From Dehalococcoidia bacterium (lineage in GTDB: Bacteria; Chloroflexota; Dehalococcoidia; Lucifugimonadales; UBA3495), in assembly GCA_003523055.1 (NCBI GenBank), contig DPHC01000002.1, positions 392,933 through 456,932 on the forward strand: a DNA stretch of 64,000 bases. Direction: 5' to 3'. Made by a program: the position numbers and the translations under genes. The notes beneath the pieces are model-generated. The model was given only the letters and a program-made list of their open reading frames with translations, did no database searches and had not been told where the DNA came from. Positions 1 through 64,000 of the stretch are shown one piece after another; the stretch's first letter is position 1; each line of letters opens with the position of its first letter.

Positions 1-2289
1 TATCAATTCTAATGCCAATATATACTTCCAATTATTTCGAATATAGTTGGCAAGTTCTAGGTGTTTTTTCCAAATAATATAACCAGATAATGAAGTGATA
101 ACAGCAACAGTACTCCAAATCAAGCTCCTTCCATATTCAAACAACTCTAGTGAAGTCACCAACCAAACAAAGTAACTAAGAATAAACAATCCAAACAATT
201 TGTTCAATCCATAACCTTTATCAGGTAAGAATTTAAAGGCTACAAAGACAATTGGTACAAAAATCAAACATATTAATTCCAAGGTAAACAACCATCTAAA
301 TGCTCCATTAATTGAACTCATGCCTGGATTGGAAAACAAGTCTGACCAAGTGCCAGATTGCTTTATGAGGTATTTATTTTCATTATCTATATTATAAGGA
401 TATAAATCGTCTCTAAAATCAGCTCTCATAATGACGTTAAGAAGTTCTCGTTCATTTATATGCTTGGTTTTTTTCAGTATTAATACTAAAGGGTGATCGT
501 AACTCACAACGTTTTCGTCTGCGTACCCGAAATCAATCCCACTCTTATTAACAAACATTTCTGTAAACATGTCAGGTTGACTTAAATTAGTTTTAGAAAA
601 TGGGTTGTCTTTTAAATGTATTCCTCCCAAATTAGGGTATCCTGCAAAAATTCGAGTCACTTCAAATCCTAGTTTCCCTTCAAACAACGTCGAATAATAA
701 GATGAAGAATATGGATATTTCTCTGATGCGCTCGTGATTCCAACATATGGTCTGCTGCTATAGAACACCACGTATTCAGTTGTAGCTAAGTTTCCAACTA
801 GTTCGTATATTTTGTCAATATCATCCAAATCATAAGCGGGATACAACCATGTTTCATAATTGTACAAATTGGGAATTTGTTCATCCCAGTGGGAATCTAA
901 AATTAATTTAGTTCCATTGGGAATTTCTTTATTTATCCATTCAGAAGCCTGTATGGCAGTATGGTCATCAGAATATATATTTATGAATGCTATTGTGTAC
1001 AAAAAATGAATAAGCAAGAATCCTGAAAGCATAATATAAATATATATCTTAGGTTTAAATTTCCAGTTCTTGGAGGACACTCGGGTTAAGTATTTATTCA
1101 TAGAGATACATGAATCGTTTACAAATACAGCAGTTAGTAAAAATAACCCTGGTATTATTGGAAAAATATATCTAAGAAATTTAATTTCGTACGATTCCAT
1201 AAATAAAAGAAATGGCAAAATCCATGATAAAAGTAATACAGTGCCAAATGTAACATGCTTAAATTTTATGGCTCGATATAGACCATAAAATATACCTATA
1301 AAAATGACGATTCCTACTAGTGGGCCTACGCCCCAAACGAACATTTGTTTGAGGTTATAAAATATAGGTGCGGTTCCGATGTATTGATTAGTAAACGGCC
1401 ACATACCAGCATTGTTAGCCATCATAGATTGAGCAGAGATATCTGAAAAAAAAGTTTTGAAATCCAACAATGCGAACGGGCTTGATATAAAAAAAACACC
1501 AGCTGCAATAATAAAAACTAGTGTTGCTTTTATTATTAACGTCGCAATTATAGTGAAATTCCATTTCGGTGCTTTATAGAACATATATAGAAATGTAATC
1601 AAGATAGGAGCACCTAATAAAAACCCACTAACTTTAAATGCAAGTGCTATTCCAAGTGATAACCCTAGATAAGCCAAATTTTGCACCGAATTAAATTTAT
1701 ATAAATTCCAACAATTCAATAAAACTAGCCCGATAAATAAAACCAAAAAAGGTTCTGGTCTATAAAAATGGCTGTGTTGGATGTGAATGAAAGATGTGGC
1801 AATCAAAATGGCCGTTATGATCCCAATTCTGGAATTAAACATTTTAGCGCCTAATCTCCAGTAAATAAGTACAGCTAAGACATCTGCAATAATAGAGAAT
1901 GATCTACCTAAAAACCTCAAATCCATCAGGTCCAGCTGTATAACATTACTTAGCAACATTTGAGGAATTACAAGCATATAAATCAAAATAGTTCCTAATG
2001 GAAACCAGTTAGGATTAAATGGACTAGTAGAAGGATTTATATAATATATAAAAGCGCTTTTATTGTTTCCAACCATAGGCTCGCAATAATATGGAGCCAT
2101 TTCACTAATAACTCTTAAATACATGCAATAAGATCTCATGTAAATAGATCGCTCATCTGGGTGAAATCCTATGCCTTGGTCCCAATCAAAACCGTATATT
2201 CTAAGAAGCAAAGCCAAAAACAGCAATGACAATACTCCAATCCATTTCACTAGCAATGGATTAGTTTTGAATGGATTGAACAGCATCAT
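1..2289 (-). CDS. Large polytopic membrane protein: an N-terminal GT-C/PMT_2-like glycosyltransferase-type region followed by the start of a DUF2298 (Chlor_Arch_YYY) domain. Partial, 763 codons; the 3' end runs off the window
   Basis: Absent from the ORF track because no stop lies inside the window. Manual minus-strand translation from ATG ATG at 2289..2284 (in-frame TAG immediately upstream) stays open to position 1. It begins MMLFNPFKTNPLLVKWIGVLSLLFLALLLRIYGFDWDQGIGFHPDERSIYM and has many hydrophobic segments. Near the left edge, FKFLPDKGYGLNKLFGLFILSYFVWLV parallels FNKLPDKGYSISKILSLIFLTYLAWLI at the N-terminus of the 30176..32536 protein. Confidence 0.7.
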   Translation of the reverse strand, partial: MMLFNPFKTNPLLVKWIGVLSLLFLALLLRIYGFDWDQGIGFHPDERSIYMRSYCMYLRVISEMAPYYCEPMVGNNKSAFIYYINPSTSPFNPNWFPLGTILIYMLVIPQMLLSNVIQLDLMDLRFLGRSFSIIADVLAVLIYWRLGAKMFNSRIGIITAILIATSFIHIQHSHFYRPEPFLVLFIGLVLLNCWNLYKFNSVQNLAYLGLSLGIALAFKVSGFLLGAPILITFLYMFYKAPKWNFTIIATLIIKATLVFIIAAGVFFISSPFALLDFKTFFSDISAQSMMANNAGMWPFTNQYIGTAPIFYNLKQMFVWGVGPLVGIVIFIGIFYGLYRAIKFKHVTFGTVLLLSWILPFLLFMESYEIKFLRYIFPIIPGLFLLTAVFVNDSCISMNKYLTRVSSKNWKFKPKIYIYIMLSGFLLIHFLYTIAFINIYSDDHTAIQASEWINKEIPNGTKLILDSHWDEQIPNLYNYETWLYPAYDLDDIDKIYELVGNLATTEYVVFYSSRPYVGITSASEKYPYSSSYYSTLFEGKLGFEVTRIFAGYPNLGGIHLKDNPFSKTNLSQPDMFTEMFVNKSGIDFGYADENVVSYDHPLVLILKKTKHINERELLNVIMRADFRDDLYPYNIDNENKYLIKQSGTWSDLFSNPGMSSINGAFRWLFTLELICLIFVPIVFVAFKFLPDKGYGLNKLFGLFILSYFVWLVTSLELFEYGRSLIWSTVAVITSLSGYIIWKKHLELANYIRNNWKYILALELI

Positions 2290-2327
2290 CTATTAAACAT
2301 TTATGGCATTAAATACACAAGATACGA

Positions 2328-3362
2328 TTAATTTAGAGCATTCCCCATCAATGCACACAATTCTATCGTCCTACAAGAATAACCCCATTCATTATCATAC
2401 CATCCTAATACTTTAACCATGTTATCTTGCATGACTATAGTAGATAAAGCATCATAGATACAACTATGTGAATTACCTCTGAAATCTGAACTAACCAAAG
2501 GCTCCTCTGTATACTCTAATATTCCTTTCAAATTAGTTTCAGAGGCTTTTTTAAAAGCCTCATTTACATCATCTATAGTTACTGAAACTGATAAGTTAGC
2601 TGTGAAATCTGTTGCAGAACACGTGGTAGTTGGAACTCTGTATGCGATACCATCCAATTTTCCTTGCAGTTCTGGAATTACTATGCCTACTGACCTAGCT
2701 GCTCCTGTTGTAGTAGGTATAATATTCATAGATGCGGATCTTGCTCTACGAAGATCTTTATGCCCGCGGTCTAAAACAGATTGGTCATTAGTGAAAGAAT
2801 GTATTGTAGACATAAGGCCGTGTTCAATACCGAAGGCGTCATTCAAAACTTTAACCATTGGCGCAAAGCAGTTAGTAGTGCAAGAGGCATTAGAAACAAT
2901 CGTATGCTCTTCATTATTGTACAGAGAATCATTTATACCCATAACAATAGTGGCATCTGCACCTTTTGAAGGCGCTGAAACTAATACTTTACTAGCTCCA
3001 CCGTCTATATGGGCTATAGCTTTGGCAGCATCTGTAAATTTGCCAGTAGATTCTATTACTATGTCTACTCCCATTTCAGCCCAGGGTATATTAGACGGTT
3101 CTCTTTCGCTAAACACTCTAATACTATTACCATCAACCATTAGATCATTGCCTATTGATGTCACTTCACCAGGGTAATTACCATAAGTTGTGTCATGTTT
3201 AAAAAGATGCGCATAAGTGTTTACATCGCTCAATCCATTCACTGCACTAATCACTATATCGTGATCTTTGTAATCTTCTAACCAAGCTCTAGTAACTAAC
3301 CTACCAATTCTTCCGAAGCCGTTAATACCTATCCTAGTAGTCAAAATATTTCTCCTATTCAC
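2328..3362 (-). CDS. gap: Glyceraldehyde-3-phosphate dehydrogenase, type I
   Basis: 344 aa. NAD-binding INGFGRIGRLV at the N-terminus, catalytic SNASCTTNC motif, WYDNEWGYS near the C-terminus. Confidence 0.95.
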   Translation of the reverse strand: MNRRNILTTRIGINGFGRIGRLVTRAWLEDYKDHDIVISAVNGLSDVNTYAHLFKHDTTYGNYPGEVTSIGNDLMVDGNSIRVFSEREPSNIPWAEMGVDIVIESTGKFTDAAKAIAHIDGGASKVLVSAPSKGADATIVMGINDSLYNNEEHTIVSNASCTTNCFAPMVKVLNDAFGIEHGLMSTIHSFTNDQSVLDRGHKDLRRARSASMNIIPTTTGAARSVGIVIPELQGKLDGIAYRVPTTTCSATDFTANLSVSVTIDDVNEAFKKASETNLKGILEYTEEPLVSSDFRGNSHSCIYDALSTIVMQDNMVKVLGWYDNEWGYSCRTIELCALMGNALN

Positions 3363-3400
3363 TCATTATAATTAGTATATTCCACAGATATTAACAAAAT

Positions 3401-3559
3401 CTATCTGCCATGACACCTCTTGTATTTCTTATTACTTCCACATGGGCATTTTTCATTTCTGCCTATTTTTCTTTCCAAGCCCTTTATTCTTTTCTTTTCT
3501 TCACATTCAGTACAAGTACACGCAGCTGGATGATCTGAATACCAATTAGATCTGACCAT
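3401..3559 (-). CDS. Small SEC-C motif (zinc-binding) protein, 52 aa
   Basis: Below the ORF-track size cut-off; manual translation gives [52 protein letters not shown] followed by TAG. The C-terminal [13 protein letters not shown] matches the SecA-type SEC-C metal-binding motif. The ATG lies 9 nt after the eno stop on the same strand. Confidence 0.55.
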
Positions 3560-3568
3560 ATAAATTAC

Positions 3569-4879
3569 CTATAGTTTTAATTTGTTAAACACTTTCTTGC
3601 CATTAAATATGGCATCATTACCTAACTGTTTTTCGATTTTCAGCAGTCTGTTATATTTGGCCACCCTGTCTGATCTAGCCGGTGCACCGGTTTTAATTTG
3701 ACCAATTCCCCATCCAACTGCAAGATCTGCGATAGTTGTGTCTTCAGTTTCTCCAGATCTATGGCTCATAACCGAATTCCAGTCGTATTCCTTAGCTAAA
3801 GAATAGGCTTGATAAGTTTCAGTCAAACTCCCTATTTGATTTGGTTTAAGCAATATAGCATTACATGCCATATTAAGATTTGCCTGATTAATTCTATCAA
3901 TATTAGTAACCAGCAAATCATCTCCTACTAATTGAATTTTTTTTCCTAATTTTTGCGTTAAATTAGTCCAACCGGCCCAATCGTCTTCATGCAAACCATC
4001 TTCAATGCTTATTATTGGGAACTTATCAACCCAATTTGAATATAACGCTATTAATTCCTCAGACGTTACATTGATGCCTTGCCGTTTCAGTTTATAGCAA
4101 TCAATCTGAGAGTCATACAACTCAGAAGCCGCAACATCTAATCCCAAAAATACGTCTTCTCCTGGTTTATATCCAGATTTTTCTATAGCATTGATTATCA
4201 ATTCAATGGCTTCTTCATTAGAAGTTAGTTGAGGGGCAAATCCTCCTTCATCTCCAACATTCAAATTATGATTTTTAGAACTCAAAATAGTTTTTAAATT
4301 ATGATATATTTCAACTCCTGCCCTAAGTGCTGATGAAAAATCATTGAATCCAGCTGGAATAACCATAAATTCCTGTACGTCGGTAGAATTAGAGGCATGG
4401 CTACCGCCGTTCAAAATGTTCAACATAGGGACGGGTAGGGATGGTGTTAAGCCTGTATGACTACTCAAATATTCCCATAATTCTGAGTTTGAATCATTAG
4501 AAGCAAAAGCATGTGCGGCAGCCAATGATACAGCAAGTATTGCGTTTGCCCCAAGTTTACTTTTGTTTCCAGAAGTGTCAAGTGAAATTAACTCTGAATC
4601 AAATTCCTCAAAATTATTCCACATGGTACCTGTAAAGTGCTCTTGTATGTTCAAGTTTATATTATTAACAGCTTGAATAACTCCTTTTCCCAAATACCTA
4701 GCATCACTTGCATCTCTTAATTCAAATGCCTCATGTTTGCCAGTACTGGCCCCTGATGGCACGGCCGCTGTGCCAATTGTTCCATTAGAAAATCCTACTT
4801 GCGCTGACAACGTAGGATTACCTCTTGAATCAAGAATTTCTATAGCAGATAAAAATTTTATTGTTATCGATTGTGACAT
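3569..4879 (-). CDS. eno: Enolase (phosphopyruvate hydratase)
   Basis: 436 aa. Motifs LLKPNQIGSLTET and SHRSGETEDTTIADLAV, with the typical N-terminal IEILDSRGNPT. Confidence 0.97.
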   Translation of the reverse strand: MSQSITIKFLSAIEILDSRGNPTLSAQVGFSNGTIGTAAVPSGASTGKHEAFELRDASDARYLGKGVIQAVNNINLNIQEHFTGTMWNNFEEFDSELISLDTSGNKSKLGANAILAVSLAAAHAFASNDSNSELWEYLSSHTGLTPSLPVPMLNILNGGSHASNSTDVQEFMVIPAGFNDFSSALRAGVEIYHNLKTILSSKNHNLNVGDEGGFAPQLTSNEEAIELIINAIEKSGYKPGEDVFLGLDVAASELYDSQIDCYKLKRQGINVTSEELIALYSNWVDKFPIISIEDGLHEDDWAGWTNLTQKLGKKIQLVGDDLLVTNIDRINQANLNMACNAILLKPNQIGSLTETYQAYSLAKEYDWNSVMSHRSGETEDTTIADLAVGWGIGQIKTGAPARSDRVAKYNRLLKIEKQLGNDAIFNGKKVFNKLKL

Positions 4880-4884
4880 TTGAT

Positions 4885-5421
4885 TTAGGCTCCTTGATAC
4901 CGTAATACTTCTTGGACTGCTGTGGCAACATCATATACTCGGGTAAAATCAGATTTTTCAGTTACTATATCTCGTTCACCAGTAACATCGAAATCCCATG
5001 ACATTAGGCTGATTACTGGTCTCCCTTCAGATAATGCGTGGCCTAATTCAGATAAAGTTCCATAAGCACCACCAATTGCGACTACAACGTCTCCAGTAAG
5101 AGCAACTACAATATTTCTCGCAAACCCCATTCCGGTTACGATTGGTATGTCTATATGTTTATTCCCGCTATCTTTTTGGCTACCCGGCAAAATTCCTATA
5201 GTCTTACAAGAACTGTTGTGAAGTTGGACGCTTTTGTGGACTCCCTTACATACAGCTTCCATTATGCCACCCATACCACCGCAAACAACGTATTCTACGC
5301 CTGGACATTTAGCAATTTCAGCTCCAAAATCTTCTGCGATAACGGCATGTTCTGGTAAGGCTGAACTACTCCCAATGACGGAAATTATCATTTTCTCTAT
5401 TCCTCGATGCGCCTGATACAA
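4885..5421 (-). CDS. LOG/TIGR00725-family Rossmann-fold protein (lysine-decarboxylase-like / nucleotide-binding)
   Basis: 178 aa. Motifs VCGGMGGIMEAV and GGAYGTLSELGHAL. The true start may be the internal MIISVIGSS at 5391. It sits 6 nt after nuoN and 5 nt before eno. Confidence 0.65.
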   Translation of the reverse strand: MYQAHRGIEKMIISVIGSSSALPEHAVIAEDFGAEIAKCPGVEYVVCGGMGGIMEAVCKGVHKSVQLHNSSCKTIGILPGSQKDSGNKHIDIPIVTGMGFARNIVVALTGDVVVAIGGAYGTLSELGHALSEGRPVISLMSWDFDVTGERDIVTEKSDFTRVYDVATAVQEVLRYQGA

Positions 5422-5427
5422 CGTTAT

Positions 5428-6894
5428 TTAGTTTATGAGATTAGATATACCTCTAATTTGATCTATCAATGGCTCGGGGTATATGCCTAAAAACACTGTT
5501 CCTATTACTGAAATAATCACTACAGTTTTTAGAGGCCATCCTGTATTTATTCTACTATTATCTAACGACGTTGAGGTATCAACATACATACTTTTAATCA
5601 CTATAAGGTAATAATATAGAGATATTAAGCTACTTAATACAGCAACAGATGACAGCCATAAAAATCCACCAACAGCTATTGCAGAAAACATATATAACTT
5701 GGTTGTAAAGCCTACGAATATTGGCAACCCTGCTAAAGAAAATAACCCTATAGCTATGGCTGCTGCTAAAAGTGGGCTATCGTCAGCTAATCCTGCTAAA
5801 TCTGATATCTTTTCTTTATTTCGTTGGCACACAACTCCGGTAAGAGCCGAAAATACGGCGAATCCAGTTATCGCGTATCCGATCAAATAATAGATGAATC
5901 CTTCTATGATAAGTCCATCTGTAGAGCCGAAAACAACCAATGCGGCTAATAATATACCACTATGACCAATCGATGAATAAGCTAACATCCGTTTAGCACT
6001 TGTCTGTTTTAATGCTACGACGTTACCAACTATCATGGTTCCTGTAGCCACGACAGCCAAAACCATCTGCCAATCTGACCATAATTCTTCAACTGGCAGC
6101 ATGATTCCTATAATAAACCGTGCCAAAAATGCAAAAGCTGCTATTTTAGCTCCTATCGCTAAGTAAGCAGTAATAGGCATTGGAGCGCCGTCATAAACGT
6201 CTGGTACCCATGCATGAAACGGCACCACTCCTATTTTAAAACCAATACCAATTAATAACATGGAAATTCCTATCAAACTGACTGGGTTTATCTGGTTAGA
6301 CTGGTTTAAAACTTCAGCAATTAAGGAATATTGTGTCGTTCCTGTAACGGAATACAACATGCTCAATCCATACAAAAATATAGCTGAAGAAAAAGTGCCA
6401 AATATTATATACTTTAAAGCAGCTTCGTTAGATTTTTGGTTAAATTTAGCATACCCAACAAGTATATATAATGAAAAACTCAATAATTCTAAAGCAACAT
6501 AGGCTGTAAGCAATTCTTGACTCTGTACTAAGACGTTCATTCCAAGTATAGCCATTAATACCAAAGCATAATATTCCCCTGGAGACGTTAGATTAGCATG
6601 GACATATTTCATTGATACCAAGATCACCATTATGCCTACTACCAAAAATATTATTTTGAAAACCAAGGAATATAAATCTAATAGCAAAAATCCGCCATAT
6701 GCGGTTGTGTCTGTGCCTTGAAGCATTACAATAGAAACAGGAATCAATACAGCAAGGCCAATTATAGAAACCCAAGGCAATATATATTTTCGGCCGTCTG
6801 AAGTAAATAAATCAATTGTAAACACTATAAGTGCTAATCCAGCCAACATGAACTCTGGAGTGAGTAATATTAAATTGTCATATGAGTAATTCAC
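5428..6894 (-). CDS. nuoN: NADH-quinone oxidoreductase subunit N
   Basis: 488 aa polytopic antiporter-like subunit, last gene of the nuo order. Shares 1 nt (position 6894) with nuoM. Confidence 0.88.
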   Translation of the reverse strand: MNYSYDNLILLTPEFMLAGLALIVFTIDLFTSDGRKYILPWVSIIGLAVLIPVSIVMLQGTDTTAYGGFLLLDLYSLVFKIIFLVVGIMVILVSMKYVHANLTSPGEYYALVLMAILGMNVLVQSQELLTAYVALELLSFSLYILVGYAKFNQKSNEAALKYIIFGTFSSAIFLYGLSMLYSVTGTTQYSLIAEVLNQSNQINPVSLIGISMLLIGIGFKIGVVPFHAWVPDVYDGAPMPITAYLAIGAKIAAFAFLARFIIGIMLPVEELWSDWQMVLAVVATGTMIVGNVVALKQTSAKRMLAYSSIGHSGILLAALVVFGSTDGLIIEGFIYYLIGYAITGFAVFSALTGVVCQRNKEKISDLAGLADDSPLLAAAIAIGLFSLAGLPIFVGFTTKLYMFSAIAVGGFLWLSSVAVLSSLISLYYYLIVIKSMYVDTSTSLDNSRINTGWPLKTVVIISVIGTVFLGIYPEPLIDQIRGISNLIN

Positions 6895-8411
6895 TATAGC
6901 ACTCTCATAACTGTTGCAATACCAGAGTTAATGTTATCCAACAAAATACTTGGCCAGACTCCAACAAATAAAAGAATAATAGCAAATGAAGTTGACACTA
7001 TTTTTTCATATACATTTATATCTGTTATATCGGCAAATTCATCGTTTATAGTTCCAAATACCGTTCTAGATAATAATTTCAGTATATAAACTGCAGTCAA
7101 AGCTGCTCCTAAAACACCAAGTGCCGCTATTGGCCAAGATACTTTGACCGTTCCAACAAAAATCAAGAACTCAGCGATAAATCCGCTTAACCCAGGTAAT
7201 CCTAATGAAGCAAAGCCAGCAAGTATAAATAAAACACTAGCGTGTGGCATAACTTTGATTAATCCGTTCAACACATATATGTTTCTAGTGTGAGTTTTGT
7301 AGTAAATTGCTCCTACTAATACAAACATTAGAGCGGTCATTATGCCGTGGGAAAACATTTGCAAAACGGCGCCGGACATACCTATGGCGTTCAATGTAGC
7401 GACTCCAATTAGCACGTATCCCATATGACTGACACTCGAATAACCTATTATATATTTCAAATCAGTTTGTGACATGGCTGCAATAGCTCCGTAAATCACA
7501 TTTATAATACCCAATATCATTAGCAGAGGCATCCAAGTCTCAGCTCCTAATGGAAGAATTATTATGCCAATTTGAATAATACCAAATGCTCCCAGTTTCA
7601 TTAAAACTCCGGCGTGTAACATGCTGACCCCGGTTGGGGCAGCTACGTGACCATCTGGAGACCAAGTATGGAAAGGCCAAAGGCCTGACAAGACTCCAAA
7701 CCCAATCATGAGTAACAAAAATACCCAGTTTTGAAATTGCCTGTCAAATAATCCTAGTTCCGAAAGCTGCTGTAGTTCACTAAAGGAGAATGTAGGATTC
7801 CCTCCTAAATATGTTTTAGCGTAAATTGATAATATAGCAATCCATATCAGAACGCTTGCTGCTACCAGTACCATCATCAATTTCATCGCGCCATATTCTT
7901 TAGTACGTACAAACGATCCAAAATCAGTTGAACTGCCCCATATCGCGATCAGTAAATACATAGGCAATACGGCTAATTCATAAAACAAGAAGAAAAAGAA
8001 CAAATTAGAAGACAAGAAAACTCCAAATACTCCTCCTCCTAAGACTAATAGTAATACGAAAAAATCTCTGCTACGATTTGCAATATTATTTGAAATCAAA
8101 CAGGCTCCAAATAAAACAACACCATTAAGCAATACCATTGAGGAACTAATGCCATTTAAAGCTAAAGAAAAATCAACATTAAACGAGCCTGTAAGCCATG
8201 ATATGTTGACTATGTATTGATTGCCACCAAATATCGGGTTGTAAGCTAAAAATATTAATATTGACATACATAAGCATATTGCGGAAATGACAGATGAAGA
8301 AACCCATGCCATTTTAGTTGACCATTTAGGGATAATCATCAGTATTAGAGCCCCAATTATCGGAGCTAAAATCAACGAAACCATTAATGACTGTACAATA
8401 ATTTCTAACAT
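6894..8411 (-). CDS. nuoM: NADH-quinone oxidoreductase subunit M
   Basis: 505 aa antiporter-like subunit (WPFHTWSPDGHVAAPT motif region), positioned between nuoL and nuoN. Confidence 0.9.
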   Translation of the reverse strand: MLEIIVQSLMVSLILAPIIGALILMIIPKWSTKMAWVSSSVISAICLCMSILIFLAYNPIFGGNQYIVNISWLTGSFNVDFSLALNGISSSMVLLNGVVLFGACLISNNIANRSRDFFVLLLVLGGGVFGVFLSSNLFFFFLFYELAVLPMYLLIAIWGSSTDFGSFVRTKEYGAMKLMMVLVAASVLIWIAILSIYAKTYLGGNPTFSFSELQQLSELGLFDRQFQNWVFLLLMIGFGVLSGLWPFHTWSPDGHVAAPTGVSMLHAGVLMKLGAFGIIQIGIIILPLGAETWMPLLMILGIINVIYGAIAAMSQTDLKYIIGYSSVSHMGYVLIGVATLNAIGMSGAVLQMFSHGIMTALMFVLVGAIYYKTHTRNIYVLNGLIKVMPHASVLFILAGFASLGLPGLSGFIAEFLIFVGTVKVSWPIAALGVLGAALTAVYILKLLSRTVFGTINDEFADITDINVYEKIVSTSFAIILLFVGVWPSILLDNINSGIATVMRVL

Positions 8412-8414
8412 TTA

Positions 8415-10328
8415 TTAATAACTCACAAATAACCATGTAATAGACATTGCTAGAAAGCCAAGTGTCATCAATCCAAGATACACATATATCTTGCCTGTAA
8501 TATGATATCTCAACAAACTACCAATCATGCTAACAGCATATGCAGGGCCATTGATACCTTTATCATTAACAAATACTCTATCTAAAAACGAAACCAGTCT
8601 AGATAAGGGCATCATTATCTTATCGACACATAGTTGAAAAAATTCATCAATATAATACTTGTTTTTGATCAATTTTATAGGACTTGCTAAAACTGTTTTT
8701 ATTGTCGTAAATATACCTAATTTCTTACTATATGCTAAATATCCTATAGCAAAGGAAGCTAAAGTCACGATTAATGCTATCACAGCTATAACTGGATCCA
8801 AATGAAATTTTTCGGGATGTCCATAATACAAAAACATCCCAAAACTATGGTAAATTCCTGGCATATAAATCGCTAACCAGCCAAATGTGAATACTATTAA
8901 TGCCAAAACCACCAATGGCCATATCATTACAACAGGTAATTTATGTGCATCAGTATAATCAGACCTACTTGTTCCGAAGAATGGAATCAAAACCAATCTA
9001 ATCATATATAACCCACTGATAAACACTAGCAGCATGGTTAAAATCACAAATACAATTCCTCTATTATTTACAACTGACACCAGAATTTCGTCTTTGCTCC
9101 AAAACCCAGACAATAATGGGATTCCTGCTAGTGACAGAGCTCCAATAATAAACAAGATTGTAGTAACAGGCATAATAGATTTTAAGTTTCCCATTTTGCT
9201 TATATCTAATTCTTCTATCGAATGCATTACGTTTCCTGCAGTTAGAAACAATAATGCTTTACTGAATCCATGCGCCAATAAATGTAATATGGCGGCCGTA
9301 TATCCAAAACATCCTAAACTTAAAAACATAAGTCCTAAATGGCTTATAGTAGAATATGCTAGGGCTCTTTTAAGGTCTATAGAAAATAAGCATATTAGAG
9401 CTGCTCCAATAGCTGTAGTTAATCCTATTACGGCAACAAACAACATCATGAAATCGGATGACACAAACAATGGATAAGTTCTAGCCACTAAATATACTCC
9501 AGCCGCAACCATAGTAGCCGCATGTATCAATGCGCTGACAGGAGTCGGGCCTTCCATGGCATCGGGCAACCATATATGAAATGGAAATTGCGCAGACTTG
9601 CCCATTGCACCTAAAAACAATAAGAATCCTATTACAGATATTAATGTTCCATTTAATTCTCCCGCATCGATAGCCGAAAACAAAGCAGACATGTTAAACG
9701 AACCCACGTTATACCAAATCAACAATATCCCTATCAGTAATCCTACATCTCCAATTCTAGTAACTGTAAAGGCTTTTTTAGCAGCCTCTTTGGCTGAGGG
9801 CAATTCATACCAAAATCCTATTAATAGATACGAGCATAAACCAACTAATTCCCAAGCGATATACAGTAACAGAAAGTTATCTGCTAGTACTAATATCAAC
9901 ATTGAAGAGATAAATAACGCTTGAACGGAATAATACCATCCAAATCTAGGGTCATTTTTCATGTATCCTATCGAGTATATTTGTACCATCAACGCAACCA
10001 CTATTCCTAATCCCGCAACTGCTAAACTAAGAGGGTCAATCACAAAGCCCAAAGAGGTATCTAGAAAGTCAGCTCCCGGTACTCCAGCCATAAACCAATT
10101 AATTGCATAATGGCAACTGATGGAACCAGTAAACACATCATGTAAACAATTATCATAATATGAACCAACTATCACATATTCCAATAAAGCCCAACAATAT
10201 ATTATTAACCCTATTCCTATTGCGAAAACAGGAATAATCCAAGCCTTCTGCTGAGTTACTCGTGAGAACACAATAGTGACCGGAAAAGCAATCAAGCTAA
10301 TAACAGGTATTAACCAAAAATAAACCAC
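8415..10328 (-). CDS. nuoL: NADH-quinone oxidoreductase subunit L
   Basis: 637 aa, the longest antiporter-like subunit (FPFHIWLPDAMEGPTPVSALIHAATMV) with a C-terminal extension, positioned after nuoK. Confidence 0.9.
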   Translation of the reverse strand: MVYFWLIPVISLIAFPVTIVFSRVTQQKAWIIPVFAIGIGLIIYCWALLEYVIVGSYYDNCLHDVFTGSISCHYAINWFMAGVPGADFLDTSLGFVIDPLSLAVAGLGIVVALMVQIYSIGYMKNDPRFGWYYSVQALFISSMLILVLADNFLLLYIAWELVGLCSYLLIGFWYELPSAKEAAKKAFTVTRIGDVGLLIGILLIWYNVGSFNMSALFSAIDAGELNGTLISVIGFLLFLGAMGKSAQFPFHIWLPDAMEGPTPVSALIHAATMVAAGVYLVARTYPLFVSSDFMMLFVAVIGLTTAIGAALICLFSIDLKRALAYSTISHLGLMFLSLGCFGYTAAILHLLAHGFSKALLFLTAGNVMHSIEELDISKMGNLKSIMPVTTILFIIGALSLAGIPLLSGFWSKDEILVSVVNNRGIVFVILTMLLVFISGLYMIRLVLIPFFGTSRSDYTDAHKLPVVMIWPLVVLALIVFTFGWLAIYMPGIYHSFGMFLYYGHPEKFHLDPVIAVIALIVTLASFAIGYLAYSKKLGIFTTIKTVLASPIKLIKNKYYIDEFFQLCVDKIMMPLSRLVSFLDRVFVNDKGINGPAYAVSMIGSLLRYHITGKIYVYLGLMTLGFLAMSITWLFVSY

Positions 10329-10370
10329 GTTAATGCAATCCTTTCGTTATGTTAAGTTCGCTCATGATAA

Positions 10371-10691
10371 CTACCATCTCATTAAATCAAATTCATCCAC
10401 ATTTACTGAAGACTTATTTTTAAATATTCTTAATACCAACGCCAAGGCCAATCCTACTTCTGCCGCTGCAATTGTAATAATAAATATTGCAATTATATGA
10501 CCATCAAAATTAGAGAACATACCACTGCCTTCATGTACTGCAGCAGCAGCTACAAAATTGATATTAACCGCATTCAGCATCAATTCTATGGCCATGATTA
10601 TCAAAATTGCACTTCTTCTGGACAGAACTCCGTAAAGACCAATTCCAAACAACAACACACTCAGTATATTAATATAGAACAAAGGAACCAT
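10371..10691 (-). CDS. nuoK: NADH-quinone oxidoreductase subunit K
   Basis: 106 aa, three-helix small membrane subunit (MAIELMLNAVNINFVA), in operon position. Confidence 0.88.
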   Translation of the reverse strand: MVPLFYINILSVLLFGIGLYGVLSRRSAILIIMAIELMLNAVNINFVAAAAVHEGSGMFSNFDGHIIAIFIITIAAAEVGLALALVLRIFKNKSSVNVDEFDLMRW

Positions 10692-11186
10692 TTAATTGTC
10701 TCCTTTGTCTGATCTTGCGATAACTATTGCTCCGATAAGGGCGACCAACAATACCAAAGATGCCAGTTCAAAAGGTATAGCCCAAGTCGTAAACAAAGAA
10801 GTTCCCAATTCTTGAACAGTGGCTTCTTGTATCATGTCAGGTTGTATCGGATAAGTTTTATAATATGCTGCAGATAATGTGACCATAACAGAAATTGCTA
10901 TAACTCCCGCTATAGGCCAAAGTTTATGATTGCTAATTCTGGGATAGTCATCATTACGAGTTAGCATCAAGGCAAACAATATCACTATAACTATAGCTCC
11001 ACCATATATCAATAATTGAACTACAGCCAAAAATTCTGTTAATAATACTAAGTAAATGCCAGATACGCTTAATAAAGCAATTAAAAGAGACAATGCTGCA
11101 TGAATAATGTTTTTTGAAAGGACTACTCCTAAAGAGCAACCTAGCAACACAATTGAGATTAAAATAAATACAATAAAATGCATCAT
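10692..11186 (-). CDS. nuoJ: NADH-quinone oxidoreductase subunit J
   Basis: 164 aa membrane subunit, abuts nuoK with no gap, in operon position. Confidence 0.82.
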   Translation of the reverse strand: MMHFIVFILISIVLLGCSLGVVLSKNIIHAALSLLIALLSVSGIYLVLLTEFLAVVQLLIYGGAIVIVILFALMLTRNDDYPRISNHKLWPIAGVIAISVMVTLSAAYYKTYPIQPDMIQEATVQELGTSLFTTWAIPFELASLVLLVALIGAIVIARSDKGDN

Positions 11187-11254
11187 CTACAATTGCACGT
11201 TGTAATAATTAATTTGTGATTTATGTAACAACATAACTTCCTATTTGTATTTTA

Positions 11255-11731
11255 TTAAGATTCAGATGACGGAGTCCAATTAGTTTCTTTTTGATACTTT
11301 TCACCCATTTCAAGCAATACATCAAGTTTCACTCTACTTCCGTCTCTAGTAGTGCCACTTTCTTCGTGTTCGTGGGTCATAACTATTGCATCAAAATTGC
11401 AAACATCTACGCAAATCCCACATAATATACACCTGTTTAAGTTTATCTCAAAGATATCAACAATCTTTCTACGTTTTGTAAGTTGTTGCTCAAATTTAGG
11501 GTTGTCCTTCATAGTAGCAGTCATGCATTGAGTAGGGCAATTTCTAATACAAACCATACATCCAGTACAGAAAGGTTCTTCAACTTTACTATCCCATGTT
11601 AATCCAGGAAAACCCATGAATTTATCTTGCAAAACAGTAGGGTTCTCAGGATATTGCTTTGTAACTGGTTTACGTAATCCTTGTAATGTTGATGCAAGGG
11701 TTTGCATCATTCCTTTTACACTACTTAACAT
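11255..11731 (-). CDS. nuoI: NADH-quinone oxidoreductase subunit I (2x[4Fe-4S] ferredoxin-type)
   Basis: 158 aa with two cluster motifs, CTGCMVCIRNCP and CILCGICVDVCNFDA. Confidence 0.9.
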   Translation of the reverse strand: MLSSVKGMMQTLASTLQGLRKPVTKQYPENPTVLQDKFMGFPGLTWDSKVEEPFCTGCMVCIRNCPTQCMTATMKDNPKFEQQLTKRRKIVDIFEINLNRCILCGICVDVCNFDAIVMTHEHEESGTTRDGSRVKLDVLLEMGEKYQKETNWTPSSES

Positions 11732-11743
11732 TATAATCTCTCT

Positions 11744-12856
11744 TTATTTATTCTCAGATATTTGAAGTCTTGCAATTACTTCAGCGACTTTTTTGGCAGG
11801 GGCGGTAATATGTCTATAAATAACATATCCTACCACTCCTAATCCTACTATTGACATGATACTTAGTACCCACCACGGGAATCCATAAAAAACACACACT
11901 GCAGAAACTAAAACGGAATAAAATGATAATGGAACCATCACTTTCCAAGCAAAGGCCATTAATTGGTCAATTCTCAATCTAGGCAAAGATCCTCGAATCC
12001 AAAATATAACCAAAATAACTATATATACTTTCAGAAGGAGCCATACTATTCCAGGTAATATAGGGCCGGCCCATCCACCTAAAAACAGTAAAACTGTTAG
12101 AGTCGCTATCGCAAACGTGTTTATATATTCTGACAAGAAAAACACTGCCCAATGAGCTCCACTATATTCTACAAACGGGCCCCCAACTATTTCTGATTCC
12201 GCAAAGTAAATGTCAAAAGGAGTTCTCCCAACTTCAGCCAATCCAGCAACAAAAAACACAACTAGAGCTAAAGGGTGAATTAATGCAAATGGTACCGGAT
12301 GTTGTAAATTAACAATCTCTATTAAGTTAAATGTTTGAGTCAATATGGCTATTGAAACTAAAATCATTATCAAAGGTATTTCATAACTTATCAGCTGCGC
12401 AGCTGCTCTCAATCCACCTATGACACCATATTTATTAGCAGATCCCCACCCTGCTAATACTAATCCTAAAATTCCTAAAACTCCCACAGCACCTATATAA
12501 AACAATCCCATGTTTTCTAAATTTTCAACTACAATATCAGGTGTGAATGGAATTGTGACCCATAGCATAAAAGAAGATATAACTACTATAATAGGCGCCA
12601 TCCAAAAAATAACACGTTCTGATTCATTAGGAATGATATCTTCTTTCAAAACTAATTTCACAGCATCTGCTATAGGTTGCAGTAATCCAAACGGACCAGT
12701 CCTAGTAGGGCCAAGTCGTAGTTGTAGCCTACCTAACGCTTTGCGTTCTAACCACACGAGAGATAAAACGATCACCGCTAGAAACGAAAACAATATGAGC
12801 AGATCCATCAGTCTGGTAATTCCATATTGAACAGTAAACATTGATAATAAGTTCAT
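11744..12856 (-). CDS. nuoH: NADH-quinone oxidoreductase subunit H
   Basis: 370 aa polytopic protein containing RLQLRLGPTRTGPFGLLQPIADAVKL and EVGRTPFD, both typical of NuoH/ND1. Its ATG overlaps the nuoD TGA (ATGA). Confidence 0.92.
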   Translation of the reverse strand: MNLLSMFTVQYGITRLMDLLILFSFLAVIVLSLVWLERKALGRLQLRLGPTRTGPFGLLQPIADAVKLVLKEDIIPNESERVIFWMAPIIVVISSFMLWVTIPFTPDIVVENLENMGLFYIGAVGVLGILGLVLAGWGSANKYGVIGGLRAAAQLISYEIPLIMILVSIAILTQTFNLIEIVNLQHPVPFALIHPLALVVFFVAGLAEVGRTPFDIYFAESEIVGGPFVEYSGAHWAVFFLSEYINTFAIATLTVLLFLGGWAGPILPGIVWLLLKVYIVILVIFWIRGSLPRLRIDQLMAFAWKVMVPLSFYSVLVSAVCVFYGFPWWVLSIMSIVGLGVVGYVIYRHITAPAKKVAEVIARLQISENK

Positions 12857-13968
12857 CTGTCGACTTCTCCAAGAACTATATCCAATGAACCCAATATGAC
12901 TACTGAATCAGCAATCCATGCATCTTTTAGCATTACCTGGAGAGCCGATAAATTGCAAAATGACGGAGGCCTAACTTTAAGTCTATATGGTTTATCTGTT
13001 CCATCACTTATTAAGTATATTCCTATTTCACCTCTTGGATTTTCAGCTTTTACATACACTTCACCTTTAGGAGGTCTGATAAGTCTTCTTCCTAAAGGTG
13101 ACTCCACAGATCCTTGAGGAAGTTTGTTTATAGCTTGTTCAACTATTCTAAGTGATTCATGCATTTCCTGAACTCTGACCCAATGTCTATCCCAACAATC
13201 TCCATCCAATCCAATCGGTATATCAAATTCAAATTGATTGTAAATGGAATATGGCTCTGTTTTTCTCACATCATAACTAACACCTGAACCTCGTAAGCAT
13301 GGTCCAGTGAGTCCAAAGTCAATAGCTGCTTCTTTATTAATTACTCCTATTCCTTTCGTGCGACTTAAAAATATTTCATTAAATGTTAATAGTTTTTCTG
13401 TTTCATCTATGTCACGTTTGATTAATGGAATTATTTTGTTAACAGACGAAACAAAATCAGCAGGCACATCCTCTCGTAATCCTCCAATTTTGAAATAGTT
13501 ATGCATCATTCGGGCACCTGAGATAGATTCAAAAAGAGTTTGGATTCTGTCTCTTCCAATAAATGAATATAAGGCTGGAGTCATAGCCCCAGCATCCAAT
13601 CCAATAGTTCCAACATACAAAAGATGGCTTGCTATCCGATTCAATTCAGACAATATAACTCGAACATATTCTGTTCTTTCTGAAACTTCTATATCCAGTA
13701 ATTTTTCAACTGCCCTGCAATATATAAATTCATTATTGAAATTTGCCAAGTAATCGAGCCTATCAAACAAAGTCACTACTTGATGATATTGCTCCCCTTC
13801 ACTTAGTTTTTCAGAGCCTCTATGTAGATATCCAATATGTGGGGTAACATCAATGATTTTCTCTCCATCAATTCTAAGCTCCATTCTAAAAACACCATGG
13901 GTAGAAGGATGCTGCGGGCCCATGTTCAGCATCATGTCAACGGTTTGTCCGTTATTATCATGTATCAT
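12853..13968 (-). CDS. nuoD: NADH-quinone oxidoreductase subunit D
   Basis: 371 aa. Contains NMGPQHPSTHGV and ends in the family-typical GEVDR followed by TGA. Confidence 0.95.
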   Translation of the reverse strand: MIHDNNGQTVDMMLNMGPQHPSTHGVFRMELRIDGEKIIDVTPHIGYLHRGSEKLSEGEQYHQVVTLFDRLDYLANFNNEFIYCRAVEKLLDIEVSERTEYVRVILSELNRIASHLLYVGTIGLDAGAMTPALYSFIGRDRIQTLFESISGARMMHNYFKIGGLREDVPADFVSSVNKIIPLIKRDIDETEKLLTFNEIFLSRTKGIGVINKEAAIDFGLTGPCLRGSGVSYDVRKTEPYSIYNQFEFDIPIGLDGDCWDRHWVRVQEMHESLRIVEQAINKLPQGSVESPLGRRLIRPPKGEVYVKAENPRGEIGIYLISDGTDKPYRLKVRPPSFCNLSALQVMLKDAWIADSVVILGSLDIVLGEVDR

Positions 13969-13994
13969 AAGTAAAATAAACCTGAAAAGTTAAT

Positions 13995-14504
13995 TTAAAA
14001 TTCATCATATTCGTAAAATGGGTAATCTTTCCGCCCTGGATATCCTTCGAATCCTTCATAAAGTAAAAGGGGAGACATATCTTCATTACCGTCAAATAAA
14101 ATACCATACAAATCATGGATTTCGCGCTCATACCAATTTGCAGCAGCCCATATATTTGCAACAGAATCAATGCTTTGGTCATAATTTAAATTGGATTTAA
14201 TGACCAACGTCTCATTATTATTTAAGGAATAAATAATATATACGATTTGAGCATAGTCTTCATAATCAACACCAGCCATACATAACAGCATTTGGCCATC
14301 AATCGTAGGATCATTCTTAATAAATGAGCAGATGTGGTTCACGTCTCCCGAGCCTACTAACATTGTAGGTATGCCATCAGTCAAAGAGAATGTCAAATTA
14401 TCAAAATTTTTATAATTTGACATGGCATTCTTGAGGGATAAAACGCCTGGATCATTAACAGAAATATCTTGTATTTCTTCTTCTGCAGGAGTATCACTAT
14501 CCAT
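13995..14504 (-). CDS. nuoC: NADH-quinone oxidoreductase subunit C
   Basis: 169 aa. Contains [14 protein letters not shown], typical of the NuoC/30-kDa subunit. Overlaps nuoB by 8 nt. Confidence 0.85.
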
Positions 14505-15027
14505 TAGACTTGGAATCCTTCATGATTTTGTCTTGTAATTTTGTTATTCCATAAAGAAGGGCTTCTGGCCGAGGAGGGCATCCAGGAACATATATATCAA
14601 CTGGAATTATGTGGTCTACTCCCATAACTACTGAGTAAGATTTGTAGTATGGGCCTCCATTAGTAGCACAGCTTCCCATCGCTATAACCCATTTAGGTTC
14701 AGGCATTTGTTCATATAACAATCTAATTGGTTCTTCCATTTTTCTCACCACGGTTCCAGCTACTATCATTACATCCGATTGCCGTGGAGAAGGCCAAGTT
14801 ACTACTCCGAATCTATCTAAATCATAATGAGACATATAAGTTGACATCATTTCGATAGCGCAGCACGCAAGGCCAAAACTCAGAGTCCATAAGGACGATT
14901 TTCTTGCCATACCAAACAATTGTTCTTTAGTAGTAGTAATTACTCCTGGTACTTTTGATCCTAACAAACTATCAAATCTGCTTTTACCAGGTTGATTCCC
15001 CAATTGTGGGTTAATTATTTCTGCCAT
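14497..15027 (-). CDS. nuoB: NADH-quinone oxidoreductase subunit B
   Basis: 176 aa. N2-cluster cysteines lie in [20 protein letters not shown] and PGCPPRPE. Confidence 0.95.
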
Positions 15028-15395
15028 TCAAAAACACCTTTTCTCCAGCCATAAAATATCGCGAAAAACAAGATGAATAAAAACATCATCATTGCATAAA
15101 ATGGCAATACATTACCTAATTCTTTTTGTGCAAGGAACACTAGAGCCCACGGAAAAAGGAAAACTGCTTCTACATCAAATATCAAAAATAAAATTCCGAA
15201 AATATAAAATCGGAAATTTATATTTGCCCAAAAAAATCCTGTACTAGGTATGCCACATTCATATGTAGTCAATTTTAAACTAGATTTTCTTCTTGAACTA
15301 AATAAAAATGAAGCTACAAATAATCCCATAATAGCTCCACCTCCCACTATTACGGACAATCCAACAGAAAACCAATCATTAATGAACGCTTCCAT
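15015..15395 (-). CDS. nuoA: NADH-quinone oxidoreductase subunit A
   Basis: 126 aa, three-helix protein containing YECGIPS and FLIFDVE. First gene of the operon; overlaps nuoB by 13 nt. Confidence 0.85.
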
Positions 15396-15508
15396 TTAAT
15401 TTGCAAATTCCTTTTCTTTAAATCTTGTCTTGTACCATATGATTCAGAGGCACAGCTTTTAGAATATCATCTAGAATATTTTTAATCAATTTGAACATTT
15501 ATTATTAA

Positions 15509-16687
15509 TCATCTTTGATCTCTTATTTCTGACGATGATATATCGGACCGAAATTTGTTTTCTTCAATCTCTACGAACAAGTCATGAAACATATCTGGCA
15601 AGTTTAGGTCCGTAATTCGTTTGAATGATCCCTTATGAACTCTTCCAGCAACATAAAATATTATTCCTCTGGATTTCATATCCAACAGAGATTCAATCAT
15701 GTCTTGTTTGTTTTCATAATACTTTTCATCAATAATTCTCCGAGCAGTATCCCAACCAATTAAAAAGTTACGAATAGGAATTTTTTTTGATTTTCCGATA
15801 AACGTAGGTTGATTAGTGACTAACACTGACGCCTGGCCTAAGAATTGTGATTGTCTATCAATTATTTCTTCTGGGAGCAAAGGTGGTTTATCAACATTTG
15901 CAATAGATATTTCGTAAATAACTTCAACAGGAGAATCATTTTCTATTACTTGTACTAACTTCTTGTGACCATCGTGCAGTGGATTAAAAGAACCTGGGAA
16001 AACCATATATTGAATTGCTTCTGGTAGATTATATGAGATACCTCCATCAGGAGTAAATTTCAAATATGGAATTTTGTTATCAGATAACAGATTCATCTGT
16101 GTAGTTGCTGATACTTCATCAATTTGAATTACTTCTCCAGATTTTAATAAATGACCGATTGGAAATTTAATTCCTGCTTGCTGTGCCACAACACTAATTA
16201 ATAAACTACTTACTACTAAATCTTCTTCTGCTCTAGTCCTTTCACCTTTGTTCAAAACCAGCAAATAAGTTTTAATAGAATCTTTTGAACAAGCAGCTAT
16301 AATAGCCCTATGGTCTCCTTTTTTTATCCTATTAGTAGCAATAGCCGCAGTGCACGATATTCCTACCATATTGCTGGACCGCCCTCCGCAACTATACCCT
16401 GCAATATATGATTGCACAGCCATTGAGATCGCTGTGTCAGTAGACACGATGCTATCAGGCATATATCCCAGAAAGTTCTTCATAGACGCTTCTGCATATG
16501 GAACTACAATCTCTACGATAGTATTAGATGCTCCTGGAACATTCAACATCCAACTTATTGAGTGATTACCAGCCCCTGCTATAGACATTGATAATTTCAA
16601 ATCTGATTCGTGAATTTTCTCTATGGTTTCATTCGTAAAATTATCCATAAAACCTACATAAGTACACAATTTCCATAAGTATTCCAT
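15509..16687 (-). CDS. Two-domain protein: a CinA-C/PncC-like N-terminal half fused to a NadD-like (HxGH) nucleotidyltransferase C-terminal half
   Basis: 392 aa. The N-terminal half (SIAGAGNHSISWMLNVPGASNTIVEIVVPYAEASMKNFLG) resembles the CinA C-terminal (NMN deamidase) pattern. The C-terminal half has FPGSFNPLHDGH (HxGH motif) and a terminal DISSSEIR (ISSTxIR-like) as in nicotinate-nucleotide adenylyltransferases. Confidence 0.55.
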   Translation of the reverse strand: MEYLWKLCTYVGFMDNFTNETIEKIHESDLKLSMSIAGAGNHSISWMLNVPGASNTIVEIVVPYAEASMKNFLGYMPDSIVSTDTAISMAVQSYIAGYSCGGRSSNMVGISCTAAIATNRIKKGDHRAIIAACSKDSIKTYLLVLNKGERTRAEEDLVVSSLLISVVAQQAGIKFPIGHLLKSGEVIQIDEVSATTQMNLLSDNKIPYLKFTPDGGISYNLPEAIQYMVFPGSFNPLHDGHKKLVQVIENDSPVEVIYEISIANVDKPPLLPEEIIDRQSQFLGQASVLVTNQPTFIGKSKKIPIRNFLIGWDTARRIIDEKYYENKQDMIESLLDMKSRGIIFYVAGRVHKGSFKRITDLNLPDMFHDLFVEIEENKFRSDISSSEIRDQR

Positions 16688-16874
16688 TATGGCTTACGAT
16701 TGTATATACATTAGATAACACATTATGGGAATTATTGTTAAAACAATACAAAGTTCACAGTATTAAAAACATATTAATTATTTTAGACATCGAATTGTTT
16801 GTCAATCATATATTTCACATCCTGTATATGTTAGATTATGTTGACTGATATATACGAAATAAACGGAGTGAAAA

Positions 16875-18119
16875 ATGAAGGCTTTTGTTGGAGCAGACCT
16901 TATAAATGGATCGACAGATGTGATACAAAAAAATCACATCTTAATAGTAGACGGAGCAAACATCCACAGCATAATTCCAAACACTGATGAAAATCAAGAT
17001 TTATTAGAAAGCATGGAAGAAATATACAATGTCCAAGGCTGTACAATCTTACCCGGTTTAATTGATTGCCATGAACATGTAGCATCTAAAAATTATGAAT
17101 TAATTACTAGATGGAACTTGGACGAGCCTGCATCTACCACCTCAATCAGAACCTTCAAAGTTCTTGAAGACACACTCCAGTCGGGGTATACATCAATACG
17201 AGACGCTGGCGGGTTAGATTATGGATATAAACTGGCTATAGAAGAAGGCATATGGCAAGGACCTCGGCTAATACTCGCAATCAGCATTATGTCTCAAACA
17301 GGCGGGATCGGAGACAGAATCAGTGGCTCCGGTCATATTAACTCAATTATTAATAACCCCTTACTACCTAATGCAGTGGTTGACGGAGAAGAGCAAATAC
17401 AACATAAGCTAAGGGAGCTTGTTAGATGCGGAGCAGATGTTATAAAAATAGCTACTACTGGAGGTGCAAGTTCTAGGCAAGGCTTAGGTCCGCGAGATAC
17501 TTCTTTTAGTCGATCTGAAGTGCGATTCATAATTGATGAAAGCACACGGCTGAATAAGAAAGTTATGTGCCATGCTCTAGGAGGCCCTGGGTTAAGGGTT
17601 TGCATTGAAGAGGGAGTCCATTCAATAGAACATGGTTGCTATCTCGGAGAAGACCCAGACTTACTCAAAATTATGGCAGAATCCAATATGTTTCTAGTGC
17701 CTACTTTCACTGTATATGATTACCACAAACAATACAGTGCTCCTCATGTCCAAGAAAGGGCACAGCTTTTAATAGATAAGCATCGCCAGAGTTTTGAATT
17801 AGCAATGAAAAATGATGTGAAAATTGTTGCTGGAACTGACGCTGGAGGATTTGTGCATGGTGATAATGCTAGAGAATTAGAATTATTGGTGGAAAATGGT
17901 ATGAGTCCATTAAATGCTATTAAAGCAGCTACTGGCGTAGCTGCAGAATGTTTAACAATGGAAGATACGATAGGCTCATTGACTGTCGGACATAAAGCCG
18001 ATCTTTTAATAATGAAAGAAGATCCTCTAAAAAACATTTCTATTCTTAGGGATCGAAACAAAATTAAGTACGTTTTTAAAGACGGTAACAATATTGAATT
18101 GTCAAAAAGGATAATCTAA
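16875..18119 (+). CDS. Amidohydrolase-superfamily metal-dependent hydrolase (COG1228-like)
   Basis: 414 aa. Contains ILPGLIDCHEHV near the N-terminus, then HALG, IEHG and GTDAG motifs. Confidence 0.8.
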   Translation: MKAFVGADLINGSTDVIQKNHILIVDGANIHSIIPNTDENQDLLESMEEIYNVQGCTILPGLIDCHEHVASKNYELITRWNLDEPASTTSIRTFKVLEDTLQSGYTSIRDAGGLDYGYKLAIEEGIWQGPRLILAISIMSQTGGIGDRISGSGHINSIINNPLLPNAVVDGEEQIQHKLRELVRCGADVIKIATTGGASSRQGLGPRDTSFSRSEVRFIIDESTRLNKKVMCHALGGPGLRVCIEEGVHSIEHGCYLGEDPDLLKIMAESNMFLVPTFTVYDYHKQYSAPHVQERAQLLIDKHRQSFELAMKNDVKIVAGTDAGGFVHGDNARELELLVENGMSPLNAIKAATGVAAECLTMEDTIGSLTVGHKADLLIMKEDPLKNISILRDRNKIKYVFKDGNNIELSKRII

Positions 18120-18125
18120 GTCAAG

Positions 18126-18872
18126 ATGGCTCCCATCAATTTCCATATATTAAGTATATTCCCAGATATGTTTGAAGGGTTTAAAAAATCTAGTATCATT
18201 AGCCGAGCTATAAACAATGGGTTTGTAACAATTTCAATTTATGATATTCGTCAATTTACTGATGACAAACATAATACTACAGATGATTATCAGTTCGGTG
18301 GCGGTACTGGCATGGTAATGAAACCGGAACCAATATATTACGCGGTTAAATACATCTTGAAAAACTGTGCCGACATCAACAATACACCTGTAATATTATT
18401 AACACCTCAAGGAACATTGTTTAGCCAAGAAGCAGCTCAAGGTTTTTCTACATACTCAGATATTATATATATATGTGGTCATTACACTGGTATAGACGAA
18501 AGAATAAAAGATTTGTTAGTCACACATGAAATCAGTATAGGAGATTTCATAGTCACCGGTGGAGAAATACCGGCAATGTTAGTATGTGATTGTATATCTA
18601 GGTGTATACCTGGGGTCATCGGAGCACAAAGCAATGTTGAATCAGATTCGATAACTTCCGGTCTACTTGAACACCCTTTATATACCAGACCTAGAAGCTT
18701 TAAGGGAATGGACGTTCCTGACATTTTAGTAAATGGCGACCATAATAAAATATCAACTTGGAGACGGAAAGAATCTTTGAAACGAACATTGTTAACCAGG
18801 CCTGATCTACTAGAGAAATACCCTTTGAGCCTATCTGACCAAAATTTATTGCATGAATTACAAGATGAATAA
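18126..18872 (+). CDS. trmD: tRNA (guanine37-N1)-methyltransferase
   Basis: 248 aa. Contains DDYQFGGGTGMVMKPEP and GHYTGIDERI, typical TrmD motifs. Confidence 0.93.
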   Translation: MAPINFHILSIFPDMFEGFKKSSIISRAINNGFVTISIYDIRQFTDDKHNTTDDYQFGGGTGMVMKPEPIYYAVKYILKNCADINNTPVILLTPQGTLFSQEAAQGFSTYSDIIYICGHYTGIDERIKDLLVTHEISIGDFIVTGGEIPAMLVCDCISRCIPGVIGAQSNVESDSITSGLLEHPLYTRPRSFKGMDVPDILVNGDHNKISTWRRKESLKRTLLTRPDLLEKYPLSLSDQNLLHELQDE

Positions 18873-19380
18873 TAATATCTCAGAAATAAATCACGAAGGC
18901 CCAGCACGATTTACCACTGAAGTTCGTGTTCGATGGTCAGAGTGTGACCGCCAAGGAATTGTTTTCAATGGAGCATACTTAGAATATCTAGAAATAGCAT
19001 TGTCAGAATACTTTAGAAATCTAGGATATAGTATTTACGCCTTATCTGAAACTGGCTATTTTGACACTGTAGTTGCAAAAGCTGAATTAACTTTTTTAAA
19101 ACCATCAAAAGTAGATGACACACTGCAATTATCTGCAAGAATCAGTCATCTAGGTAATACTAGCATAAATTTCAAAGTAACTATCACTCGCGGTAACAAC
19201 GAAGAAACAATAAGCACAATTGACGCAGTGTATGTCGGGTATTGTGTTAAAACCTTCGAAAAAATGTCTATACCTGAAGATATACGTGTTTTGGTATCAA
19301 CGTATGAAAACACAGGTAATATTATAAGTTTAGACCAACTACCAAATTTACATGGAGCTCTATTAAAAATCTCTAATTAA
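18853..19380 (+). CDS. Acyl-CoA thioesterase, hotdog fold (4HBT/YbgC-like)
   Basis: 175 aa. VRVRWSECDRQGIVFNGAYLEYLE is typical of YbgC-type thioesterases. The start may be the ATG at 18865, which would reduce the overlap with trmD. Confidence 0.7.
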   Translation: MNYKMNNNISEINHEGPARFTTEVRVRWSECDRQGIVFNGAYLEYLEIALSEYFRNLGYSIYALSETGYFDTVVAKAELTFLKPSKVDDTLQLSARISHLGNTSINFKVTITRGNNEETISTIDAVYVGYCVKTFEKMSIPEDIRVLVSTYENTGNIISLDQLPNLHGALLKISN

Positions 19381-19400
19381 AAGCGTTTTATGTAATTGAT

Positions 19401-20312
19401 TCATGACATGAAAATCGGATGAGAGTCAGTATTAATGCGTTTTTCTTCACTGATAGCGTCGCGTAAATATTTAGGCAGTGCAAACATATGTTGATGAGAT
19501 ATACGATCATAATACCTGAGTGGTATGTTTAATTTATCAGAAATATTTTTTTCAAAATCGCCATTACTATGAAAATCTATTTCTGCTTTAGATCCTATAG
19601 TAAAGCCCCACGGCATCCCAAATGCAGGAATATGGACATGGTAACTTACAACAAAAGGAAATACTTCTCCAATTGTGTTAACTAATGGTGTGTAACATTC
19701 TGTGCAATTAATCAAATCAGCCGGACCAGACTGAGTGACCATACTACCGGATGCAGTCAACCTATCGTACACAATTTGATAAAATTCTTTGGTGTAAAGC
19801 TGATAGGCAGTACCTTCTTCAAGTGGGTCAACCAGATCTAATATTGCTACGTCATATTTTTTTTCAGTATTAAGCAAAAAAGCCCTTGCATCAGTGTGGA
19901 AAAGAGATAATTTATTGTTATCAAACGAGCCTTTATGATGGTTAGGTAAAAACTTTTTACTTAATTCAATAACTTGTTGGTCTAGATCCACCATGTCTAT
20001 TTCAGTAGTCGAAATATGATTGAGAGATTCTCTCAACGTAGCTCCTTCTCCCCCTCCCCCAATAAATATTCTTTGAGGCTCATTCTGTAAAAACATTACA
20101 GGGTGAACCAAAGATTCATGATATATATGCTCGTCAACTTCTGTTGATTGAGTCTTTCCATCCAGGATCAGGCTACGACCAAAGATATTAGATTCTATAA
20201 TGTCTACTTTTTGATAATTCGTATTCCCTGCATACACTACTTGTTTGACTTTGAGCATTGTAGCTAATTCCGGGGATAAATTTTCCACATACCAATTTCC
20301 TGACGAATCCAC
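19401..20312 (-). CDS. speE: Spermidine synthase (polyamine aminopropyltransferase)
   Basis: 303 aa. Contains YHESLVHP, IGGGGEGATLRE and VAILDLVDP. Lies downstream of speH. Confidence 0.9.
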   Translation of the reverse strand: MDSSGNWYVENLSPELATMLKVKQVVYAGNTNYQKVDIIESNIFGRSLILDGKTQSTEVDEHIYHESLVHPVMFLQNEPQRIFIGGGGEGATLRESLNHISTTEIDMVDLDQQVIELSKKFLPNHHKGSFDNNKLSLFHTDARAFLLNTEKKYDVAILDLVDPLEEGTAYQLYTKEFYQIVYDRLTASGSMVTQSGPADLINCTECYTPLVNTIGEVFPFVVSYHVHIPAFGMPWGFTIGSKAEIDFHSNGDFEKNISDKLNIPLRYYDRISHQHMFALPKYLRDAISEEKRINTDSHPIFMS

Positions 20313-20343
20313 TAAATATCCTTTTAATTAATTAACTTTGAAT

Positions 20344-20709
20344 TCAATTTTTTATCTGCTCTAGCATGCCGATTCCTCTCTTTACAGTAGTCATTTCAGG
20401 ATTAGAGGATTCAAATTTCTTTGCTATCAAATAAGCAACATCTATTGGATTGAACGACGAACCACAGGTAAAAATATCTGCAGCTGCATAACAAAATTCT
20501 GGCCAAGTATGCACTGATATATGTGATTCGGCAATTGCTAATATACCAGTCACTCCTTGAGGTGAAAATTTATGAAAAGATTCTCCTACTATTGTGGCAC
20601 CTAAGTCAGTAGAAGCGTTGATAAGCGCTTCTTTCACATAATCTAAATCATTTAATAAAACCGGGTTACACTCCTTTAATTCTATTAAAACATGTATACC
20701 TAAATCCAC
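20344..20709 (-). CDS. speH: S-adenosylmethionine decarboxylase proenzyme (small, pyruvoyl type)
   Basis: 121 aa. Contains AESHISVHTWPE, the self-cleavage (E-S) site motif. Confidence 0.9.
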   Translation of the reverse strand: MDLGIHVLIELKECNPVLLNDLDYVKEALINASTDLGATIVGESFHKFSPQGVTGILAIAESHISVHTWPEFCYAAADIFTCGSSFNPIDVAYLIAKKFESSNPEMTTVKRGIGMLEQIKN

Positions 20710-20867
20710 TAATATATCTCCAATTTTAATACCTTCAGATCATATTTTAACTGTCGGCAAGAGGTAAATTGTATATTGATATCATATAGCAATCAATAGG
20801 TGTTCAATTTAAGACAACCCAGACTTGATTCATAATATAATATGTTTATCATGAAAATGAGGGTTCG

Positions 20868-21566
20868 ATGGCAAAATATTTCGATTTGCACATACATACT
20901 ACAAAAGGTAGCAGTGACAGTAATTTAACTCCAGAAGATTTAATTCTGGAAGCTTCCAGAATTGGATTAAAAGGACTCTGTATAACGGAGCACAGCGGCC
21001 CGTGGGACAGACATGAGTTCAATAAATTTGCAGAATTGCATAATGTCGTACTTATTAGAGGCATGGAAGTTGATACAAACTACGGTCATATGCTGGCGTT
21101 TGGACTAGACAAATATGAATCTGGATTTAACAACGCTGCAACCCTTAGTAAGGCAGTGAATGCGCAAGGAGGCTTCCTCATAACAGCACACCCATTCAGA
21201 GGCATATTTAGCCCTCCTAGTCGAGGACGACCGTTTCTATATAGATCTACAACAGATGTGATACCAACCGATCCTAAAGAAGCTTCTCTCCACGAAGTAT
21301 TTAAATTAGTAAATGCAGTAGAAGCAGGAAATGGCGGCACAGCTGATGATGAAAATGAATTCGCTTTAAAGGTTTCATCTTTACTGAATCTCCCTTCTTC
21401 TGGTGGCAGCGATGCACATTCAACTCATGGCATAGGTAATTTTGTTACGGAGTTTGAAACTGAAATTTTAAATGAAGAACAATTTTTAAAGGCTTTAAAA
21501 ACAGGCTCCTTCAGGCCAGTGTCTGGTCTAAGAACAGGAAATCCTAAACCTTTTAATCAATGTTGA
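20868..21566 (+). CDS. PHP-domain metal-dependent phosphoesterase
   Basis: 232 aa. N-terminal FDLHIHTTKGSSDS, later ITEHS and GGSDAHS histidine motifs of the PHP fold. Confidence 0.8.
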   Translation: MAKYFDLHIHTTKGSSDSNLTPEDLILEASRIGLKGLCITEHSGPWDRHEFNKFAELHNVVLIRGMEVDTNYGHMLAFGLDKYESGFNNAATLSKAVNAQGGFLITAHPFRGIFSPPSRGRPFLYRSTTDVIPTDPKEASLHEVFKLVNAVEAGNGGTADDENEFALKVSSLLNLPSSGGSDAHSTHGIGNFVTEFETEILNEEQFLKALKTGSFRPVSGLRTGNPKPFNQC

Positions 21567-21580
21567 CTTGAAGGAATACA

Positions 21581-24355
21581 ATGAACCAAATTAATAGAAT
21601 CGGCAACACATATATCTCGTTAGACTTGGAAACCACCGGTCTTAATGCAAATAGTGAAAGTATCATAGAAATAGGTGCGGTAAAATTCATTGAAGACTCT
21701 ATCATCGATGAATACCAAACATTTATAAATCCCCATAGACCCATACCTAATTTCATACAACACCTGACTGGTATAACTGACTCTGATGTGCAATTCGCTC
21801 CTACAATGCCTCAGATTTTGCCGGAGCTAAGAGATTTCTTGGGCGACTCCCCAATCATTGGCCAAAATATACAGTTTGATCTGAAATTTCTAGACAACAA
21901 CAATTTAAACATTAGCCCAATCAGTTACGACACATGGGATCTTGCATCAATATTTTTTCCTAAACTACCCGAATATTCGCTATCTTACTTAGGCCAATAT
22001 TTTGAAATAGCCAATCAATCCCCGCATAGAGCATTAGAGGATGCCAAAGCAACTCACCAAGTATTTATCAAACTTATAAACCACATAAGGCACTGCGATC
22101 ACAAATCTTTAGAATATATAATTACCCTCTGTTATAAAACTAATTGGGATTTAGGAAAATTGCTACAACACTGTTTAGAATCTTCAACAAATATTGTTCA
22201 GCCGAACGTAAATGTACGGAAAAATACTACAACCACACATCAAAATGGCCTAAATTCAGATATTGAAGAAGTAGATTATCTGACAATCATGGAACAATTT
22301 TCAAACCCGGACTCTTTTAAAAAATATTGGCCGGGAGAATTCGAATATCGCCCTGAACAAATGATAATGCTAGAAAAAGTTTTCAACGCTATAAATTCAA
22401 AAGAACACCTTATCATCGAAGCTGGTACTGGAGTTGGTAAGTCTATGGCATACTTATTGCCTTCAATAATACACGCAATTAATAACAAAAAAAGAGTCGT
22501 TATTTCTACTAATACTATTAATTTACAAGAACAATTAGTAAATAAAGACCTGCCTGAGTTAATTAACATGCTGGAAACCATGTCTATAATTCCTGAAAAC
22601 AGCATCAAATTCTCTTTGCTGAAGGGTAAAAACAACTACCTATGCATGAAAAGATTCGAGTACATGAGCGATAACCAAACATTAACAAGAGATGAAGCTC
22701 GTATGTTAAGTAAAATATCTTTATGGATGCAAAACAGTGACTCAGGTGACCGTTCAGAAATAAATTTATCTAACAGAGATCAAATAAACTGGTCTAAAAT
22801 GTCTGCAGGAGAAAAAACATGGTGTCCGAATTTAAAGAATGACGAGTTTTGTTTTTTAGGTTCAGCTAGAGAAAAAGCTGAAGCATCAGATATTCTAGTA
22901 GTCAACCATGCTTTGCTATTATCTGACTTAAGGATGGGGGGAACTTTAATCCCGCAATATGAAACTCTAATTATTGATGAAGCTCATAATCTTGAAGATG
23001 AAGCCACTCGCCAATTTCAATTTGAAGTTTCAGGAAATCAATTGAATCCGATAGTAGATAACCAGTTAAAAATAGCTGACTTGGTCAAAACTGCTTCAAG
23101 CAACCTTACAATAAATAAACTGGTCAGAGATCCTATTTTAGAAAGAATAAACGAATTAGAAAGATCTGTTGACACTCTAACCTCTACATGGGTTATTTTA
23201 TGGGGATTACTTAATGCTGAATTTATATCCGTCAGCAATTCTGGTGATAATTATCAGACTATATTACAAGGCAATGTAAGAGTGACTCCATCATGGTTTA
23301 ATATTTTAGAAACATGGGATAATTTTCAAGCAATAACACAGACAAACATAGCGGCCCTCAGAGGATTATGTAATTTGATAGACAGTTTAGACGTTAGTCT
23401 TCCTAACAAATCACACTTAGTAATAGAGTTAAACCATGAAATTGAAAACATTGAAAATCTCAACATTAAACTCACTGATATTTTAAAAGATCCTGACGAA
23501 AACTCTGTTCAATGGGTTTCAACAGATCGAAATAAAACAGAAGTGCAATTACATTCTGCCCCTATAGACGTTGGAGATTTCTTGTCGCAATCATTGTTTG
23601 AAGAAAAAGATAGCGTCATCTGCACGAGTGCAACTTTAACTACTTACGGTTCGTTTAACCACATCAAAGCACGCCTTGGAATTCCTGACAATTGTAGTGA
23701 AGATCAATTAGGTTCACCCTATGATTATAACAATAGCGGGCTATTACTATTGCCAGAGGATATGCCAGCTCCTTCGCATGAAGCGTATATTACCGAAATA
23801 GCGCGAACAATAATATCTCTTTCAGAAAAAACGAATGGCAGGACAGTTGTGCTATTTACCTCCTACTCCGCTCTTCGCAGCGTAGCGTCTCTAATACGAG
23901 ATGAATTGAGAGATAAGGGGATACCTGTTCTAGCGCAAGGGCTAGATGGAAGCCCTCAGCAGTTAATTCGAAGATTTAATCAGAACCCAAATGGCGTGAT
24001 ACTTGGAACCAATAGTTTTTGGGAAGGTGTTGATTTCGCCAGAGAAACTTTGAAATTATTAATAATAACAAGGCTTCCTTTTCAAGTACCAACTGACCCA
24101 ATAGTTCAAGCACGTTCAAGCTTGTATGAAAATTCGTTTCAAGAATATTCTGTTCCACAAGCAATATTGAAATTCCGCCAAGGCATTGGACGATTAATAA
24201 GAAGTACCGAAGACAGAGGTGCTGTAGTTATATTAGATAATAGAATAGTCGCGCGATCCTACGGTAAGACATTTGTAAGTTCACTGCCAGACTTCAATAC
24301 ACAGATTTGTGAACTCCAAAGTACGCCAAAATTGGTCGCAGAATGGCTATCATAA
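21581..24355 (+). CDS. dinG: DinG-family ATP-dependent helicase with an N-terminal DnaQ-like 3'-5' exonuclease domain
   Basis: 924 aa. Exo motif I YISLDLETTGL and exo motif III HRALEDA. Helicase Walker A AGTGVGKS and DEAH box IIDEAHNL. Confidence 0.88.
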   Translation: MNQINRIGNTYISLDLETTGLNANSESIIEIGAVKFIEDSIIDEYQTFINPHRPIPNFIQHLTGITDSDVQFAPTMPQILPELRDFLGDSPIIGQNIQFDLKFLDNNNLNISPISYDTWDLASIFFPKLPEYSLSYLGQYFEIANQSPHRALEDAKATHQVFIKLINHIRHCDHKSLEYIITLCYKTNWDLGKLLQHCLESSTNIVQPNVNVRKNTTTTHQNGLNSDIEEVDYLTIMEQFSNPDSFKKYWPGEFEYRPEQMIMLEKVFNAINSKEHLIIEAGTGVGKSMAYLLPSIIHAINNKKRVVISTNTINLQEQLVNKDLPELINMLETMSIIPENSIKFSLLKGKNNYLCMKRFEYMSDNQTLTRDEARMLSKISLWMQNSDSGDRSEINLSNRDQINWSKMSAGEKTWCPNLKNDEFCFLGSAREKAEASDILVVNHALLLSDLRMGGTLIPQYETLIIDEAHNLEDEATRQFQFEVSGNQLNPIVDNQLKIADLVKTASSNLTINKLVRDPILERINELERSVDTLTSTWVILWGLLNAEFISVSNSGDNYQTILQGNVRVTPSWFNILETWDNFQAITQTNIAALRGLCNLIDSLDVSLPNKSHLVIELNHEIENIENLNIKLTDILKDPDENSVQWVSTDRNKTEVQLHSAPIDVGDFLSQSLFEEKDSVICTSATLTTYGSFNHIKARLGIPDNCSEDQLGSPYDYNNSGLLLLPEDMPAPSHEAYITEIARTIISLSEKTNGRTVVLFTSYSALRSVASLIRDELRDKGIPVLAQGLDGSPQQLIRRFNQNPNGVILGTNSFWEGVDFARETLKLLIITRLPFQVPTDPIVQARSSLYENSFQEYSVPQAILKFRQGIGRLIRSTEDRGAVVILDNRIVARSYGKTFVSSLPDFNTQICELQSTPKLVAEWLS

Positions 24356-24358
24356 TAC

Positions 24359-25213
24359 ATGTTAATAAATCTTGAAGAACCTCTGAATTTAAAAGAAACT
24401 CTAGAAAGCGGACAAGCACACAGATGGTACAAAAAAGGTAACACATATTCTGGCGTTATAGAGAACCAACTTGTCCATATCCAGCAAGATAACAACCAAT
24501 TATCAATATTTTCATCAAGTGACTGCGATCTGAAATCCTTAGTATTTAACTACCTTCGTATGGACGATAATTTACTTTCCATATATTCAGAAATTTCAAA
24601 AGACCTTCGTGTCAAGAAAATGACAGAACAATATTACGGTCTTCGATTAATAAGACAAGATCCATGGGAATGTTTAGTAACTTACATTTGTTCAGCCACT
24701 TCAAATTTAAAACGAATCTCTCAAGTTGTAGAAAACATGTCAAATTATTATGGTTCAAGAGTAGCGTTAAATGGAGATTCTAGGAACACATTTCCTTCAG
24801 CAATCCAAATTGCCAACGGGAGTGAAGAAATTCTACGAGAACTAGGCCTCGGATTTAGAGCGCCTTATGTTTACCAATGCGCTCTTAAAATAGCAGAAGG
24901 TTTACTATCATTAGCTCCGCTTATAAAAGAGGAATATTTCACGGCTAAGGATACTTTAATGCAATTAAATGGAGTTGGCCCGAAAATAGCTGATTGCGTT
25001 TTAGTATTTTCTCTAGAAAAACTACAAGCATTCCCTATTGACGTTTGGGTTAAAAGAGCTTTACTTGATTGGTATTTCCCGGATGCCCAAAATTTAAGCA
25101 ACAAGTATTTGCTTGATTGGTCCATGAACCACTTTGGAGAATACGCTGGATATTCTCAACAATATTTGTTCCATGGCAGGCGTCTATTAAGTAAAACTAC
25201 GGATTTAGTATAA
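24359..25213 (+). CDS. ogg: 8-oxoguanine DNA glycosylase/AP lyase (OGG1-type, HhH-GPD)
   Basis: 284 aa. HhH-GPD element LNGVGPKIADCVLVFSL followed by PIDVWV. Starts 3 nt after dinG. Confidence 0.8.
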   Translation: MLINLEEPLNLKETLESGQAHRWYKKGNTYSGVIENQLVHIQQDNNQLSIFSSSDCDLKSLVFNYLRMDDNLLSIYSEISKDLRVKKMTEQYYGLRLIRQDPWECLVTYICSATSNLKRISQVVENMSNYYGSRVALNGDSRNTFPSAIQIANGSEEILRELGLGFRAPYVYQCALKIAEGLLSLAPLIKEEYFTAKDTLMQLNGVGPKIADCVLVFSLEKLQAFPIDVWVKRALLDWYFPDAQNLSNKYLLDWSMNHFGEYAGYSQQYLFHGRRLLSKTTDLV

Positions 25214-26237
25214 TTTTCCCAAAGAAATTAGTGCTTTCCATAAGTTCATGGGCCTTAGCAACCTCAGACAGTGGGAAGGATTTATAGACATGCGGCTTAA
25301 TATTCCCTCTATTAAGAGCATATACAATTTCTACCATGTCCTTTTTACTTCCCATAAAGGCTCCAAATACTTGAATTTGCTTAGAAAACAAAAGGCCTAG
25401 ATGTAGTTCAGCTCTTAATCCTGTGGTAGCTCCGCAAATTCCATAACGCCCCCCAGGTTTTAATGATGCAAATGCATCTTTGAAAAAATCTGCACCTACG
25501 TGATCTAATACAAAATCAACGCCTGATCCAGATGTCATTTCTTTAATTGAATCTCGAACGCCAGATTCATTGTAGTTAATAACATGATCAGCACCTATTT
25601 TTCTAGCCATTTCAGCTTTTTCTGTGGTGCTAGTAGTTGTTATTACATTGGCTCCGATTACATTTTTTGCAATTTGTATCGCTGCTGTTCCAACTCCAGC
25701 TGATGCAGATAGAACTAATATTGTTTCCCAAGATTTTAATTGCCCTCTTCTAACCAATATGTTCCAACACGGAAGAAAAGTTGTTGGTACAGCAGCTGCC
25801 ATATCATAAGACACTTCATCCGCAATCAAGTGTACATTAGTATTGTCGACAGTAACGTATTCAGCATAGCTGCCATTGCATGCAGTTCCCAAAAATTTGG
25901 GCCTAACACACAAATCGTCTCTTCCGGAACGGCAGTTATCGCATTGAGAACAACTAAGTTTAGGATTAACTACAACTCTATCACCTATCTTTAAATCCTG
26001 TACTCCTTGGCCTATTTCTACTATATCACCAGAACAATCCCCTCCTAGTATTAAATCTGGAGGAAAGTCTCTACTCAATCCTCTATCGCCTTCTCTAGTA
26101 TAGAGATCTAATCTGTTAAGGCAGGCTGATTTGATTTTAATTTTTACTTGGCCATCATTAACTACAGGTTCGATGACCTCGCCGTAGTTCAATGCATCTA
26201 TTCCTCCATGTTTACTTATATATACAGCTTTCATCAT
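25197..26237 (-). CDS. Zinc-type alcohol dehydrogenase / MDR-family oxidoreductase
   Basis: 346 aa. Contains GGDCSGDIVEIG, structural-zinc CSQCDNCRSGRDDLC and a nucleotide-binding ASAGVG region. Its 3' end overlaps the convergent ogg by 17 nt. Confidence 0.85.
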   Translation of the reverse strand: MMKAVYISKHGGIDALNYGEVIEPVVNDGQVKIKIKSACLNRLDLYTREGDRGLSRDFPPDLILGGDCSGDIVEIGQGVQDLKIGDRVVVNPKLSCSQCDNCRSGRDDLCVRPKFLGTACNGSYAEYVTVDNTNVHLIADEVSYDMAAAVPTTFLPCWNILVRRGQLKSWETILVLSASAGVGTAAIQIAKNVIGANVITTTSTTEKAEMARKIGADHVINYNESGVRDSIKEMTSGSGVDFVLDHVGADFFKDAFASLKPGGRYGICGATTGLRAELHLGLLFSKQIQVFGAFMGSKKDMVEIVYALNRGNIKPHVYKSFPLSEVAKAHELMESTNFFGKIILNP

Positions 26238-26248
26238 TCACCTAAATT

Positions 26249-26443
26249 TCAATTTTTGGCATCACTTATGCAGTCATTACACAGAAATACTATTGCTAGC
26301 GCATCATCATGGCTCGCAAGCCCTCCACACGCTTTATATTCTTCTCCGGCAGTCCAATAATAATGAAACGAACATCCACACCTTTGACAGCTAGTTTCAT
26401 TAACACCATCCAGACCTATGTCACACATAGCACATAAATCCAT
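26249..26443 (-). CDS. Small cysteine-rich hypothetical protein (zinc-ribbon-like)
   Basis: 64 aa with CAMC, CQRCGC and CNDC pairs. Ends 11 nt upstream of the MDR dehydrogenase start on the same strand. Confidence 0.4.
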   Translation of the reverse strand: MDLCAMCDIGLDGVNETSCQRCGCSFHYYWTAGEEYKACGGLASHDDALAIVFLCNDCISDAKN

Positions 26444-26467
26444 TTTAATCAGGCAGCTCCTTTAATA

Positions 26468-27694
26468 TTATTCGTTCATATATTGAACTACCAAATCTAT
26501 TTCATCTTGTTTGGTTAACACTGAACATGATAATTTACTTTCAGTCAATAATTCCAAAAAGAAAGATATATGGTTTTTGGGAACTCCCAAGTTGATCAAA
26601 TCGCTGGGCATTAAATCCAATACGGTGTTATCAGTATACAACAGGTATTTATCTAAATTATCAGAAAGTGCCTGATTATTACATGTATTACGATATATAA
26701 CAATGGATTCCCTCGAAATGTTTTTCAATATTCTATATATAGGCACTATAGTTTTACAATGTACGTTGCTCACTAAAAGATTAGGCTTAGCTCGTTCTAA
26801 TTCAATAACCTCATTCAATGTATTTAGGAGAGATTTATCGAACTTAAACAAGCTCGTGAAACTCTGATAATCGGACATATCAAACACCAATAAAAATGAA
26901 GCCCATGCAGTATGCAAATCATTCAGGTTCAAATTTAGTTCACGTGGTTTCAAACTGGATTTTAATCCTAATACTCTGTATTCTAAAAGCATATTAATAC
27001 ACTTTTCTATATTGATTTCAGTGAATATTAAATTCAATTCATGTGTTAACCGATCTTTACTAATGGTATTAATCACGTTGTTTGAAATAGCTTCTTCTAA
27101 AAATAATAACGTCGAATCTTCTATTCCAAAATCAAATCTAGCTGCATATTTTATTAATCTGAAAATCCTTGTTGGGTCATCAATGAAGCTTTTGCTATGC
27201 AAAACCCTGATGGATTCACTATATATGTCATCAATTCCTCCTGTTGGGTCAATTATTTGATGTGGACTGTTCAATGGTATAGCTAACGCATTGATGGAAA
27301 AATCTCTTCGTTTTAAATCTTCGTCAATGTTACTTAAGGTAATAGATGGTAATGAACCGGGTTTAGGATACGTTTCTGATCTAGCTGAAACAAGATCAAT
27401 TTCAAGGTTATTCAGAAATAATGTAGCTGTTAAAAATCGTTCATGATACTTAGCCGGAATACCTAACGTGTCATTAATAGTTTTCGCCAATGTTATAGCG
27501 TTTCCATTCACAGAGATGTCAAGGTCTTTAATATTTTTTCCTAATATCAAATCCCTAACTGTGCCACCTACGATGAATAGTTCATAACCCAATATTTGAG
27601 AAGAATTAGCAATTTCTTGCAGAATATTACCAATATTAGAACCCCACATATCACTTACTAATGATATTGGATTATATATATGATTATTTTCCAT
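26468..27694 (-). CDS. Class II tRNA nucleotidyltransferase / poly(A) polymerase family protein (CCA-, CC- or A-adding), no HD domain
   Basis: 408 aa. Head-domain motifs GGTVRDLILGKNIKDLD and RRDFSINALA. Confidence 0.75.
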   Translation of the reverse strand: MENNHIYNPISLVSDMWGSNIGNILQEIANSSQILGYELFIVGGTVRDLILGKNIKDLDISVNGNAITLAKTINDTLGIPAKYHERFLTATLFLNNLEIDLVSARSETYPKPGSLPSITLSNIDEDLKRRDFSINALAIPLNSPHQIIDPTGGIDDIYSESIRVLHSKSFIDDPTRIFRLIKYAARFDFGIEDSTLLFLEEAISNNVINTISKDRLTHELNLIFTEINIEKCINMLLEYRVLGLKSSLKPRELNLNLNDLHTAWASFLLVFDMSDYQSFTSLFKFDKSLLNTLNEVIELERAKPNLLVSNVHCKTIVPIYRILKNISRESIVIYRNTCNNQALSDNLDKYLLYTDNTVLDLMPSDLINLGVPKNHISFFLELLTESKLSCSVLTKQDEIDLVVQYMNE

Positions 27695-27758
27695 ATTATT
27701 ACTTTCCCGATAATCTGAATGTTAATACAGATTCTATTTTAACTTTGACAACAATTCT

Positions 27759-27788
27759 TTGACAATGAATTTACATAGCATATAGAAT
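27759..27788 (+). promoter_or_regulatory. Candidate sigma70-type promoter for the DsbA-like gene
   Basis: TTGACA (27759..27764), an 18-nt spacer, then TAGAAT (27783..27788), about 30 nt upstream of the ATG at 27821. Pattern match only. Confidence 0.35.
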
Positions 27789-27820
27789 CATAATTGACTT
27801 GTTTTCTAAATGGAGGGCAA

Positions 27821-28459
27821 ATGAATAAAAACCAAAAGAATTATAATTTCTCCATATATTTCGATTTTCGTTGACCGTTTGTATATAACGTAGCTGTATG
27901 GCTTACGCAAGTTAAAAATACTTTAGATGCGGAAATAAATATTGACTGGAAACCTTTTTCTTTGGCTCAAGCCAATAACCCCGACAACTTTAAATATTGG
28001 GAACACCCCGATGTATTAGCAGGATCAGATAAAACATTATTAGCGCATCAAGCAGGATTAGCGATAAAAAAGCAAGGCAATCAGATATTCGACTCATTTT
28101 TGATGATTTTATTGAAAAAGAGGCATGAAAGCAAACAAGATTTAACTGATGTTGCGGTAATAGAGTCAGCAGTAATCGAGTCTGGGGCTGACTTCACTAA
28201 ATACAAAGAAGAGGTATCCAATCCAGATCTACTAAAAGAAATTGGCATCAGCCATGAATTTGCTACAGAAGAATTAGGAGCATTTGGAGTTCCAACTTTT
28301 TATTTCGAATCTGGACAATCCACATTCTTAAAAATGTTTGTACCACCTGAAGATGAAAGTGCTACTATGTTCAAATCGCTGATAGAAGTCATGGGATCTT
28401 TCAACTATGTTGGTGAAATGAAACGTCCTCAACCACCATGGCCTCTAGGCATCATATAA
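27821..28459 (+). CDS. DsbA-like thioredoxin-fold protein with an in-frame TGA (27872..27874) at the active-site Cys position; candidate selenoprotein (212 aa if TGA = Sec)
   Basis: The ORF track gives only 27962..28459 (TTG start), which lacks the N-terminal strand and active site. The same frame upstream reads ATG(27821) NKNQKNYNFSIYFDFR-TGA-PFVYNVAVWLTQVKNTLDAEINIDWKPFSLAQANNP. GGAGGG lies 3 nt before the ATG. FDFx[C]Pxx[YW] is the DsbA-like active-site pattern, and the cis-Pro loop GVPTFYF is present downstream. Confidence 0.6.
27889..27907 (+). promoter_or_regulatory. Candidate SECIS-like hairpin downstream of the DsbA-like TGA
   Basis: CGUAGC-UGUAUG-GCU(U)ACG: a 6-bp stem with one bulged U. 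The apical loop starts about 20 nt after the UGA and has G at loop position 2. Short and unvalidated. Confidence 0.3.
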
Positions 28460-28472
28460 AGTTGAGCTAACA

Positions 28473-29195
28473 GTGAATACAGAAGAAATCACCAAATTAC
28501 AAAGCCTGCTGAAAGTAGAGTTCACAAACGCTGGTATTTTAGTGCAGGCACTAACTCATAGGTCTTATTTGAATGAACAACCTAATAAAGATTTGCCTTC
28601 ATATGAACGACTGGAATTTCTCGGAGATTCATTATTGAGTGAAATAATATCTAAGGAATTATATAAGAAGTATCCAAATTATTTAGAGGGTGCCCTGACT
28701 AAAATAAGATCCAGTTTAGTTTCAGGGGATTCACTTGCAAAAATAGGTGCAAAGCTGGGGTTAGATAAATACATAATAACTGGTAAGGGAGAATATCTGT
28801 CAGAAGGACCTCAGAAAAAATCGATTCTTGCTGCTGTGTTTGAATCTATTACTGCAGCCATATATTTAGATCAAGGCTATATACCAATGCGTGATTTCGT
28901 TCTGAGACATTTAAGGCAACCACTAGGCCAATTCACATTGGGTAATAACCAGATATCTGATCCTAAGTCTCAATTACAAGAATTATCACAGAAACTCTAC
29001 AACGATTTGCCTCAGTACAAAGTTTTAGGGCGTGAAGGACCTGATCACAAACCGATATTCAAAGTTTCTGTTGCTATCGGTAATCGTTCATTAGCAATAG
29101 AAGTTGGGAATTCCAAATCTGAAGCAGAAACTAAAGTAGCACAAGTAGCTTTAGATATCTTATTATCAACAAATAGTAACAGTGTAAAATTATAA
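28473..29195 (+). CDS. rnc: Ribonuclease III
   Basis: 240 aa with a GTG start. Signature ERLEFLGDSLL and a C-terminal dsRBD (PIFKVSVAIG...SKSEAE). Confidence 0.92.
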   Translation: MNTEEITKLQSLLKVEFTNAGILVQALTHRSYLNEQPNKDLPSYERLEFLGDSLLSEIISKELYKKYPNYLEGALTKIRSSLVSGDSLAKIGAKLGLDKYIITGKGEYLSEGPQKKSILAAVFESITAAIYLDQGYIPMRDFVLRHLRQPLGQFTLGNNQISDPKSQLQELSQKLYNDLPQYKVLGREGPDHKPIFKVSVAIGNRSLAIEVGNSKSEAETKVAQVALDILLSTNSNSVKL

Positions 29196-29202
29196 ATCAA
29201 AT

Positions 29203-30141
29203 ATGTTCAACATTTTCAAGAAAAATAACACACCTGAGAATCCAGACAATTATAAAAATATCATAAATAAAAAACAGAATTGGTTAAGTAAATTACCAAT
29301 TATATTTTCCAAAAATAAATTGACTGAGCAAGATTGGGAAGAATTAGAAGAGATATTGATTTCTTCTGATGCCGGATATTCTATGTCCCAGAAAATCATT
29401 GATTTGATTAGGAAAGAAATCCAAACTACATCCACCAATAATGTCCCATATTTAGAAACACTTCGTGAAGTCTTAATAACCCAGTTGAAATATCCTGCTC
29501 CAGAAAATGAAACCATAATCAAAACGCCATATGTCATACTTGTAGTAGGCATCAACGGAGTCGGTAAAACAACAAGTATAGCCAAATTAGCATCTTACTT
29601 TAAACAATCAGGGAAATCAGTATTGCTTAGCGCTGGAGATACTTTCAGAGCCGCTGCAGCTGAACAATTAGAATATTGGGCTGATAAGATAGGAGTAGAC
29701 ATAGTAAAGCAACCCCAAGGGTCAGATCCTGGATCAGTTGTATTTGACTCTTACCAAGCAGCCAAAGCTAGAAATATCGACATTTTATTAATAGATACTG
29801 CAGGCAGAATGAACAATAAATCGAACTTGATGGAAGAATTAACTAAAATAAAAAGAATTCTAACAAAGAATGATTCTGATGCTCCGCATGAAGTGATTTT
29901 AATTCTAGATGCTACTACAGGCTTGAATGGATTAGAGCAAGCTAGATCCTTCAACGAAGCAGTTCAATGCACCGGAGTGTTCTTAACCAAATTAGATGGT
30001 ACTTCTAAAGGTGGGATAGTATTAGCTGTAAAAGATCAACTAAATATACCAATACTATTCATAGGCACAGGAGAAACAATGGCAGATATTGCATACTTTG
30101 AACCCGAAGAATTTGTAGATGCCATGTTGGAGATAGAATAA
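29203..30141 (+). CDS. ftsY: Signal recognition particle receptor FtsY
   Basis: 312 aa. GTPase motifs GINGVGKTT, DTAGR and TKLDGT. Confidence 0.93.
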   Translation: MFNIFKKNNTPENPDNYKNIINKKQNWLSKLPIIFSKNKLTEQDWEELEEILISSDAGYSMSQKIIDLIRKEIQTTSTNNVPYLETLREVLITQLKYPAPENETIIKTPYVILVVGINGVGKTTSIAKLASYFKQSGKSVLLSAGDTFRAAAAEQLEYWADKIGVDIVKQPQGSDPGSVVFDSYQAAKARNIDILLIDTAGRMNNKSNLMEELTKIKRILTKNDSDAPHEVILILDATTGLNGLEQARSFNEAVQCTGVFLTKLDGTSKGGIVLAVKDQLNIPILFIGTGETMADIAYFEPEEFVDAMLEIE

Positions 30142-30175
30142 AATCATGGCAAATATTACCCAATGGTAAGTTGAA

Positions 30176-32536
30176 TTGAAAGACATTATAACTTGGATTT
30201 TATTAATCCAAACTATAGGGCTTATATTTTTCCCGGTTTGCCATGCATTATTCAACAAGTTACCAGACAAAGGGTACTCAATATCAAAAATATTGTCTTT
30301 GATATTTCTAACATATCTAGCATGGTTAATTAACTCGATCCAATGGATTGGTTTTTCTCAGATATCTTTAATCTCGTTATTAATCATATTAGTCATTACT
30401 CAATTATTATTCATAAATAAATTGCATTTCAGAAAGTCTTGGGATTGGATAAAATCGAATCTATATTTTATATGTATTGTAGAGATGATATTCTCTGCAT
30501 CTTTTTTGTTATGTTGTTTTTTCATTTCTCAAAACCCAAACATCCAATTTACTGAACAGCCTATGGATTTTATGATATTAAACTCTTTACTAACTTCTCA
30601 ACACTTCCCTCCAACGGACTTATGGTTCAGTAATTCTAATCTGAACTATTATTATTTCGGCCATCTTCTAATAGCAACCATATCAAAAATAGCAACTACT
30701 CCCGCATCAATAAGCTATAATTTGGGTTTATCATTAATCTGTGGCATTGTAACTATTGGATTTTACGGATTAACTTATAATGCCTTACAACTTGCAAAAA
30801 CCAGCGTAGTGAAGTGTAGAATTTATTCCTTATTAGCACCTGTGATTTTATTGGGATTGGGAAATCAGGTAGGGCTATTAGAATTACTACGGTCTTTACA
30901 TTTATATACTCCAATTATGTACAATTGGATAGGAATACCATCGTTATCTATTATATCTAGTTCTCCCTCCAGATTATTGCCAACAATTGATGGATGGTGG
31001 TGGAATGCAACCAGAGTAATAAATACCATAGACATCAACGGTAAGAGCTTAGATTATACAATCACTGAATTTCCGTTATTTAGTCTTGTAATCCGAGATT
31101 TACACTCCCATCTATTATCTTTACCAATCATAGTAATAGGATTATTTTTGAGCTTACAAATCTTGCAGAATACTCCATTTAAAGCAAAATACTTGAATCG
31201 CTTCAATATATTGGCTTTAATACTTACCTCAATTGTTATTTCTGTATCTTTTATGACAAATCCTTGGAATTTCCCCGTTTTATTAATATCTCTATTCGGA
31301 GCATATTTTTTGTCATATTCCTTATCAAACCCAGATACAGTCCTAAGGAATATCATTTCATCCATAGTATCTATATCTATTTTAATAGTATTATCTATGA
31401 TACTAACATTACCATTTTTTCTACATTATCAAAGTAATCACAACACTATAGGGTTAGTAACAACCATCAACACTAGATATGCACATATGTTTTTAATAAA
31501 CGGTTTGTGGATTATGATTTCGTTACCATTTATCATTTTCCATATTTTTTTAATCCAAAAGCACAATATTAAAAAATTAGAAGTGCAACAATTATTTATA
31601 CTATTATTGTGTTTGATACCGTACCTAATATGGATTATAGCGATTTTGATAAGCAACGAAATTGTTAACCCTTGGACGGTAATTGTTAACAAAAGTTATT
31701 TAACATTACCTCTATCTACAATCGGTGGATTAACTTTATATATCATAGTCAAACAAACGTCCTGCCAAAGACCCAACTACTTGTTATTGTTCACATTAAG
31801 TTTATTTTTTATTTCCTATATGACACTGGCTGCAACAGAGCTATTCTACATTAAAGATATTTTTGGCAACCGAATGAATACTATGTTTAAATTTTATTAT
31901 CAAGTATGGATTTATTTAGGCATAGGCAGTAGCCTAGTAGTGTTTTCACTCCTCTTAATATTGGAAAAAACGAATATATCTAAACGAAGCATTCTGTTAG
32001 TATGTTCTTTATGTATGTTAACTCTAGGCATTATTGGACCAGCATATTACAGTCTCGCATTACTAGGAACCCATGAATTCATATCATTAAAAGATATGAA
32101 CATAGATGGAACAAGTTTTATTTCATACGAAAATCCTACTGAAATGGCAGCAATAACCTGGTTAACACAACAAAAGCCAGCAAATATAGTTGAAACCTAT
32201 GGAACTGACTATTCTAGTGCTGGAAGGATTTCATCGTTGTCTGGTAACTCTACTATTCTTGCTTGGCCTGGTCATCAAATACAATGGAGAGCAAATCAAA
32301 GCGAAATTTTAAGGCTCACAATGGAAATAAATACCATATATGAATCAACTGACTATGCACTCACTCATGCTCTTATAAAAAAGCATGCGATAAAGTATAT
32401 ATATATAGGCAATCGGGAGCTAAAATCTCATGCTTTAATAAAGTTATCAAAGTTCAATGACTTATACTCATTGGCCTATTCAAATAATGGTATATCAATC
32501 TATGATACCGAAATTTATTATGACAGTTCTCAATAA
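30176..32536 (+). CDS. DUF2298 / Chlor_Arch_YYY (TIGR03662-like) polytopic membrane protein
   Basis: 786 aa and highly hydrophobic. Carries the family-defining YYYxG motif (NLNYYYFGHLL; YYY encoded at 30647..30655). TTG start with an in-frame TAA 6 nt upstream. Confidence 0.8.
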   Translation: MKDIITWILLIQTIGLIFFPVCHALFNKLPDKGYSISKILSLIFLTYLAWLINSIQWIGFSQISLISLLIILVITQLLFINKLHFRKSWDWIKSNLYFICIVEMIFSASFLLCCFFISQNPNIQFTEQPMDFMILNSLLTSQHFPPTDLWFSNSNLNYYYFGHLLIATISKIATTPASISYNLGLSLICGIVTIGFYGLTYNALQLAKTSVVKCRIYSLLAPVILLGLGNQVGLLELLRSLHLYTPIMYNWIGIPSLSIISSSPSRLLPTIDGWWWNATRVINTIDINGKSLDYTITEFPLFSLVIRDLHSHLLSLPIIVIGLFLSLQILQNTPFKAKYLNRFNILALILTSIVISVSFMTNPWNFPVLLISLFGAYFLSYSLSNPDTVLRNIISSIVSISILIVLSMILTLPFFLHYQSNHNTIGLVTTINTRYAHMFLINGLWIMISLPFIIFHIFLIQKHNIKKLEVQQLFILLLCLIPYLIWIIAILISNEIVNPWTVIVNKSYLTLPLSTIGGLTLYIIVKQTSCQRPNYLLLFTLSLFFISYMTLAATELFYIKDIFGNRMNTMFKFYYQVWIYLGIGSSLVVFSLLLILEKTNISKRSILLVCSLCMLTLGIIGPAYYSLALLGTHEFISLKDMNIDGTSFISYENPTEMAAITWLTQQKPANIVETYGTDYSSAGRISSLSGNSTILAWPGHQIQWRANQSEILRLTMEINTIYESTDYALTHALIKKHAIKYIYIGNRELKSHALIKLSKFNDLYSLAYSNNGISIYDTEIYYDSSQ

Positions 32537-35030
32537 TATACAAAACAAAAAAAACCTTTGTTACAACACTCTATTTACTGGGGTAATTTTAACTAGCCTT
32601 TTAACTAAGTTATTTGGATTAGATCTACGAACTATCCATTACGATGAAGCGATCCATTTGATGGCATCATGGAAATTATTCCATGATGGTTTTTTTGAAT
32701 CGTCTGCGTGGATGCATGGTCCATTGCAAATTGAGTTGGTATCACTATTATTCCAGTTCGTTGGAGACACTCTATATAGCGGACGATTGATTTATGCCAT
32801 ATTCGGCTGTGGGTTATGCATACTACCATTATTGTTAGTACCACACATTAACAAGATATCTGCTTTAATAATGAGTGTATTATTAACAGTTTCTCCTTCC
32901 ATGTTATATATGAGTAGATTTGCCAGAAACGATATCATTGTCATGTTCCTGTCGATGTTATTGTTTATTACTCTGTGGAAATATATATTAACTCGAAAAG
33001 AGAGATGGCTAGTCTGCATTGTTGCGATCTTAGCGTTAATATTTTCGACTAAAGAAACAAGTTATTTTTTATTCACTGCCGTAATATTTGGGCTAGTAAT
33101 AGGGTTAATATACTTCTATATCATCACCCGAAGAACTCCTAACTATACCAATGCAACAACAATAAACACTTTATACAAATTATTATTAATGCTAATCACA
33201 TTAACCATACCAATGTTCGGTGCCATAACAGGTATATTCCAACATATGTTTAGAATAGTGATAGTGGCCCCCGAGAATACACCTAATGCCTTAACTGGCT
33301 CCTTAACAAGTGGGCCGCCCTGGATTGACTTCTCATTAATAACTACGAGCCCTCTGGCTTTAATTTCAATCCCAATAATTTTAAGTGCCTTAATCATAGT
33401 TCTACTGGTAGCCAGACCTGCTCAAAATATCATAAAAATTGCATTAGTGGCGTCTTTAGGTTTGACTGTGTTCTATGCCTATTTCAAAGCGATCGGCATG
33501 GTATCTACTGAAACTTGGTATTTACCTATCACATTAAGTTTATTATCTATTTCTTTATCAATCGTATATGTTTCTAGAAGCAACGACAAAGTCTTTAAGA
33601 CAATTCTTTTAAGTAGCGCTTCGCTAATTTTCATTCATGCATTAGTGTTAACGTCCGGGCTCCCAATTTTGCAAACAATAATTGAGATATTATTGCCAGG
33701 CCAACATATTTTTGATCAATATATTTCGTTTAATTCCTTGGTAACTACATGCATAATATTTTTAGCATTCGTATTATCAATAGCTGCAGGTATTTTAAAT
33801 TTTTCTTGGAAATGGATTGTATTTATGTGTATGTTTTATGGCATTATAGCCTTAACATACACAACCTACTTCGCTAATTCACAAGGTTTTTATACAGGAA
33901 TTTGGCAAAGCCTAGGTTACTGGATGAGCCAACAAGAAGTGGCTAGGGGAAACCAACCTTGGTATTACTATATAGTTGGGTTATCCATTTACGAATTCCT
34001 ACCACTAGTATTAGGAGCTATAAGCATAACCTGGGCGATAAAAACTCGAAACGCTTTGGCATTATCCAGTGGCTTTTGGGCTGCTGGGTCTCTAATATTT
34101 TTTACTATCGCATCTGAAAAAATGCCTTGGTTACTAATATACATTGCTCTGCCTTTAATTATCGTATCATCAATATATCTAGGAAGCATAATAGAAGAGT
34201 ATCAACGAAAATCCAAGTCACCAAGTGAAGAATTTCTTTTATGTGCCTGTGTGACCGGCATAATCATATTGATTTTAGCTATGATATATTTATCATTAAG
34301 TTTGCTCATTCTATCTTTAATAGGATTAATAATCGTATGTCTTCTAGTAGCATCTGCTATATTGATCAAATATATCATCCCACATAATTCAAAGGTTATT
34401 TCATTAGTCCCTATAGTGCTGATACTTTTAACCCTTACTGGTATAAATTCGTACCACCTCAATTACAAATACGGAGATGAGCATAAACAATTTATGGTTT
34501 ATGCACAGGGTAGCCATGAAATTGGAACTCACTTACCTACATTAACGGCTATGCTTGATAGTCATATAGAACCTTCAACTATCCTAATGATTGATTATGA
34601 TATCTGGTATCCATTACATTGGTATTTTCGCGATAACGAAAACTCCTCTTCTATTACTTTTAACTGCTTTAAATCTAAAGGAGAACCAGGATGGAATGAA
34701 CAGTGCATCGATTTAAATGAGGGATCATACAGTTCCCATTACCTATTAAGTGAAGACCATCACAATATATACTCTGCTCAGTTAAAAACTTCTTACACTG
34801 TAACTAAAATAGAAAATATTATCTGGTTCCCAGAAGTTTACAGAAGAACTGGAGAGAATAGGGCAAAAGAAAAGCTCTCAGACGAAATAATCAATGATTT
34901 TAATTACTTCAAAACAAATATATTCAATATCACGTTTTGGAGCAACCTCAAAAGGTACCAGTTTAACAAGCAATTAGACTCTGAATGGTTCCAATCACAT
35001 TACTACCATTATGAACGAATATTGCCATAG
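32520..35030 (+). CDS. TIGR03663-like membrane protein (N-terminal PMT/GT39-like region)
   Basis: Polytopic protein. The N-terminal region has the DE dipeptide (IHYDEAIH) and HGP tripeptide (WMHGPLQ) described as invariant for TIGR03663. The ORF track starts at 32457; the ATG at 32520 (MTVLNNIQNKK) reduces the overlap with the upstream gene to 17 nt and is preferred. Confidence 0.75.
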   Translation: MTVLNNIQNKKNLCYNTLFTGVILTSLLTKLFGLDLRTIHYDEAIHLMASWKLFHDGFFESSAWMHGPLQIELVSLLFQFVGDTLYSGRLIYAIFGCGLCILPLLLVPHINKISALIMSVLLTVSPSMLYMSRFARNDIIVMFLSMLLFITLWKYILTRKERWLVCIVAILALIFSTKETSYFLFTAVIFGLVIGLIYFYIITRRTPNYTNATTINTLYKLLLMLITLTIPMFGAITGIFQHMFRIVIVAPENTPNALTGSLTSGPPWIDFSLITTSPLALISIPIILSALIIVLLVARPAQNIIKIALVASLGLTVFYAYFKAIGMVSTETWYLPITLSLLSISLSIVYVSRSNDKVFKTILLSSASLIFIHALVLTSGLPILQTIIEILLPGQHIFDQYISFNSLVTTCIIFLAFVLSIAAGILNFSWKWIVFMCMFYGIIALTYTTYFANSQGFYTGIWQSLGYWMSQQEVARGNQPWYYYIVGLSIYEFLPLVLGAISITWAIKTRNALALSSGFWAAGSLIFFTIASEKMPWLLIYIALPLIIVSSIYLGSIIEEYQRKSKSPSEEFLLCACVTGIIILILAMIYLSLSLLILSLIGLIIVCLLVASAILIKYIIPHNSKVISLVPIVLILLTLTGINSYHLNYKYGDEHKQFMVYAQGSHEIGTHLPTLTAMLDSHIEPSTILMIDYDIWYPLHWYFRDNENSSSITFNCFKSKGEPGWNEQCIDLNEGSYSSHYLLSEDHHNIYSAQLKTSYTVTKIENIIWFPEVYRRTGENRAKEKLSDEIINDFNYFKTNIFNITFWSNLKRYQFNKQLDSEWFQSHYYHYERILP

Positions 35031-35101
35031 TGGTCGATTGAAGGTTTTCAAACGTGAACTACGAGTGTAAAATGATATTATACAATTCTGAGGATTAAAT
35101 T

Positions 35102-35278
35102 ATGGGTAACAAATCAAAAAAAGAAACACGTCGTAACTTCCTTTCAATTTTAGGAATAGGATCTGCTAGTTTAGTAATTGGGGCTAACCCGTTACTGTCA
35201 TGGTTCCGAAAAGAAAGTTCATCTAATTTTACTGATGCAGCAGATTCAATTTTTAAACCTCGCAACCTAAAAAGCTAA
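35102..35278 (+). CDS. 58-aa micro-ORF with a twin-arginine (Tat) signal peptide
   Basis: Manual translation gives MGNKSKKETRRNFLSILGIGSASLVIGANPLLSWFRKESSSNFTDAADSIFKPRNLKS then TAA. TRRNFLS matches the S/T-R-R-x-F-L-K consensus and is followed by a hydrophobic h-region. GAGGA lies 7 nt upstream of the ATG. Its stop abuts the convergent mutL stop. Confidence 0.45.
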   Translation: MGNKSKKETRRNFLSILGIGSASLVIGANPLLSWFRKESSSNFTDAADSIFKPRNLKS

Positions 35279-36985
35279 TCACATAACTCTTCCAAAGGAT
35301 CTGTCCAAAAAATAGTTTTTTAATTCCAGCACAGTCGGCCTACCGTGCGGGCAAGTTCTTGGATTGTCTGTACTTTTTAGCTGTTCAACTAATTCTTCCA
35401 TTTCTCTTAAACTTAGCTTTTGCCCTGCTCTAATTGAACTGTGGCAAGCGATAGTAGCGAGTATTTGATATTGAGGAATACGACCAGAAGGGTTCATCAG
35501 CTGTTCAAGTAAATCAGATATAAAATTTTCACTACTGTCCAATGAAATACCTACAGGAATAGATCTAACTAAAATAGAATTGCCACCGAAATCCTCTACA
35601 ACCATACCTTTGTTTTTTAAATATAGCTTATTAATTGCAAAAAATCCATTTTGAGCATCATTCAAAGGAAGATGTATTGGTTCCAATAGCATTTGAGAAT
35701 TATTTGCTCCAGTAATGGAATTAGAGTTCAATTGATCGAATTTAACCCTTTCATGGGCTGCATGTTGATCGATCAAGTAAATACCTTGGCTGCATTCGGC
35801 AAGGATATAAGTGGTACGGCCTTGCCCTATTACGTGTAGATGGTCTAAAATCTCCCTGAATTGACCATCATTAGGTATAGGGTTATTCTGAGCTGTTATG
35901 TCTCTTAAACCGGAATCCATGTTCAGTTGGCTATATGATTCGTTATTAATGTGTAATGTATTATTCATTCCTTGACTGGATATGGGTGCAACAGATGATA
36001 ATGCAGATATACTACCTCTAACGGCTCGTTGCAATGTAGAGAATATTTTAGACTCATACAAAAATCGAACTTCAGTCTTGGCAGGATGTGCATTCACGTC
36101 TACATCAGAATGTGGAACTATAATATTAATAACCCCAACAGGAAATCTCCGTTCTGGCATTAGTCCATGGTATGCTTCTGTAAAAGCTCTAGCCAATATT
36201 GGATTCTGTATTAACCGGTTATTAACGAAAAATATCATTGACTGACGATTAGAACGATGTAAATGAACTGGAGAAATATATCCTTCAACTACATAATCCT
36301 CCCTACTATAATCCAACAACAGCATTTGGCTAGATATTTCTTTACCCAAGCATGTTATAAGCGTTTCTTGCAAATTATTATTACCCGGACTATTAAATAT
36401 TTGTTTACCATTAATTATCAAAATTAATTTTATCTGCGGATAAGCACAAGCATAGCGTACTATCAAATTCTTGATTTGTAAGTGTTCACTTCTTAAAGAT
36501 TTTTGAAATTTTAGCCTAGCAGGTACATTTTTAAATAATTTTGTAACAATTATCTGAGTTCCTATTTGACAAGGAGTGATTTTAAGGTCTGAAATAACAC
36601 CAAAGTCATTATCAACTAAGTATCCGAATTCTTCATCCTTAACTCTACTAATTAACGAAACATGAGAAATCGATGCTATACTTGGTAGAGCTTCACCTCT
36701 GAACCCTAATGTTGCTATTGAATGCAAATCGGACTCTACAGAAATTTTGCTAGTTGCGTGATGTTCAAACGCTAGAGTCAAATATTTACGTTCGATGCCA
36801 ATGCCATTATCACTAACTTTTATAAAATTTTTCTCTCCATCTTGTATTTCAATAGTAATATGCAAAGAATCAGCATCAATAGAATTTTCAAGCAATTCTT
36901 TTATAACTGATGCAGGGCGTTCTATAACTTCTCCAGCTGCAATTTGTGTTATTAATAAAGGACTTAATTTTTTGATTTCTGACAT
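35279..36985 (-). CDS. mutL: DNA mismatch repair protein MutL
   Basis: 568 aa. GHKL ATPase motifs ELLENSIDA, DNGIGI and GFRGEAL; C-terminal CPHGRP. Confidence 0.93.
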   Translation of the reverse strand: MSEIKKLSPLLITQIAAGEVIERPASVIKELLENSIDADSLHITIEIQDGEKNFIKVSDNGIGIERKYLTLAFEHHATSKISVESDLHSIATLGFRGEALPSIASISHVSLISRVKDEEFGYLVDNDFGVISDLKITPCQIGTQIIVTKLFKNVPARLKFQKSLRSEHLQIKNLIVRYACAYPQIKLILIINGKQIFNSPGNNNLQETLITCLGKEISSQMLLLDYSREDYVVEGYISPVHLHRSNRQSMIFFVNNRLIQNPILARAFTEAYHGLMPERRFPVGVINIIVPHSDVDVNAHPAKTEVRFLYESKIFSTLQRAVRGSISALSSVAPISSQGMNNTLHINNESYSQLNMDSGLRDITAQNNPIPNDGQFREILDHLHVIGQGRTTYILAECSQGIYLIDQHAAHERVKFDQLNSNSITGANNSQMLLEPIHLPLNDAQNGFFAINKLYLKNKGMVVEDFGGNSILVRSIPVGISLDSSENFISDLLEQLMNPSGRIPQYQILATIACHSSIRAGQKLSLREMEELVEQLKSTDNPRTCPHGRPTVLELKNYFLDRSFGRVM

Positions 36986-36987
36986 GA

Positions 36988-37425
36988 CTAAAATAACGGC
37001 AATATGGTGCCCTTCGGTTTATAATGCTTATTGGTTGAAGTTCTTGTTTCAACAATATCACATATAACTTCATAAACATCATTCATAGCATTATCTTTAT
37101 TACGTTCGAAAAAGAAAGGTTGTACCCATAATCCTCCAAAATATGCTACCACTTCAGGATAATCATCTATAACAAAGTCAGGTATGATTGGAATAGCTAG
37201 ATCTTTAAATTTTTGCTCAAAATTATCCTTAGGTTTCTCATAAACATCAGTGACATATTTTTCAAGTTGATGTTCTTCAATTACTTCCCACCGTTTTCCC
37301 ATTCCTGACCATATATATATGTTATGACCGTCGTCTATTATTTTTTGAAAAACTTCTTTCGTCATATATCTAAGAGAGTTATCTAAGCCCAAAATAGTGT
37401 AATCTACATCAAAAAATACATTCAT
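36988..37425 (-). CDS. Small HAD-superfamily-like phosphatase
   Basis: 145 aa. N-terminal FFDVDYTI (DxDxT motif I). Ends 2 nt before the mutL start. Confidence 0.55.
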   Translation of the reverse strand: MNVFFDVDYTILGLDNSLRYMTKEVFQKIIDDGHNIYIWSGMGKRWEVIEEHQLEKYVTDVYEKPKDNFEQKFKDLAIPIIPDFVIDDYPEVVAYFGGLWVQPFFFERNKDNAMNDVYEVICDIVETRTSTNKHYKPKGTILPLF

Positions 37426-37620
37426 GTTTTAATCAATCAACCTTTTATAATTATTTCTTTTAATAACCAGATTCGGCCATTTAAGTTTATCGGATATTGG
37501 TTCACGTAATTCTTAAGTAATTTAACGTCCCTATACTAGGTCCGTAAGTTTTAACAATCAGTATAGCAAAAAGCCAGTTACTTAACACATATGAAGTGTT
37601 ATGTTAAGGAGTAGGTAAAA

Positions 37621-37797
37621 ATGTCAAATAGGTCAACTCATGAAGAACCAATGCCTATATACAAAATTTATTGTAAGCTAGGAGAATTACCTCAGTTAAC
37701 CAATGAACTTGTTGCCTCTTACCAACTTCTTAGTGAGTCTGGATTAATTGAAAAAAACAAGCCTTTTGTAATAGATGCTCTGACCAATGATAATTAA
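37621..37797 (+). CDS. Hypothetical 58-aa protein
   Basis: Manual translation gives MSNRSTHEEPMPIYKIYCKLGELPQLTNELVASYQLLSESGLIEKNKPFVIDALTNDN then TAA. AAGGAG lies 9 nt upstream of the ATG. No recognisable family. Confidence 0.3.
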   Translation: MSNRSTHEEPMPIYKIYCKLGELPQLTNELVASYQLLSESGLIEKNKPFVIDALTNDN

Positions 37798-37966
37798 ATT
37801 ATTCAACATAGAGCAATTAAAGTGGGAATATTTCCTATCAGGAGGAGAAGATCGGCAAAAACGGAGTCTCCCAAGATCGATTTCTATTATAGATATAAGT
37901 AAATGGAAAGAAATGACTCCATCTAACAATGTCAAATTCAATTTTTCAACAAATTGATCTATTCTA

Positions 37967-38305
37967 TTACATCAAATATTTTTTGATATCAGCTCCGGCA
38001 AAAAACTCACCTTCAAAATAAACCATTGGTCGTTTGATCAGCTTCGGTTCTTCAATCATATAATTCATCTTGGATTCAGTAGTCATTTCGTCTAAGACCA
38101 ATTCAAGTTTTTTCACAGAAGGGCTTCTAGTAGCAAATATATAATCTATATCACAATATTTTAATATATCACTCAATTCTAATATAGTTAATTTGTTTTC
38201 AAATATATCTCTCTCAAAAATTTCGTAACCACGTTGCAAAAGCATCTCTTTCGCTTTTTTACAACTGCTTCAACGCTTCCAAGTATATAAATTAGCTGTT
38301 TTCAC
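37967..38305 (-). CDS. ArsC/Spx-family thioredoxin-fold protein with an in-frame TGA (38270..38272) at the first Cys of CxxC; candidate selenoprotein with U-S-S-C (112 aa if TGA = Sec)
   Basis: The ORF track gives only 37967..38245. The same frame upstream reads GTG(38305..38303) KTANLYTWKR-TGA-SSCKKAKE-M. An in-frame TAG sits immediately upstream of the GTG. GGAGGG lies 3 nt before the GTG, and the GTG overlaps the mutS stop (GTGA). The family motif LIKRPMV is present near the C-terminus. Confidence 0.68.
38233..38265 (-). promoter_or_regulatory. Candidate bacterial SECIS hairpin downstream of the ArsC/Spx-like TGA
   Basis: On the mRNA: GUUG-UAA-AAAAGC-[GAAAGAGAU]-GCUUUU-G-CAAC, a 4-bp lower stem, an internal loop, a 6-bp upper stem and a 9-nt loop starting with G. 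It begins 4 nt after the UGA, and the loop begins about 18 nt after it. Confidence 0.45.
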
Positions 38306-40929
38306 CTACCCTCCTTATGCTGTTCATTAATATCTGTTTTTAATTTATGCAATATGTTCATTGCTTCCATTGGAGTCATATTATTCATATCCAAGTCAGA
38401 CAGTTTTTCAGATATACCGTTAAAATCCCATGAAAGTTGGAGTTGATTATTACTTAATCCGTTCTTAGTATGATTATCTACATAAAGATTGTTCTCTTCA
38501 AATTCATACAATAAATCAGATGCTCTTAATAAAATAGATTTTGGCATTCCAGCTAATTTAGCGACATGTATTCCATAACTCTTATCAGAGCTGCCTGATA
38601 TTATCCTACGTAAAAATATTATATCGCCATTTTCTTCAGACACTGCAACATGGTAATTCTTAACTCTAGGTAAATGGCTCGATAACTCCGATAATTCGTG
38701 ATAATGAGTTGCAAATAAAGTCTTGCACCCCAAAGAAGGGTTATTGTGAATATATTCAATAACAGATTGCGCTATGGAAAGCCCATCATATGTGCTAGTA
38801 CCTCTGCCTATTTCATCTAAAATCAGTAGAGATTTGCTAGTGGCATGATTTAATATCGATGCTGTTTCTAGCATTTCTACCATGAATGTTGATTGCCCAG
38901 TGGTCAAATCGTCTTGTAATCCAATTCTTGTAAAAATTCTGTCAACCAAGCAAATATCAGCAGTTGTAGCCGGTACAAAACTACCGATATGGGCCATTAG
39001 TACTATTATAGCTGTTTGCCGTATGTATGTGCTTTTGCCAGCCATGTTAGGTCCCGTTAATACAATGACGTTGGCATCACCATTAGACATATACACATCA
39101 TTAGGTACATAATTCACTAATCCAATCACTTCTTCAACAACAGGATGCCTGCCATTTTTTATAATAATACGACGTTCATCATTAATATCTGGCCTGATAT
39201 AGCTATTATCTAATCCTATTCTCGCAAAAGAACAAATCACATCTATCACACTCAATGATTGGGACAATTGAATTAATTGGTCGTGATTTTCAGAGATTTG
39301 AAAACAAATCTGCCTGTACAAATCATTTTCCAGTAATTCAATTCGTTCTCTAGAGGTTAATATCTCGAGCTCATAGTCCTTTAATTGGGCTGTTATAAAT
39401 CGTTCGGCATTCGTCAAGGTCTGTTTTCTAATATAATCGTCTGGAACTGCAGTTAAATTAGCTCTACTAACTTCTATAAAATATCCAAATACTTGATTAA
39501 ATCCTATTTTTAAATTTTTTATTTCAGTTCTATTTCTTTCAATAAGCTCTAGTTCTGATATGAATGTTTTAGTTTCATTAGCCAAAGTTCGCAAAGAATC
39601 TAGTTCTTGAGAATACCCTGGTAGTATTGTTCTACCTTCCCCTACCTTTCCTTCAACATTTTCGTCTATACCAAAAGTTACAATATTAATAATTTCTTCA
39701 TTAACTTGAATTTGTTTACAAATTTCTAATAACGACTGGTCCGGGAGTTGTTGTATTATTTCGGATAAATCTATGGCCGTAGATAAAGTATTTTTTAGGC
39801 TTAACAAGTCATTCGGAGTGGCTTTATGGTACTTTATCTTACCTGATATACGTTCTATATCTGACACTTTATTCAATAGTTCTTCTACTTTTGTTAGTGC
39901 AAATAAATCATCGGTCAATGACTCTATTCCGTTTTGTCTAAGTATGATTTCTTTTTTTTCTAATAAAGGCTGTCCAATCCATTTTTTCAACAATCTAGCC
40001 CCCATCGGAGTTTTAGTGCGATTTAACGTGGAAAATAAAGTTTTGCTGGATCCAGATAATTTAGCTGTATCAAACAATTCTAAATTAAGCCTAGTTTGAA
40101 CATCTAAATTCATGTACTTATCAATAGAATAAAATTTGGGCTTTAATAAATGATTTTTTGTTGACTGTTGAGTTTCTTGTAAATAAGACAATAATGCTCC
40201 CGATGACTGAACCACTACATCACTAAGAGATATATTTTTTAAATCCTCTCCAGTTAATTCAAGGTTTTTTATCAACACTCCATTAAAATCTAGCGAATAA
40301 TACGAGTCGTCTAATATTGTAATAAAATTATGTCGGGATGGTCCACTCTGTAGTAAATCAATATCCGATACATCTGTGATCTTGGAAATATCAGATTTCA
40401 TACTTCCAGAAATCAAAATTTCAGAAGGATTCAATCTCGCAAGTTCCATCTTACATTGATCCAAAGATAGTTTCGTAACAAAAAATTCTCCAGTAGATAT
40501 ATCCACCGTTGATAATCCTATTGCACTATCATCCTTAAACAGAGAAACTAAATAATTATTGGATTGAACATCTAAAAAATCATCTTCAAAAACAGTTCCT
40601 GGAGTAACTACTCGGACCACACCTCGTTCTACTAGGTCTTTATTCTTAGTAGCAGCAGACAATTGTTCACAAATAGCCACTTTATACCCGATTTTAACCA
40701 ATCTACTCAAATACGTATCACAGGCATGAACAGGGATGCCAGCGAGTGGAACTACTACGTTTTTACCTAAGCTCTTTCGTGTTAATGCTATGTCTAATTC
40801 TTCAGAAATAATTTTTGCATCATCATCAAAGCATTCATAAAAGTCGCCCATACGAAAAAATAATATCGAATCTTCATAAGATTTCTTGATATTAATATAT
40901 TGTTCTCTAATTGGAGTCACGTAGTTCAC
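38302..40929 (-). CDS. mutS: DNA mismatch repair protein MutS
   Basis: 875 aa. N-terminal mismatch-binding region (FFRMGDFYE), Walker A GPNMAGKST and DEIGRGTSTYDG. Confidence 0.95.
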   Translation of the reverse strand: MNYVTPIREQYINIKKSYEDSILFFRMGDFYECFDDDAKIISEELDIALTRKSLGKNVVVPLAGIPVHACDTYLSRLVKIGYKVAICEQLSAATKNKDLVERGVVRVVTPGTVFEDDFLDVQSNNYLVSLFKDDSAIGLSTVDISTGEFFVTKLSLDQCKMELARLNPSEILISGSMKSDISKITDVSDIDLLQSGPSRHNFITILDDSYYSLDFNGVLIKNLELTGEDLKNISLSDVVVQSSGALLSYLQETQQSTKNHLLKPKFYSIDKYMNLDVQTRLNLELFDTAKLSGSSKTLFSTLNRTKTPMGARLLKKWIGQPLLEKKEIILRQNGIESLTDDLFALTKVEELLNKVSDIERISGKIKYHKATPNDLLSLKNTLSTAIDLSEIIQQLPDQSLLEICKQIQVNEEIINIVTFGIDENVEGKVGEGRTILPGYSQELDSLRTLANETKTFISELELIERNRTEIKNLKIGFNQVFGYFIEVSRANLTAVPDDYIRKQTLTNAERFITAQLKDYELEILTSRERIELLENDLYRQICFQISENHDQLIQLSQSLSVIDVICSFARIGLDNSYIRPDINDERRIIIKNGRHPVVEEVIGLVNYVPNDVYMSNGDANVIVLTGPNMAGKSTYIRQTAIIVLMAHIGSFVPATTADICLVDRIFTRIGLQDDLTTGQSTFMVEMLETASILNHATSKSLLILDEIGRGTSTYDGLSIAQSVIEYIHNNPSLGCKTLFATHYHELSELSSHLPRVKNYHVAVSEENGDIIFLRRIISGSSDKSYGIHVAKLAGMPKSILLRASDLLYEFEENNLYVDNHTKNGLSNNQLQLSWDFNGISEKLSDLDMNNMTPMEAMNILHKLKTDINEQHKEGR

Positions 40930-40968
40930 CGCACTTAATATTGTTTTAGAGAATATCTTTCAAATTAA

Positions 40969-41685
40969 CTATTCTTTCCAAAATCTTTCTTCAATGAAAT
41001 TCCATCCTTCTGATACTACATCTTCACGAACGTATTCAATCATACCAGGATGACCACATGCATAGACATAGGTTGATTGTTTCGAGAGTTTATTGATATT
41101 CAACTGGTCTTTAACGATGCTATTCACCCTACCAACATTGCCTAACCAGCCATCATTTCTTGAGTCATCAGGTCGGCTTATAGTGGGGATAAAATTCACC
41201 GTATTAGGAAAGTTCCGTGACAAATGAAATAATTCTTGGTCATAACACAATTCATCTTGGTAACTAGCACCCAATAAGACATAAAAAACTTTCTCTGAGC
41301 TGGAAGGTTGGTTTAAATAATCTCTTATCATACTTATGTACGGTGAAACGCCCGTCACTGTTGCAACCATTACATGGTGAGTGTACTCATTTTTCAAGAT
41401 AAATATACCTTTTGCTCTAGGTCGTAAGGAAACTTTATCTCCTAAATTTAATTTCCATATTTTAGGCGTCAATTCTCCATCAGGTACAAGTTCAATAAAA
41501 ATTTCTATCGTCTGTTCAAATGGTGCTGAAGCTATTGAATAAGCTCGTTCTATTCCATCTATACCTAGAGTGCAATACTGGCCAGGTTTAAAAGTAAATT
41601 GATTTTGTTCACATCTAAGAGTTATAACCATAAGATCTTCAGTTATTTTTTTTCTAGAAATTAACTGAGCCGTTGGAAGATTCAC
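40969..41685 (-). CDS. Ferredoxin-NADP+ reductase-type FAD/NAD(P)-binding oxidoreductase
   Basis: 238 aa. FAD motif RAYSIAS, NAD(P)-domain MVATVTGVSP and C-terminal YACGHPGM. Starts 6 nt after the NuoG/FdsA-like gene. Confidence 0.8.
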   Translation of the reverse strand: MNLPTAQLISRKKITEDLMVITLRCEQNQFTFKPGQYCTLGIDGIERAYSIASAPFEQTIEIFIELVPDGELTPKIWKLNLGDKVSLRPRAKGIFILKNEYTHHVMVATVTGVSPYISMIRDYLNQPSSSEKVFYVLLGASYQDELCYDQELFHLSRNFPNTVNFIPTISRPDDSRNDGWLGNVGRVNSIVKDQLNINKLSKQSTYVYACGHPGMIEYVREDVVSEGWNFIEERFWKE

Positions 41686-41691
41686 AGTTCT

Positions 41692-44520
41692 TTATCTCCT
41701 TTTGCTTATATTAGCAACAAGCACTTTTAATCCAGGGACATCAGACATAGGATCTATATTTTCACTATTTTGTAATTCGATCGCTAATTGCCCAAACAAA
41801 GAAGTAGTAGATAGAACACCTGAGGGAATTTTCTCATTAATTCTGACGGTGCCATTCATTTTTTGATTACTTGTTGTAACTGTAATTTTATCACCCTCAT
41901 TAATCAATAATTCTTTAGCAGAAGATACATTTAACTCAAATACATCTGGACGATGTATATAATTCTGATCACTTTCTTCTATTATTTTCATAGAGTTGCT
42001 TGAAGAGAACAAAACTCTCCCTTGGACCAACAACAAATCTGCAGTATTACAATCATTGACTTCGTTTACATTCACATCTGGAACGTACACACAAAAATGA
42101 GTTTCTACGCCTGGTGAGAATAGCTGGGAAGATCCATAAGGATTAGCGGTGCCAGCGGCAGGCCATTGCATACCATTACTTTCATAGCTAGCATATAGTT
42201 CTTGTGTAGGTTTAGGAGTATCATACCCTGATCTAAATACTAATTTTACATTTTTATCTAGAATTTCATATGAAATCCCTTCATATATATTGCACACTTC
42301 GGATATCTCGTCCATAACCGCAGATTCATTCTCAAAATTAAAACCGTCTAACGACCACAATTTTGCCAATTCGCTGGCAACCCATATTTCTGACTTGGCT
42401 TCATTGTTTTTAACAGGCATTACTTCTGAAAATTTTTGCACTCTTCTTTCTATATTTGTAAGAGTCCCAGATTTTTCAGCGAAAGTCAGTCTTGGAAGAA
42501 CCACATCTGCAATATCAGTCAATTGAGTTTCAAAACTATCTTGCACTACTAAGAAATCTAATTCTTGTAGCTGATTTGCTAAAAACCTCATCGAATCATC
42601 TGATTCAACTGGCAAATCTCCTATAACCATCATTTTTTTTATGCTTCCATCTGACACAGACACACCAAGGTTTCTAACGGGAATACCTGACTGGCTTGAT
42701 ATCTCAATTCCCCATTTATGTTTCAGTGTTTCAGCAGCTGTCTTATCTTCTACAAAACTACCTCCGGGCAATCTGTTTGGCATGCATCCCACATCTTGAG
42801 CACCTTGTTCATTAGCACCATATCGCATAGGGTATATGCCCGAACCAATTGTATTAATATTATCTGTAATTAGTGTCAAGTTAGTTAAATTTGCTACAAC
42901 ATAATCTGATATAGCATGCGAAATGGTGTCTAAGGAATATATAATTGATGCTGTATCAGATTGTGTTAACAATTGAGCGACACTCAATAAATCAGACTCG
43001 TCCACTTCTGTCGTACTGCAAATTTGAGAAAGATCTAAATTTTGGACATACAAACATAATTCATCTATATTTTTGATCGTATCGCGTAAGTTAGGAATAT
43101 CAATCAAATCATTATCAAACATCAATTTCATAATACCCAGCAATACCATATTTTCACTGCCAGGACGAGGCCTAATCCAAACATCGCTATGGCGAGTCAA
43201 TTCCACTTCTCTTACATCGATTACGATTAATTTAGCTCCGGATTTTATTGCTTTCTTTATGGGCAGAGATATGACATTTTGTTGTTCTGTAATGTTAGCG
43301 TTAAAGACTAATACACATTCAGATTTTGAAATGTCCCAAATAGATCCGGTTGCAGCCCCCATTCCTATCATTTTTTGCAAATTATCAGTCAATTCTGGGT
43401 GTATATTAGTAGATTGATCTATATTATTGGTTCCCATCTGCATCCTGACTAATTTTTGCCATATGTATAATTCTTCATTAGTGCTATCTTTAGCAGCTAG
43501 CAAAGCAAAATCCTCTTTGGAGCTTACGTTTAACTTATCTGATATTAATTTTAAAGCCTCTTCCCAGCTAACTTTTGCTAATTTTCCGTCTTTACGTATC
43601 ATTGGATGACGAATTCTTGAGGTAGAATTTACAAAATCCAGACCAAATTTCCCTCTAAAACAGGCTTGTCCATGATTTACTGGAGAATCTAATTCAGGCA
43701 CTACTCTAATCATTCGTCCAAATTCATTTAATTCAAAGTTCATCTGGCAACCAACAGGACATTGAGTACAAATAGTTTTTTTGATTTCTCGCGGTTTTTC
43801 CCATTTGTTTTCTCTTTCTACTAGGGCACCTACTGGGCACACATCTAAGCAAGCCCCACAAAATTCACAACCCGATTCTAATAAAGAAGACCCAAATGAA
43901 GTTCCTACTAATGCTCTGCCTCCTCGTTCAACAAACGTAATTGCGGAGTCTCCTCGTATTTCTTCGCAGACTCTGACACATCTTCCGCAAGTTATACATA
44001 AATTATAGTCCCTATCATAGAAAGGGTCTTTAATTTCTAGTGGAATCTCTTTATATTTATAGTCTAAATGGGATTCCAATTCCATCCCTAAATATCTCAC
44101 AGTATCTTTAAATTCACACCTTTCATTTTTGGGACAGGTTATACATCTGTCATTAACTGACACGTGCCTCAAGCAAACATCGCCTGGGCCGCAAATATCG
44201 ATACGGTGGCACGTCAAGCATCCATTTGGATGTTCTGCTATCATCATTTCTATTATGGATTTTCTAAGTTCATTTACCTCAGGAACATTATTGTTGATTA
44301 TCATTCCATCTTGAACTGGCAGTGTGCATGATGCTGGTGTTCCTCGGCCATCAACTACAGACACAACACAAGTACGACAAGCTCCAAAAGGTTTCATGCC
44401 AGGGTGATAGCACAAGTAAGGAATATATATGCCAGCGTCTATAGCGGCTTCCAATACCATTTTACCTGGTTCTGTTTTTACTTCTTGACCATCAATAGTA
44501 ATAGTTATTTCGTCTGGCAT
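41692..44520 (-). CDS. NuoG/FdsA-like Fe-S subunit with a molybdopterin-oxidoreductase-type C-terminal domain; the FDH Mo-ligand Cys/Sec appears to be absent
   Basis: 942 aa. N-terminal 2Fe-2S ferredoxin region (CYHPGMKPFGACRTC), 4Fe-4S motifs (CITCGRCVRVC, CEFCGACLDVCPVGA), MopB 4Fe-4S (CTQCPVGC...C) and a C-terminal MopB beta-barrel-like tail. The segment GTNNIDQSTNIHPEL aligns by eye with FDH GTNNVDCCARV[U/C]HGPS, placing Ile at the ligand position. Confidence 0.8.
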   Translation of the reverse strand: MPDEITITIDGQEVKTEPGKMVLEAAIDAGIYIPYLCYHPGMKPFGACRTCVVSVVDGRGTPASCTLPVQDGMIINNNVPEVNELRKSIIEMMIAEHPNGCLTCHRIDICGPGDVCLRHVSVNDRCITCPKNERCEFKDTVRYLGMELESHLDYKYKEIPLEIKDPFYDRDYNLCITCGRCVRVCEEIRGDSAITFVERGGRALVGTSFGSSLLESGCEFCGACLDVCPVGALVERENKWEKPREIKKTICTQCPVGCQMNFELNEFGRMIRVVPELDSPVNHGQACFRGKFGLDFVNSTSRIRHPMIRKDGKLAKVSWEEALKLISDKLNVSSKEDFALLAAKDSTNEELYIWQKLVRMQMGTNNIDQSTNIHPELTDNLQKMIGMGAATGSIWDISKSECVLVFNANITEQQNVISLPIKKAIKSGAKLIVIDVREVELTRHSDVWIRPRPGSENMVLLGIMKLMFDNDLIDIPNLRDTIKNIDELCLYVQNLDLSQICSTTEVDESDLLSVAQLLTQSDTASIIYSLDTISHAISDYVVANLTNLTLITDNINTIGSGIYPMRYGANEQGAQDVGCMPNRLPGGSFVEDKTAAETLKHKWGIEISSQSGIPVRNLGVSVSDGSIKKMMVIGDLPVESDDSMRFLANQLQELDFLVVQDSFETQLTDIADVVLPRLTFAEKSGTLTNIERRVQKFSEVMPVKNNEAKSEIWVASELAKLWSLDGFNFENESAVMDEISEVCNIYEGISYEILDKNVKLVFRSGYDTPKPTQELYASYESNGMQWPAAGTANPYGSSQLFSPGVETHFCVYVPDVNVNEVNDCNTADLLLVQGRVLFSSSNSMKIIEESDQNYIHRPDVFELNVSSAKELLINEGDKITVTTSNQKMNGTVRINEKIPSGVLSTTSLFGQLAIELQNSENIDPMSDVPGLKVLVANISKRR

Positions 44521-44532
44521 GTTAACTCCATA

Positions 44533-46254
44533 TTATCTTCTTGTACGTTTAGGAGAAAATCTTTTTTTATTGCATACTTTAGTTAGGCAAGTATGTCCAA
44601 TTATATGTTGATTAAACTCTTCGGAAAAATATTTAATGGCAGAAGCTACTGGATTAAAACCAAGCTGACCGTGGCCACACAATGAACCAGCTTGCATATT
44701 TTCTCCTATACTCCTCATAAGGTCCAAATCTTCTTCAGTTCCTTCTAAATCGCAGATACGCTCTAACACTTCTAAGAGGTGACTCATTCCCATTCGGCAC
44801 GGGAAACATTTACCGCAAGATTCATATTGGCAAAATGCTATTAGTGAACGAGTTAAATCCACAATACAAGTCCGTTCATCTGCTGCAATGATGCCTCCGG
44901 ATCCCAAAATCGCTCCAGCATTTCTAAAAGACTCGTAATCTAGGATCAGATCTATGTTATCGGCATTCAAGACTCCACCCAGCGGGCCTCCAGTTTGAAC
45001 TAACTTTAAATTCCTACCTTCTGGGATTCCTCCAGCAAGATCAAACAATATATCTTTTAAATTAAGCCCCATTGGAACTTCTATCATACCTGTTCGGTTC
45101 AGAGAGCCTGACAAACATAAAATAGCGGTACCTTTGCTTTGCTCATATCCAATTTCTGAAAACCATTGGCCTCCCTTTCTGACTATTTCAGGGACGTACG
45201 ACAAAGTTTTTACATTATTGATATTAGTTGGCTTCCCAAACACTCCTACTTGTGCAGGGAACGGTGGCCTATATCTCGGCATAGCTCGTTTCCCTTCTAT
45301 AGCTTCCATCAGTGCCGTTTCTTCTCCTGCGACGTATGAATCTCCAGTTAACGCAATTTCTAGGTCAAATGAGAAATCTGTGCCTAGTATATTTGTTCCC
45401 AATAAACCTTTTTCATATGCTTGCTTTACTGCGGTTTTAGCTCTTTCAATTGGTCCATCATGTCCATGCCTTATGAATATATATCCTCTGTTTGAATTAG
45501 TCGCATAGCCTGCAAGAGCAATGCCTTCTACGACTGTATGTGGGTCACTTTCTAATATTCCTTTATCATTAAAAGCTCCAGGGTCTCCTTCCTCGCAATT
45601 ACATAGAATATATTTATCCTTAGCAGGATTAGAGGCTAAGAAGCTCCATTTTACTCCTGTAGCAAATGCCGCTCCTCCTCTTCCTCTCAATCCAGATTCT
45701 TTTACTTCGTTGAGAGTAGACTCAGGATCCAATTCGAACAATGCCCGATTCAAAGCATAGTATCCTCCATTGGATATGTATTGATCGATATCATACGGGT
45801 CAATATTACCGGCATTCCTCAACGAGATCCGTAATTCTTTAGATTTCATCGGGTGATCTTCTAACTTAGTTACACCTTCTAATTCCATATCACCGCTATA
45901 TAAAAAAACGTGCTTATTGGGGATTTGGTTATCAATAATATGAGACTGTATAATATCCTCAAGGTTATCTTCGGATACGTTATTATAGAAAATTCTATTT
46001 CCACCTGGCATCTGAATATCTAATAAAGGTTCTGCAAAACATAAACCTATGCATCCAACTTCACTGACGTTGGCTTGGATACCTAACATCTCTAAGCAGT
46101 TGGAAATAGAATTATATATTTGCTTACTTCCTGCAGCTTCTCCACACAGAGCAGTACCTATTCTGATCCATGGTAATTCACCTTGGTTCAGGTGATTCCA
46201 TTTTTCTTGCGCCTGTGCAGATATTTTCTTAAATGAGTCAGTCTCTACTACCAC
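44533..46254 (-). CDS. NuoF/FdsB-like NADH-binding FMN / 4Fe-4S subunit with an N-terminal extension
   Basis: 573 aa. GRGGAAF occurs at about residue 190. N3-cluster cysteines lie in ESCGKCFPCR and SLCGHGQ. The roughly 120-aa N-terminal extension contains Cys residues (GTALCGEA, CIGLCFAEP). Confidence 0.88.
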   Translation of the reverse strand: MVVETDSFKKISAQAQEKWNHLNQGELPWIRIGTALCGEAAGSKQIYNSISNCLEMLGIQANVSEVGCIGLCFAEPLLDIQMPGGNRIFYNNVSEDNLEDIIQSHIIDNQIPNKHVFLYSGDMELEGVTKLEDHPMKSKELRISLRNAGNIDPYDIDQYISNGGYYALNRALFELDPESTLNEVKESGLRGRGGAAFATGVKWSFLASNPAKDKYILCNCEEGDPGAFNDKGILESDPHTVVEGIALAGYATNSNRGYIFIRHGHDGPIERAKTAVKQAYEKGLLGTNILGTDFSFDLEIALTGDSYVAGEETALMEAIEGKRAMPRYRPPFPAQVGVFGKPTNINNVKTLSYVPEIVRKGGQWFSEIGYEQSKGTAILCLSGSLNRTGMIEVPMGLNLKDILFDLAGGIPEGRNLKLVQTGGPLGGVLNADNIDLILDYESFRNAGAILGSGGIIAADERTCIVDLTRSLIAFCQYESCGKCFPCRMGMSHLLEVLERICDLEGTEEDLDLMRSIGENMQAGSLCGHGQLGFNPVASAIKYFSEEFNQHIIGHTCLTKVCNKKRFSPKRTRR

Positions 46255-46299
46255 AAGCTATCCTAAAAACCTTTCCAATGTATGTTCCAGTGTGATCAT

Positions 46300-46761
46300 T
46301 TACTTTAATCCTTCAATTTTATTTTTCAACAAGGATTTTGTAACACGCCCTATTAAATGATGATCAATCGCTACAACAGGGGCCTGCGCACATGCTCCTA
46401 AGCATGTGTTAAAGCCTAATTCTATTTCTCCATTTTGAGTTCGACCTTCTTCAGTTATATCCAAAGATTCAAAAGCTTCTTCAAAAATTTCCATAGCACC
46501 AGCAATATGACATGTCGGGCCCCAACATATTTCTATATTACACTTAGCAGGTTCTTCGAATTTGAAGTTTGGGTAGAAAGAAGCAACTGCCCACACGTCA
46601 TTTACAGTTGTATTGGGAATTTCTAAAGAAACAACTTCCATTGATTCCTTAGGTATGTAACCTATTTTATCTTGTATTGCCAATAATGATGACAATACAG
46701 TTTTGGTGGGTTGTTCTTGGCTACGAACGGCATTTGTGATAGCAGTGGTAAGCACATCCAT
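46300..46761 (-). CDS. NuoE/FdsG-like thioredoxin-like [2Fe-2S] subunit
   Basis: 153 aa. 2Fe-2S ligand pairs are CWGPTCHIAG and CLGACAQAP. Confidence 0.88.
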   Translation of the reverse strand: MDVLTTAITNAVRSQEQPTKTVLSSLLAIQDKIGYIPKESMEVVSLEIPNTTVNDVWAVASFYPNFKFEEPAKCNIEICWGPTCHIAGAMEIFEEAFESLDITEEGRTQNGEIELGFNTCLGACAQAPVVAIDHHLIGRVTKSLLKNKIEGLK

Positions 46762-46867
46762 CCGGATAAACCTCTTCCTAATTACAGCGTCCTTTCATAC
46801 TACCATACCCCCATATACCGTTCAACTAATATGTGACTTCAGGACTTCTTATTGCAAGGAAGAAAAA

Positions 46868-47569
46868 TCAGTCGAGAATCAAGTTCAAATCAAGCAACGT
46901 TTTTATAGTTTTACAGTCTCGATATTCTGGATGGAAGCTTTCACGATCAAGCAGTACAGCAGACATACCTACTGCTATAGCTCCTTGAACATCTGATCTA
47001 TATTGATCACCAACATGAAGTGAATTTTCAGGAGAAACGTTAAAAAGTTTAAAGGCATCGTGAAAAATTCTGGGGTCAGGTTTTTCATATCCTGCGTCTC
47101 TAGAATTAATAACTCCGTCTACGTATTGCTCTAATTTTAATTTGTGAAGCAGTGTTGGCATATCAGCCCGTAAGTTAGTAATAATTCCAATACTAATACC
47201 GTTATTTTGTATCTGTTTTAAGGCATTTATCGTATCGTCAAACAAAATAAATTCTTTGGGGATTTTTATAGCTTGCTCCCATATTTTTTTAGCAAGTTCC
47301 AAAGACACATTCAATCCTGCAGCGTTAAGTATGATTTTTTCATACTCTGCAAAAAAAGAGCTCCTCATCCCAGCTGACATAGTACTGATAGGATTAGTTT
47401 CATTTTGTTTATTAAAAAAAATGTCAGCAATTTGATATCCTTTTTTGATTTTTGATTCTTGTAATTCAAAACCAAATTTCAACCCAGCCTGCATTTGGAT
47501 ATAAGGCAATGGCGGCCAAAATTTAGCCAATGTGTTATAAAAATCAAAGAATATTACATTTTTTAGCAT
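46868..47569 (-). CDS. HAD-superfamily hydrolase (haloacid-dehalogenase-like subfamily)
   Basis: 233 aa. Motif I variant FFDFYNTL (DxYxT as in 2-haloacid dehalogenase-type enzymes), ITNL, and GDQYRSDVQGA (motif IV). Confidence 0.72.
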   Translation of the reverse strand: MLKNVIFFDFYNTLAKFWPPLPYIQMQAGLKFGFELQESKIKKGYQIADIFFNKQNETNPISTMSAGMRSSFFAEYEKIILNAAGLNVSLELAKKIWEQAIKIPKEFILFDDTINALKQIQNNGISIGIITNLRADMPTLLHKLKLEQYVDGVINSRDAGYEKPDPRIFHDAFKLFNVSPENSLHVGDQYRSDVQGAIAVGMSAVLLDRESFHPEYRDCKTIKTLLDLNLILD

Positions 47570-47668
47570 TTCTTTTATATATATGATATATAACTCAGTG
47601 TCAACGTGTGTTGCAATTATTACTAAATATTGGTTATCCTGAATTTAATAATATTAATGGGAAGTGTA

Positions 47669-48127
47669 ATGCGAATAGCTATAGGCTCAGATCACAACGG
47701 ATTCACGATAAAAAATAGCATACTCATACCTTGGCTACAATCACAAGGGCATCAAGTTGTTGATTCCGGGGCATTTGAATTTAATGCAGAGGACGATTAC
47801 CCTGACTTTGCAAAAAAAGTAGCTTTAAAGATCTCAACTCAACAAGCAGAAAGAGGAATAATTATATGCGGAAGCGGAGTAGGCGCAAGTATTACTGCGA
47901 ATAAAATTAATGGTATTCGGGCAGCTATATGCCACGACACATACAGTGCAAAACAAGGGGTCCAACATGATGACATGAACGTCATCTGCATCGGTTCAAA
48001 AATTGTAGGAGAGCAAATAATATATGACATTATAGAATCTTTCTTATCTGCACAATTCCAAGACTCCGAAGAAAGGTTCGTACGTAGATTGAATAAAGTT
48101 CTAGATATTGAGCAACAAAAACTTTAA
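47669..48127 (+). CDS. rpiB: Ribose-5-phosphate isomerase B (RpiB/LacAB family)
   Basis: MRIAIGSDHNG at the N-terminus, then ICGSGVGASITANK. The ORF track starts at 47630 (non-ATG start); the ATG at 47669 matches the family N-terminus. Confidence 0.88.
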   Translation: MRIAIGSDHNGFTIKNSILIPWLQSQGHQVVDSGAFEFNAEDDYPDFAKKVALKISTQQAERGIIICGSGVGASITANKINGIRAAICHDTYSAKQGVQHDDMNVICIGSKIVGEQIIYDIIESFLSAQFQDSEERFVRRLNKVLDIEQQKL

Positions 48128-48166
48128 TAACGTAACTTATAAAAATTTATAGGAATTGAGGACTAA

Positions 48167-48958
48167 ATGTTCGTACGCAGAAATTTAACGGATTTTGTAG
48201 AGACTCGGGCAGGATCACTTTACTTCGAAAAATCTGGTAAAGGCTTTCCCTTAGTGTTATTGCACCCGTTAGGAATGTCCACATGGGTCTGGGAAGCAAT
48301 TCGTGGAGGCTTGAGTGAACAATTCACAGTTTATGCTTTCGACATGCTGGGTCATGGTAAGTCAGATAAACCTAAACATGAATTCAGCATTTCTGATTAT
48401 GCAGAATCATTAGATGACGCATGCCAAGTCTTAAACATCCACAGAGCACATTTTATAGGCAATTCAGTAGGGGCTTGTTTGGCCATTGAAATGGCATCCA
48501 GGTATCCTGATCGTGTTGACAAATTAGTATTAGTAGGTTGCCCTGTATGGAACATATCGGAGAGTGAAGAAAGAATTAAAGCTTTTCAATTTGATTTTGA
48601 CGATGCTGGACTCCCCAAACCTCGGACATTGCAAGAACTCAAAGAAAAATCTACATTTGCTAACCCAACTGAACAATTACTACTATCAGTCAATCAATCA
48701 AGATTACAGGCAGGAATATGGGTTAAAAACCTCTCCACCGCGTTAGCATATTATGATGTTTATTCTAAATTAAACTTAGTCAATGCAAGTAAAACTTTAA
48801 TATTATATGGGGAAGCAGATAGGTTATTACCAGCAGCCCCTATTTTAAAACACAACATTATCAGGTCTTTATCAATCACCATTCCTGGCGTAGGGCATGT
48901 TCCTCAAGTAGAGAATCCTGGGGCATTTACAAACATCCTGAATGAGTTTTTACAGTAA
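48167..48958 (+). CDS. Alpha/beta-fold hydrolase
   Basis: 263 aa. Contains LLHPLGMS (oxyanion region), the nucleophile elbow GNSVGA and a C-terminal GHVPQVENP. Confidence 0.8.
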   Translation: MFVRRNLTDFVETRAGSLYFEKSGKGFPLVLLHPLGMSTWVWEAIRGGLSEQFTVYAFDMLGHGKSDKPKHEFSISDYAESLDDACQVLNIHRAHFIGNSVGACLAIEMASRYPDRVDKLVLVGCPVWNISESEERIKAFQFDFDDAGLPKPRTLQELKEKSTFANPTEQLLLSVNQSRLQAGIWVKNLSTALAYYDVYSKLNLVNASKTLILYGEADRLLPAAPILKHNIIRSLSITIPGVGHVPQVENPGAFTNILNEFLQ

Positions 48959-48973
48959 ATTAACCTGCTAGCC

Positions 48974-50092
48974 TTACATTTTTGATGCCAGTTTAGATTT
49001 TTTCTTGAAGTGAGGTATTACGTATTTGTCAAAAAGTCTGAGAGTCTCCATAACTTCTTGATGAGAAACTGGCCCAACCTGGAATAATGGCATGATTTCA
49101 TCTATTCCTAAAGATTCATATTTTTCGAGGTATTTTATGCAATCATCTGGGTCACCCATACAGAATCTATCACCCTCATTCAAAAGATCCATCGATGTAA
49201 CTTCATCTTTTCGGGCGGTATCAATCTTGGTAGCTCTATCATAATGCCACTTGTAATCTTCAGGGACATCAGAAGCAGAATATCCTTCCCATACCTTTGA
49301 ATCTCTCACTTTCTGTTGATACCTGTACCAATCTATAAGTTCAGCGCTACGTTCTTTTGCCTTTTTACCATCCTCCGAACAATAAGCTACTGTGCTTCCT
49401 GAAATTTTGTTTGTGATAACTTTACTAATTGGGTTAGGAGACAAGCTAGCCTTACGGTAAATTTCAATTAATTTTTCTGTTCGGTCTATACCGATACTGG
49501 TTTGCGTTAAGCATCCTAATCCTTGAGTACCCGCTTTTTCGAATGTGAGTTCTTGAGAACAAGCTTGCCAAATGGGAGGGTGCGGGCTTTGCACTGGCTT
49601 TGGAATTACTTCTCTTTCTCCTATATTGAAGTAATTACCTTGGTATGAAAAAACTTCATCAGTCCAAGCCTTTGGAATTATATCAAGGGTTTCTTCTACG
49701 ATATTTGTAGCATCTTTCAAATCTCTATCAAATGGTAACATTTGATAAGGATATCCAGATCTGCCAATACCTACATCCACTCTACCATGGCTCAATATAT
49801 CTAACGTAGCCATTCTAACTGCAGTATGTAAAGGGTGATGTAATGGTGGCAAAACTGCAGCTATACCTAGTCTTATGTTTTGTGTTCTTTGGCTTATAGC
49901 TGCCAATGCTAAATCTGGCGCGCTCGCATGGGACCATTCTGATCTAAAATGATGTTCAACAAACCAGACCGTACTCATTCCAATTTCATCTGCGTATGAA
50001 ACTTGCTCCAACATTTGGTGATACTTCTCCGATTCACTCTCACTATTCCAAGGTTTCGGAACTTGTATTTGATAAAAAAGCCCTATATCCAT
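48974..50092 (-). CDS. LLM-class (luciferase-like) flavin-dependent oxidoreductase/monooxygenase
   Basis: 372 aa. N-terminal pattern YADEIGMSTVWFVEHHF and LDILSHGRVDVGIGRS, typical of luciferase-like monooxygenases. Confidence 0.85.
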   Translation of the reverse strand: MDIGLFYQIQVPKPWNSESESEKYHQMLEQVSYADEIGMSTVWFVEHHFRSEWSHASAPDLALAAISQRTQNIRLGIAAVLPPLHHPLHTAVRMATLDILSHGRVDVGIGRSGYPYQMLPFDRDLKDATNIVEETLDIIPKAWTDEVFSYQGNYFNIGEREVIPKPVQSPHPPIWQACSQELTFEKAGTQGLGCLTQTSIGIDRTEKLIEIYRKASLSPNPISKVITNKISGSTVAYCSEDGKKAKERSAELIDWYRYQQKVRDSKVWEGYSASDVPEDYKWHYDRATKIDTARKDEVTSMDLLNEGDRFCMGDPDDCIKYLEKYESLGIDEIMPLFQVGPVSHQEVMETLRLFDKYVIPHFKKKSKLASKM

Positions 50093-50103
50093 ATGATTTC
50101 CTC

Positions 50104-50988
50104 CTATTTAATCCGTACATATTTATCTACTGACTTTTCCGCAGTCAGAGCAAGATAAATATCTCCGTTTAGATCAACCCATGATCCATGAGCTGATCTA
50201 CATGGCCATCGTGATAATACTTCTCCTGATTTAGACAAAATACTAAACTGAGGAGGGTTCTCGCCTTCAGGTCGTTCACTTATATAAAATAAACCGTCTG
50301 AATCACATGAAATATCCAGTGGCCTTTGCATGTCTGTCCACATATCCAGATATTCTCCTTCTGGAGAAAAAATCTGTATTCTACTGTTTTCTCTGTCGCA
50401 TAAATAAATGTTTTGATCTTGACCTATGATCAAACTGTGAGGCAAATGGAATTCCATAGGGTCTATTTTCCCTGGTTTCCCCCAAGATTTAACCAATTGA
50501 CCGTCAGATGTAAATCTATGAATTCTAGCGTTTCCATAACCATCAGATATGTAATAATCTCCATTGGGATGTGGAACTATTTCTGTAGGCAAATTAAATG
50601 GGCCAGCAGATCTAGTCAAAAGCTGTCCTGGAAATTCGCATCCCGTGTCAGAAGCCACCCCATGTTGCCCTATTATTTGGAGAGGTTTGCCATCTAATGT
50701 GAATTTCAAAGCTACTTGGCCTTCTCGGTCAGTAATATATACCAGATCGTTCTCGATATATATCCCATGAGGACTAACAAAGTTACCATCTCCCCAAGAA
50801 TTTAGAAAAACACCGGTTGAATCAAAAACTAACACTGGCGGGTCTTTTCTTTGAAATACGTATACCCTGTTTAAAGAATCTGTAGCTACTGCACTAACAG
50901 TTCCAAATGTTTGTCCTTCTGGCAAAATAGCCCAATCTTTTTGATAAGTGTATGTGAAAGAGCCTTGTCCCACAATATTTTCAGCCAT
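50104..50988 (-). CDS. NHL-repeat six-bladed beta-propeller protein (PAL/lactonase-like)
   Basis: 294 aa with repeated blades, for example PHGIYIENDLVYITDREG, PNGDYYISDGYGNARIHRF and NIYLCDRENSRIQIF. Confidence 0.7.
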   Translation of the reverse strand: MAENIVGQGSFTYTYQKDWAILPEGQTFGTVSAVATDSLNRVYVFQRKDPPVLVFDSTGVFLNSWGDGNFVSPHGIYIENDLVYITDREGQVALKFTLDGKPLQIIGQHGVASDTGCEFPGQLLTRSAGPFNLPTEIVPHPNGDYYISDGYGNARIHRFTSDGQLVKSWGKPGKIDPMEFHLPHSLIIGQDQNIYLCDRENSRIQIFSPEGEYLDMWTDMQRPLDISCDSDGLFYISERPEGENPPQFSILSKSGEVLSRWPCRSAHGSWVDLNGDIYLALTAEKSVDKYVRIK

Positions 50989-51003
50989 TGTTACTCCTTT
51001 TTA

Positions 51004-52074
51004 TTATCTGTATCCATTGAATAGAGATCTCACTGTTGAAAGAACTCTTTCAACATTAGGTACATACTGATCTTCTAAAATACGGCTATAGGGAACAGGA
51101 GTATGTGGTGCAGTGACTTTGGATGGCGGAGCATCCAAATAATCAAATGCTTCTTCAGCAACTCTAGAACATATGTCAGAGGCTATACTACATACTGGAG
51201 TATCTTCATCTACAACCACTACTGCATGAGTTTTCTTAACTGATTCAATGATATGGTCATAATCTATTGGAGATATACTTAATAAATCGATTACTTCAGC
51301 TTCAATTCCAATTTCTGATAACTGTTTAGCCACTTCAGTGCACACCCAAGTCATTTTAGAAATACCTACTAATGTTATATCATTGCCGTTCCTCACAGTA
51401 CGGGCTTTCCCTAATGGCAATACATAGGAATCTTCAGGTACTAAACCAGGTTCTGTATATAGCCCTTTATGTTCAAAATATATAACTGGGTCATTATCTC
51501 GTATCGCAGCCGTTAGTAATCCTTTTGCAGTATATGCGTCAGACGGGACTACTCCCTTTAATCCAGGCATATGACTAAACAATGAATAATATGATGCAGA
51601 ATGCTGAGCAGCACTTCCAAATCCTGCTCCTATTCTAGTTAGCATAGTAAATGGAACATCCACTTGACCACCAAACATATATCTCATCTTAGCCGCATTA
51701 TTAATTAATTGATCCCAACACACTCCCATAAAATCCACAAACATAAGCTCTGCGATCACTCTAAGGCCAGTTGAGGAAGCTCCTATGGCTGCTCCCATAA
51801 AACCCGCTTCTGATAATGGAGTATCCAGTACTCTTTCATTTCCGAATTCTTGTATCAACCCAACTGTAGTCCTAAATGGACCACCCCACGCATCTACTAT
51901 ACCCAAATGCTCTCGACCGGCTCCTCCAGCAATTTCTTCTCCCATGATAATTACGTTTTCATCCGCTCTCATTTCTTGACGTAGTGCTTCATTGATTGCT
52001 TCACGATATAGTATTTCTCTTCCTATAGTAGGTATCATTTCAACCATTAAGTTCTCCTTATTTCCAGTATTCAC
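51004..52074 (-). CDS. 2-oxoacid (pyruvate/acetoin/branched-chain) dehydrogenase E1 component, beta subunit
   Basis: 356 aa with a transketolase-like pyrimidine-binding and C-terminal domain pattern (DTPLSEAGFMGAAIGAS, FEHKGLY). Follows E1 alpha by 8 nt. Confidence 0.9.
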   Translation of the reverse strand: MNTGNKENLMVEMIPTIGREILYREAINEALRQEMRADENVIIMGEEIAGGAGREHLGIVDAWGGPFRTTVGLIQEFGNERVLDTPLSEAGFMGAAIGASSTGLRVIAELMFVDFMGVCWDQLINNAAKMRYMFGGQVDVPFTMLTRIGAGFGSAAQHSASYYSLFSHMPGLKGVVPSDAYTAKGLLTAAIRDNDPVIYFEHKGLYTEPGLVPEDSYVLPLGKARTVRNGNDITLVGISKMTWVCTEVAKQLSEIGIEAEVIDLLSISPIDYDHIIESVKKTHAVVVVDEDTPVCSIASDICSRVAEEAFDYLDAPPSKVTAPHTPVPYSRILEDQYVPNVERVLSTVRSLFNGYR

Positions 52075-52082
52075 AATTCAAA

Positions 52083-53090
52083 TTATATGGACATATTAGT
52101 GCCGCGTTTCATCATCGACAGTGGATAATCATCGTATACATCAGTATAAAGGTCATTCAATTCGGGGAGAGGGCTATTATCTGCGTAGGATACCGCTTCT
52201 TCCATTTGTTGCTCGCAAGCCAAATCAATATCATTCAATTCTTCTTCTGTAATAGAGCCTTCAGGAATTACTTTTTCTCTAAAAAGCTTCAAAGGATCTC
52301 TAGATTTATAATAGTCTTCCTCTTCTGAAGATCTATAAGTTAACGGGTTATCAAAAACAGTATGCCCGTAATATCTATAAGTCTTACATTCCAATAAAGA
52401 AGGTCCTTCTCCTGACCTAGCACGTTCTATAGCAAGAGCGGCTGCTTCATAAACAGCAAAAACATCCATTCCGTCAACATTAAATCCTGGCATGTCGTAT
52501 GCTGCTGCTCTGTCTGATATTGCAGCGATTGAAGAAGCATATTCAAATGGAGTTGATTCGGCATAACCGTTATTTTCACAACAAAATATCACTGGCAATT
52601 TCCACACAGCTGCCAAATTCATTGATTCATGTAGCACTCCTTGGTTAGCTGCCCCATCACCAAAAAAGGCTACAGCGACTCTTCCCAATTTTTTAGTTTT
52701 GGAAGTCAACGCTGCTCCAACCGCCAAAGGTATACTTGCTGCCACTACTCCATTGGTACCTAACATTCCTTTAGTCATATCTGCTATATGCATAGACCCT
52801 CCTTTGCCTTTATTAGGACCAGTTGATCGACCAAACAATTCTGCCATCATTTTTTTAGGATCCACTCCTTTAGCAATGCAGTGGCCATGCCCCCTATGCG
52901 TACTTCCAATGTAATCGTCATTTGTTAAGTGAGCACAAACACCAGCGGGCACCGCTTCCTGCCCTACTGAGGAATGTACAGAGGCAGACATCCCTCGTTG
53001 CCCTGTTTCCGGTATTCCACGTTCTTCAAAATGCCTGATAGTCGACATAGTGGTATACAAGTTTAATAATCCTTCTCTATTTAGTTCCAT
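52083..53090 (-). CDS. 2-oxoacid dehydrogenase E1 component, alpha subunit (TPP-binding)
   Basis: 335 aa. TPP motif region FFGDGAANQGVLHESMNLAAVWKLPVIFCCENNGY. Confidence 0.9.
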   Translation of the reverse strand: MELNREGLLNLYTTMSTIRHFEERGIPETGQRGMSASVHSSVGQEAVPAGVCAHLTNDDYIGSTHRGHGHCIAKGVDPKKMMAELFGRSTGPNKGKGGSMHIADMTKGMLGTNGVVAASIPLAVGAALTSKTKKLGRVAVAFFGDGAANQGVLHESMNLAAVWKLPVIFCCENNGYAESTPFEYASSIAAISDRAAAYDMPGFNVDGMDVFAVYEAAALAIERARSGEGPSLLECKTYRYYGHTVFDNPLTYRSSEEEDYYKSRDPLKLFREKVIPEGSITEEELNDIDLACEQQMEEAVSYADNSPLPELNDLYTDVYDDYPLSMMKRGTNMSI

Positions 53091-53131
53091 ATCGTCTCCA
53101 AAATTGTATTATCCCATTTCATAATTCGCTC

Positions 53132-53968
53132 TTAGCCTTGCTTCGTGTATTCTACCTTTATTTCATCACCAACAACAATTCCAATTTCTTTTGCAGCGCT
53201 AACACTATATTTAGAAATTTCTAAATACCCATGACTTCCTATTAATGCTGTAAAAGGATCATTTGAGTTGCTGTTTTGAAAAGTCGAAGCTATTTTTGAA
53301 ATTTTTTGTTTTGCTACTTCGATGTTAGTGATTTTGTCTTCATTAATCAATCCACTGTGTATATTAGAAATCAAATTACCAAATCTATCGCAATACACAA
53401 TTGAGCCAATAATAGACTGCTCTTCAATCAAAGGCGTAGGTAATGGTGAATATTTTAGTTTTTTTATTTCAGTTCCATAAACAGAAGGATCCAGTGTCTG
53501 ATTGAGCAATACTGCTATAGGAGCAATAATATCTCTACCATGAAAGGTATTACTTACAGGGTTCATCCAAAATTCTTTTCGATCCAATGCAAAAGCTTTA
53601 CAGGATTTTGGTACATTAATTAATCCATATTGCGCATCTGTGCCCAATTCAGAGTATTTTTTGATTATTTCACTTAAAACTCCATTATCGGGCCCTATAA
53701 AACAACCGCCTGGAGTTTGTAATATTACTATCCGCCTATCAGTTCCTACTCCAGGATCTACAATTATTATATGAATTGCATTCTCATTAAAATATTCATA
53801 ACTACATCTAGTTAGAAATTTAGCCTGATCAATATTTTGAGGTTCAATATCGTGAGTTATATCAATTATTTGCGCAAGTGGGTCTTTAGTAAGCATCACA
53901 CTTTTCATGACTCCTACGTAATGATCAAGAGTACCAAAGTCGGTCATCAGTGATAGTATGCCTGGCAT
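53132..53968 (-). CDS. SAM hydroxide adenosyltransferase / SAM hydrolase (DUF62, chlorinase-fluorinase family)
   Basis: 278 aa. N-terminal LMTDFGTLDHYVGVMKSV and IIVDPGVGT, typical of DUF62. Confidence 0.8.
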   Translation of the reverse strand: MPGILSLMTDFGTLDHYVGVMKSVMLTKDPLAQIIDITHDIEPQNIDQAKFLTRCSYEYFNENAIHIIIVDPGVGTDRRIVILQTPGGCFIGPDNGVLSEIIKKYSELGTDAQYGLINVPKSCKAFALDRKEFWMNPVSNTFHGRDIIAPIAVLLNQTLDPSVYGTEIKKLKYSPLPTPLIEEQSIIGSIVYCDRFGNLISNIHSGLINEDKITNIEVAKQKISKIASTFQNSNSNDPFTALIGSHGYLEISKYSVSAAKEIGIVVGDEIKVEYTKQG

Positions 53969-53996
53969 TACGGCTCACCTTGAATTTTAAATATTG

Positions 53997-54209
53997 TTAA
54001 GAAAGACGGACACTTATTATGGATACTATTAAGAATAACACCGCTAATATTATCGTGAATTGAAACATAACCTTTTCTAGGCCTCGTCTGCTTCTGATAG
54101 TGCCCTGTGGCCCTCCAAAAACGCCACCACCAGATTCTCTAACTTGCATTAGAATCACGGCAATGATCAAAACGGATATTAATATTTGAGATATATTTAA
54201 ATAAGTCAT
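53997..54209 (-). CDS. secG: Preprotein translocase subunit SecG
   Basis: 70 aa, two TM helices separated by the Gly-rich loop LMQVRESGGGVFGG. Confidence 0.82.
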   Translation of the reverse strand: MTYLNISQILISVLIIAVILMQVRESGGGVFGGPQGTIRSRRGLEKVMFQFTIILAVLFLIVSIISVRLS

Positions 54210-54224
54210 TTTTAGTCCTTGTTA

Positions 54225-55679
54225 TTACTTTGACAACATTTCCAAAAGTATCGTAGATACCAAATCTGGCTTAGCTTGTCCTTTAGTTTCTTTCATCACT
54301 TGACCCACTAAAAATTTGGAAGCCGACTCTTTCCCTGTGTTGTAATCTTCCACAGCTTTCGGATTCTCATCTACGATTTTCTTTATAGTATTAACTAATA
54401 CATCGGGATCAGAAATAACAGAATAATTATTATTTTTCACTATTATATCTGGTTTTTGTTTTTTTGAATAACATTCAGACAGTACTGTCTTAGACAATGA
54501 TAAATTTATAGTGCCATTTTGAATCATTTGAATTAAATTGGACACATATGAAGGAGGCAATGAGCAAGACAAGAAATCTTCATTAGCTTCTTTCAATAAA
54601 GCCGTCATATCTCCTAAAATTATGTTCGCTGTGGTTTTCACTGCAGAGTTATTTATGTTTTCAATACCTTCCAGCACAGATTCAAAATAGTCAGCCATAG
54701 GTTTGTCTGAAATCAAAACACCTGCATCATACTCTGACAAACCCAGTTCACATATGAATCTTTTGTTGCGTAACCTAGGCAATTCTGGCATCAAGGCAGA
54801 CAGTTTATTTACTAATTCAATTGTTATATTCAATGGTGGCAAATCAGGTTCCGGAAAGTATCTATAATCATGAGCTTGCTCTTTACTTCTCTGAGAGGAA
54901 GTAATCTGTTTGTCATCAACCCATCCCCTAGTTTCTTGAACTACTGTACCGCCAGATTCCACAACTTTAATTTGTCTATCTCTTTCATATTCAATAGCTT
55001 GAACAACTGCCTTAAAGCTATTCATGTTTTTAACTTCTGTTCTTGTAGTTAGTTCTGTGGTTCCTTTAGGGCGGACGCTTACATTTGCATCACACCGAAA
55101 ATTGCCATCTTGCATATTCGCCTTAGATACTCCTAGATATTGAACTATTGCGTGCAAATTTTGCAGATATTGTCGTGCCTCTTCTGAAGACCTCATATCC
55201 GGTTCTGATACTATTTCCATCAATGCTACGCCTGCTCGGTTCACATCTACGACAGAATACGAACCTGTATTATCAGTAATATGAGTCAGTTTAGCTACAT
55301 CTTCCTCTAGGTGAATTCTAGTGATGTTTACGATTTTAATTCTTCCATTTGATTCTATTTCTAGGGCGCCGGCTAGGGCTAACGGTTTGTCGAATTGTGA
55401 AATTTGGTAACCTTTCATAAGGTCTGGATAAGGGTAATTTTTTCTATCAAATTTTGTGTATTCAGGTATAACACAGTTAAGAGCTAGCCCTGTTAATATC
55501 GTGTACTCTACTGCTTTGCCATTTATTTGTGGCAATGAACCTGGCAATCCTAAACATATTGGGCAGACTCTGGAGTTTGGATCTGCTAATTGATAGTCAG
55601 AACCACACGAGCAAAACATTTTACTTACTGTGTCCAATTGCACATGAACTTCTAATCCTATGACTGTTTCGTAATCCAT
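54225..55679 (-). CDS. gatB: Asp-tRNA(Asn)/Glu-tRNA(Gln) amidotransferase subunit B
   Basis: 484 aa. N-terminal YETVIGLEVHVQL, then DANVSVR and a C-terminal YqeY-like tail. Confidence 0.95.
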   Translation of the reverse strand: MDYETVIGLEVHVQLDTVSKMFCSCGSDYQLADPNSRVCPICLGLPGSLPQINGKAVEYTILTGLALNCVIPEYTKFDRKNYPYPDLMKGYQISQFDKPLALAGALEIESNGRIKIVNITRIHLEEDVAKLTHITDNTGSYSVVDVNRAGVALMEIVSEPDMRSSEEARQYLQNLHAIVQYLGVSKANMQDGNFRCDANVSVRPKGTTELTTRTEVKNMNSFKAVVQAIEYERDRQIKVVESGGTVVQETRGWVDDKQITSSQRSKEQAHDYRYFPEPDLPPLNITIELVNKLSALMPELPRLRNKRFICELGLSEYDAGVLISDKPMADYFESVLEGIENINNSAVKTTANIILGDMTALLKEANEDFLSCSLPPSYVSNLIQMIQNGTINLSLSKTVLSECYSKKQKPDIIVKNNNYSVISDPDVLVNTIKKIVDENPKAVEDYNTGKESASKFLVGQVMKETKGQAKPDLVSTILLEMLSK

Positions 55680-55682
55680 TGG

Positions 55683-57635
55683 TTATTCATCATCTCCATA
55701 TTGAACCTTCAATGACTCTACTACGGCTGGATCTGCTAATGTAGTAGTGTCTCCCAAAGTGCGACCTTCAGCTACATCACGTAATAATCGACGCATAATT
55801 TTACCACTACGAGTTTTAGGAAGTTCAGCAGCGAAATATATATCATCCGGCCTAGCCATTGGTCCAATTTTTGAAGCAACATGTTGCTTCAATTCAACTA
55901 TTAATTCTTCAGATCTTTCTATACCATCTTTTATGGTCACAAATGCAACTATAGCTTGCCCTTTAACATCATGGCTCTTACCGATACAAGCTGCCTCTGC
56001 AACTTTAGAATTATCAACCAGAGCGCTTTCTACTTCCATAGTGCTTATTCTATGGGCAGACACATTAATTACATCATCAACTCGCCCTAAAAGCCAGAAA
56101 TATCCTTCGTTATCTAATTTAGCACCATCTGAAGTGAAATACTGGCCCGGGTATTTTGACCAATATTGCTCGACAAACCTTTCACGATCACCATAAATAC
56201 CACGTAACATTGAAGGCCATGGCTGTTTCACTACAAGGTATCCGCCGCCGCCTGGGCCAACAATATTGCCTTTTTCATCCACTATTTCTGCGTCTATACC
56301 GGGGAATGCCTGAGTAGCGCTTCCTGGCTTTAAAGTAGTAATACCAGGTAAAGGGCTTATCATTATTGATCCAGTTTCAGTTTGCCACCAAGTATCTACA
56401 ACTGGGCATTTACTTGCTCCAATATTCTTCCAATACCATACCCACGCTTCTGGGTTAATAGGCTCACCAACGGATCCTAACAATCTCAAAGTGGACATAT
56501 CATGTTTGGCGGGGTATTCCTCTCCCCATCGCATAAATGTTCTAATAGCCGTAGGCGCAGTATACAATATGGTAACACCATATTTTTCAACTATACTCCA
56601 AAATCTATCTTTGTCAGGATAATCTGGAGAACCTTCATACATTACTTGCGTTGCACCATTTGCTAACGGTCCATAAGTTATATAACTGTGTCCCGTTATC
56701 CAACCACAATCAGCGGTGCACCAATAGACGTCTTCATCTTTAATATCGAATACCCATTTGGTAGTGGCATAGGTACCTACTAAGTAACCTCCAGTAGTAT
56801 GAACGATACCTTTAGGTTTTCCGGTAGTTCCGCTTGTGTACAACATGAACAACATATCTTCGCTGTCCATTTGTTCTGGCTCACAATTAGCAGATTGATT
56901 GTCTATTAAATCGTGCCACCAGACATCTCTACCAGGTACCATACGATCATCTGCATGCTCTGTGCGTCTAACAACAAGTATTTTTTCAACAGGGCTCGAA
57001 TCATCTACTGCATTATCAACATTTTGCTTTAAATCCAAAATGTTACCTCGTCTGTATCCTCCATCTGCAGTAATAATTACTTTAGATTGGGAATCCTGAA
57101 CCCGGTCTTTTATTGAATCTGCGCTGAATCCACCAAATATAACACTGTGGGGAGCTCCAATTCTTGCGCAAGCCAACATAGAAATTACCAATTCAGGAAC
57201 CATTGGCAAATATATGGTAACGCGATCTCCTTTCCTAACACCTAAGGATTTCAGACCATTAGCGCATTTAGAAACTTCTCTATATAAATCCCAATATGTG
57301 TAAATCTTCCAGTCTCCAGGTTCACCTTCCCATATCAATGCCGCCTTATTACGCTTTGAAGTTTTCACATGTCTATCAACGCAATTGTAAGATACATTTA
57401 ATTTGCCATTTAAGAACCATTTTGCGTCTGGGGGATTCCACTCCAACACTTGATCCCATTTTTTGAACCAATCAATTTCTTCTGCGAATCCTGCCCAAAA
57501 TTTTTCTGGATCGTCTTTTGCCATTTTATATATGTCAGAGTTTGACATATTAGAATTTGCAATAAATTCAGCAGATGGAGGAAAGGTTCTGTCTTCTTGT
57601 AATAGAGCGTCAATGCCGCCGTCATTGGTAGTCAT
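55683..57635 (-). CDS. acs: Acetyl-CoA synthetase (AMP-forming)
   Basis: 650 aa. AMP-binding motif [11 protein letters not shown] and the TWWQTETG Acs signature. Confidence 0.95.
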
Positions 57636-57763
57636 AATTTTTCTCCGACTATAAGTTTTAAGTTAATTATATTATTTAACCAATTATAATTGAAAATGAA
57701 GCTGATTATCATCTTCTAAGTCATTATATTATCTTTAATAATGCAGGTACATGCTAGGTAGTT

Positions 57764-58690
57764 TTAATGCATTTTCGAAACTTTTGATCGTAGTTTGCCA
57801 ATTCCTTCTACTTCTAATTCAATTACATCGTCATTTTTCAACCACTTACCATGTTCTGCTCCACAGCCTCCGCCGACTGTACCTGAGCCAAAAAGATCTC
57901 CTGGATATAAAACTTCTGAATTAGAGGCATGCTCTATCATGTCGTATATACTCCAATAAATATTCCCAATATTGTTATCAGTCCATATTTCGCCATTCAC
58001 TCTAGCTGTCATACGCGCATCGGATACATTAAATTCGTCAGGCGTAACTATCCAAGGGCCCAAAGAAGTGCCAAAGTCTTTTCCTTTAGATGGCCCTAAC
58101 CCTACGCTTTGTTCTCTAAATTGCACGTCCCTTGCGCTCCAATCATTCATTATTGTAAATCCGCCTATATATCTGCTAGCTTCTTCTTTGGAAATATTAG
58201 TCCCTTCTCTACCAATCACAAATCCTAATTCAAGTTCATAGTCCATTACTTCACTGTATTCTGGCCATACTATTGGTTGTTGATGGCCGAGTAACGATCT
58301 ATGATTACCCTTATAATAGACTGGAACTTCATACCAAGCTTCTGGCACTTCAGCTCCTCTGTTTCCTCTGACTGTTTTAATATGCTGCTCAAACGCTATA
58401 AAATCTCGTAAGGAGCCTGCCTCCACCGGTGGGTAATATATTATTTCATTAAGATTAGATTTCTCACAATCTATTCCATCTAAAGAGCGTAAACTCTGAG
58501 ATAATTCTCCATCAGATTCAGTGTTAATGCGAATTAACTCAACTGCTGAATTAATAGAGAAATCGATACCTTTGTCTCTCAAGACAATCGCAGCATCTAA
58601 TATGACCTGATTCTCTAAATCTACGATCCCAACTCTAGGAAATATTTCTTTGTGAGTGTCTTTAAATCTAGCAATTTTCATACATTGCAC
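57764..58690 (-). CDS. Fumarylacetoacetate hydrolase (FAH) family protein
   Basis: 308 aa. Contains YELELGFVIG and GFTIMNDWSARD, typical FAH-fold metal-site motifs. Confidence 0.85.
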   Translation of the reverse strand: MQCMKIARFKDTHKEIFPRVGIVDLENQVILDAAIVLRDKGIDFSINSAVELIRINTESDGELSQSLRSLDGIDCEKSNLNEIIYYPPVEAGSLRDFIAFEQHIKTVRGNRGAEVPEAWYEVPVYYKGNHRSLLGHQQPIVWPEYSEVMDYELELGFVIGREGTNISKEEASRYIGGFTIMNDWSARDVQFREQSVGLGPSKGKDFGTSLGPWIVTPDEFNVSDARMTARVNGEIWTDNNIGNIYWSIYDMIEHASNSEVLYPGDLFGSGTVGGGCGAEHGKWLKNDDVIELEVEGIGKLRSKVSKMH

Positions 58691-58782
58691 CTCTCTGAAA
58701 AAAATAAAATTTTGAATTAATTGAATTCGTATCGTAACATATAGGAATCTTTAAAGTTGTTAATTTATTAAATATATAAATA

Positions 58783-58859
58783 GGGCGATTAGCTCAGCTG
58801 GTTAGAGTACTTGCTCGACACGCAAGAGGTCAGTGGTTCGAGTCCACTATCGCCCACCA
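58783..58859 (+). tRNA. tRNA-Val (anticodon GAC), 3' CCA encoded
   Basis: A manual cloverleaf fold works. Acceptor GGGCGAT/ATCGCCC, D-arm GCTC-AGCTGGTTA-GAGT, anticodon arm CTTGC-TCGACAC-GCAAG, variable loop AGGTC, T-arm AGTGG-TTCGAGT-CCACT, discriminator A, then CCA. Confidence 0.88.
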
Positions 58860-58925
58860 AAGCGTAATCCATCTGTTTTTGAGAAAGGTTACTGGTTTTT
58901 TTATTCTCAATAAGATCTTAACTGA

Positions 58926-58954
58926 TTGACCAATAATACCTGTAGCTGTATACT
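58926..58954 (+). promoter_or_regulatory. Candidate sigma70-type promoter upstream of rplS
   Basis: TTGACC (58926..58931), a 17-nt spacer, then TATACT (58949..58954), about 40 nt upstream of the rplS ATG. Pattern match only. Confidence 0.45.
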
Positions 58955-58992
58955 TCCGAAGCACAAATAACGAAACATTAGGTAGAATAAAA

Positions 58993-59343
58993 ATGCAAGT
59001 CGATCAATTATTCAAAACAAATAAAAATACACTTCCTGACTTCGGGCCTGGAGACACTGTCAAAGTTAATTTTAAAATAAAAGAAGGTGACAGAGAAAGA
59101 ATTCAGGCTTTTATTGGAGTTGTAATAAAAAAAGACAATGGCAATGGTCCTGCTGCTAACTTCACAGTAAGAAGAATAGCAAATGGAATTGGCATGGAAC
59201 GTGTTTTCCCAAGTAACTCACCTTTGATTGACTCACTGGAAATAGTTAGAAAGGGGTCTGTTCGAAGATCCAGGCTCTATTACTTAAGAGGATTACAAGG
59301 TAGAGCAGCTAGAATTAAAGAAAAAACCACATATCGAACCTAA
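58993..59343 (+). CDS. rplS: 50S ribosomal protein L19
   Basis: 116 aa. Contains [22 protein letters not shown] and RRSRLYYLR, typical of bL19. Confidence 0.95.
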
Positions 59344-59384
59344 TTTCTCTTATCAATCTCAAAAATTACCTATAGGGCTAAAGT

Positions 59385-61796
59385 ATGGATTTAGCAGCAG
59401 TATCCGTAGATTCTCATATAGGCAAACTTCAAACTTACACATATTCAATCCCTGACAACTTGGACGTTAGGGTCGGTAGCCTTGTATGGGTGCCATTTGG
59501 CAGAAGAATATTACAGGGAATAGTAGTACGTTTCGAATCCACATCAACATTAAGCACTATAAAGTCCATTCTCCGAGCGGAAAATTCTATACCCTTGATA
59601 GAACCAATCAGTATTGAAATTGGAATATGGATTAGTGCCCATTACCAATGCTCGCTGTTCAACGCTATATCTTTATTTATCTCGCCAGGATCAAAAAATA
59701 AAATTTCATATTCTTATGCCATAGAAGAAAATGGCCAAAATATAAAAGCAATTCCTGATAATTTAAGTGAGATTTACGAAAAACTTTCTGAATCAAAATC
59801 GATTTCCGAATCAAATTTGTTGAAATTAGTTGGAACCAAAGGAAGTGGCTTAATCCAGCAATTGGTTAACCAAAAGCTAATCACTAAATTTGAGCAATAT
59901 CCCAAACCAATGACTCCTTCGTATGTAAAAACTATTATTTTAAATAAATCATTAAGCGACAGGTTAAACAAAATCAGCAAACTAAATTCAAAAGAGTTGG
60001 CTGCTTTAGAACACTTGGAATCAACTGAAAAACCAGTCAAAGCTACTGAATTATCCAGGCTATACGGGTCTACAACAGTCAAGAAAATGTTAGCCTCAGG
60101 AGTAGTAGGGTTACAATGGGCACCTGTATCGATCACCATTAATCTTAAAGAGCCGCTACCCAAAATTCCAATAACTTTAAATGACTTCCAATCTACTGCT
60201 GTAACTACTATTACTCAAACCCTTGATTCAGATAATCCCGCAGAAAAGAGGTACTTATTACATGGAGTGACGGGTAGCGGTAAAACTGAAGTTTACATAC
60301 GTATAATCCAAGAAGTAATATCTTCAGGTAAGCAAATTATATTTCTAGTACCAGAGATTCCTTTAGCCACTCAGACACTCGAGCAATTAGAGCAAAGATT
60401 CCCCGGAGATGTTTGTATATTACACAGCAATTTGAGCCCTAGAAAAAGATTTGAAGTGTGGCAAGGAATCAGAAACCAACAATTCAAAATTATTATAGGC
60501 CCGCGCAGTGCGCTTTTTTCGCCAATTAAAAATTTAGGGTTAATTGTGATGGATGAAGAACATGAATGGAACTATAAACAGCACGATATTGAACCGTTTT
60601 ATCATGCACGAACTGTTTCTCTGCAACTTTGCCAAAAAAACAACGCAACACTGATATTAGGAAGTGCAACCCCTTCGATTGAAACATTTTACAACGCTAC
60701 CACGGCTGGGTTTTACAAATTACTGTCATTACCGCATCGTGCACGTCAAATTATTGACCGTGATTTTTCAGATACATCAGTTGAAGTAATAGATATGAGG
60801 CAAGAACTAACATCAGGAAATTCCAGTATATTTAGTAATCTTTTGACCAAAGAACTAGAAGCGTGTGTAGCATCAGGTAAACAAGCTATATTATTTCTGA
60901 ATAGAAGGGGTAGTGCCTCTATAGTATCTTGTAGGGAATGTGGCACTAAAGTCACCTGCCCAAGTTGCAGTACAGTAATGACCTATCACATGGATTACAA
61001 CAATTTAGTCTGCCATACCTGCACAAAAAAAACTAGATTCAATGAAACTTGTAAAGCATGCCAAAGCGATCAAGTACGAACACTAGGAGTAGGCACCAAA
61101 CGAGTAGTAGATGAAATTATGAAATTAATGCCTGGAACAGTGGTAGATAGATGGGACAGCGATGTTTCTCCAAATCTTGAAAATGCTACTAAAATTTATA
61201 ACGATTTCAAAACTGGTAAAACTCAAATTTTGGTAGGTACTCAAATAATAGCTAAGGGATTAGATATTGCTAACGTAAGTTTAGTAGGCGCAATGCTAGC
61301 TGATGTGGGAATAAACCTTCCAGATTTCCGAGCATCTGAACAATGGTTTACAACTTTGTACCAAGTTATTGGAAGAGCTGGGAGAGATGGAGGGTCTTCC
61401 AAAGCGATAATACAAACTTTTCAACCAGATCATCCGTTGCTTTCTTTACTCAAAAATAACGACTACATAAATATGTACAAACAGGAAATACAAACACGTT
61501 ATTCTTTTAGAAACCCTCCATTTAGTAGACTAGCCCACATGGTTTTCACTCACGTAAATAATGCTGCTTGCCAAAAAAACGCCCAGACTTCTACCCAGAA
61601 ACTTCGAGACCTGATAAATAGTTTAGCAATTACTGACATTGAAATCATTGGACCGGCACCTGGGTTACCAAAAAAAACCCGAGGAAAATACCGGTGGCAC
61701 ATTTTGGTGAGAGGCAACCGGATATATAGGTTATTAGATAATTTCCAACCTAACGGGAACTGCATCCTGGATATAGATCCAATACATGTATTATAA
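59385..61796 (+). CDS. priA: Primosomal protein N' (replication restart helicase PriA)
   Basis: 803 aa. Walker A GVTGSGKTE, DEEHE box, zinc-binding Cys cluster (CRECGTKVTCPSCSTVMTYH...CHTC) and QVIGRAGR. Confidence 0.92.
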   Translation: MDLAAVSVDSHIGKLQTYTYSIPDNLDVRVGSLVWVPFGRRILQGIVVRFESTSTLSTIKSILRAENSIPLIEPISIEIGIWISAHYQCSLFNAISLFISPGSKNKISYSYAIEENGQNIKAIPDNLSEIYEKLSESKSISESNLLKLVGTKGSGLIQQLVNQKLITKFEQYPKPMTPSYVKTIILNKSLSDRLNKISKLNSKELAALEHLESTEKPVKATELSRLYGSTTVKKMLASGVVGLQWAPVSITINLKEPLPKIPITLNDFQSTAVTTITQTLDSDNPAEKRYLLHGVTGSGKTEVYIRIIQEVISSGKQIIFLVPEIPLATQTLEQLEQRFPGDVCILHSNLSPRKRFEVWQGIRNQQFKIIIGPRSALFSPIKNLGLIVMDEEHEWNYKQHDIEPFYHARTVSLQLCQKNNATLILGSATPSIETFYNATTAGFYKLLSLPHRARQIIDRDFSDTSVEVIDMRQELTSGNSSIFSNLLTKELEACVASGKQAILFLNRRGSASIVSCRECGTKVTCPSCSTVMTYHMDYNNLVCHTCTKKTRFNETCKACQSDQVRTLGVGTKRVVDEIMKLMPGTVVDRWDSDVSPNLENATKIYNDFKTGKTQILVGTQIIAKGLDIANVSLVGAMLADVGINLPDFRASEQWFTTLYQVIGRAGRDGGSSKAIIQTFQPDHPLLSLLKNNDYINMYKQEIQTRYSFRNPPFSRLAHMVFTHVNNAACQKNAQTSTQKLRDLINSLAITDIEIIGPAPGLPKKTRGKYRWHILVRGNRIYRLLDNFQPNGNCILDIDPIHVL

Positions 61797-61872
61797 AATC
61801 TTTACATGAAACATATTAATTAATATAATTTGCTACTCAGTAAAACGACACTTTTTAAATACGAGGCTTCAA

Positions 61873-62403
61873 TTGTCATTATTAAAAATGAGATTCTTAC
61901 CCGATCCAATACTACGAAAGCAAGCAATAAAAATTTCCAGGATACAGTCTAGTTTCAAGAGCTTCACTGAAGACATGATAGAAACCATGATTGACGAACA
62001 TGGAGTTGGACTGGCAGCCAACCAGATAGGATCCTTAGAGAAAGTATGTGTTATTCAATTACCGGACTGGGAAGAGGCTATAGTTTTGATAAATCCTGAA
62101 ATAACCCACATGGAAGATGAAGTGGAATTGGAAGAAGGTTGCTTGAGCGTGCCAGGGTATCGAGGAGTAACCAAAAGATTTGAAAAAGTAAAAGTTCGGG
62201 CAACCGGAATCGACGGGAAAGTTATGAAAATAACAGCTGAAGGACTATACGCACAAGCCTTACAGCACGAAACTGACCATCTGAATGGTATAATATATAT
62301 TGATAAACTAGTGTCAAAAGACGAATTCTATAAAATGGAATTCGATGAACAAGGTAATTGTTCCTTCATCCAAGTGAATAAAGAAACAGAACTTGGTCAG
62401 TAA
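61873..62403 (+). CDS. def: Peptide deformylase
   Basis: 176 aa. Motifs GVGLAANQIG, EGCLSVPG and QHETDHL. The TTG start has GAGG 6 nt upstream; the ATG at 61888 is an alternative. Confidence 0.93.
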   Translation: MSLLKMRFLPDPILRKQAIKISRIQSSFKSFTEDMIETMIDEHGVGLAANQIGSLEKVCVIQLPDWEEAIVLINPEITHMEDEVELEEGCLSVPGYRGVTKRFEKVKVRATGIDGKVMKITAEGLYAQALQHETDHLNGIIYIDKLVSKDEFYKMEFDEQGNCSFIQVNKETELGQ

Positions 62404-62448
62404 CCACCGTTGTATAAAAAAACTCAACAATATTGGTGTCATTTTTAA

Positions 62449-63912
62449 ATGGAATTAGAAAGCTTATTATCAAGCTTATCCGAATCTTTGGAATCAATGG
62501 GAATTAAAGGCTATGTAGTAGGCGGATTAGTCAGGGATAAGCTCACAAACAGAACACCTAAAGATATAGATCTTGTGGTAGCGTCTGACCACCAAAGTAT
62601 CATTGACTGCGTTTATAAAGTTTTAAACGTACAATCCTCATTCATTGACAATAAACATCAAATCCATAAGGTAATTTTGCCTGTAAAAATAGGAAATACA
62701 GCTATTTCTGAAGTTGATATCGCATTTCAAAATTGTGATCTGTCTGAAAGCCTAAGTGCACGAGATTTCACAATAAATGCCCTTGCACTACCTTTGGAAC
62801 GTTATAATGATGATAATTTCTTAGATCACTTAATCGATCCTCACAATGGCATTGCAGACATTCGTGGGAAAATAATAAGAATGGTCAAAAAAACTGTATT
62901 CCTCGACGATCCAACAAGAATGATCAGAGCTGTTCGTATAGCCTCTTCATTACAATTCACGATTGACACTAAAACAAATGTTCAAATAAAAAACGACGCT
63001 AAATCAATAACGCTCGCACCAATGGAAATAATTGGAGAAGAACTTCTAAGAATTTTAGAGAATTCTAAAAGTAAAGCTTACATCGAGATACTAGACAGGC
63101 TCAATTTACTAGAATACATATTTCCAGAGCTTGTGTTAACAAAAGGAGTTACACAACCCAAAGAACATTACTGGAATGTCTGGGAACACAGTTTACATAC
63201 TTTGGATTTTGCCGAACATTTAATGAATGGCCACCAAAATTCCCCTATATACTCCATGGCTCCATGGACTGTAGAGTTAGAAGCTCATTTTTCACAGTTG
63301 GTTAATGCTAAACATTCACATAAAGTGTATTTCAAATTGGCCGCGTTACTTCATGACATTGCTAAGCCTCAAACTAAAACTCTGGATGAAACTGGGCGAA
63401 CTCGATTCCCAAAGCATGAAATCATAGGAGCACAGACTACAAAACAACGATTGGAATCATTAAAAATAGACAAAAAATCCATCACCAAAGTTAAAACAAT
63501 GATAGAGTACCATTTACGCCCCAATCATATGTTACAAGGCGTCAACAGCCCTACTAGAAAAGCTATTTACAAATATTTTAAAGACCTCGGAGAATCTGGT
63601 ATTGACGTACTATTTATTCATCTTGCTGATTATTTGGCAGCCAAGGGCCCCGATTTAACACTTTCAGATTGGGCAACTCGTGCTAAAATGGTAAATCACA
63701 TAATAAATGTTCATAATGAACAAAATATTGAGACAAAAAAAGATAAGCTAATAGATGGTCATCAGTTGATGGAACATTTCAATCTGAAACCCAGCAATGA
63801 AGTAGGGGAATTATTAAACGAATTGAATGAAGCTCAGGGGCTCGGTCGAATCCATACATATGATGAAGCTATAAAATTGGCTGAAGAATTAATAAATAAC
63901 AACCAAGGATAA
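62449..63912 (+). CDS. cca: CCA-adding tRNA nucleotidyltransferase family protein with a C-terminal HD domain
   Basis: 487 aa. Head-domain motifs GGLVRDKL...DIDL and RDFTINALA, plus HD-domain residues WEHSLHT and LLHDIAKP. Confidence 0.82.
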   Translation: MELESLLSSLSESLESMGIKGYVVGGLVRDKLTNRTPKDIDLVVASDHQSIIDCVYKVLNVQSSFIDNKHQIHKVILPVKIGNTAISEVDIAFQNCDLSESLSARDFTINALALPLERYNDDNFLDHLIDPHNGIADIRGKIIRMVKKTVFLDDPTRMIRAVRIASSLQFTIDTKTNVQIKNDAKSITLAPMEIIGEELLRILENSKSKAYIEILDRLNLLEYIFPELVLTKGVTQPKEHYWNVWEHSLHTLDFAEHLMNGHQNSPIYSMAPWTVELEAHFSQLVNAKHSHKVYFKLAALLHDIAKPQTKTLDETGRTRFPKHEIIGAQTTKQRLESLKIDKKSITKVKTMIEYHLRPNHMLQGVNSPTRKAIYKYFKDLGESGIDVLFIHLADYLAAKGPDLTLSDWATRAKMVNHIINVHNEQNIETKKDKLIDGHQLMEHFNLKPSNEVGELLNELNEAQGLGRIHTYDEAIKLAEELINNNQG

Positions 63913-63921
63913 CACTAGAAC

Positions 63922-64000
63922 ATGAAAAAAAGATTAATAAGAGTATCTATCATAGTCGCATTATTAGTGATAATTGGAACATTGTCGCTAAGTTTCAAAA
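63922..64000 (+). CDS. Start of a protein with an N-terminal signal/anchor helix (partial; runs off the window)
   Basis: ATG at 63922 followed by MKKRLIRVSIIVALLVIIGTLSLSFK. Only 26 codons are visible. Confidence 0.3.
   Translation, partial: MKKRLIRVSIIVALLVIIGTLSLSFK

What the first reader, a model, noticed from the sequence alone, without database searches (positions are those of the whole stretch)
40969..46761. FdsGBA/NuoEFG-like trio whose large subunit appears to lack the Mo-ligand Cys/Sec, in an operon with an FNR-type reductase
Four co-directional genes are separated by 6 to 45 nt:
- A NuoE-like [2Fe-2S] subunit.
- A NuoF-like subunit carrying a roughly 120-aa Cys-containing N-terminal extension (GRGGAAF at about residue 190).
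- A 942-aa NuoG/FDH-alpha-like protein.
- A 238-aa RxYS-type ferredoxin-NADP+ reductase.

The large subunit keeps the full MopB-type domain plus the C-terminal barrel, as in soluble NAD-dependent formate dehydrogenases. By-eye alignment of GTNNIDQSTNIHPEL with GTNNVDCCARV[U/C]HGPS puts Ile where the Mo-coordinating Cys/Sec should be. That implies a non-catalytic, electron-conduit role. Adding an NADP(H)/ferredoxin-type flavoenzyme to an NADH-binding flavoprotein and Fe-S wire suggests one of two things. It could be a detachable N-module for the 11-subunit complex I, or a soluble NADH-NADP+/ferredoxin electron-exchange complex.
Basis: partly seen in the sequence, partly recalled or inferred. 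Interest (0 to 1): 0.55.

Follow-up and report, generated by a model that had tools for sequence, protein, structure and literature searches.

The report
Complex I NADH module, FDH-like NuoG
Three adjacent genes in a marine Dehalococcoidia (SAR202-type) genome most likely encode the NADH-oxidising head of respiratory complex I, whose large subunit is a formate-dehydrogenase look-alike that has lost its metal-binding cysteine; databases label it "formate dehydrogenase" or leave NuoG "missing".

Summary
On the minus strand lie a NuoE-like gene, a NuoF-like gene with a 145-aa N-terminal domain, a 942-aa FdsA/NuoG-like gene and a 238-aa Fpr-type FNR gene, separated by 45, 12 and 6 nt.

Alignment with E. 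coli FdhF, E. coli NuoG and a bona fide FdsA shows no Cys/Sec at the Mo-ligand position. This one-residue loss is fixed in all 120 closest homologues and in a sister clade.

All Fe-S ligands are kept, including the bridging cluster that canonical NuoG has lost. A conserved extra 4-Cys insertion is also present.

The E-F-G trio is invariant in about 105 related loci. The FNR gene follows it in 67 of 75 loci of one clade. It is deleted in six, and in the sister clade a thioredoxin gene sits there instead. No fdhD, fdsD or mobA gene is nearby.

The window, and one complete relative on a single contig, carry both the trio and an 11-gene nuo operon lacking nuoEFG; two further relatives' nuo operons also lack it.

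Best reading (about 0.6): this is the detached N-module of complex I with an FDH-derived NuoG, and the FNR is a frequent but dispensable neighbour. It would explain the "missing NuoG" in Chloroflexi and probably some "formate dehydrogenase" calls in SAR202.

It is a new variant of a known kind, of moderate interest.

The parts
46300..46761 (-). NuoE/FdsG/HydC-like [2Fe-2S] subunit (153 aa)
   Evidence: Pfam 2Fe-2S_thioredx, 1e-29. The ligands C79, C84, C120 and C124 are kept in 71 of 71 orthologues. The best PDB matches are NfnC and HydC, then NuoE/Nqo2. The score is below the NCBIfam NuoE cut-off (90 against 142 bits).
44533..46254 (-). NuoF/FdsB-like FMN and NADH-binding subunit (573 aa) with an N-terminal thioredoxin-like domain and no C-terminal ferredoxin domain
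   Evidence: Pfam Complex1_51K and NADH_4Fe-4S. GLRGRGGAAF and the N3 ligands C480, C483, C486 and C526 are invariant in 73 of 73 orthologues. The N-terminal Cys triad (C37, C68, C72) is kept in most of clade 1, partly lost in one subclade and fully lost in the sister clade. The protein ends where the 2x[4Fe-4S] domain of HydB begins.
41692..44520 (-). FdsA-fold, NuoG-equivalent large Fe-S subunit (942 aa) without a Mo-ligand Cys/Sec
   Evidence: Sequence and domain evidence. AF2 model with pLDDT 80-96 over the MopB part. Foldseek ranks cytoplasmic FDHs above NuoG.
43390..43434 (-). Degenerate active-site segment GTNNIDQSTNIHPEL (residues 363-377). Ile373, or a one-residue gap, replaces Sec140/Cys.
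   Evidence: Translation checked. Alignments. Family-wide loss.
44116..44232 (-). Canonical His-ligated cluster motif (H97, C101, C104, C110) followed by a 25-aa insertion carrying invariant C116, H119, C126, C129 and C135. This is probably one extra Fe-S cluster.
   Evidence: Translation. The residues are invariant in alignments A1 and A2. The insertion is absent from FdsA and E. coli NuoG and is widespread in uncharacterised homologues.
43660..43998 (-). 8-Cys 2x[4Fe-4S] ferredoxin domain (C175-C228) and the FS0/N7-type cluster (C251, C254, C258, C287)
   Evidence: Translation. All of these Cys are kept in 41 of 41 family members. E. coli NuoG keeps only 3+1 Cys in the first domain.
40969..41685 (-). 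Fpr-type ferredoxin/flavodoxin-NADP+ reductase (238 aa). It is a frequent neighbour and is not shown to be a subunit.
   Evidence: Pfam FAD_binding_6 and NAD_binding_1. The best PDB match is E. coli flavodoxin reductase 1FDR, 2e-16. RxYS, S170-R171, G-R186 and the C-terminal EERFWKE are conserved. It is adjacent in 67 of 75 clade-1 loci and absent in 6.
5428..15395 (-). 11-gene nuoA-B-C-D-H-I-J-K-L-M-N operon without nuoEFG. This is the presumed membrane and Q-module partner, 26 kb away.
   Evidence: Pfam on each ORF. The same 11-gene layout is found in relatives L110, L112 and L113.

Best explanation
The E-F-G trio is the NADH-dehydrogenase (N) module of respiratory complex I in this group of aerobic marine Dehalococcoidia. 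It is encoded apart from the 11-gene nuoABCDHIJKLMN operon.

Proposed mechanism:
- NADH is oxidised at the FMN of the NuoF-like subunit.
- Electrons pass through the N3-type [4Fe-4S] cluster into the large subunit (N1b, the His-ligated N5-type cluster and the N4-type cluster).
- From there they reach the NuoI/NuoB clusters and quinone.

The large subunit is a NuoG equivalent that descends from an FdsA-type formate dehydrogenase and is less eroded than canonical NuoG:
- It has lost the Mo-ligand Cys and several motifs that are invariant in true FDHs, so it does not oxidise formate.
- It keeps the bridging cluster, the FS0/N7 cluster, the C-terminal cap domain and an extra Cys-rich insertion.

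The Fpr-type FNR gene downstream is a separately functioning NADPH-dependent housekeeping reductase. It is often co-located, and in this streamlined genome probably co-transcribed, but it is not an obligate subunit.

Shown: the gene content, the cofactor-ligand conservation, the loss of the Cys, the synteny statistics, and the co-occurrence with an EFG-less nuo operon.
Inferred: docking onto the Q-module, the absence of Mo-bisPGD, and the independence of the FNR.
For: 1. The order E-F-G is conserved in 66 of 66 loci with enough upstream sequence. All NuoE, NuoF and NuoG-type cluster ligands and the FMN/NADH motif are invariant.

2. The ligand Cys is absent in every family member examined, as expected for a NuoG.

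3. The window holds an 11-gene nuo operon without nuoEFG. The 3.92-Mb contig ERZ21830300:ctg717544c carries the same 11-gene operon at 0.80 Mb and E-F-G-FNR at 2.41 Mb. The nuo operons of two further relatives also lack EFG.

4. No fdhD, fdsD or mobA gene lies near any of about 105 loci, and there are no Moco genes in the 64-kb window. A genuine FdsA operon has fdsG-fdsB-mobA-fdsA-fdsD-fdhD.

5. Spero et al. [quoted passage not shown] Here pipelines name E and F as Nuo subunits but call G 'hypothetical' or 'formate dehydrogenase alpha'.

6. Sewell et al. 2017 (PMC5736913) report a Chloroflexi genome with an 11-subunit Nuo plus nuoEFG in a separate operon.

7. The NuoF-like subunit lacks the C-terminal clusters that define bifurcating BfuB.

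8. HydB-like flavoprotein modules are predicted from 14-gene operons to sit on complex I (Nuo-Bfu, predicted not demonstrated; PMC9304861). The HydB-like affinity of F is therefore no obstacle.
Against: - There is no physical or expression evidence of association with the membrane arm.
- The trio is never inside or next to a nuo operon in about 110 loci.
- E, F and G score below the NCBIfam NuoE, NuoF and NuoG cut-offs. They are closer to NfnC/HydC, to HydB-type flavoproteins and to FdsA respectively.
- The MopB domains I-III keep 68% of FDH near-invariant residues, against 26% in E. coli NuoG. This conservation is unexplained if the domain is only ballast.
- An intact Fe-S branch to the former active site is kept.
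- The FNR is adjacent in 89% of clade-1 loci, and it stays next to G more often than mutS does.
- I could not check whole genomes for a second nuoEFG set or for NDH-2.
Confidence: 0.6

Rival explanations
1. A soluble NAD(P)H-linked electron-exchange complex. E-F-G oxidises NADH and passes electrons down the retained Fe-S branch (bridging cluster to FS0) to a partner that docks at the former Mo site. That partner would be the FNR in this clade (NADH to NADP+/ferredoxin exchange), or thioredoxin or another acceptor in the sister clade. This would be a non-bifurcating analogue of StnABC/NfnABC.
For: - The FNR is adjacent in 67 of 75 clade-1 loci across 42-96% identity of G. It stays next to G where insertions separate it from mutS (L004, L020, L085, L090).
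- The stop-start gap is 0-12 nt in the window's closest relatives.
- All ligands of the branch to FS0 are invariant, although canonical NuoG has lost the bridging cluster.
- E and F are most similar to subunits of NfnABC and HydABC.
- StnC/NfnA shows that an inactive FdhF-like domain can sit in an NADH/NADPH transhydrogenase (PMC10482914).
- In the sister clade, trxA follows G despite varying flanks, and it overlaps the stop codon in L102.
Against: - The FNR gene is cleanly deleted in six loci while the trio persists. In three of them (L017, L066, L069) G is followed by mutS after 122-348 nt.
- The sister clade has no FNR at the locus.
- mutS, HAD and DsbA are co-syntenic too, so gene order here is conserved without any functional link.
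- Short gaps are the genome norm (median 14 nt).
- In Stn, the FdhF-like clusters C1 and C2 are reported not to take part in electron transfer.
- The adjacent trxA is a canonical WCGPC housekeeping thioredoxin.
- These aerobes would otherwise have an 11-subunit complex I with no known electron input.
Confidence: 0.2
2. A still-functional molybdo- or tungsto-pterin enzyme with non-canonical metal coordination (no protein ligand, as in arsenite oxidase). It would use NAD+ with a substrate other than formate, or formate by an altered mechanism.
For: - The MopB domains I-III retain 68% of FDH near-invariant residues.
- His374 and Arg566 are present in this protein. The segment P-x-R-x-G-A-N-E-Q-G is highly conserved within clade 1.
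- The FS0 cluster and the Lys/Arg next to it are kept.
- The AF2 model is confidently FDH-like.
Against: - The ligand residue is deleted in all members.
- His is Gln in 26 of 41 relatives.
- Arg is Phe, Ser or Tyr in the four more distant relatives aligned (P0122, P0123 and the sister-clade members P0124 and P0343).
- The residue equivalent to FdhF Gln335 is Gly in 41 of 41.
- The FDH-invariant motifs GxNPxxxHP and GxT(E/Q)HxxG are replaced by N-x-N-[IVL]-T-E-x-[QH]-N and D-x-I/V. That these motifs contact the pterin cofactor is from my memory and was not tested.
- Domain IV keeps only 26-37% of the FDH invariants.
- No fdhD, fdsC, fdsD or mobA gene is near any locus.
Confidence: 0.1
3. A flavin-based electron-bifurcating Bfu-type enzyme (HydABC/NfnABC family) that couples NADH, ferredoxin and a third substrate.
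For: The best PDB matches of F (9bov_B at 532 bits, and 7t2r_B, 8oh5_B and 9n5u_B) and of E (NfnC, HydC) are subunits of bifurcating enzymes.
Against: - F stops before the C-terminal 2x[4Fe-4S] domain. Orthologue lengths are 545-615 aa.
- The N-terminal [2Fe-2S] ligands are decaying across the family.
- Schut et al. 2022 define true BfuB by clusters B2-B5, which non-bifurcating homologues lack (PMC9304861).
- The organisms are aerobes with luciferase-like monooxygenases and a respiratory chain.
Confidence: 0.03

Closest known systems
NuoEFG / Nqo2-1-3, the N-module of bacterial complex I (E. coli, Thermus thermophilus)
   Same: - Gene order E-F-G.
- The [2Fe-2S] cluster in E.
- FMN plus the N3 cluster in F.
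- N1b, the His-ligated N5, N4 and N7-type clusters in G.
- A MopB-like C-terminal part with no Mo-ligand residue.
- Co-occurrence with nuoA-D and H-N.
   Different: - Encoded 26 kb to 1.6 Mb away from the nuo operon.
- F carries an N-terminal thioredoxin-like domain.
- G keeps the second [4Fe-4S] cluster of the ferredoxin domain, a 25-aa Cys-rich insertion and the cap domain, and keeps 68% of FDH-invariant MopB residues against 26% in E. coli NuoG.
- All three proteins fall below the NCBIfam Nuo cut-offs.
FdsGBA, the soluble NAD+-dependent Mo-formate dehydrogenase (Rhodobacter capsulatus 6TG9, Cupriavidus necator, Novosphingobium plasmid operon L109)
   Same: - Same three-subunit architecture.
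- Same domain order in the large subunit.
- These are the best sequence matches (E about 1e-113 to 1e-118). They rank among the top Foldseek hits, alongside ForCE1 and MeFDH1.
- An N-terminal thioredoxin-like domain on the flavoprotein.
   Different: - No Cys ligand.
- Degenerate FDH-invariant motifs, and domain IV is largely changed.
- The catalytic His and Arg are not conserved across the family.
- No fdsC/fdhD, fdsD or mobA neighbours.
- An extra Cys insertion.
- Only about 30% identity.
StnABC / NfnABC (Bfu-family transhydrogenases) and the predicted Nuo-Bfu of Geobacter
   Same: - A HydB/HydC-like NADH module joined to a NuoG-like Fe-S subunit.
- That subunit has a catalytically inactive FdhF-like domain (PMC10482914).
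- An NADP(H)-binding flavoprotein element is associated with it.
   Different: - There the NADPH site is a GltD-like domain fused into the large subunit, and the B subunit has the C-terminal clusters needed for bifurcation.
- Here the FNR is a separate Fpr-type protein of uncertain association, and the bifurcation hallmarks are missing.
E. coli Fpr (flavodoxin/ferredoxin-NADP+ reductase, 1FDR)
   Same: - A two-domain FNR fold of about 240-250 aa with no Fe-S domain.
- The RxYS FAD motif.
- Two of the three Arg residues that, by my recollection of E. coli Fpr, contact the 2'-phosphate of NADPH (SR171, GR186).
   Different: Only 63 bits, and 76 bits against the NCBIfam Fpr model whose cut-off is 390. 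It has a distinct conserved C-terminus, EERFWKE.

Membership tests
NAD+-dependent formate dehydrogenase FdsGBA | A Cys or Sec ligand to Mo/W in the alpha subunit (FdhF U140, FdsA Cys) | tested here: not met
   Ile373 or a gap lies opposite U140/Cys in two independent alignments. The residue is absent in 120 of 120 close homologues and 41 of 41 sampled.
NAD+-dependent formate dehydrogenase FdsGBA | The catalytic His (FdhF H141) and Arg (R333) pair | tested here: inconclusive
   The pair is present in the window protein (H374, R566). His is Gln in 26 of 41 relatives. Arg is Phe, Ser or Tyr in P0122, P0123, P0124 and P0343.
NAD+-dependent formate dehydrogenase FdsGBA | Motifs invariant in true FDHs: GxNPxxxHP, GxT(E/Q)HxxG, the residue equivalent to FdhF Gln335, and domain IV. 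Their role in pterin binding is from memory, not tested. | tested here: not met
   The motifs are replaced family-wide. Domain IV keeps 37% of FDH-invariant columns in this protein and 26% at the family level. Actual cofactor content is not testable here.
NAD+-dependent formate dehydrogenase FdsGBA | Accessory genes fdsC/fdhD and fdsD (often mobA) in the operon | tested here: not met
   tblastn with the Novosphingobium FdhD, FdsD and MobA proteins gives no hit in the window or in about 105 loci. Pfam annotation of the window finds none.
NAD+-dependent formate dehydrogenase FdsGBA | NCBIfam Fdh-alpha equivalog score | tested here: not met
   411.9 bits against a cut-off of 666.25.
Complex I N-module NuoEFG | The E-F-G trio with the N1a, FMN/N3, N1b, N4 and N5 (plus N7) ligands | tested here: met
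   All ligands are invariant. The gene order is conserved in 66 of 66 loci.
Complex I N-module NuoEFG | A G subunit whose MopB-like domain has no metal ligand | tested here: met
Complex I N-module NuoEFG | A genome that encodes nuoA-D and H-N and needs an N-module | tested here: met
   The 11-gene operon is in the window. One 3.92-Mb contig of a relative carries both the operon and the trio. Whether another nuoEFG set exists elsewhere in the genome was not testable.
Complex I N-module NuoEFG | NCBIfam NuoE, NuoF and NuoG scores above the curated cut-offs | tested here: not met
   NuoE 90.3 against 142.4, NuoF 459.7 against 558.65, NuoG 316.9 against 470.05.
Complex I N-module NuoEFG | Physical association with NuoB/C/D/I and NADH:quinone activity | not testable with these tools
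   This needs biochemistry or multimer modelling.
Bfu (electron-bifurcating HydABC/NfnABC) family | A BfuB subunit with the N-terminal [2Fe-2S] and the C-terminal 2x[4Fe-4S] clusters (B2-B5) | tested here: not met
   There is no C-terminal ferredoxin domain. The N-terminal Cys residues are variably lost. The definition is taken from PMC9304861.
Fpr-type ferredoxin/flavodoxin-NADP+ reductase (fourth gene) | FAD_binding_6 plus NAD_binding_1 with the RxYS motif | tested here: met
   The score is below the NCBIfam Fpr cut-off (75.9 against 390), so this is a family-level assignment only.

The most novel reading that the evidence does not exclude
The FDH-derived domain may not be ballast. The family keeps an unbroken Fe-S wire (bridging cluster plus FS0) to the former Mo site, plus an extra Cys-ligated cluster. 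The neighbouring NADPH-dependent FNR (or thioredoxin in the sister clade) could dock there. The SAR202-type N-module would then have a second, NADP(H)-linked port. It would act either as a dual NADH/NADPH input to complex I or as a non-bifurcating NADH/NADP(H) electron exchanger, built independently of Stn/Nfn.
Probability: 0.1. Interest if true: 0.75.

Novelty: new variant of a known kind. Interest (0 to 1): 0.4.

Why it matters
1. It offers one explanation for two annotation puzzles in an abundant ocean lineage. Chloroflexi genomes are scored as lacking complex I because 'only NuoG is missing' (PMC4453560). SAR202 and sponge Chloroflexi are credited with 'formate dehydrogenase EC 1.2.1.2/1.2.1.43' (PMC5395668, PMC5864207, bioRxiv 328013). 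JGI names members of this family 'formate dehydrogenase (NADP+) alpha subunit'. If the family is a Cys-less NuoG equivalent, C1-oxidation inferences that rest on it should be rechecked and complex I should be scored complete. I could not verify which genes those papers used.

2. The protein is a less-eroded stage between a soluble FdsA-type FDH and canonical NuoG. It may help reconstruct how complex I recruited its N-module, and it may show what the vestigial N7 branch once connected to.

Tried and rejected
- Genuine FDH: rejected on the ligand deletion, the degenerate motifs and the absence of accessory genes.
- Bifurcating Bfu enzyme: rejected because F lacks the C-terminal clusters and the N-terminal cluster site is decaying.
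- Short intergenic gaps as operon evidence: rejected, because they are the norm in this window. Promoter and terminator scans were at or below the shuffled expectation.
- Searching PLSDB for a cultured Chloroflexi homologue (for example the Thermomicrobium megaplasmid): this found only FdsA proteins at about 30% identity. They were useful as references only.
- The extra Cys insertion as a family-specific marker: rejected, because it is widespread in uncharacterised FdsA/NuoG-like representatives, including some Cys-containing ones.
- The Lost City Chloroflexi focA-fdhA-nuoG-hoxFE cluster (PMC7117926): by its gene content it appears to be a different arrangement. I did not compare sequences.
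- Supplementary tables of Spero et al. were not available.
- A search for respiratory-chain data on cultured SAR202 ('Lucifugimonas' plus NADH) found nothing.
- The rough NJ tree is not robust enough to place the family relative to NuoG and FdsA, so I make no claim from it beyond clade membership.

Full report
**1. What is there**

The flagged interval holds four minus-strand ORFs at exactly the stated limits:
- 46761..46300, 153 aa.
- 46254..44533, 573 aa.
- 44520..41692, 942 aa.
- 41685..40969, 238 aa.

The gaps are 45, 12 and 6 nt. mutS follows after a further 39 nt.

- 153 aa: a thioredoxin-like [2Fe-2S] protein.
- 573 aa: a Complex1_51K / NADH_4Fe-4S flavoprotein.
- 942 aa: Fer2_4, a His-cluster motif, a 4Fe-4S dicluster, Molybdop_Fe4S4, Molybdopterin and Molydop_binding.
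- 238 aa: FAD_binding_6 plus NAD_binding_1.

All four score below every NCBIfam equivalog cut-off:
- Fdh-alpha 412 against 666.
- NuoG 317 against 470.
- NuoF 460 against 559.
- NuoE 90 against 142.
- Fpr 76 against 390.

The exact proteins are NCBI HCG90726-HCG90729 from a marine Dehalococcoidia MAG. Pipelines name them 'ferredoxin--NADP reductase', 'hypothetical protein' (JGI: 'formate dehydrogenase alpha subunit'), 'NADH-quinone oxidoreductase subunit F', and 'hypothetical' or 'NuoE'.

**2. The ligand site**

The best solved relatives of the large subunit are FdsA-type NAD-dependent FDHs (9wxb_B at 1e-118, 6tg9_A at 3e-113). Complex I NuoG proteins come far behind, at 1e-41 to 1e-50.

I fetched three references: E. 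coli FdhF, E. coli NuoG, and a Novosphingobium FdsA that sits in a canonical fdsG-fdsB-mobA-fdsA-fdsD-fdhD operon. I aligned them with family members.
- FdhF Sec140 and the FdsA Cys align with Ile373. HMMER places a one-residue gap there instead.
- His141 aligns with His374.
- Arg333 aligns with Arg566.
- Lys44 aligns with Arg289.

The missing Cys is a fixed family character. All 120 closest database homologues (50-96% identity, named Chloroflexi or Dehalococcoidia where named at all) read TNN[VI]DQ[TS]SN.[QH]PEL.

I compared the family with 13 Cys-containing FDH representatives.
- Kept: every Fe-S ligand. These are the 2Fe-2S ligands C37, C48, C51 and C65, eight Cys of the dicluster domain, and FS0 ligands C251, C254, C258 and C287.
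- Changed: His is Gln in 26 of 41. The residue equivalent to Gln335 is Gly in 41 of 41.
- Changed: GxNPxxxHP is replaced by N-x-N-[IVL]-T-E-x-[QH]-N, and GxT(E/Q)HxxG by D-x-[IV].
- Changed: most domain-IV invariants.

Arg566 is Phe, Ser or Tyr in the four more distant relatives aligned (P0122, P0123 and the sister-clade members P0124 and P0343).

I measured retention of FDH near-invariant columns:

| Region | Window protein | E. coli FdhF | E. coli NuoG |
|---|---|---|---|
| MopB domains I-III | 68% | 92% | 26% |
| Domain IV | 37% | 68% | 26% |

The protein is therefore intermediate between a true FDH and a canonical NuoG. An AF2 model is confident over the MopB part (pLDDT 80-96). Foldseek ranks cytoplasmic FDHs (TM about 0.65) ahead of NuoG (0.50-0.63).

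**3. Features beyond the finding**

- E. coli NuoG has lost the second cluster of the ferredoxin domain (3+1 Cys). This family keeps all eight Cys. The Fe-S chain to the FS0/N7-type cluster is therefore potentially continuous, as in FdsA.
- Right after the canonical H97-x3-C-x2-C-x5-C motif lies a 25-aa insertion. It carries invariant C116, H119, C126, C129 and C135. It is absent from FdsA and E. coli NuoG, and it probably binds one more cluster.
- That insertion is not unique to this family. Many uncharacterised representatives have it.
- The N-terminal domain of the NuoF-like subunit aligns with the thioredoxin-like domain of HydB and FdsB. Its three Cys are kept in most of the window's clade, two are lost in one subclade, and all are lost in the sister clade.
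- The NuoF-like protein ends where HydB's C-terminal 2x[4Fe-4S] domain begins.
- By the criteria of Schut et al. 2022 (true BfuB has clusters B2-B5; PMC9304861) this is not a bifurcating enzyme. This holds even though E and F are most similar to NfnC/HydC and to HydB-type proteins.

**4. Synteny**

The data came from several sources:
- A scan of species-representative genomes gave 17 Dehalococcoidia MAG loci.
- A metagenome scan gave 80 marine loci at 42-96% identity.
- Exact-protein look-ups added more loci.

Results for non-identical loci:
- E and F precede G in 66 of 66.
- Of 75 loci with at least 1 kb downstream, the FNR lies within 400 nt of G in 67, farther away in 2, and is absent in 6.
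- In three of the absent cases (L017, L066 and L069) G is followed directly by mutS after 122-348 nt.
- mutS is itself within 1.5 kb in 40 of 52.
- HAD and DsbA genes recur upstream.

Gene order in this lineage is thus conserved without functional linkage.

A sister clade (about 40% identical, 896-975 aa) has the same Cys-less motifs and the same insertion. There E-F-G is followed by a canonical WCGPC thioredoxin, with no FNR or mutS, in otherwise varying contexts. It shares an RNase III / DUF2298 neighbourhood with the window, which argues for orthology.

In the window itself the median same-strand gap is 14 nt, and 77% of gaps are 45 nt or less. The tight spacing of the four genes is therefore unremarkable. 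Promoter and terminator scans were uninformative.

No homologue of FdhD, FdsD or MobA occurs in the window or in any related locus. Pfam annotation of all the larger window ORFs (100 aa or more) found no Moco genes.

**5. Link to complex I**

The window contains nuoA, B, C, D, H, I, J, K, L, M and N at 5428-15395, with nothing between nuoD and nuoH.

NuoD homologues at 72-83% identity come from the same group of organisms. Three of their contigs show the same 11-gene operon with the same flanks. One of them, the 3.92-Mb contig ERZ21830300:ctg717544c, also carries E-F-G-FNR-x-mutS, 1.6 Mb away.

No related locus has nuo membrane genes within 10 kb of the trio.

The literature fits:
- Spero et al. 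[quoted passage not shown]
- Sewell et al. 2017 mention a Chloroflexi genome with an 11-subunit Nuo plus nuoEFG in a separate operon.
- Moparthi and Hagerhall 2011 note that the C-terminal part of NuoG has normally lost all sequence conservation.
- Stn/Nfn enzymes show that inactive FdhF-like domains persist in NuoG-like subunits.

**6. Interpretation**

The most economical reading is that E-F-G is the N-module of complex I in these aerobic Dehalococcoidia. Its NuoG equivalent derives from an FdsA-type FDH and is still recognisably FDH-like. This would explain why pipelines report NuoG as missing and FDH as present.

I put this at about 0.6. Association with the membrane arm is inferred, not shown. 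The strong conservation of the MopB part and of the Fe-S branch has no explanation under a pure 'ballast' view.

The rivals:
FNR adjacency is high and outlasts mutS adjacency. It is weakened by clean FNR deletions, by the FNR-less sister clade, and by the conserved but functionally unrelated neighbours.
- A pterin enzyme without a protein ligand is unlikely but not excluded (about 0.1).
- A bifurcating enzyme is very unlikely (about 0.03).

**7. Novelty and value**

A Cys-less FDH-like large subunit in an NADH-dehydrogenase module is a known theme (NuoG, StnC/NfnA), and separately encoded nuoEFG has been noted. What I did not find described in my limited literature searches is this specific, abundant family. 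The homology searches returned thousands of related proteins. The family has the following traits:
- It keeps the FdsA wiring and the cap domain.
- It carries an extra Cys insertion.
- It is systematically annotated as formate dehydrogenase.

SAR202 and sponge-Chloroflexi papers cite formate dehydrogenase EC 1.2.1.2/1.2.1.43. JGI names family members 'formate dehydrogenase (NADP+) alpha subunit'. I could not verify that those papers relied on this gene, so this is a lead to check.

Overall this is a new variant of a known kind, of moderate interest.

Noticed in passing
window 44116-44190 (-), residues 111-135 of the large subunit: A 25-aa insertion directly after the canonical His-ligated cluster motif. 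It carries invariant C116, H119, C126, C129 and C135 (CxTCPKNERC), effectively a duplicated CxxCx5C motif. It probably binds an extra Fe-S cluster. It is absent from FdsA and E. coli NuoG but present in many uncharacterised FdsA/NuoG-like representatives, including some that keep the Mo-ligand Cys (P0130, P0143).
   Followed up: partly
L102 12720-13052, L104 12841-13170, L106 13013-13399, L105 14343-14717: In the sister clade of the family, a canonical WCGPC thioredoxin gene follows the large subunit. In L102 and L103 it overlaps the stop codon by 14 nt. The surrounding genes differ between loci. The reason for this linkage is unknown.
   Followed up: partly
L110 9415-9967, L112 9328-9931, L113 9413-9964: In relatives, two small ORFs (81-111 aa, with no Pfam hit or only a weak UPF0150 hit) sit between nuoC and nuoD in the 11-gene operon. 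The window has only a 26-nt gap there (13968-13995).
   Followed up: no
window 32457-35030 (+): An 857-aa ORF with no Pfam hit overlaps the end of the DUF2298 gene (30176-32536) by 80 nt. In sister-clade loci the gene after DUF2298 is a PMT_2-type glycosyltransferase, so this ORF may be a divergent member of that type.
   Followed up: no
representative proteins P0133 and P0125: Other FdsA-like representatives show other active-site variants. P0133 has ARLSH, with Ser in place of Cys/Sec. P0125 has RVCD, with Cys followed by Asp rather than His. The FdsA/NuoG-like superfamily in metagenomes contains many more ligand variants than Cys/Sec or nothing.
   Followed up: no
window 35279-40929 (-): The order mutS, ArsC-family gene (37967-38245), 145-aa ORF without a Pfam hit (36988-37425), mutL is conserved in distant relatives (L019, L021, L111). 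The two small genes are consistently wedged between the mismatch-repair genes.
   Followed up: no
window 26468-27694 (-) and 62449-63912 (+): Two PolyA_pol-family nucleotidyltransferase paralogues. One has the head domain only. The other has HD and tRNA_NucTran2_2 domains and looks like a CCA-adding enzyme.
   Followed up: no
window 48974-50092 (-) and 53132-53968 (-): A luciferase-like flavin monooxygenase, a paralogue family noted as expanded in SAR202, and a SAM hydroxide adenosyltransferase (SAM_HAT_N/C, the chlorinase/fluorinase-related family).
   Followed up: no

What the first reader, a model, noticed from the sequence alone, without database searches (positions are those of the whole stretch)
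48167..53090. E1 alpha/beta (no E2 or E3) + NHL propeller + LLM flavin oxidoreductase, converging on an alpha/beta hydrolase: candidate catabolic cassette
Four co-directional genes with gaps of 8 to 15 nt encode a TPP-dependent E1 alpha/beta pair, an NHL six-bladed propeller (a fold shared with lactonases and PAL-type lyases) and a luciferase-like flavin oxidoreductase. No E2 or E3 component is nearby. An alpha/beta hydrolase converges on the cluster 15 nt away. A monooxygenase, a lactonase- or esterase-like hydrolase and C-C cleaving TPP chemistry together fit the oxidise-then-hydrolyse logic that published SAR202 genome analyses proposed for degrading recalcitrant alicyclic compounds. The substrate is unknown.
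Basis: inference. Interest (0 to 1): 0.4.

Follow-up and report, generated by a model that had tools for sequence, protein, structure and literature searches.

The report
SAR202 E1, PAL-like lyase, flavin monooxygenase neighbourhood
Five real enzyme genes sit together in an old, conserved gene order of marine SAR202 bacteria, but they look like three separate modules rather than one pathway; the most interesting is a bacterial relative of the animal peptide-amidating lyase paired with a flavin monooxygenase.

Summary
All five genes are real and the family calls are right. No E2 or E3 homologue lies in the 64-kb window or in 2.3 Mb of related SAR202 DNA. The tight spacing is uninformative: the window is 92% coding with a median same-strand gap of 15 nt, and the true E1alpha-E1beta gap is 35 nt.

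The order SAM hydrolase-E1alpha-E1beta-NHL-LLM, facing RpiB-ABH, recurs in distant high-GC relatives and is probably ancestral. The genes nevertheless behave as three modules.
- **E1alpha/beta** is acetoin-dehydrogenase (AcoAB) type, not PDH-equivalog. It keeps the TPP motif and both conserved catalytic histidines, so it probably needs a lipoyl-E2/E3 encoded elsewhere. E2/E3 are annotated in a cultured SAR202 strain, and a lipoyl synthase occurs in a relative.
- **The NHL protein** is a peptidyl-alpha-hydroxyglycine amidating lyase (PAL)-type enzyme. The Tyr and Arg and two of the three Zn histidines align directly; the third is placed by position. All are invariant. It repeatedly sits beside an oxygenase, usually this LuxA-like, probably FMN-dependent LLM.
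- **The hydrolase (ABH)** travels with RpiB and lies 0.4-1.3 Mb from E1/NHL in two other SAR202 genomes.

Best reading: NHL plus LLM form a hydroxylate-then-eliminate pair. A single alicyclic Baeyer-Villiger cassette is poorly supported.

The parts
52083..53090 (-). E1 alpha subunit (335 aa), a TPP-dependent 2-oxoacid/acyloin dehydrogenase E1 of the AcoA-like type
   Evidence: Pfam E1_dh, 1.7e-94. TIGR03182 scores 362 bits, below its 393.85 cutoff. The best annotated relatives are AcoA of acoXABC operons, at 51-53% identity. The GDGAANQG...CENN TPP motif and the YRYYGH histidine align with human PDHA1.
51004..52047 (-). E1 beta subunit (347 aa from ATG 52047; the longest ORF runs to a GTG at 52074), AcoB-like
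   Evidence: Pfam Transket_pyr plus Transketolase_C. AGGAG lies 6 nt upstream of ATG 52047. Identity is 53% to Paracoccus AcoB (333 bits), against 243 bits to human PDHB. It shares a 12-residue GGAG...DAWGG insertion with AcoB proteins that PDHB lacks. The AAQHS histidine is conserved.
50104..50988 (-). Six-bladed NHL propeller (294 aa), a PAL-type (peptidyl-alpha-hydroxyglycine alpha-amidating lyase-like) enzyme, probably Zn-dependent; cytoplasmic location is judged by eye (no signal peptide seen)
   Evidence: phmmer against 3fvz aligns LPHG, SDGYxNxRI, PHSL and DRENxRIQ. These hold query residues H74, Y151, H184 and R199. The AF2 model has pLDDT 91 and six blades. The Foldseek top PDB hit is PAL 3fvz, TM 0.80. 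These residues plus H267 are invariant in 16 orthologues and in a 44%-identical paralogue.
48974..50092 (-). Luciferase-like monooxygenase (372 aa), LuxA/RslO1-like and probably FMNH2-dependent
   Evidence: Pfam Bac_luciferase, 7.2e-52. No NCBIfam subfamily cutoff is reached; the best is TIGR04020 at 120.8 against 244.45. Nearest by sequence and fold are 7bip RslO1, 8cbb Enhygromyxa LuxA, 2i7g, the 6ket OX domain and LuxA. F420 enzymes and 3,6-diketocamphane monooxygenase rank lower.
48167..48958 (+). Alpha/beta-fold serine hydrolase (263 aa), co-directional with RpiB upstream and convergent on the LLM
   Evidence: Pfam Abhydrolase_1, 7.5e-28. A GNSVG nucleophile motif is visible in the sequence. 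Nearest solved relatives are esterases and meta-cleavage-product hydrolases. Orthologues at 52-59% identity sit in a HAD/RpiB-ABH-NMT1 block in other SAR202 genomes.
53132..53968 (-). Flanking module member: SAM hydroxide adenosyltransferase / (R)-SAM hydrolase family gene, the conserved upstream neighbour of E1 alpha
   Evidence: Pfam SAM_HAT_N plus SAM_HAT_C. Its order with E1 alpha and E1 beta is conserved in most of the related loci.
47630..48127 (+). Flanking module member: ribose-5-phosphate isomerase B, the conserved upstream partner of the hydrolase
   Evidence: NCBIfam PRK05571, 185.7 bits against a 135 cutoff. RpiB-ABH adjacency also occurs in L007, L008, L177 and L179.

Best explanation
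The region is the meeting point of three conserved SAR202 gene modules. It is not a self-contained, E2-less catabolic operon.

**Module 1 (SAM hydrolase-E1alpha-E1beta).** This is an acetoin-dehydrogenase-type (AcoAB-like) TPP E1. It keeps the TPP motif and the two conserved catalytic histidines. It therefore most likely cleaves pyruvate or an acyloin and hands the acyl group to a lipoyl-E2/E3 encoded elsewhere in the genome. This step is inferred.

**Module 2 (NHL-LLM).** This is the likeliest working unit. The LuxA-like, probably FMNH2-dependent monooxygenase hydroxylates a carbon that carries a carboxylate and an N (or O) substituent. The PAL-type Zn lyase then eliminates across the resulting carbinolamide. 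That releases a 2-oxo acid such as glyoxylate or pyruvate, plus an amide or amine. The logic is that of animal PHM plus PAL, with a flavin enzyme in place of the copper enzyme. The lyase active site is shown by sequence and fold. The pairing is shown by repeated adjacency. The chemistry and substrate are inferred.

**Module 3 (RpiB-ABH).** This is a generic serine esterase/hydrolase. It abuts the others only because two syntenic blocks meet here.

The 2-oxo acid released by module 2 could feed the adjacent E1. That link is speculative.
For: **Gene identities:**

**E1 type**
- It is closest to AcoA/AcoB of aco operons: 50-56% identity, against 38-44% for PDH-annotated E1beta.
- It shares an insertion with AcoB, and groups with AcoB proteins on a small NJ tree.
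- The TPP motif and the alpha and beta histidines are conserved.
- No E2/E3 homologue occurs in 173 loci totalling 2.3 Mb.
- Cultured SAR202 strain JH545 is annotated with K00627 and K00382 (PMC10444878 Suppl. Data 1). A lipA homologue lies in L177.

**NHL protein**
- PAL motifs align with the 3fvz sequence.
- PAL is the top structural match, TM 0.80.
- The catalytic residues are invariant, including in a 44%-identical paralogue.

**NHL next to an oxygenase**
- Window clade and six high-GC loci.
- 11 further GTDB loci, within amidohydrolase-NHL-LLM-MFS-CoA-transferase strings.
- An isolated NHL-LLM pair beside an IS110 transposase (L019).
- A paralogous NHL-LLM2 pair (L105/L111).
- An ABM-ABM-NHL string (L083-type).

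**ABH:** it sits in the HAD/RpiB-ABH-NMT1 block and far from E1/NHL in the genomes of L060 and L016.

**Spacing:** the gaps are typical of the genome.
Against: - NHL and LLM are not obligate partners. LLM follows NHL in only 13 of 79 GTDB loci.
- Most LLM homologues at 57-71% identity, including the closest outside the window clade, have no NHL or E1 within 10 kb.
- Some loci have amidohydrolase-LLM without NHL (L142, L151, L156, L164).
- E1beta lies upstream of NHL on the same strand in 58 of 69 assessable loci. The compact E1-NHL-LLM order appears ancestral on a small NJ tree. A shared pathway for all three is therefore not excluded.
- The third Zn histidine (H267) is placed by blade position, not by direct alignment.
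- The FMN assignment rests on nearest neighbours only, and the LLM model is of moderate quality (pLDDT 78.8).
- No flavin reductase was found in the window among the ORFs scanned.
- No substrate, transcript or activity data exist.
Confidence: 0.5

Rival explanations
1. There is one catabolic cassette for recalcitrant alicyclic compounds. The LLM acts as a Baeyer-Villiger-type monooxygenase. The resulting lactone or ester is opened by the alpha/beta hydrolase or by the NHL protein acting as a lactonase. The E1 alpha/beta then performs TPP-dependent C-C cleavage without E2/E3.
For: - All five genes recur together in the same relative order and orientation in the window clade, L179, L113 and L093.
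- L118 has LLM and ABH convergent and adjacent.
- The compact order is probably ancestral.
- 3,6-diketocamphane monooxygenase, a type II Baeyer-Villiger enzyme, is a detectable structural relative of the LLM (rank 14).
- ABH relatives include esterases.
Against: - The NHL protein has the PAL lyase residue set, not a lactonase-type site.
- ABH's constant partners are RpiB, HAD and NMT1. In two type C genomes checked it is 0.4-1.3 Mb away. In L093 and L113 two unrelated genes separate it from the LLM.
- The E1 retains the conserved catalytic histidines, and SAR202 has E2/E3 annotated and a lipA.
- The LLM's closest relatives are RslO1/LuxA-type, not Baeyer-Villiger enzymes.
- The same synteny embraces GatB, SecG and SAM hydrolase.
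Confidence: 0.12
2. Pure inherited gene order with no functional coupling at all. The E1 alpha/beta is simply the PDH E1 of SAR202, working with distal E2/E3. NHL, LLM and ABH are unrelated enzymes that sit in a slowly rearranging stretch of the chromosome.
For: - The order ACS-GatB-SecG-SAM hydrolase-E1-NHL is conserved together with clearly unrelated housekeeping genes.
- Insertions, including opposite-strand genes and a restriction-modification pair, are tolerated between E1beta, NHL and LLM.
- E1 is very conserved (75-88% identity), as expected of a core enzyme.
- Published SAR202 reconstructions call these genes pdhA/pdhB.
- The gaps are typical of the genome.
Against: - NHL is found next to an oxygenase in five different genomic settings. 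These include a transposon-flanked isolated pair and a divergent paralogous pair, which inheritance of one ancestral order does not explain.
- The E1 is nearer to AcoAB than to PDH-annotated E1 and falls below the PDH E1alpha equivalog cutoff.
Confidence: 0.25
3. An AcoABC-like system in which the neighbouring alpha/beta hydrolase is a lipoyl-less version of the alpha/beta-hydrolase-fold E2 (AcoC) of proteobacterial acetoin dehydrogenase. It would take the acyl group from the E1 directly.
For: - The E1 is AcoAB-type and shares the AcoB insertion.
- In Paracoccus and Chelatococcus the partner E2 is a lipoyl domain fused to an alpha/beta hydrolase.
- The window ABH hits the AcoC model PRK14875 (86.5 bits). 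It aligns over the full length of the AcoC hydrolase domain (E 1e-19).
Against: - Identity is only 25%, no better than to PcaD-type hydrolases (98 bits).
- There is no lipoyl domain.
- ABH is on the opposite strand, travels with RpiB, and is far from E1 in other SAR202 genomes.
- 118 of the 120 listed homologues (the top of 171 hits) are 263-276 aa; the two that differ most are one of 299 aa and one truncated at 238 aa. None carries a Biotin_lipoyl domain.
Confidence: 0.04

Closest known systems
Acetoin dehydrogenase enzyme system (AcoA/AcoB E1 with AcoC E2 and Lpd), as in the acoXABC operons of Paracoccus and Chelatococcus and the Acinetobacter aco operon
   Same: - E1alpha and E1beta are 50-56% identical to AcoA/AcoB, more than to PDH- or BCKDH-type E1.
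- They share the 12-residue E1beta insertion.
- They share the heterotetramer-type domain set, TPP motif and catalytic histidines.
   Different: - No acoC/E2, lpd, acoX, acoR, acetoin reductase or butanediol dehydrogenase lies beside it in any of about 170 SAR202 loci.
- It is a near-universal, highly conserved gene next to housekeeping genes, not an inducible catabolic operon.
- The substrate is unknown.
Peptidylglycine alpha-amidating monooxygenase of animals (PHM copper monooxygenase plus PAL zinc lyase; PAL structure 3fvz)
   Same: - The NHL protein has the same six-bladed fold, and PAL is its top structural match.
- PAL's motifs are present (HG, SDGYxNxRI, PHSL, DRENxRIQ), plus a third invariant His at the equivalent blade position.
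- It sits next to a monooxygenase gene, matching the hydroxylate-then-eliminate order. That logic comes from established knowledge of PAM.
   Different: - Identity is only 23%.
- It appears cytoplasmic and is not a domain of a bifunctional secretory protein.
- The neighbouring oxygenase is a flavin-dependent TIM-barrel LLM (or ABM proteins), not a copper PHM.
- The third Zn ligand is not directly aligned.
- Activity is untested.
LuxA-like FMN-dependent luciferase-like monooxygenases (RslO1 7bip, Enhygromyxa LuxA 8cbb, Atu2307 2i7g, the PKS/NRPS OX domain 6ket)
   Same: - These are the best sequence and fold matches.
- Length is comparable (372 aa here against 329-356 aa in these structures), with no large SsuD/NtaA-type insertions.
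- An EHHF motif lies near the N-terminus, as in LuxA. The LuxA motif is from my own recollection.
   Different: - Identity is 20-24%.
- It is below every curated NCBIfam subfamily cutoff.
- No adjacent flavin reductase was found.
- The cofactor is not shown.
SAR202 'FMNO' paralogue expansions and the oxidise-then-hydrolyse model for recalcitrant DOM
   Same: The organism is SAR202/Dehalococcoidia. The LLM is one of many SAR202 luciferase-like paralogues: 859 homologues at E<=1e-20.
   Different: - This LLM belongs to a small conserved orthologue group tied to a PAL-type lyase, not to a lactonase or esterase.
- The window genome is a streamlined, low-GC lineage (about 36% GC, 92% coding), not a paralogue-rich one.

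Membership tests
Heterotetrameric TPP-dependent E1 (2-oxoacid/acetoin dehydrogenase E1 alpha+beta) | E1_dh domain with the GDG...NN TPP/Mg motif in alpha; Transket_pyr plus Transketolase_C domains in beta | tested here: met
   Pfam results. GDGAANQG...CENN aligns with human PDHA1.
Heterotetrameric TPP-dependent E1 (2-oxoacid/acetoin dehydrogenase E1 alpha+beta) | Active-site histidines used in reductive acylation of lipoamide (alpha His in YRYxGH, beta His in AQHS) | tested here: met
   YRYYGH aligns with human YRYHGH. AAQHS is identical to human PDHB. The role of these residues comes from established knowledge.
Heterotetrameric TPP-dependent E1 (2-oxoacid/acetoin dehydrogenase E1 alpha+beta) | Works with a lipoyl-E2 and E3, usually encoded alongside | tested here: not met
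   No E2/E3 or lipoyl-domain homologue occurs in the window or in 173 loci totalling 2.3 Mb. Genome-wide presence in the window lineage could not be tested. E2/E3 are annotated in cultured SAR202 JH545, and lipA is present in L177.
Pyruvate dehydrogenase E1 (PDH equivalog) | Reaches the curated equivalog score for PDH E1 alpha (TIGR03182/TIGR03181) | tested here: not met
   362 bits against a 393.85 cutoff, and 266 against 411.35. E1beta only just passes the subfamily model PRK09212 (324.3 against 321).
Acetoin dehydrogenase E1 (AcoA/AcoB) | Closest similarity to AcoA/AcoB, and the shared AcoB-specific insertion | tested here: met
   50-56% identity to AcoA/AcoB, against 38-44% to PDH-annotated E1beta. 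Insertion and NJ tree. Sampling is limited to plasmid-borne and PDB sequences.
Acetoin dehydrogenase E1 (AcoA/AcoB) | Sits in an aco operon (acoC, lpd, acoX/acoR, butanediol or acetoin dehydrogenases) | tested here: not met
   None of these occurs in the window. An SDR with acetoin-reductase-like scores lies nearby on the opposite strand only in larger relatives.
Peptidyl-alpha-hydroxyglycine alpha-amidating lyase (PAL, EC 4.3.2.5) | Six-bladed NHL beta-propeller | tested here: met
   The AF2 model has pLDDT 91 and six four-stranded blades. The Foldseek top hit is 3fvz, TM 0.80.
Peptidyl-alpha-hydroxyglycine alpha-amidating lyase (PAL, EC 4.3.2.5) | Three Zn-ligand histidines on blades 2, 4 and 6 | tested here: inconclusive
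   H74 and H184 align directly with the PAL HG and PHS motifs. H267 is invariant and starts the inner strand of blade 6, but it was not directly aligned to the PAL third histidine.
Peptidyl-alpha-hydroxyglycine alpha-amidating lyase (PAL, EC 4.3.2.5) | Catalytic Tyr in SDGYxNxR and substrate-carboxylate Arg in DRENxRIQ | tested here: met
   Y151 and R199 align with these PAL motifs. Both are invariant across orthologues and a 44%-identical paralogue. The residue roles come from established knowledge of PAL.
Peptidyl-alpha-hydroxyglycine alpha-amidating lyase (PAL, EC 4.3.2.5) | Cleaves N-C(alpha) of alpha-hydroxyglycine amides to an amide plus glyoxylate; partnered with a copper PHM | not testable with these tools
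   Activity cannot be tested here. The neighbouring oxygenase is an LLM, or ABM proteins elsewhere, not a PHM.
FMN-dependent LuxA-like luciferase-like monooxygenase | Bac_luciferase TIM barrel, nearest to FMN-using members rather than F420-using ones | tested here: met
   Pfam 7.2e-52. PDB phmmer gives FMN-type hits at 1e-31 to 1e-19, against 1e-13 and weaker for F420 enzymes. Foldseek ranks 1-12 are all LuxA-like or related putative FMN-type monooxygenases. This is a nearest-neighbour inference only.
FMN-dependent LuxA-like luciferase-like monooxygenase | Reaches a curated subfamily cutoff (MupA/Atu3671, Atu2307, SsuD, NtaA, F420 families) | tested here: not met
   The best is TIGR04020 at 120.8 against 244.45. 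TIGR03619 (F420) scores 106 against 166.9. SsuD and NtaA models score 34-46 bits.
Type II Baeyer-Villiger monooxygenase (diketocamphane monooxygenase type) | Closest similarity to 2,5-/3,6-diketocamphane monooxygenases | tested here: not met
   4uwm scores E 5e-11 (45.5 bits) by sequence and ranks 14th by fold, behind the RslO1/LuxA-type enzymes.
AcoC-type alpha/beta-hydrolase-fold E2 | N-terminal lipoyl domain fused to the hydrolase domain, encoded next to acoB | tested here: not met
   The protein is 263 aa, and its alignment to AcoC starts at AcoC residue 113. No Biotin_lipoyl hit was found. It is on the opposite strand and linked to RpiB.
Single operon / dedicated catabolic cassette | Linkage conserved specifically among the member genes across lineages | tested here: inconclusive
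   E1-NHL-LLM(-ABH) recurs in the window clade and in six high-GC loci. In 80 GTDB loci, however, only 3 have E1beta directly next to NHL, 13 of 79 assessable have the LLM adjacent, and 2 have the ABH. Housekeeping neighbours are equally conserved.

The most novel reading that the evidence does not exclude
SAR202 bacteria carry a cytoplasmic, flavin-based counterpart of the animal peptide-amidating enzyme. A LuxA-like monooxygenase alpha-hydroxylates N-acyl or N-substituted amino acids. A PAL-type Zn lyase then splits them into an amide or amine plus glyoxylate or pyruvate. The adjacent AcoAB-type E1 oxidises that 2-oxo acid. This would be an oxidative, non-hydrolytic route for stripping amino-acid caps from N-acylated dissolved organic matter, conserved across an abundant ocean clade.
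Probability: 0.2. Interest if true: 0.65.

Novelty: new variant of a known kind. Interest (0 to 1): 0.4.

Why it matters
SAR202 is among the most abundant deep-ocean bacterial groups, and its role in turning over refractory organic matter is inferred almost entirely from gene content. This analysis shows that a gene annotated as a 'hypothetical 6-bladed propeller' or 'YncE-like' protein is in fact a PAL-type lyase. It occurs in 263 matching stretches of the one-genome-per-species GTDB set, has 4,349 database homologues, and is repeatedly paired with oxygenases. That yields a concrete, testable reaction: oxidative C-N cleavage that releases glyoxylate or another 2-oxo acid. The analysis also flags that the genes called pdhA/pdhB in SAR202 reconstructions are nearer to acetoin-type E1 and are never encoded beside an E2. 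That matters for models of how these cells make acetyl-CoA. If none of this holds, the locus is an ordinary stretch of conserved gene order.

Tried and rejected
- **Streamlining hypothesis.** I first thought the compact arrangement came from deletions in a streamlined genome, because most relatives have 1-7 kb (MFS, SDR, TRZ/ATZ amidohydrolase) between E1beta and NHL. I rejected this after finding the compact order in high-GC relatives that branch basally on the NHL tree.
- **E2/E3 in the E1beta-NHL gap of relatives.** None was found.
- **Relatives' neighbours relocated inside the window.** I looked for the amidohydrolase, MCM, SDR and MFS genes. None was found.
- **Promoter and terminator scans.** These gave fewer or no more sites than shuffled sequence and were not used.
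- **Literature on bacterial PAL-like lyases, or lyase plus LLM.** Nothing relevant turned up, and one query was wasted on lymphoma papers.
- **Literature on SAR202 PDH.** The papers list only pdhA/pdhB, except the JH545 table, which also lists K00627 and K00382.
- **AcoC-like role for the ABH.** I considered it and rejected it.

Full report
**Observation**

Every family call is confirmed by Pfam and NCBIfam.
- ABH: alpha/beta hydrolase, 48167-48958 (+).
- LLM: luciferase-like monooxygenase, 48974-50092 (-).
- NHL protein: 50104-50988 (-).
- E1beta: 51004-52074 (-).
- E1alpha: 52083-53090 (-).

One correction. E1beta most likely starts at ATG 52047. An AGGAG sequence lies 6 nt upstream, and gene callers chose this start on five of the six sequenced contigs carrying this locus. 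The E1alpha-E1beta gap is therefore 35 nt, not 8.

No E2 or E3 is in the window. tblastn with E. coli AceF/Lpd, Acinetobacter and Brevibacillus E2/Lpd, and Paracoccus AcoC found no E2, E3 or lipoyl-domain match. The other window genes scanned are housekeeping: the nuo genes, enolase, TrmD, spermidine synthase, MutS/MutL, FtsY, RNase III, PriA and deformylase.

The tight spacing is not informative. The window is 92% coding, with a median same-strand gap of 15 nt. The same co-directional run continues through SAM hydrolase, SecG, GatB and acetyl-CoA synthetase.

**Organism**

The locus occurs at about 100% identity on long marine metagenome scaffolds. The nearest named genomes are Dehalococcoidia/Chloroflexota MAGs, with 82-88% protein identity. 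All 80 related loci from the one-genome-per-species set are Dehalococcoidia or SAR202. At about 36% GC, this is a streamlined SAR202 lineage.

**E1 alpha/beta**

- E1alpha scores below the PDH equivalog cutoffs: TIGR03182 gives 362 bits against 393.85.
- Among annotated plasmid-borne genes, the closest are AcoA/AcoB of acetoin operons in Paracoccus, Chelatococcus and Acinetobacter, at 50-56% identity. E1beta genes annotated as PDH reach only 38-44%.
- SAR202 E1beta shares a 12-residue insertion (GGAG...DAWGG) with these AcoB proteins. The insertion is missing from human PDHB, Brevibacillus and Mesorhizobium E1beta.
- The TPP motif and the two active-site histidines are conserved. From established knowledge of E1 enzymes, these histidines act in reductive acylation of lipoamide. 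I therefore expect a lipoyl-E2 partner.
- None lies near E1 in 173 loci totalling 2.3 Mb.
- However, the cultured SAR202 strain JH545 is annotated with K00627 (E2) and K00382 (E3) alongside K00161/K00162. A lipoyl synthase homologue sits in a SAR202 genome at L177.
- Other SAR202 papers list only pdhA/pdhB.

**NHL protein**

- phmmer against PAL (3fvz) aligns the motifs PHG, SDGYxNxRI, PHSL and DRENxRIQ. From established knowledge of PAL, these hold two Zn histidines, the catalytic Tyr and the carboxylate-binding Arg. The query residues are H74, Y151, H184 and R199.
- A third invariant histidine, H267, starts the inner strand of blade 6. PAL's third ligand occupies the equivalent place.
- The AF2 model is confident (pLDDT 91) and six-bladed. 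PAL is its best PDB match, with TM 0.80.
- All these residues are invariant in orthologues and in a 44%-identical paralogue.
- The family is large and well conserved: 4,349 homologues at E<=1e-10, the top 120 at 64% identity or more, and 263 matching stretches in GTDB genomes.
- This is a far more specific assignment than 'lactonase-like propeller', and it argues against a lactonase role.

**LLM**

No curated subfamily cutoff is reached. By sequence and by fold the nearest solved proteins are LuxA-like monooxygenases: RslO1 (7bip), Enhygromyxa LuxA (8cbb), 2i7g, the 6ket OX domain and V. harveyi LuxA. Those with a known cofactor use FMN. F420 enzymes, the type II Baeyer-Villiger 3,6-diketocamphane monooxygenase (rank 14) and SfnG (rank 34) come later. 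It is best described as a LuxA/RslO1-like, probably FMNH2-dependent monooxygenase. It is not SsuD-like and not clearly Baeyer-Villiger-like.

**Synteny anchored on NHL (80 GTDB loci)**

- E1beta lies upstream on the same strand in 58 of 69 assessable loci. It is directly adjacent in only 3, and the median spacing is 4.7 kb.
- The intervening genes are an MFS transporter, an opposite-strand SDR and a TRZ/ATZ-type deaminase amidohydrolase.
- Downstream, most loci carry a methylmalonyl-CoA-mutase-like gene, a PaaK-like ligase and an acyl-CoA dehydrogenase.
- The LLM follows NHL in 13 of 79 loci, and the ABH is present in 2 of 80.

**Synteny anchored on LLM (80 metagenome loci plus look-ups)**

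- The compact order E1alpha-E1beta-NHL-LLM also occurs in high-GC (0.54-0.63) relatives: L107, L112, L113, L115, L179 and L093. In L093 a restriction-modification pair is inserted between NHL and LLM.
- L179 reproduces the whole window layout: HAD, RpiB, ABH, (NMT1), then LLM, NHL, E1beta, E1alpha and SAM hydrolase on the other strand.
- On a small NJ tree of NHL sequences these high-GC loci are basal and the window clade branches next. The compact order is therefore probably ancestral and the insertions derived.
- Against that, most LLM homologues at 57-71% identity have no E1 or NHL within 10 kb. This includes the three loci closest to the window LLM outside its own clade. Some loci have amidohydrolase-LLM with no NHL.

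**NHL and oxygenases**

NHL sits next to an oxygenase in five different settings.
- The window-type string.
- The amidohydrolase-NHL-LLM-MFS-CoA-transferase string.
- An isolated NHL-LLM pair beside an IS110 transposase (L019, a second copy in the same contig as L012).
- A divergent paralogous NHL-LLM2 pair (L105/L111).
- An ABM-ABM-NHL-enolase-superfamily string (L081, L083, L084).

This recurrence is the best evidence for any functional coupling in the region.

**The hydrolase**

Orthologues at 52-59% identity are common in SAR202. Their constant neighbours are HAD, RpiB and an NMT1-family gene. In the genomes of L060 and L016 the ABH lies about 0.4 and 1.3 Mb from the NHL locus. These distances are my arithmetic on the record coordinates.

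In L093 and L113, two unknown genes separate it from the LLM. Its closest solved relatives are esterases and meta-cleavage-product hydrolases. Similarity to the AcoC hydrolase domain is generic (25% identity), and it has no lipoyl domain. Its convergence on the LLM therefore marks where two syntenic blocks meet.

**Interpretation**

The best-supported reading is three modules.
1. An AcoAB-type E1 that depends on a distal E2/E3.
2. A PAL-type lyase working with a flavin monooxygenase in a hydroxylate-then-eliminate reaction. This would release a 2-oxo acid plus an amide or amine. The mechanism is inferred from PAL and PHM chemistry. The substrate is unknown.
3. An unrelated RpiB-linked esterase.

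The persistent E1-NHL proximity leaves open that the 2-oxo acid product feeds the E1. I give that unified pathway about 0.2.

A pure-synteny explanation remains a serious rival at 0.25.

I found no paper in the searchable library that links amidating lyases to prokaryotes or to luciferase-like monooxygenases. That library is incomplete.

**Verdict**

The genes are real and ordinary in family terms. The gene order is conserved, but a single cassette is not demonstrated. The PAL-type lyase paired with an oxygenase is the part worth an experiment. Interest is 0.4.

Noticed in passing
window 40969-46761 (-): NuoE-like 2Fe-2S protein, NuoF-like protein, a 942-aa Fer2/Fer4/molybdopterin protein and a 238-aa FAD/NAD-binding protein form a soluble NAD-linked formate-dehydrogenase-like cluster. 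It lies next to HAD/RpiB and is conserved in the window clade.
   Followed up: no
L093 6508-7924: A restriction-modification pair (an N6_N4 methyltransferase and a ThaI-family endonuclease) is inserted between NHL and LLM in a 3.3-Mb high-GC relative. It interrupts the otherwise compact string.
   Followed up: no
L093 9246-12467; L113 11240-14368: Two conserved proteins of about 505-519 aa and 448-457 aa, with no Pfam hit, lie between the LLM and the ABH on the ABH strand in two high-GC relatives. They are absent from the window.
   Followed up: partly
L019 6341-10048: An isolated NHL-LLM pair sits beside an IS110-family transposase. It is a second copy on the same contig as locus L012, which suggests the pair can move as a unit.
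   Followed up: partly
L083 7257-9960 (also L081, L084): A NHL orthologue (64% identity) is preceded by two ABM-family small monooxygenase genes (in L083 and L084) and followed at a 4-nt gap by a mandelate racemase/enolase-superfamily gene. No E1 or LLM is nearby.
   Followed up: partly
window about 51930-51970 (E1beta residues about 27-40): A 12-residue insertion (GGAGREHLGIVDAWGG) near the E1beta N-terminus is shared with AcoB of Paracoccus, Chelatococcus, Acinetobacter and Bacillus sp. N5-665. It is absent from human PDHB and from Brevibacillus and Mesorhizobium E1beta. It may be a marker of the acetoin-type clade.
   Followed up: partly
L040 6360-7913 and 52 other GTDB loci: A 517-aa TRZ/ATZ-type deaminase amidohydrolase is the commonest immediate upstream neighbour of NHL (53 of 80 loci). 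Its best models are 8-oxoguanine deaminase, ethylammeline chlorohydrolase and guanine deaminase. It is missing from the window.
   Followed up: partly
L177 12114-13019: A lipoyl synthase (LipA) homologue, 49% identical to Acinetobacter LipA, lies 4.3 kb downstream of the ABH orthologue in a SAR202 chromosome. At least some SAR202 therefore make lipoylated proteins.
   Followed up: partly
window 30176-35030 (+): A DUF2298 membrane protein (786 aa) is followed by an 857-aa ORF with no Pfam hit. The two longest-ORF predictions overlap by 80 nt.
   Followed up: no
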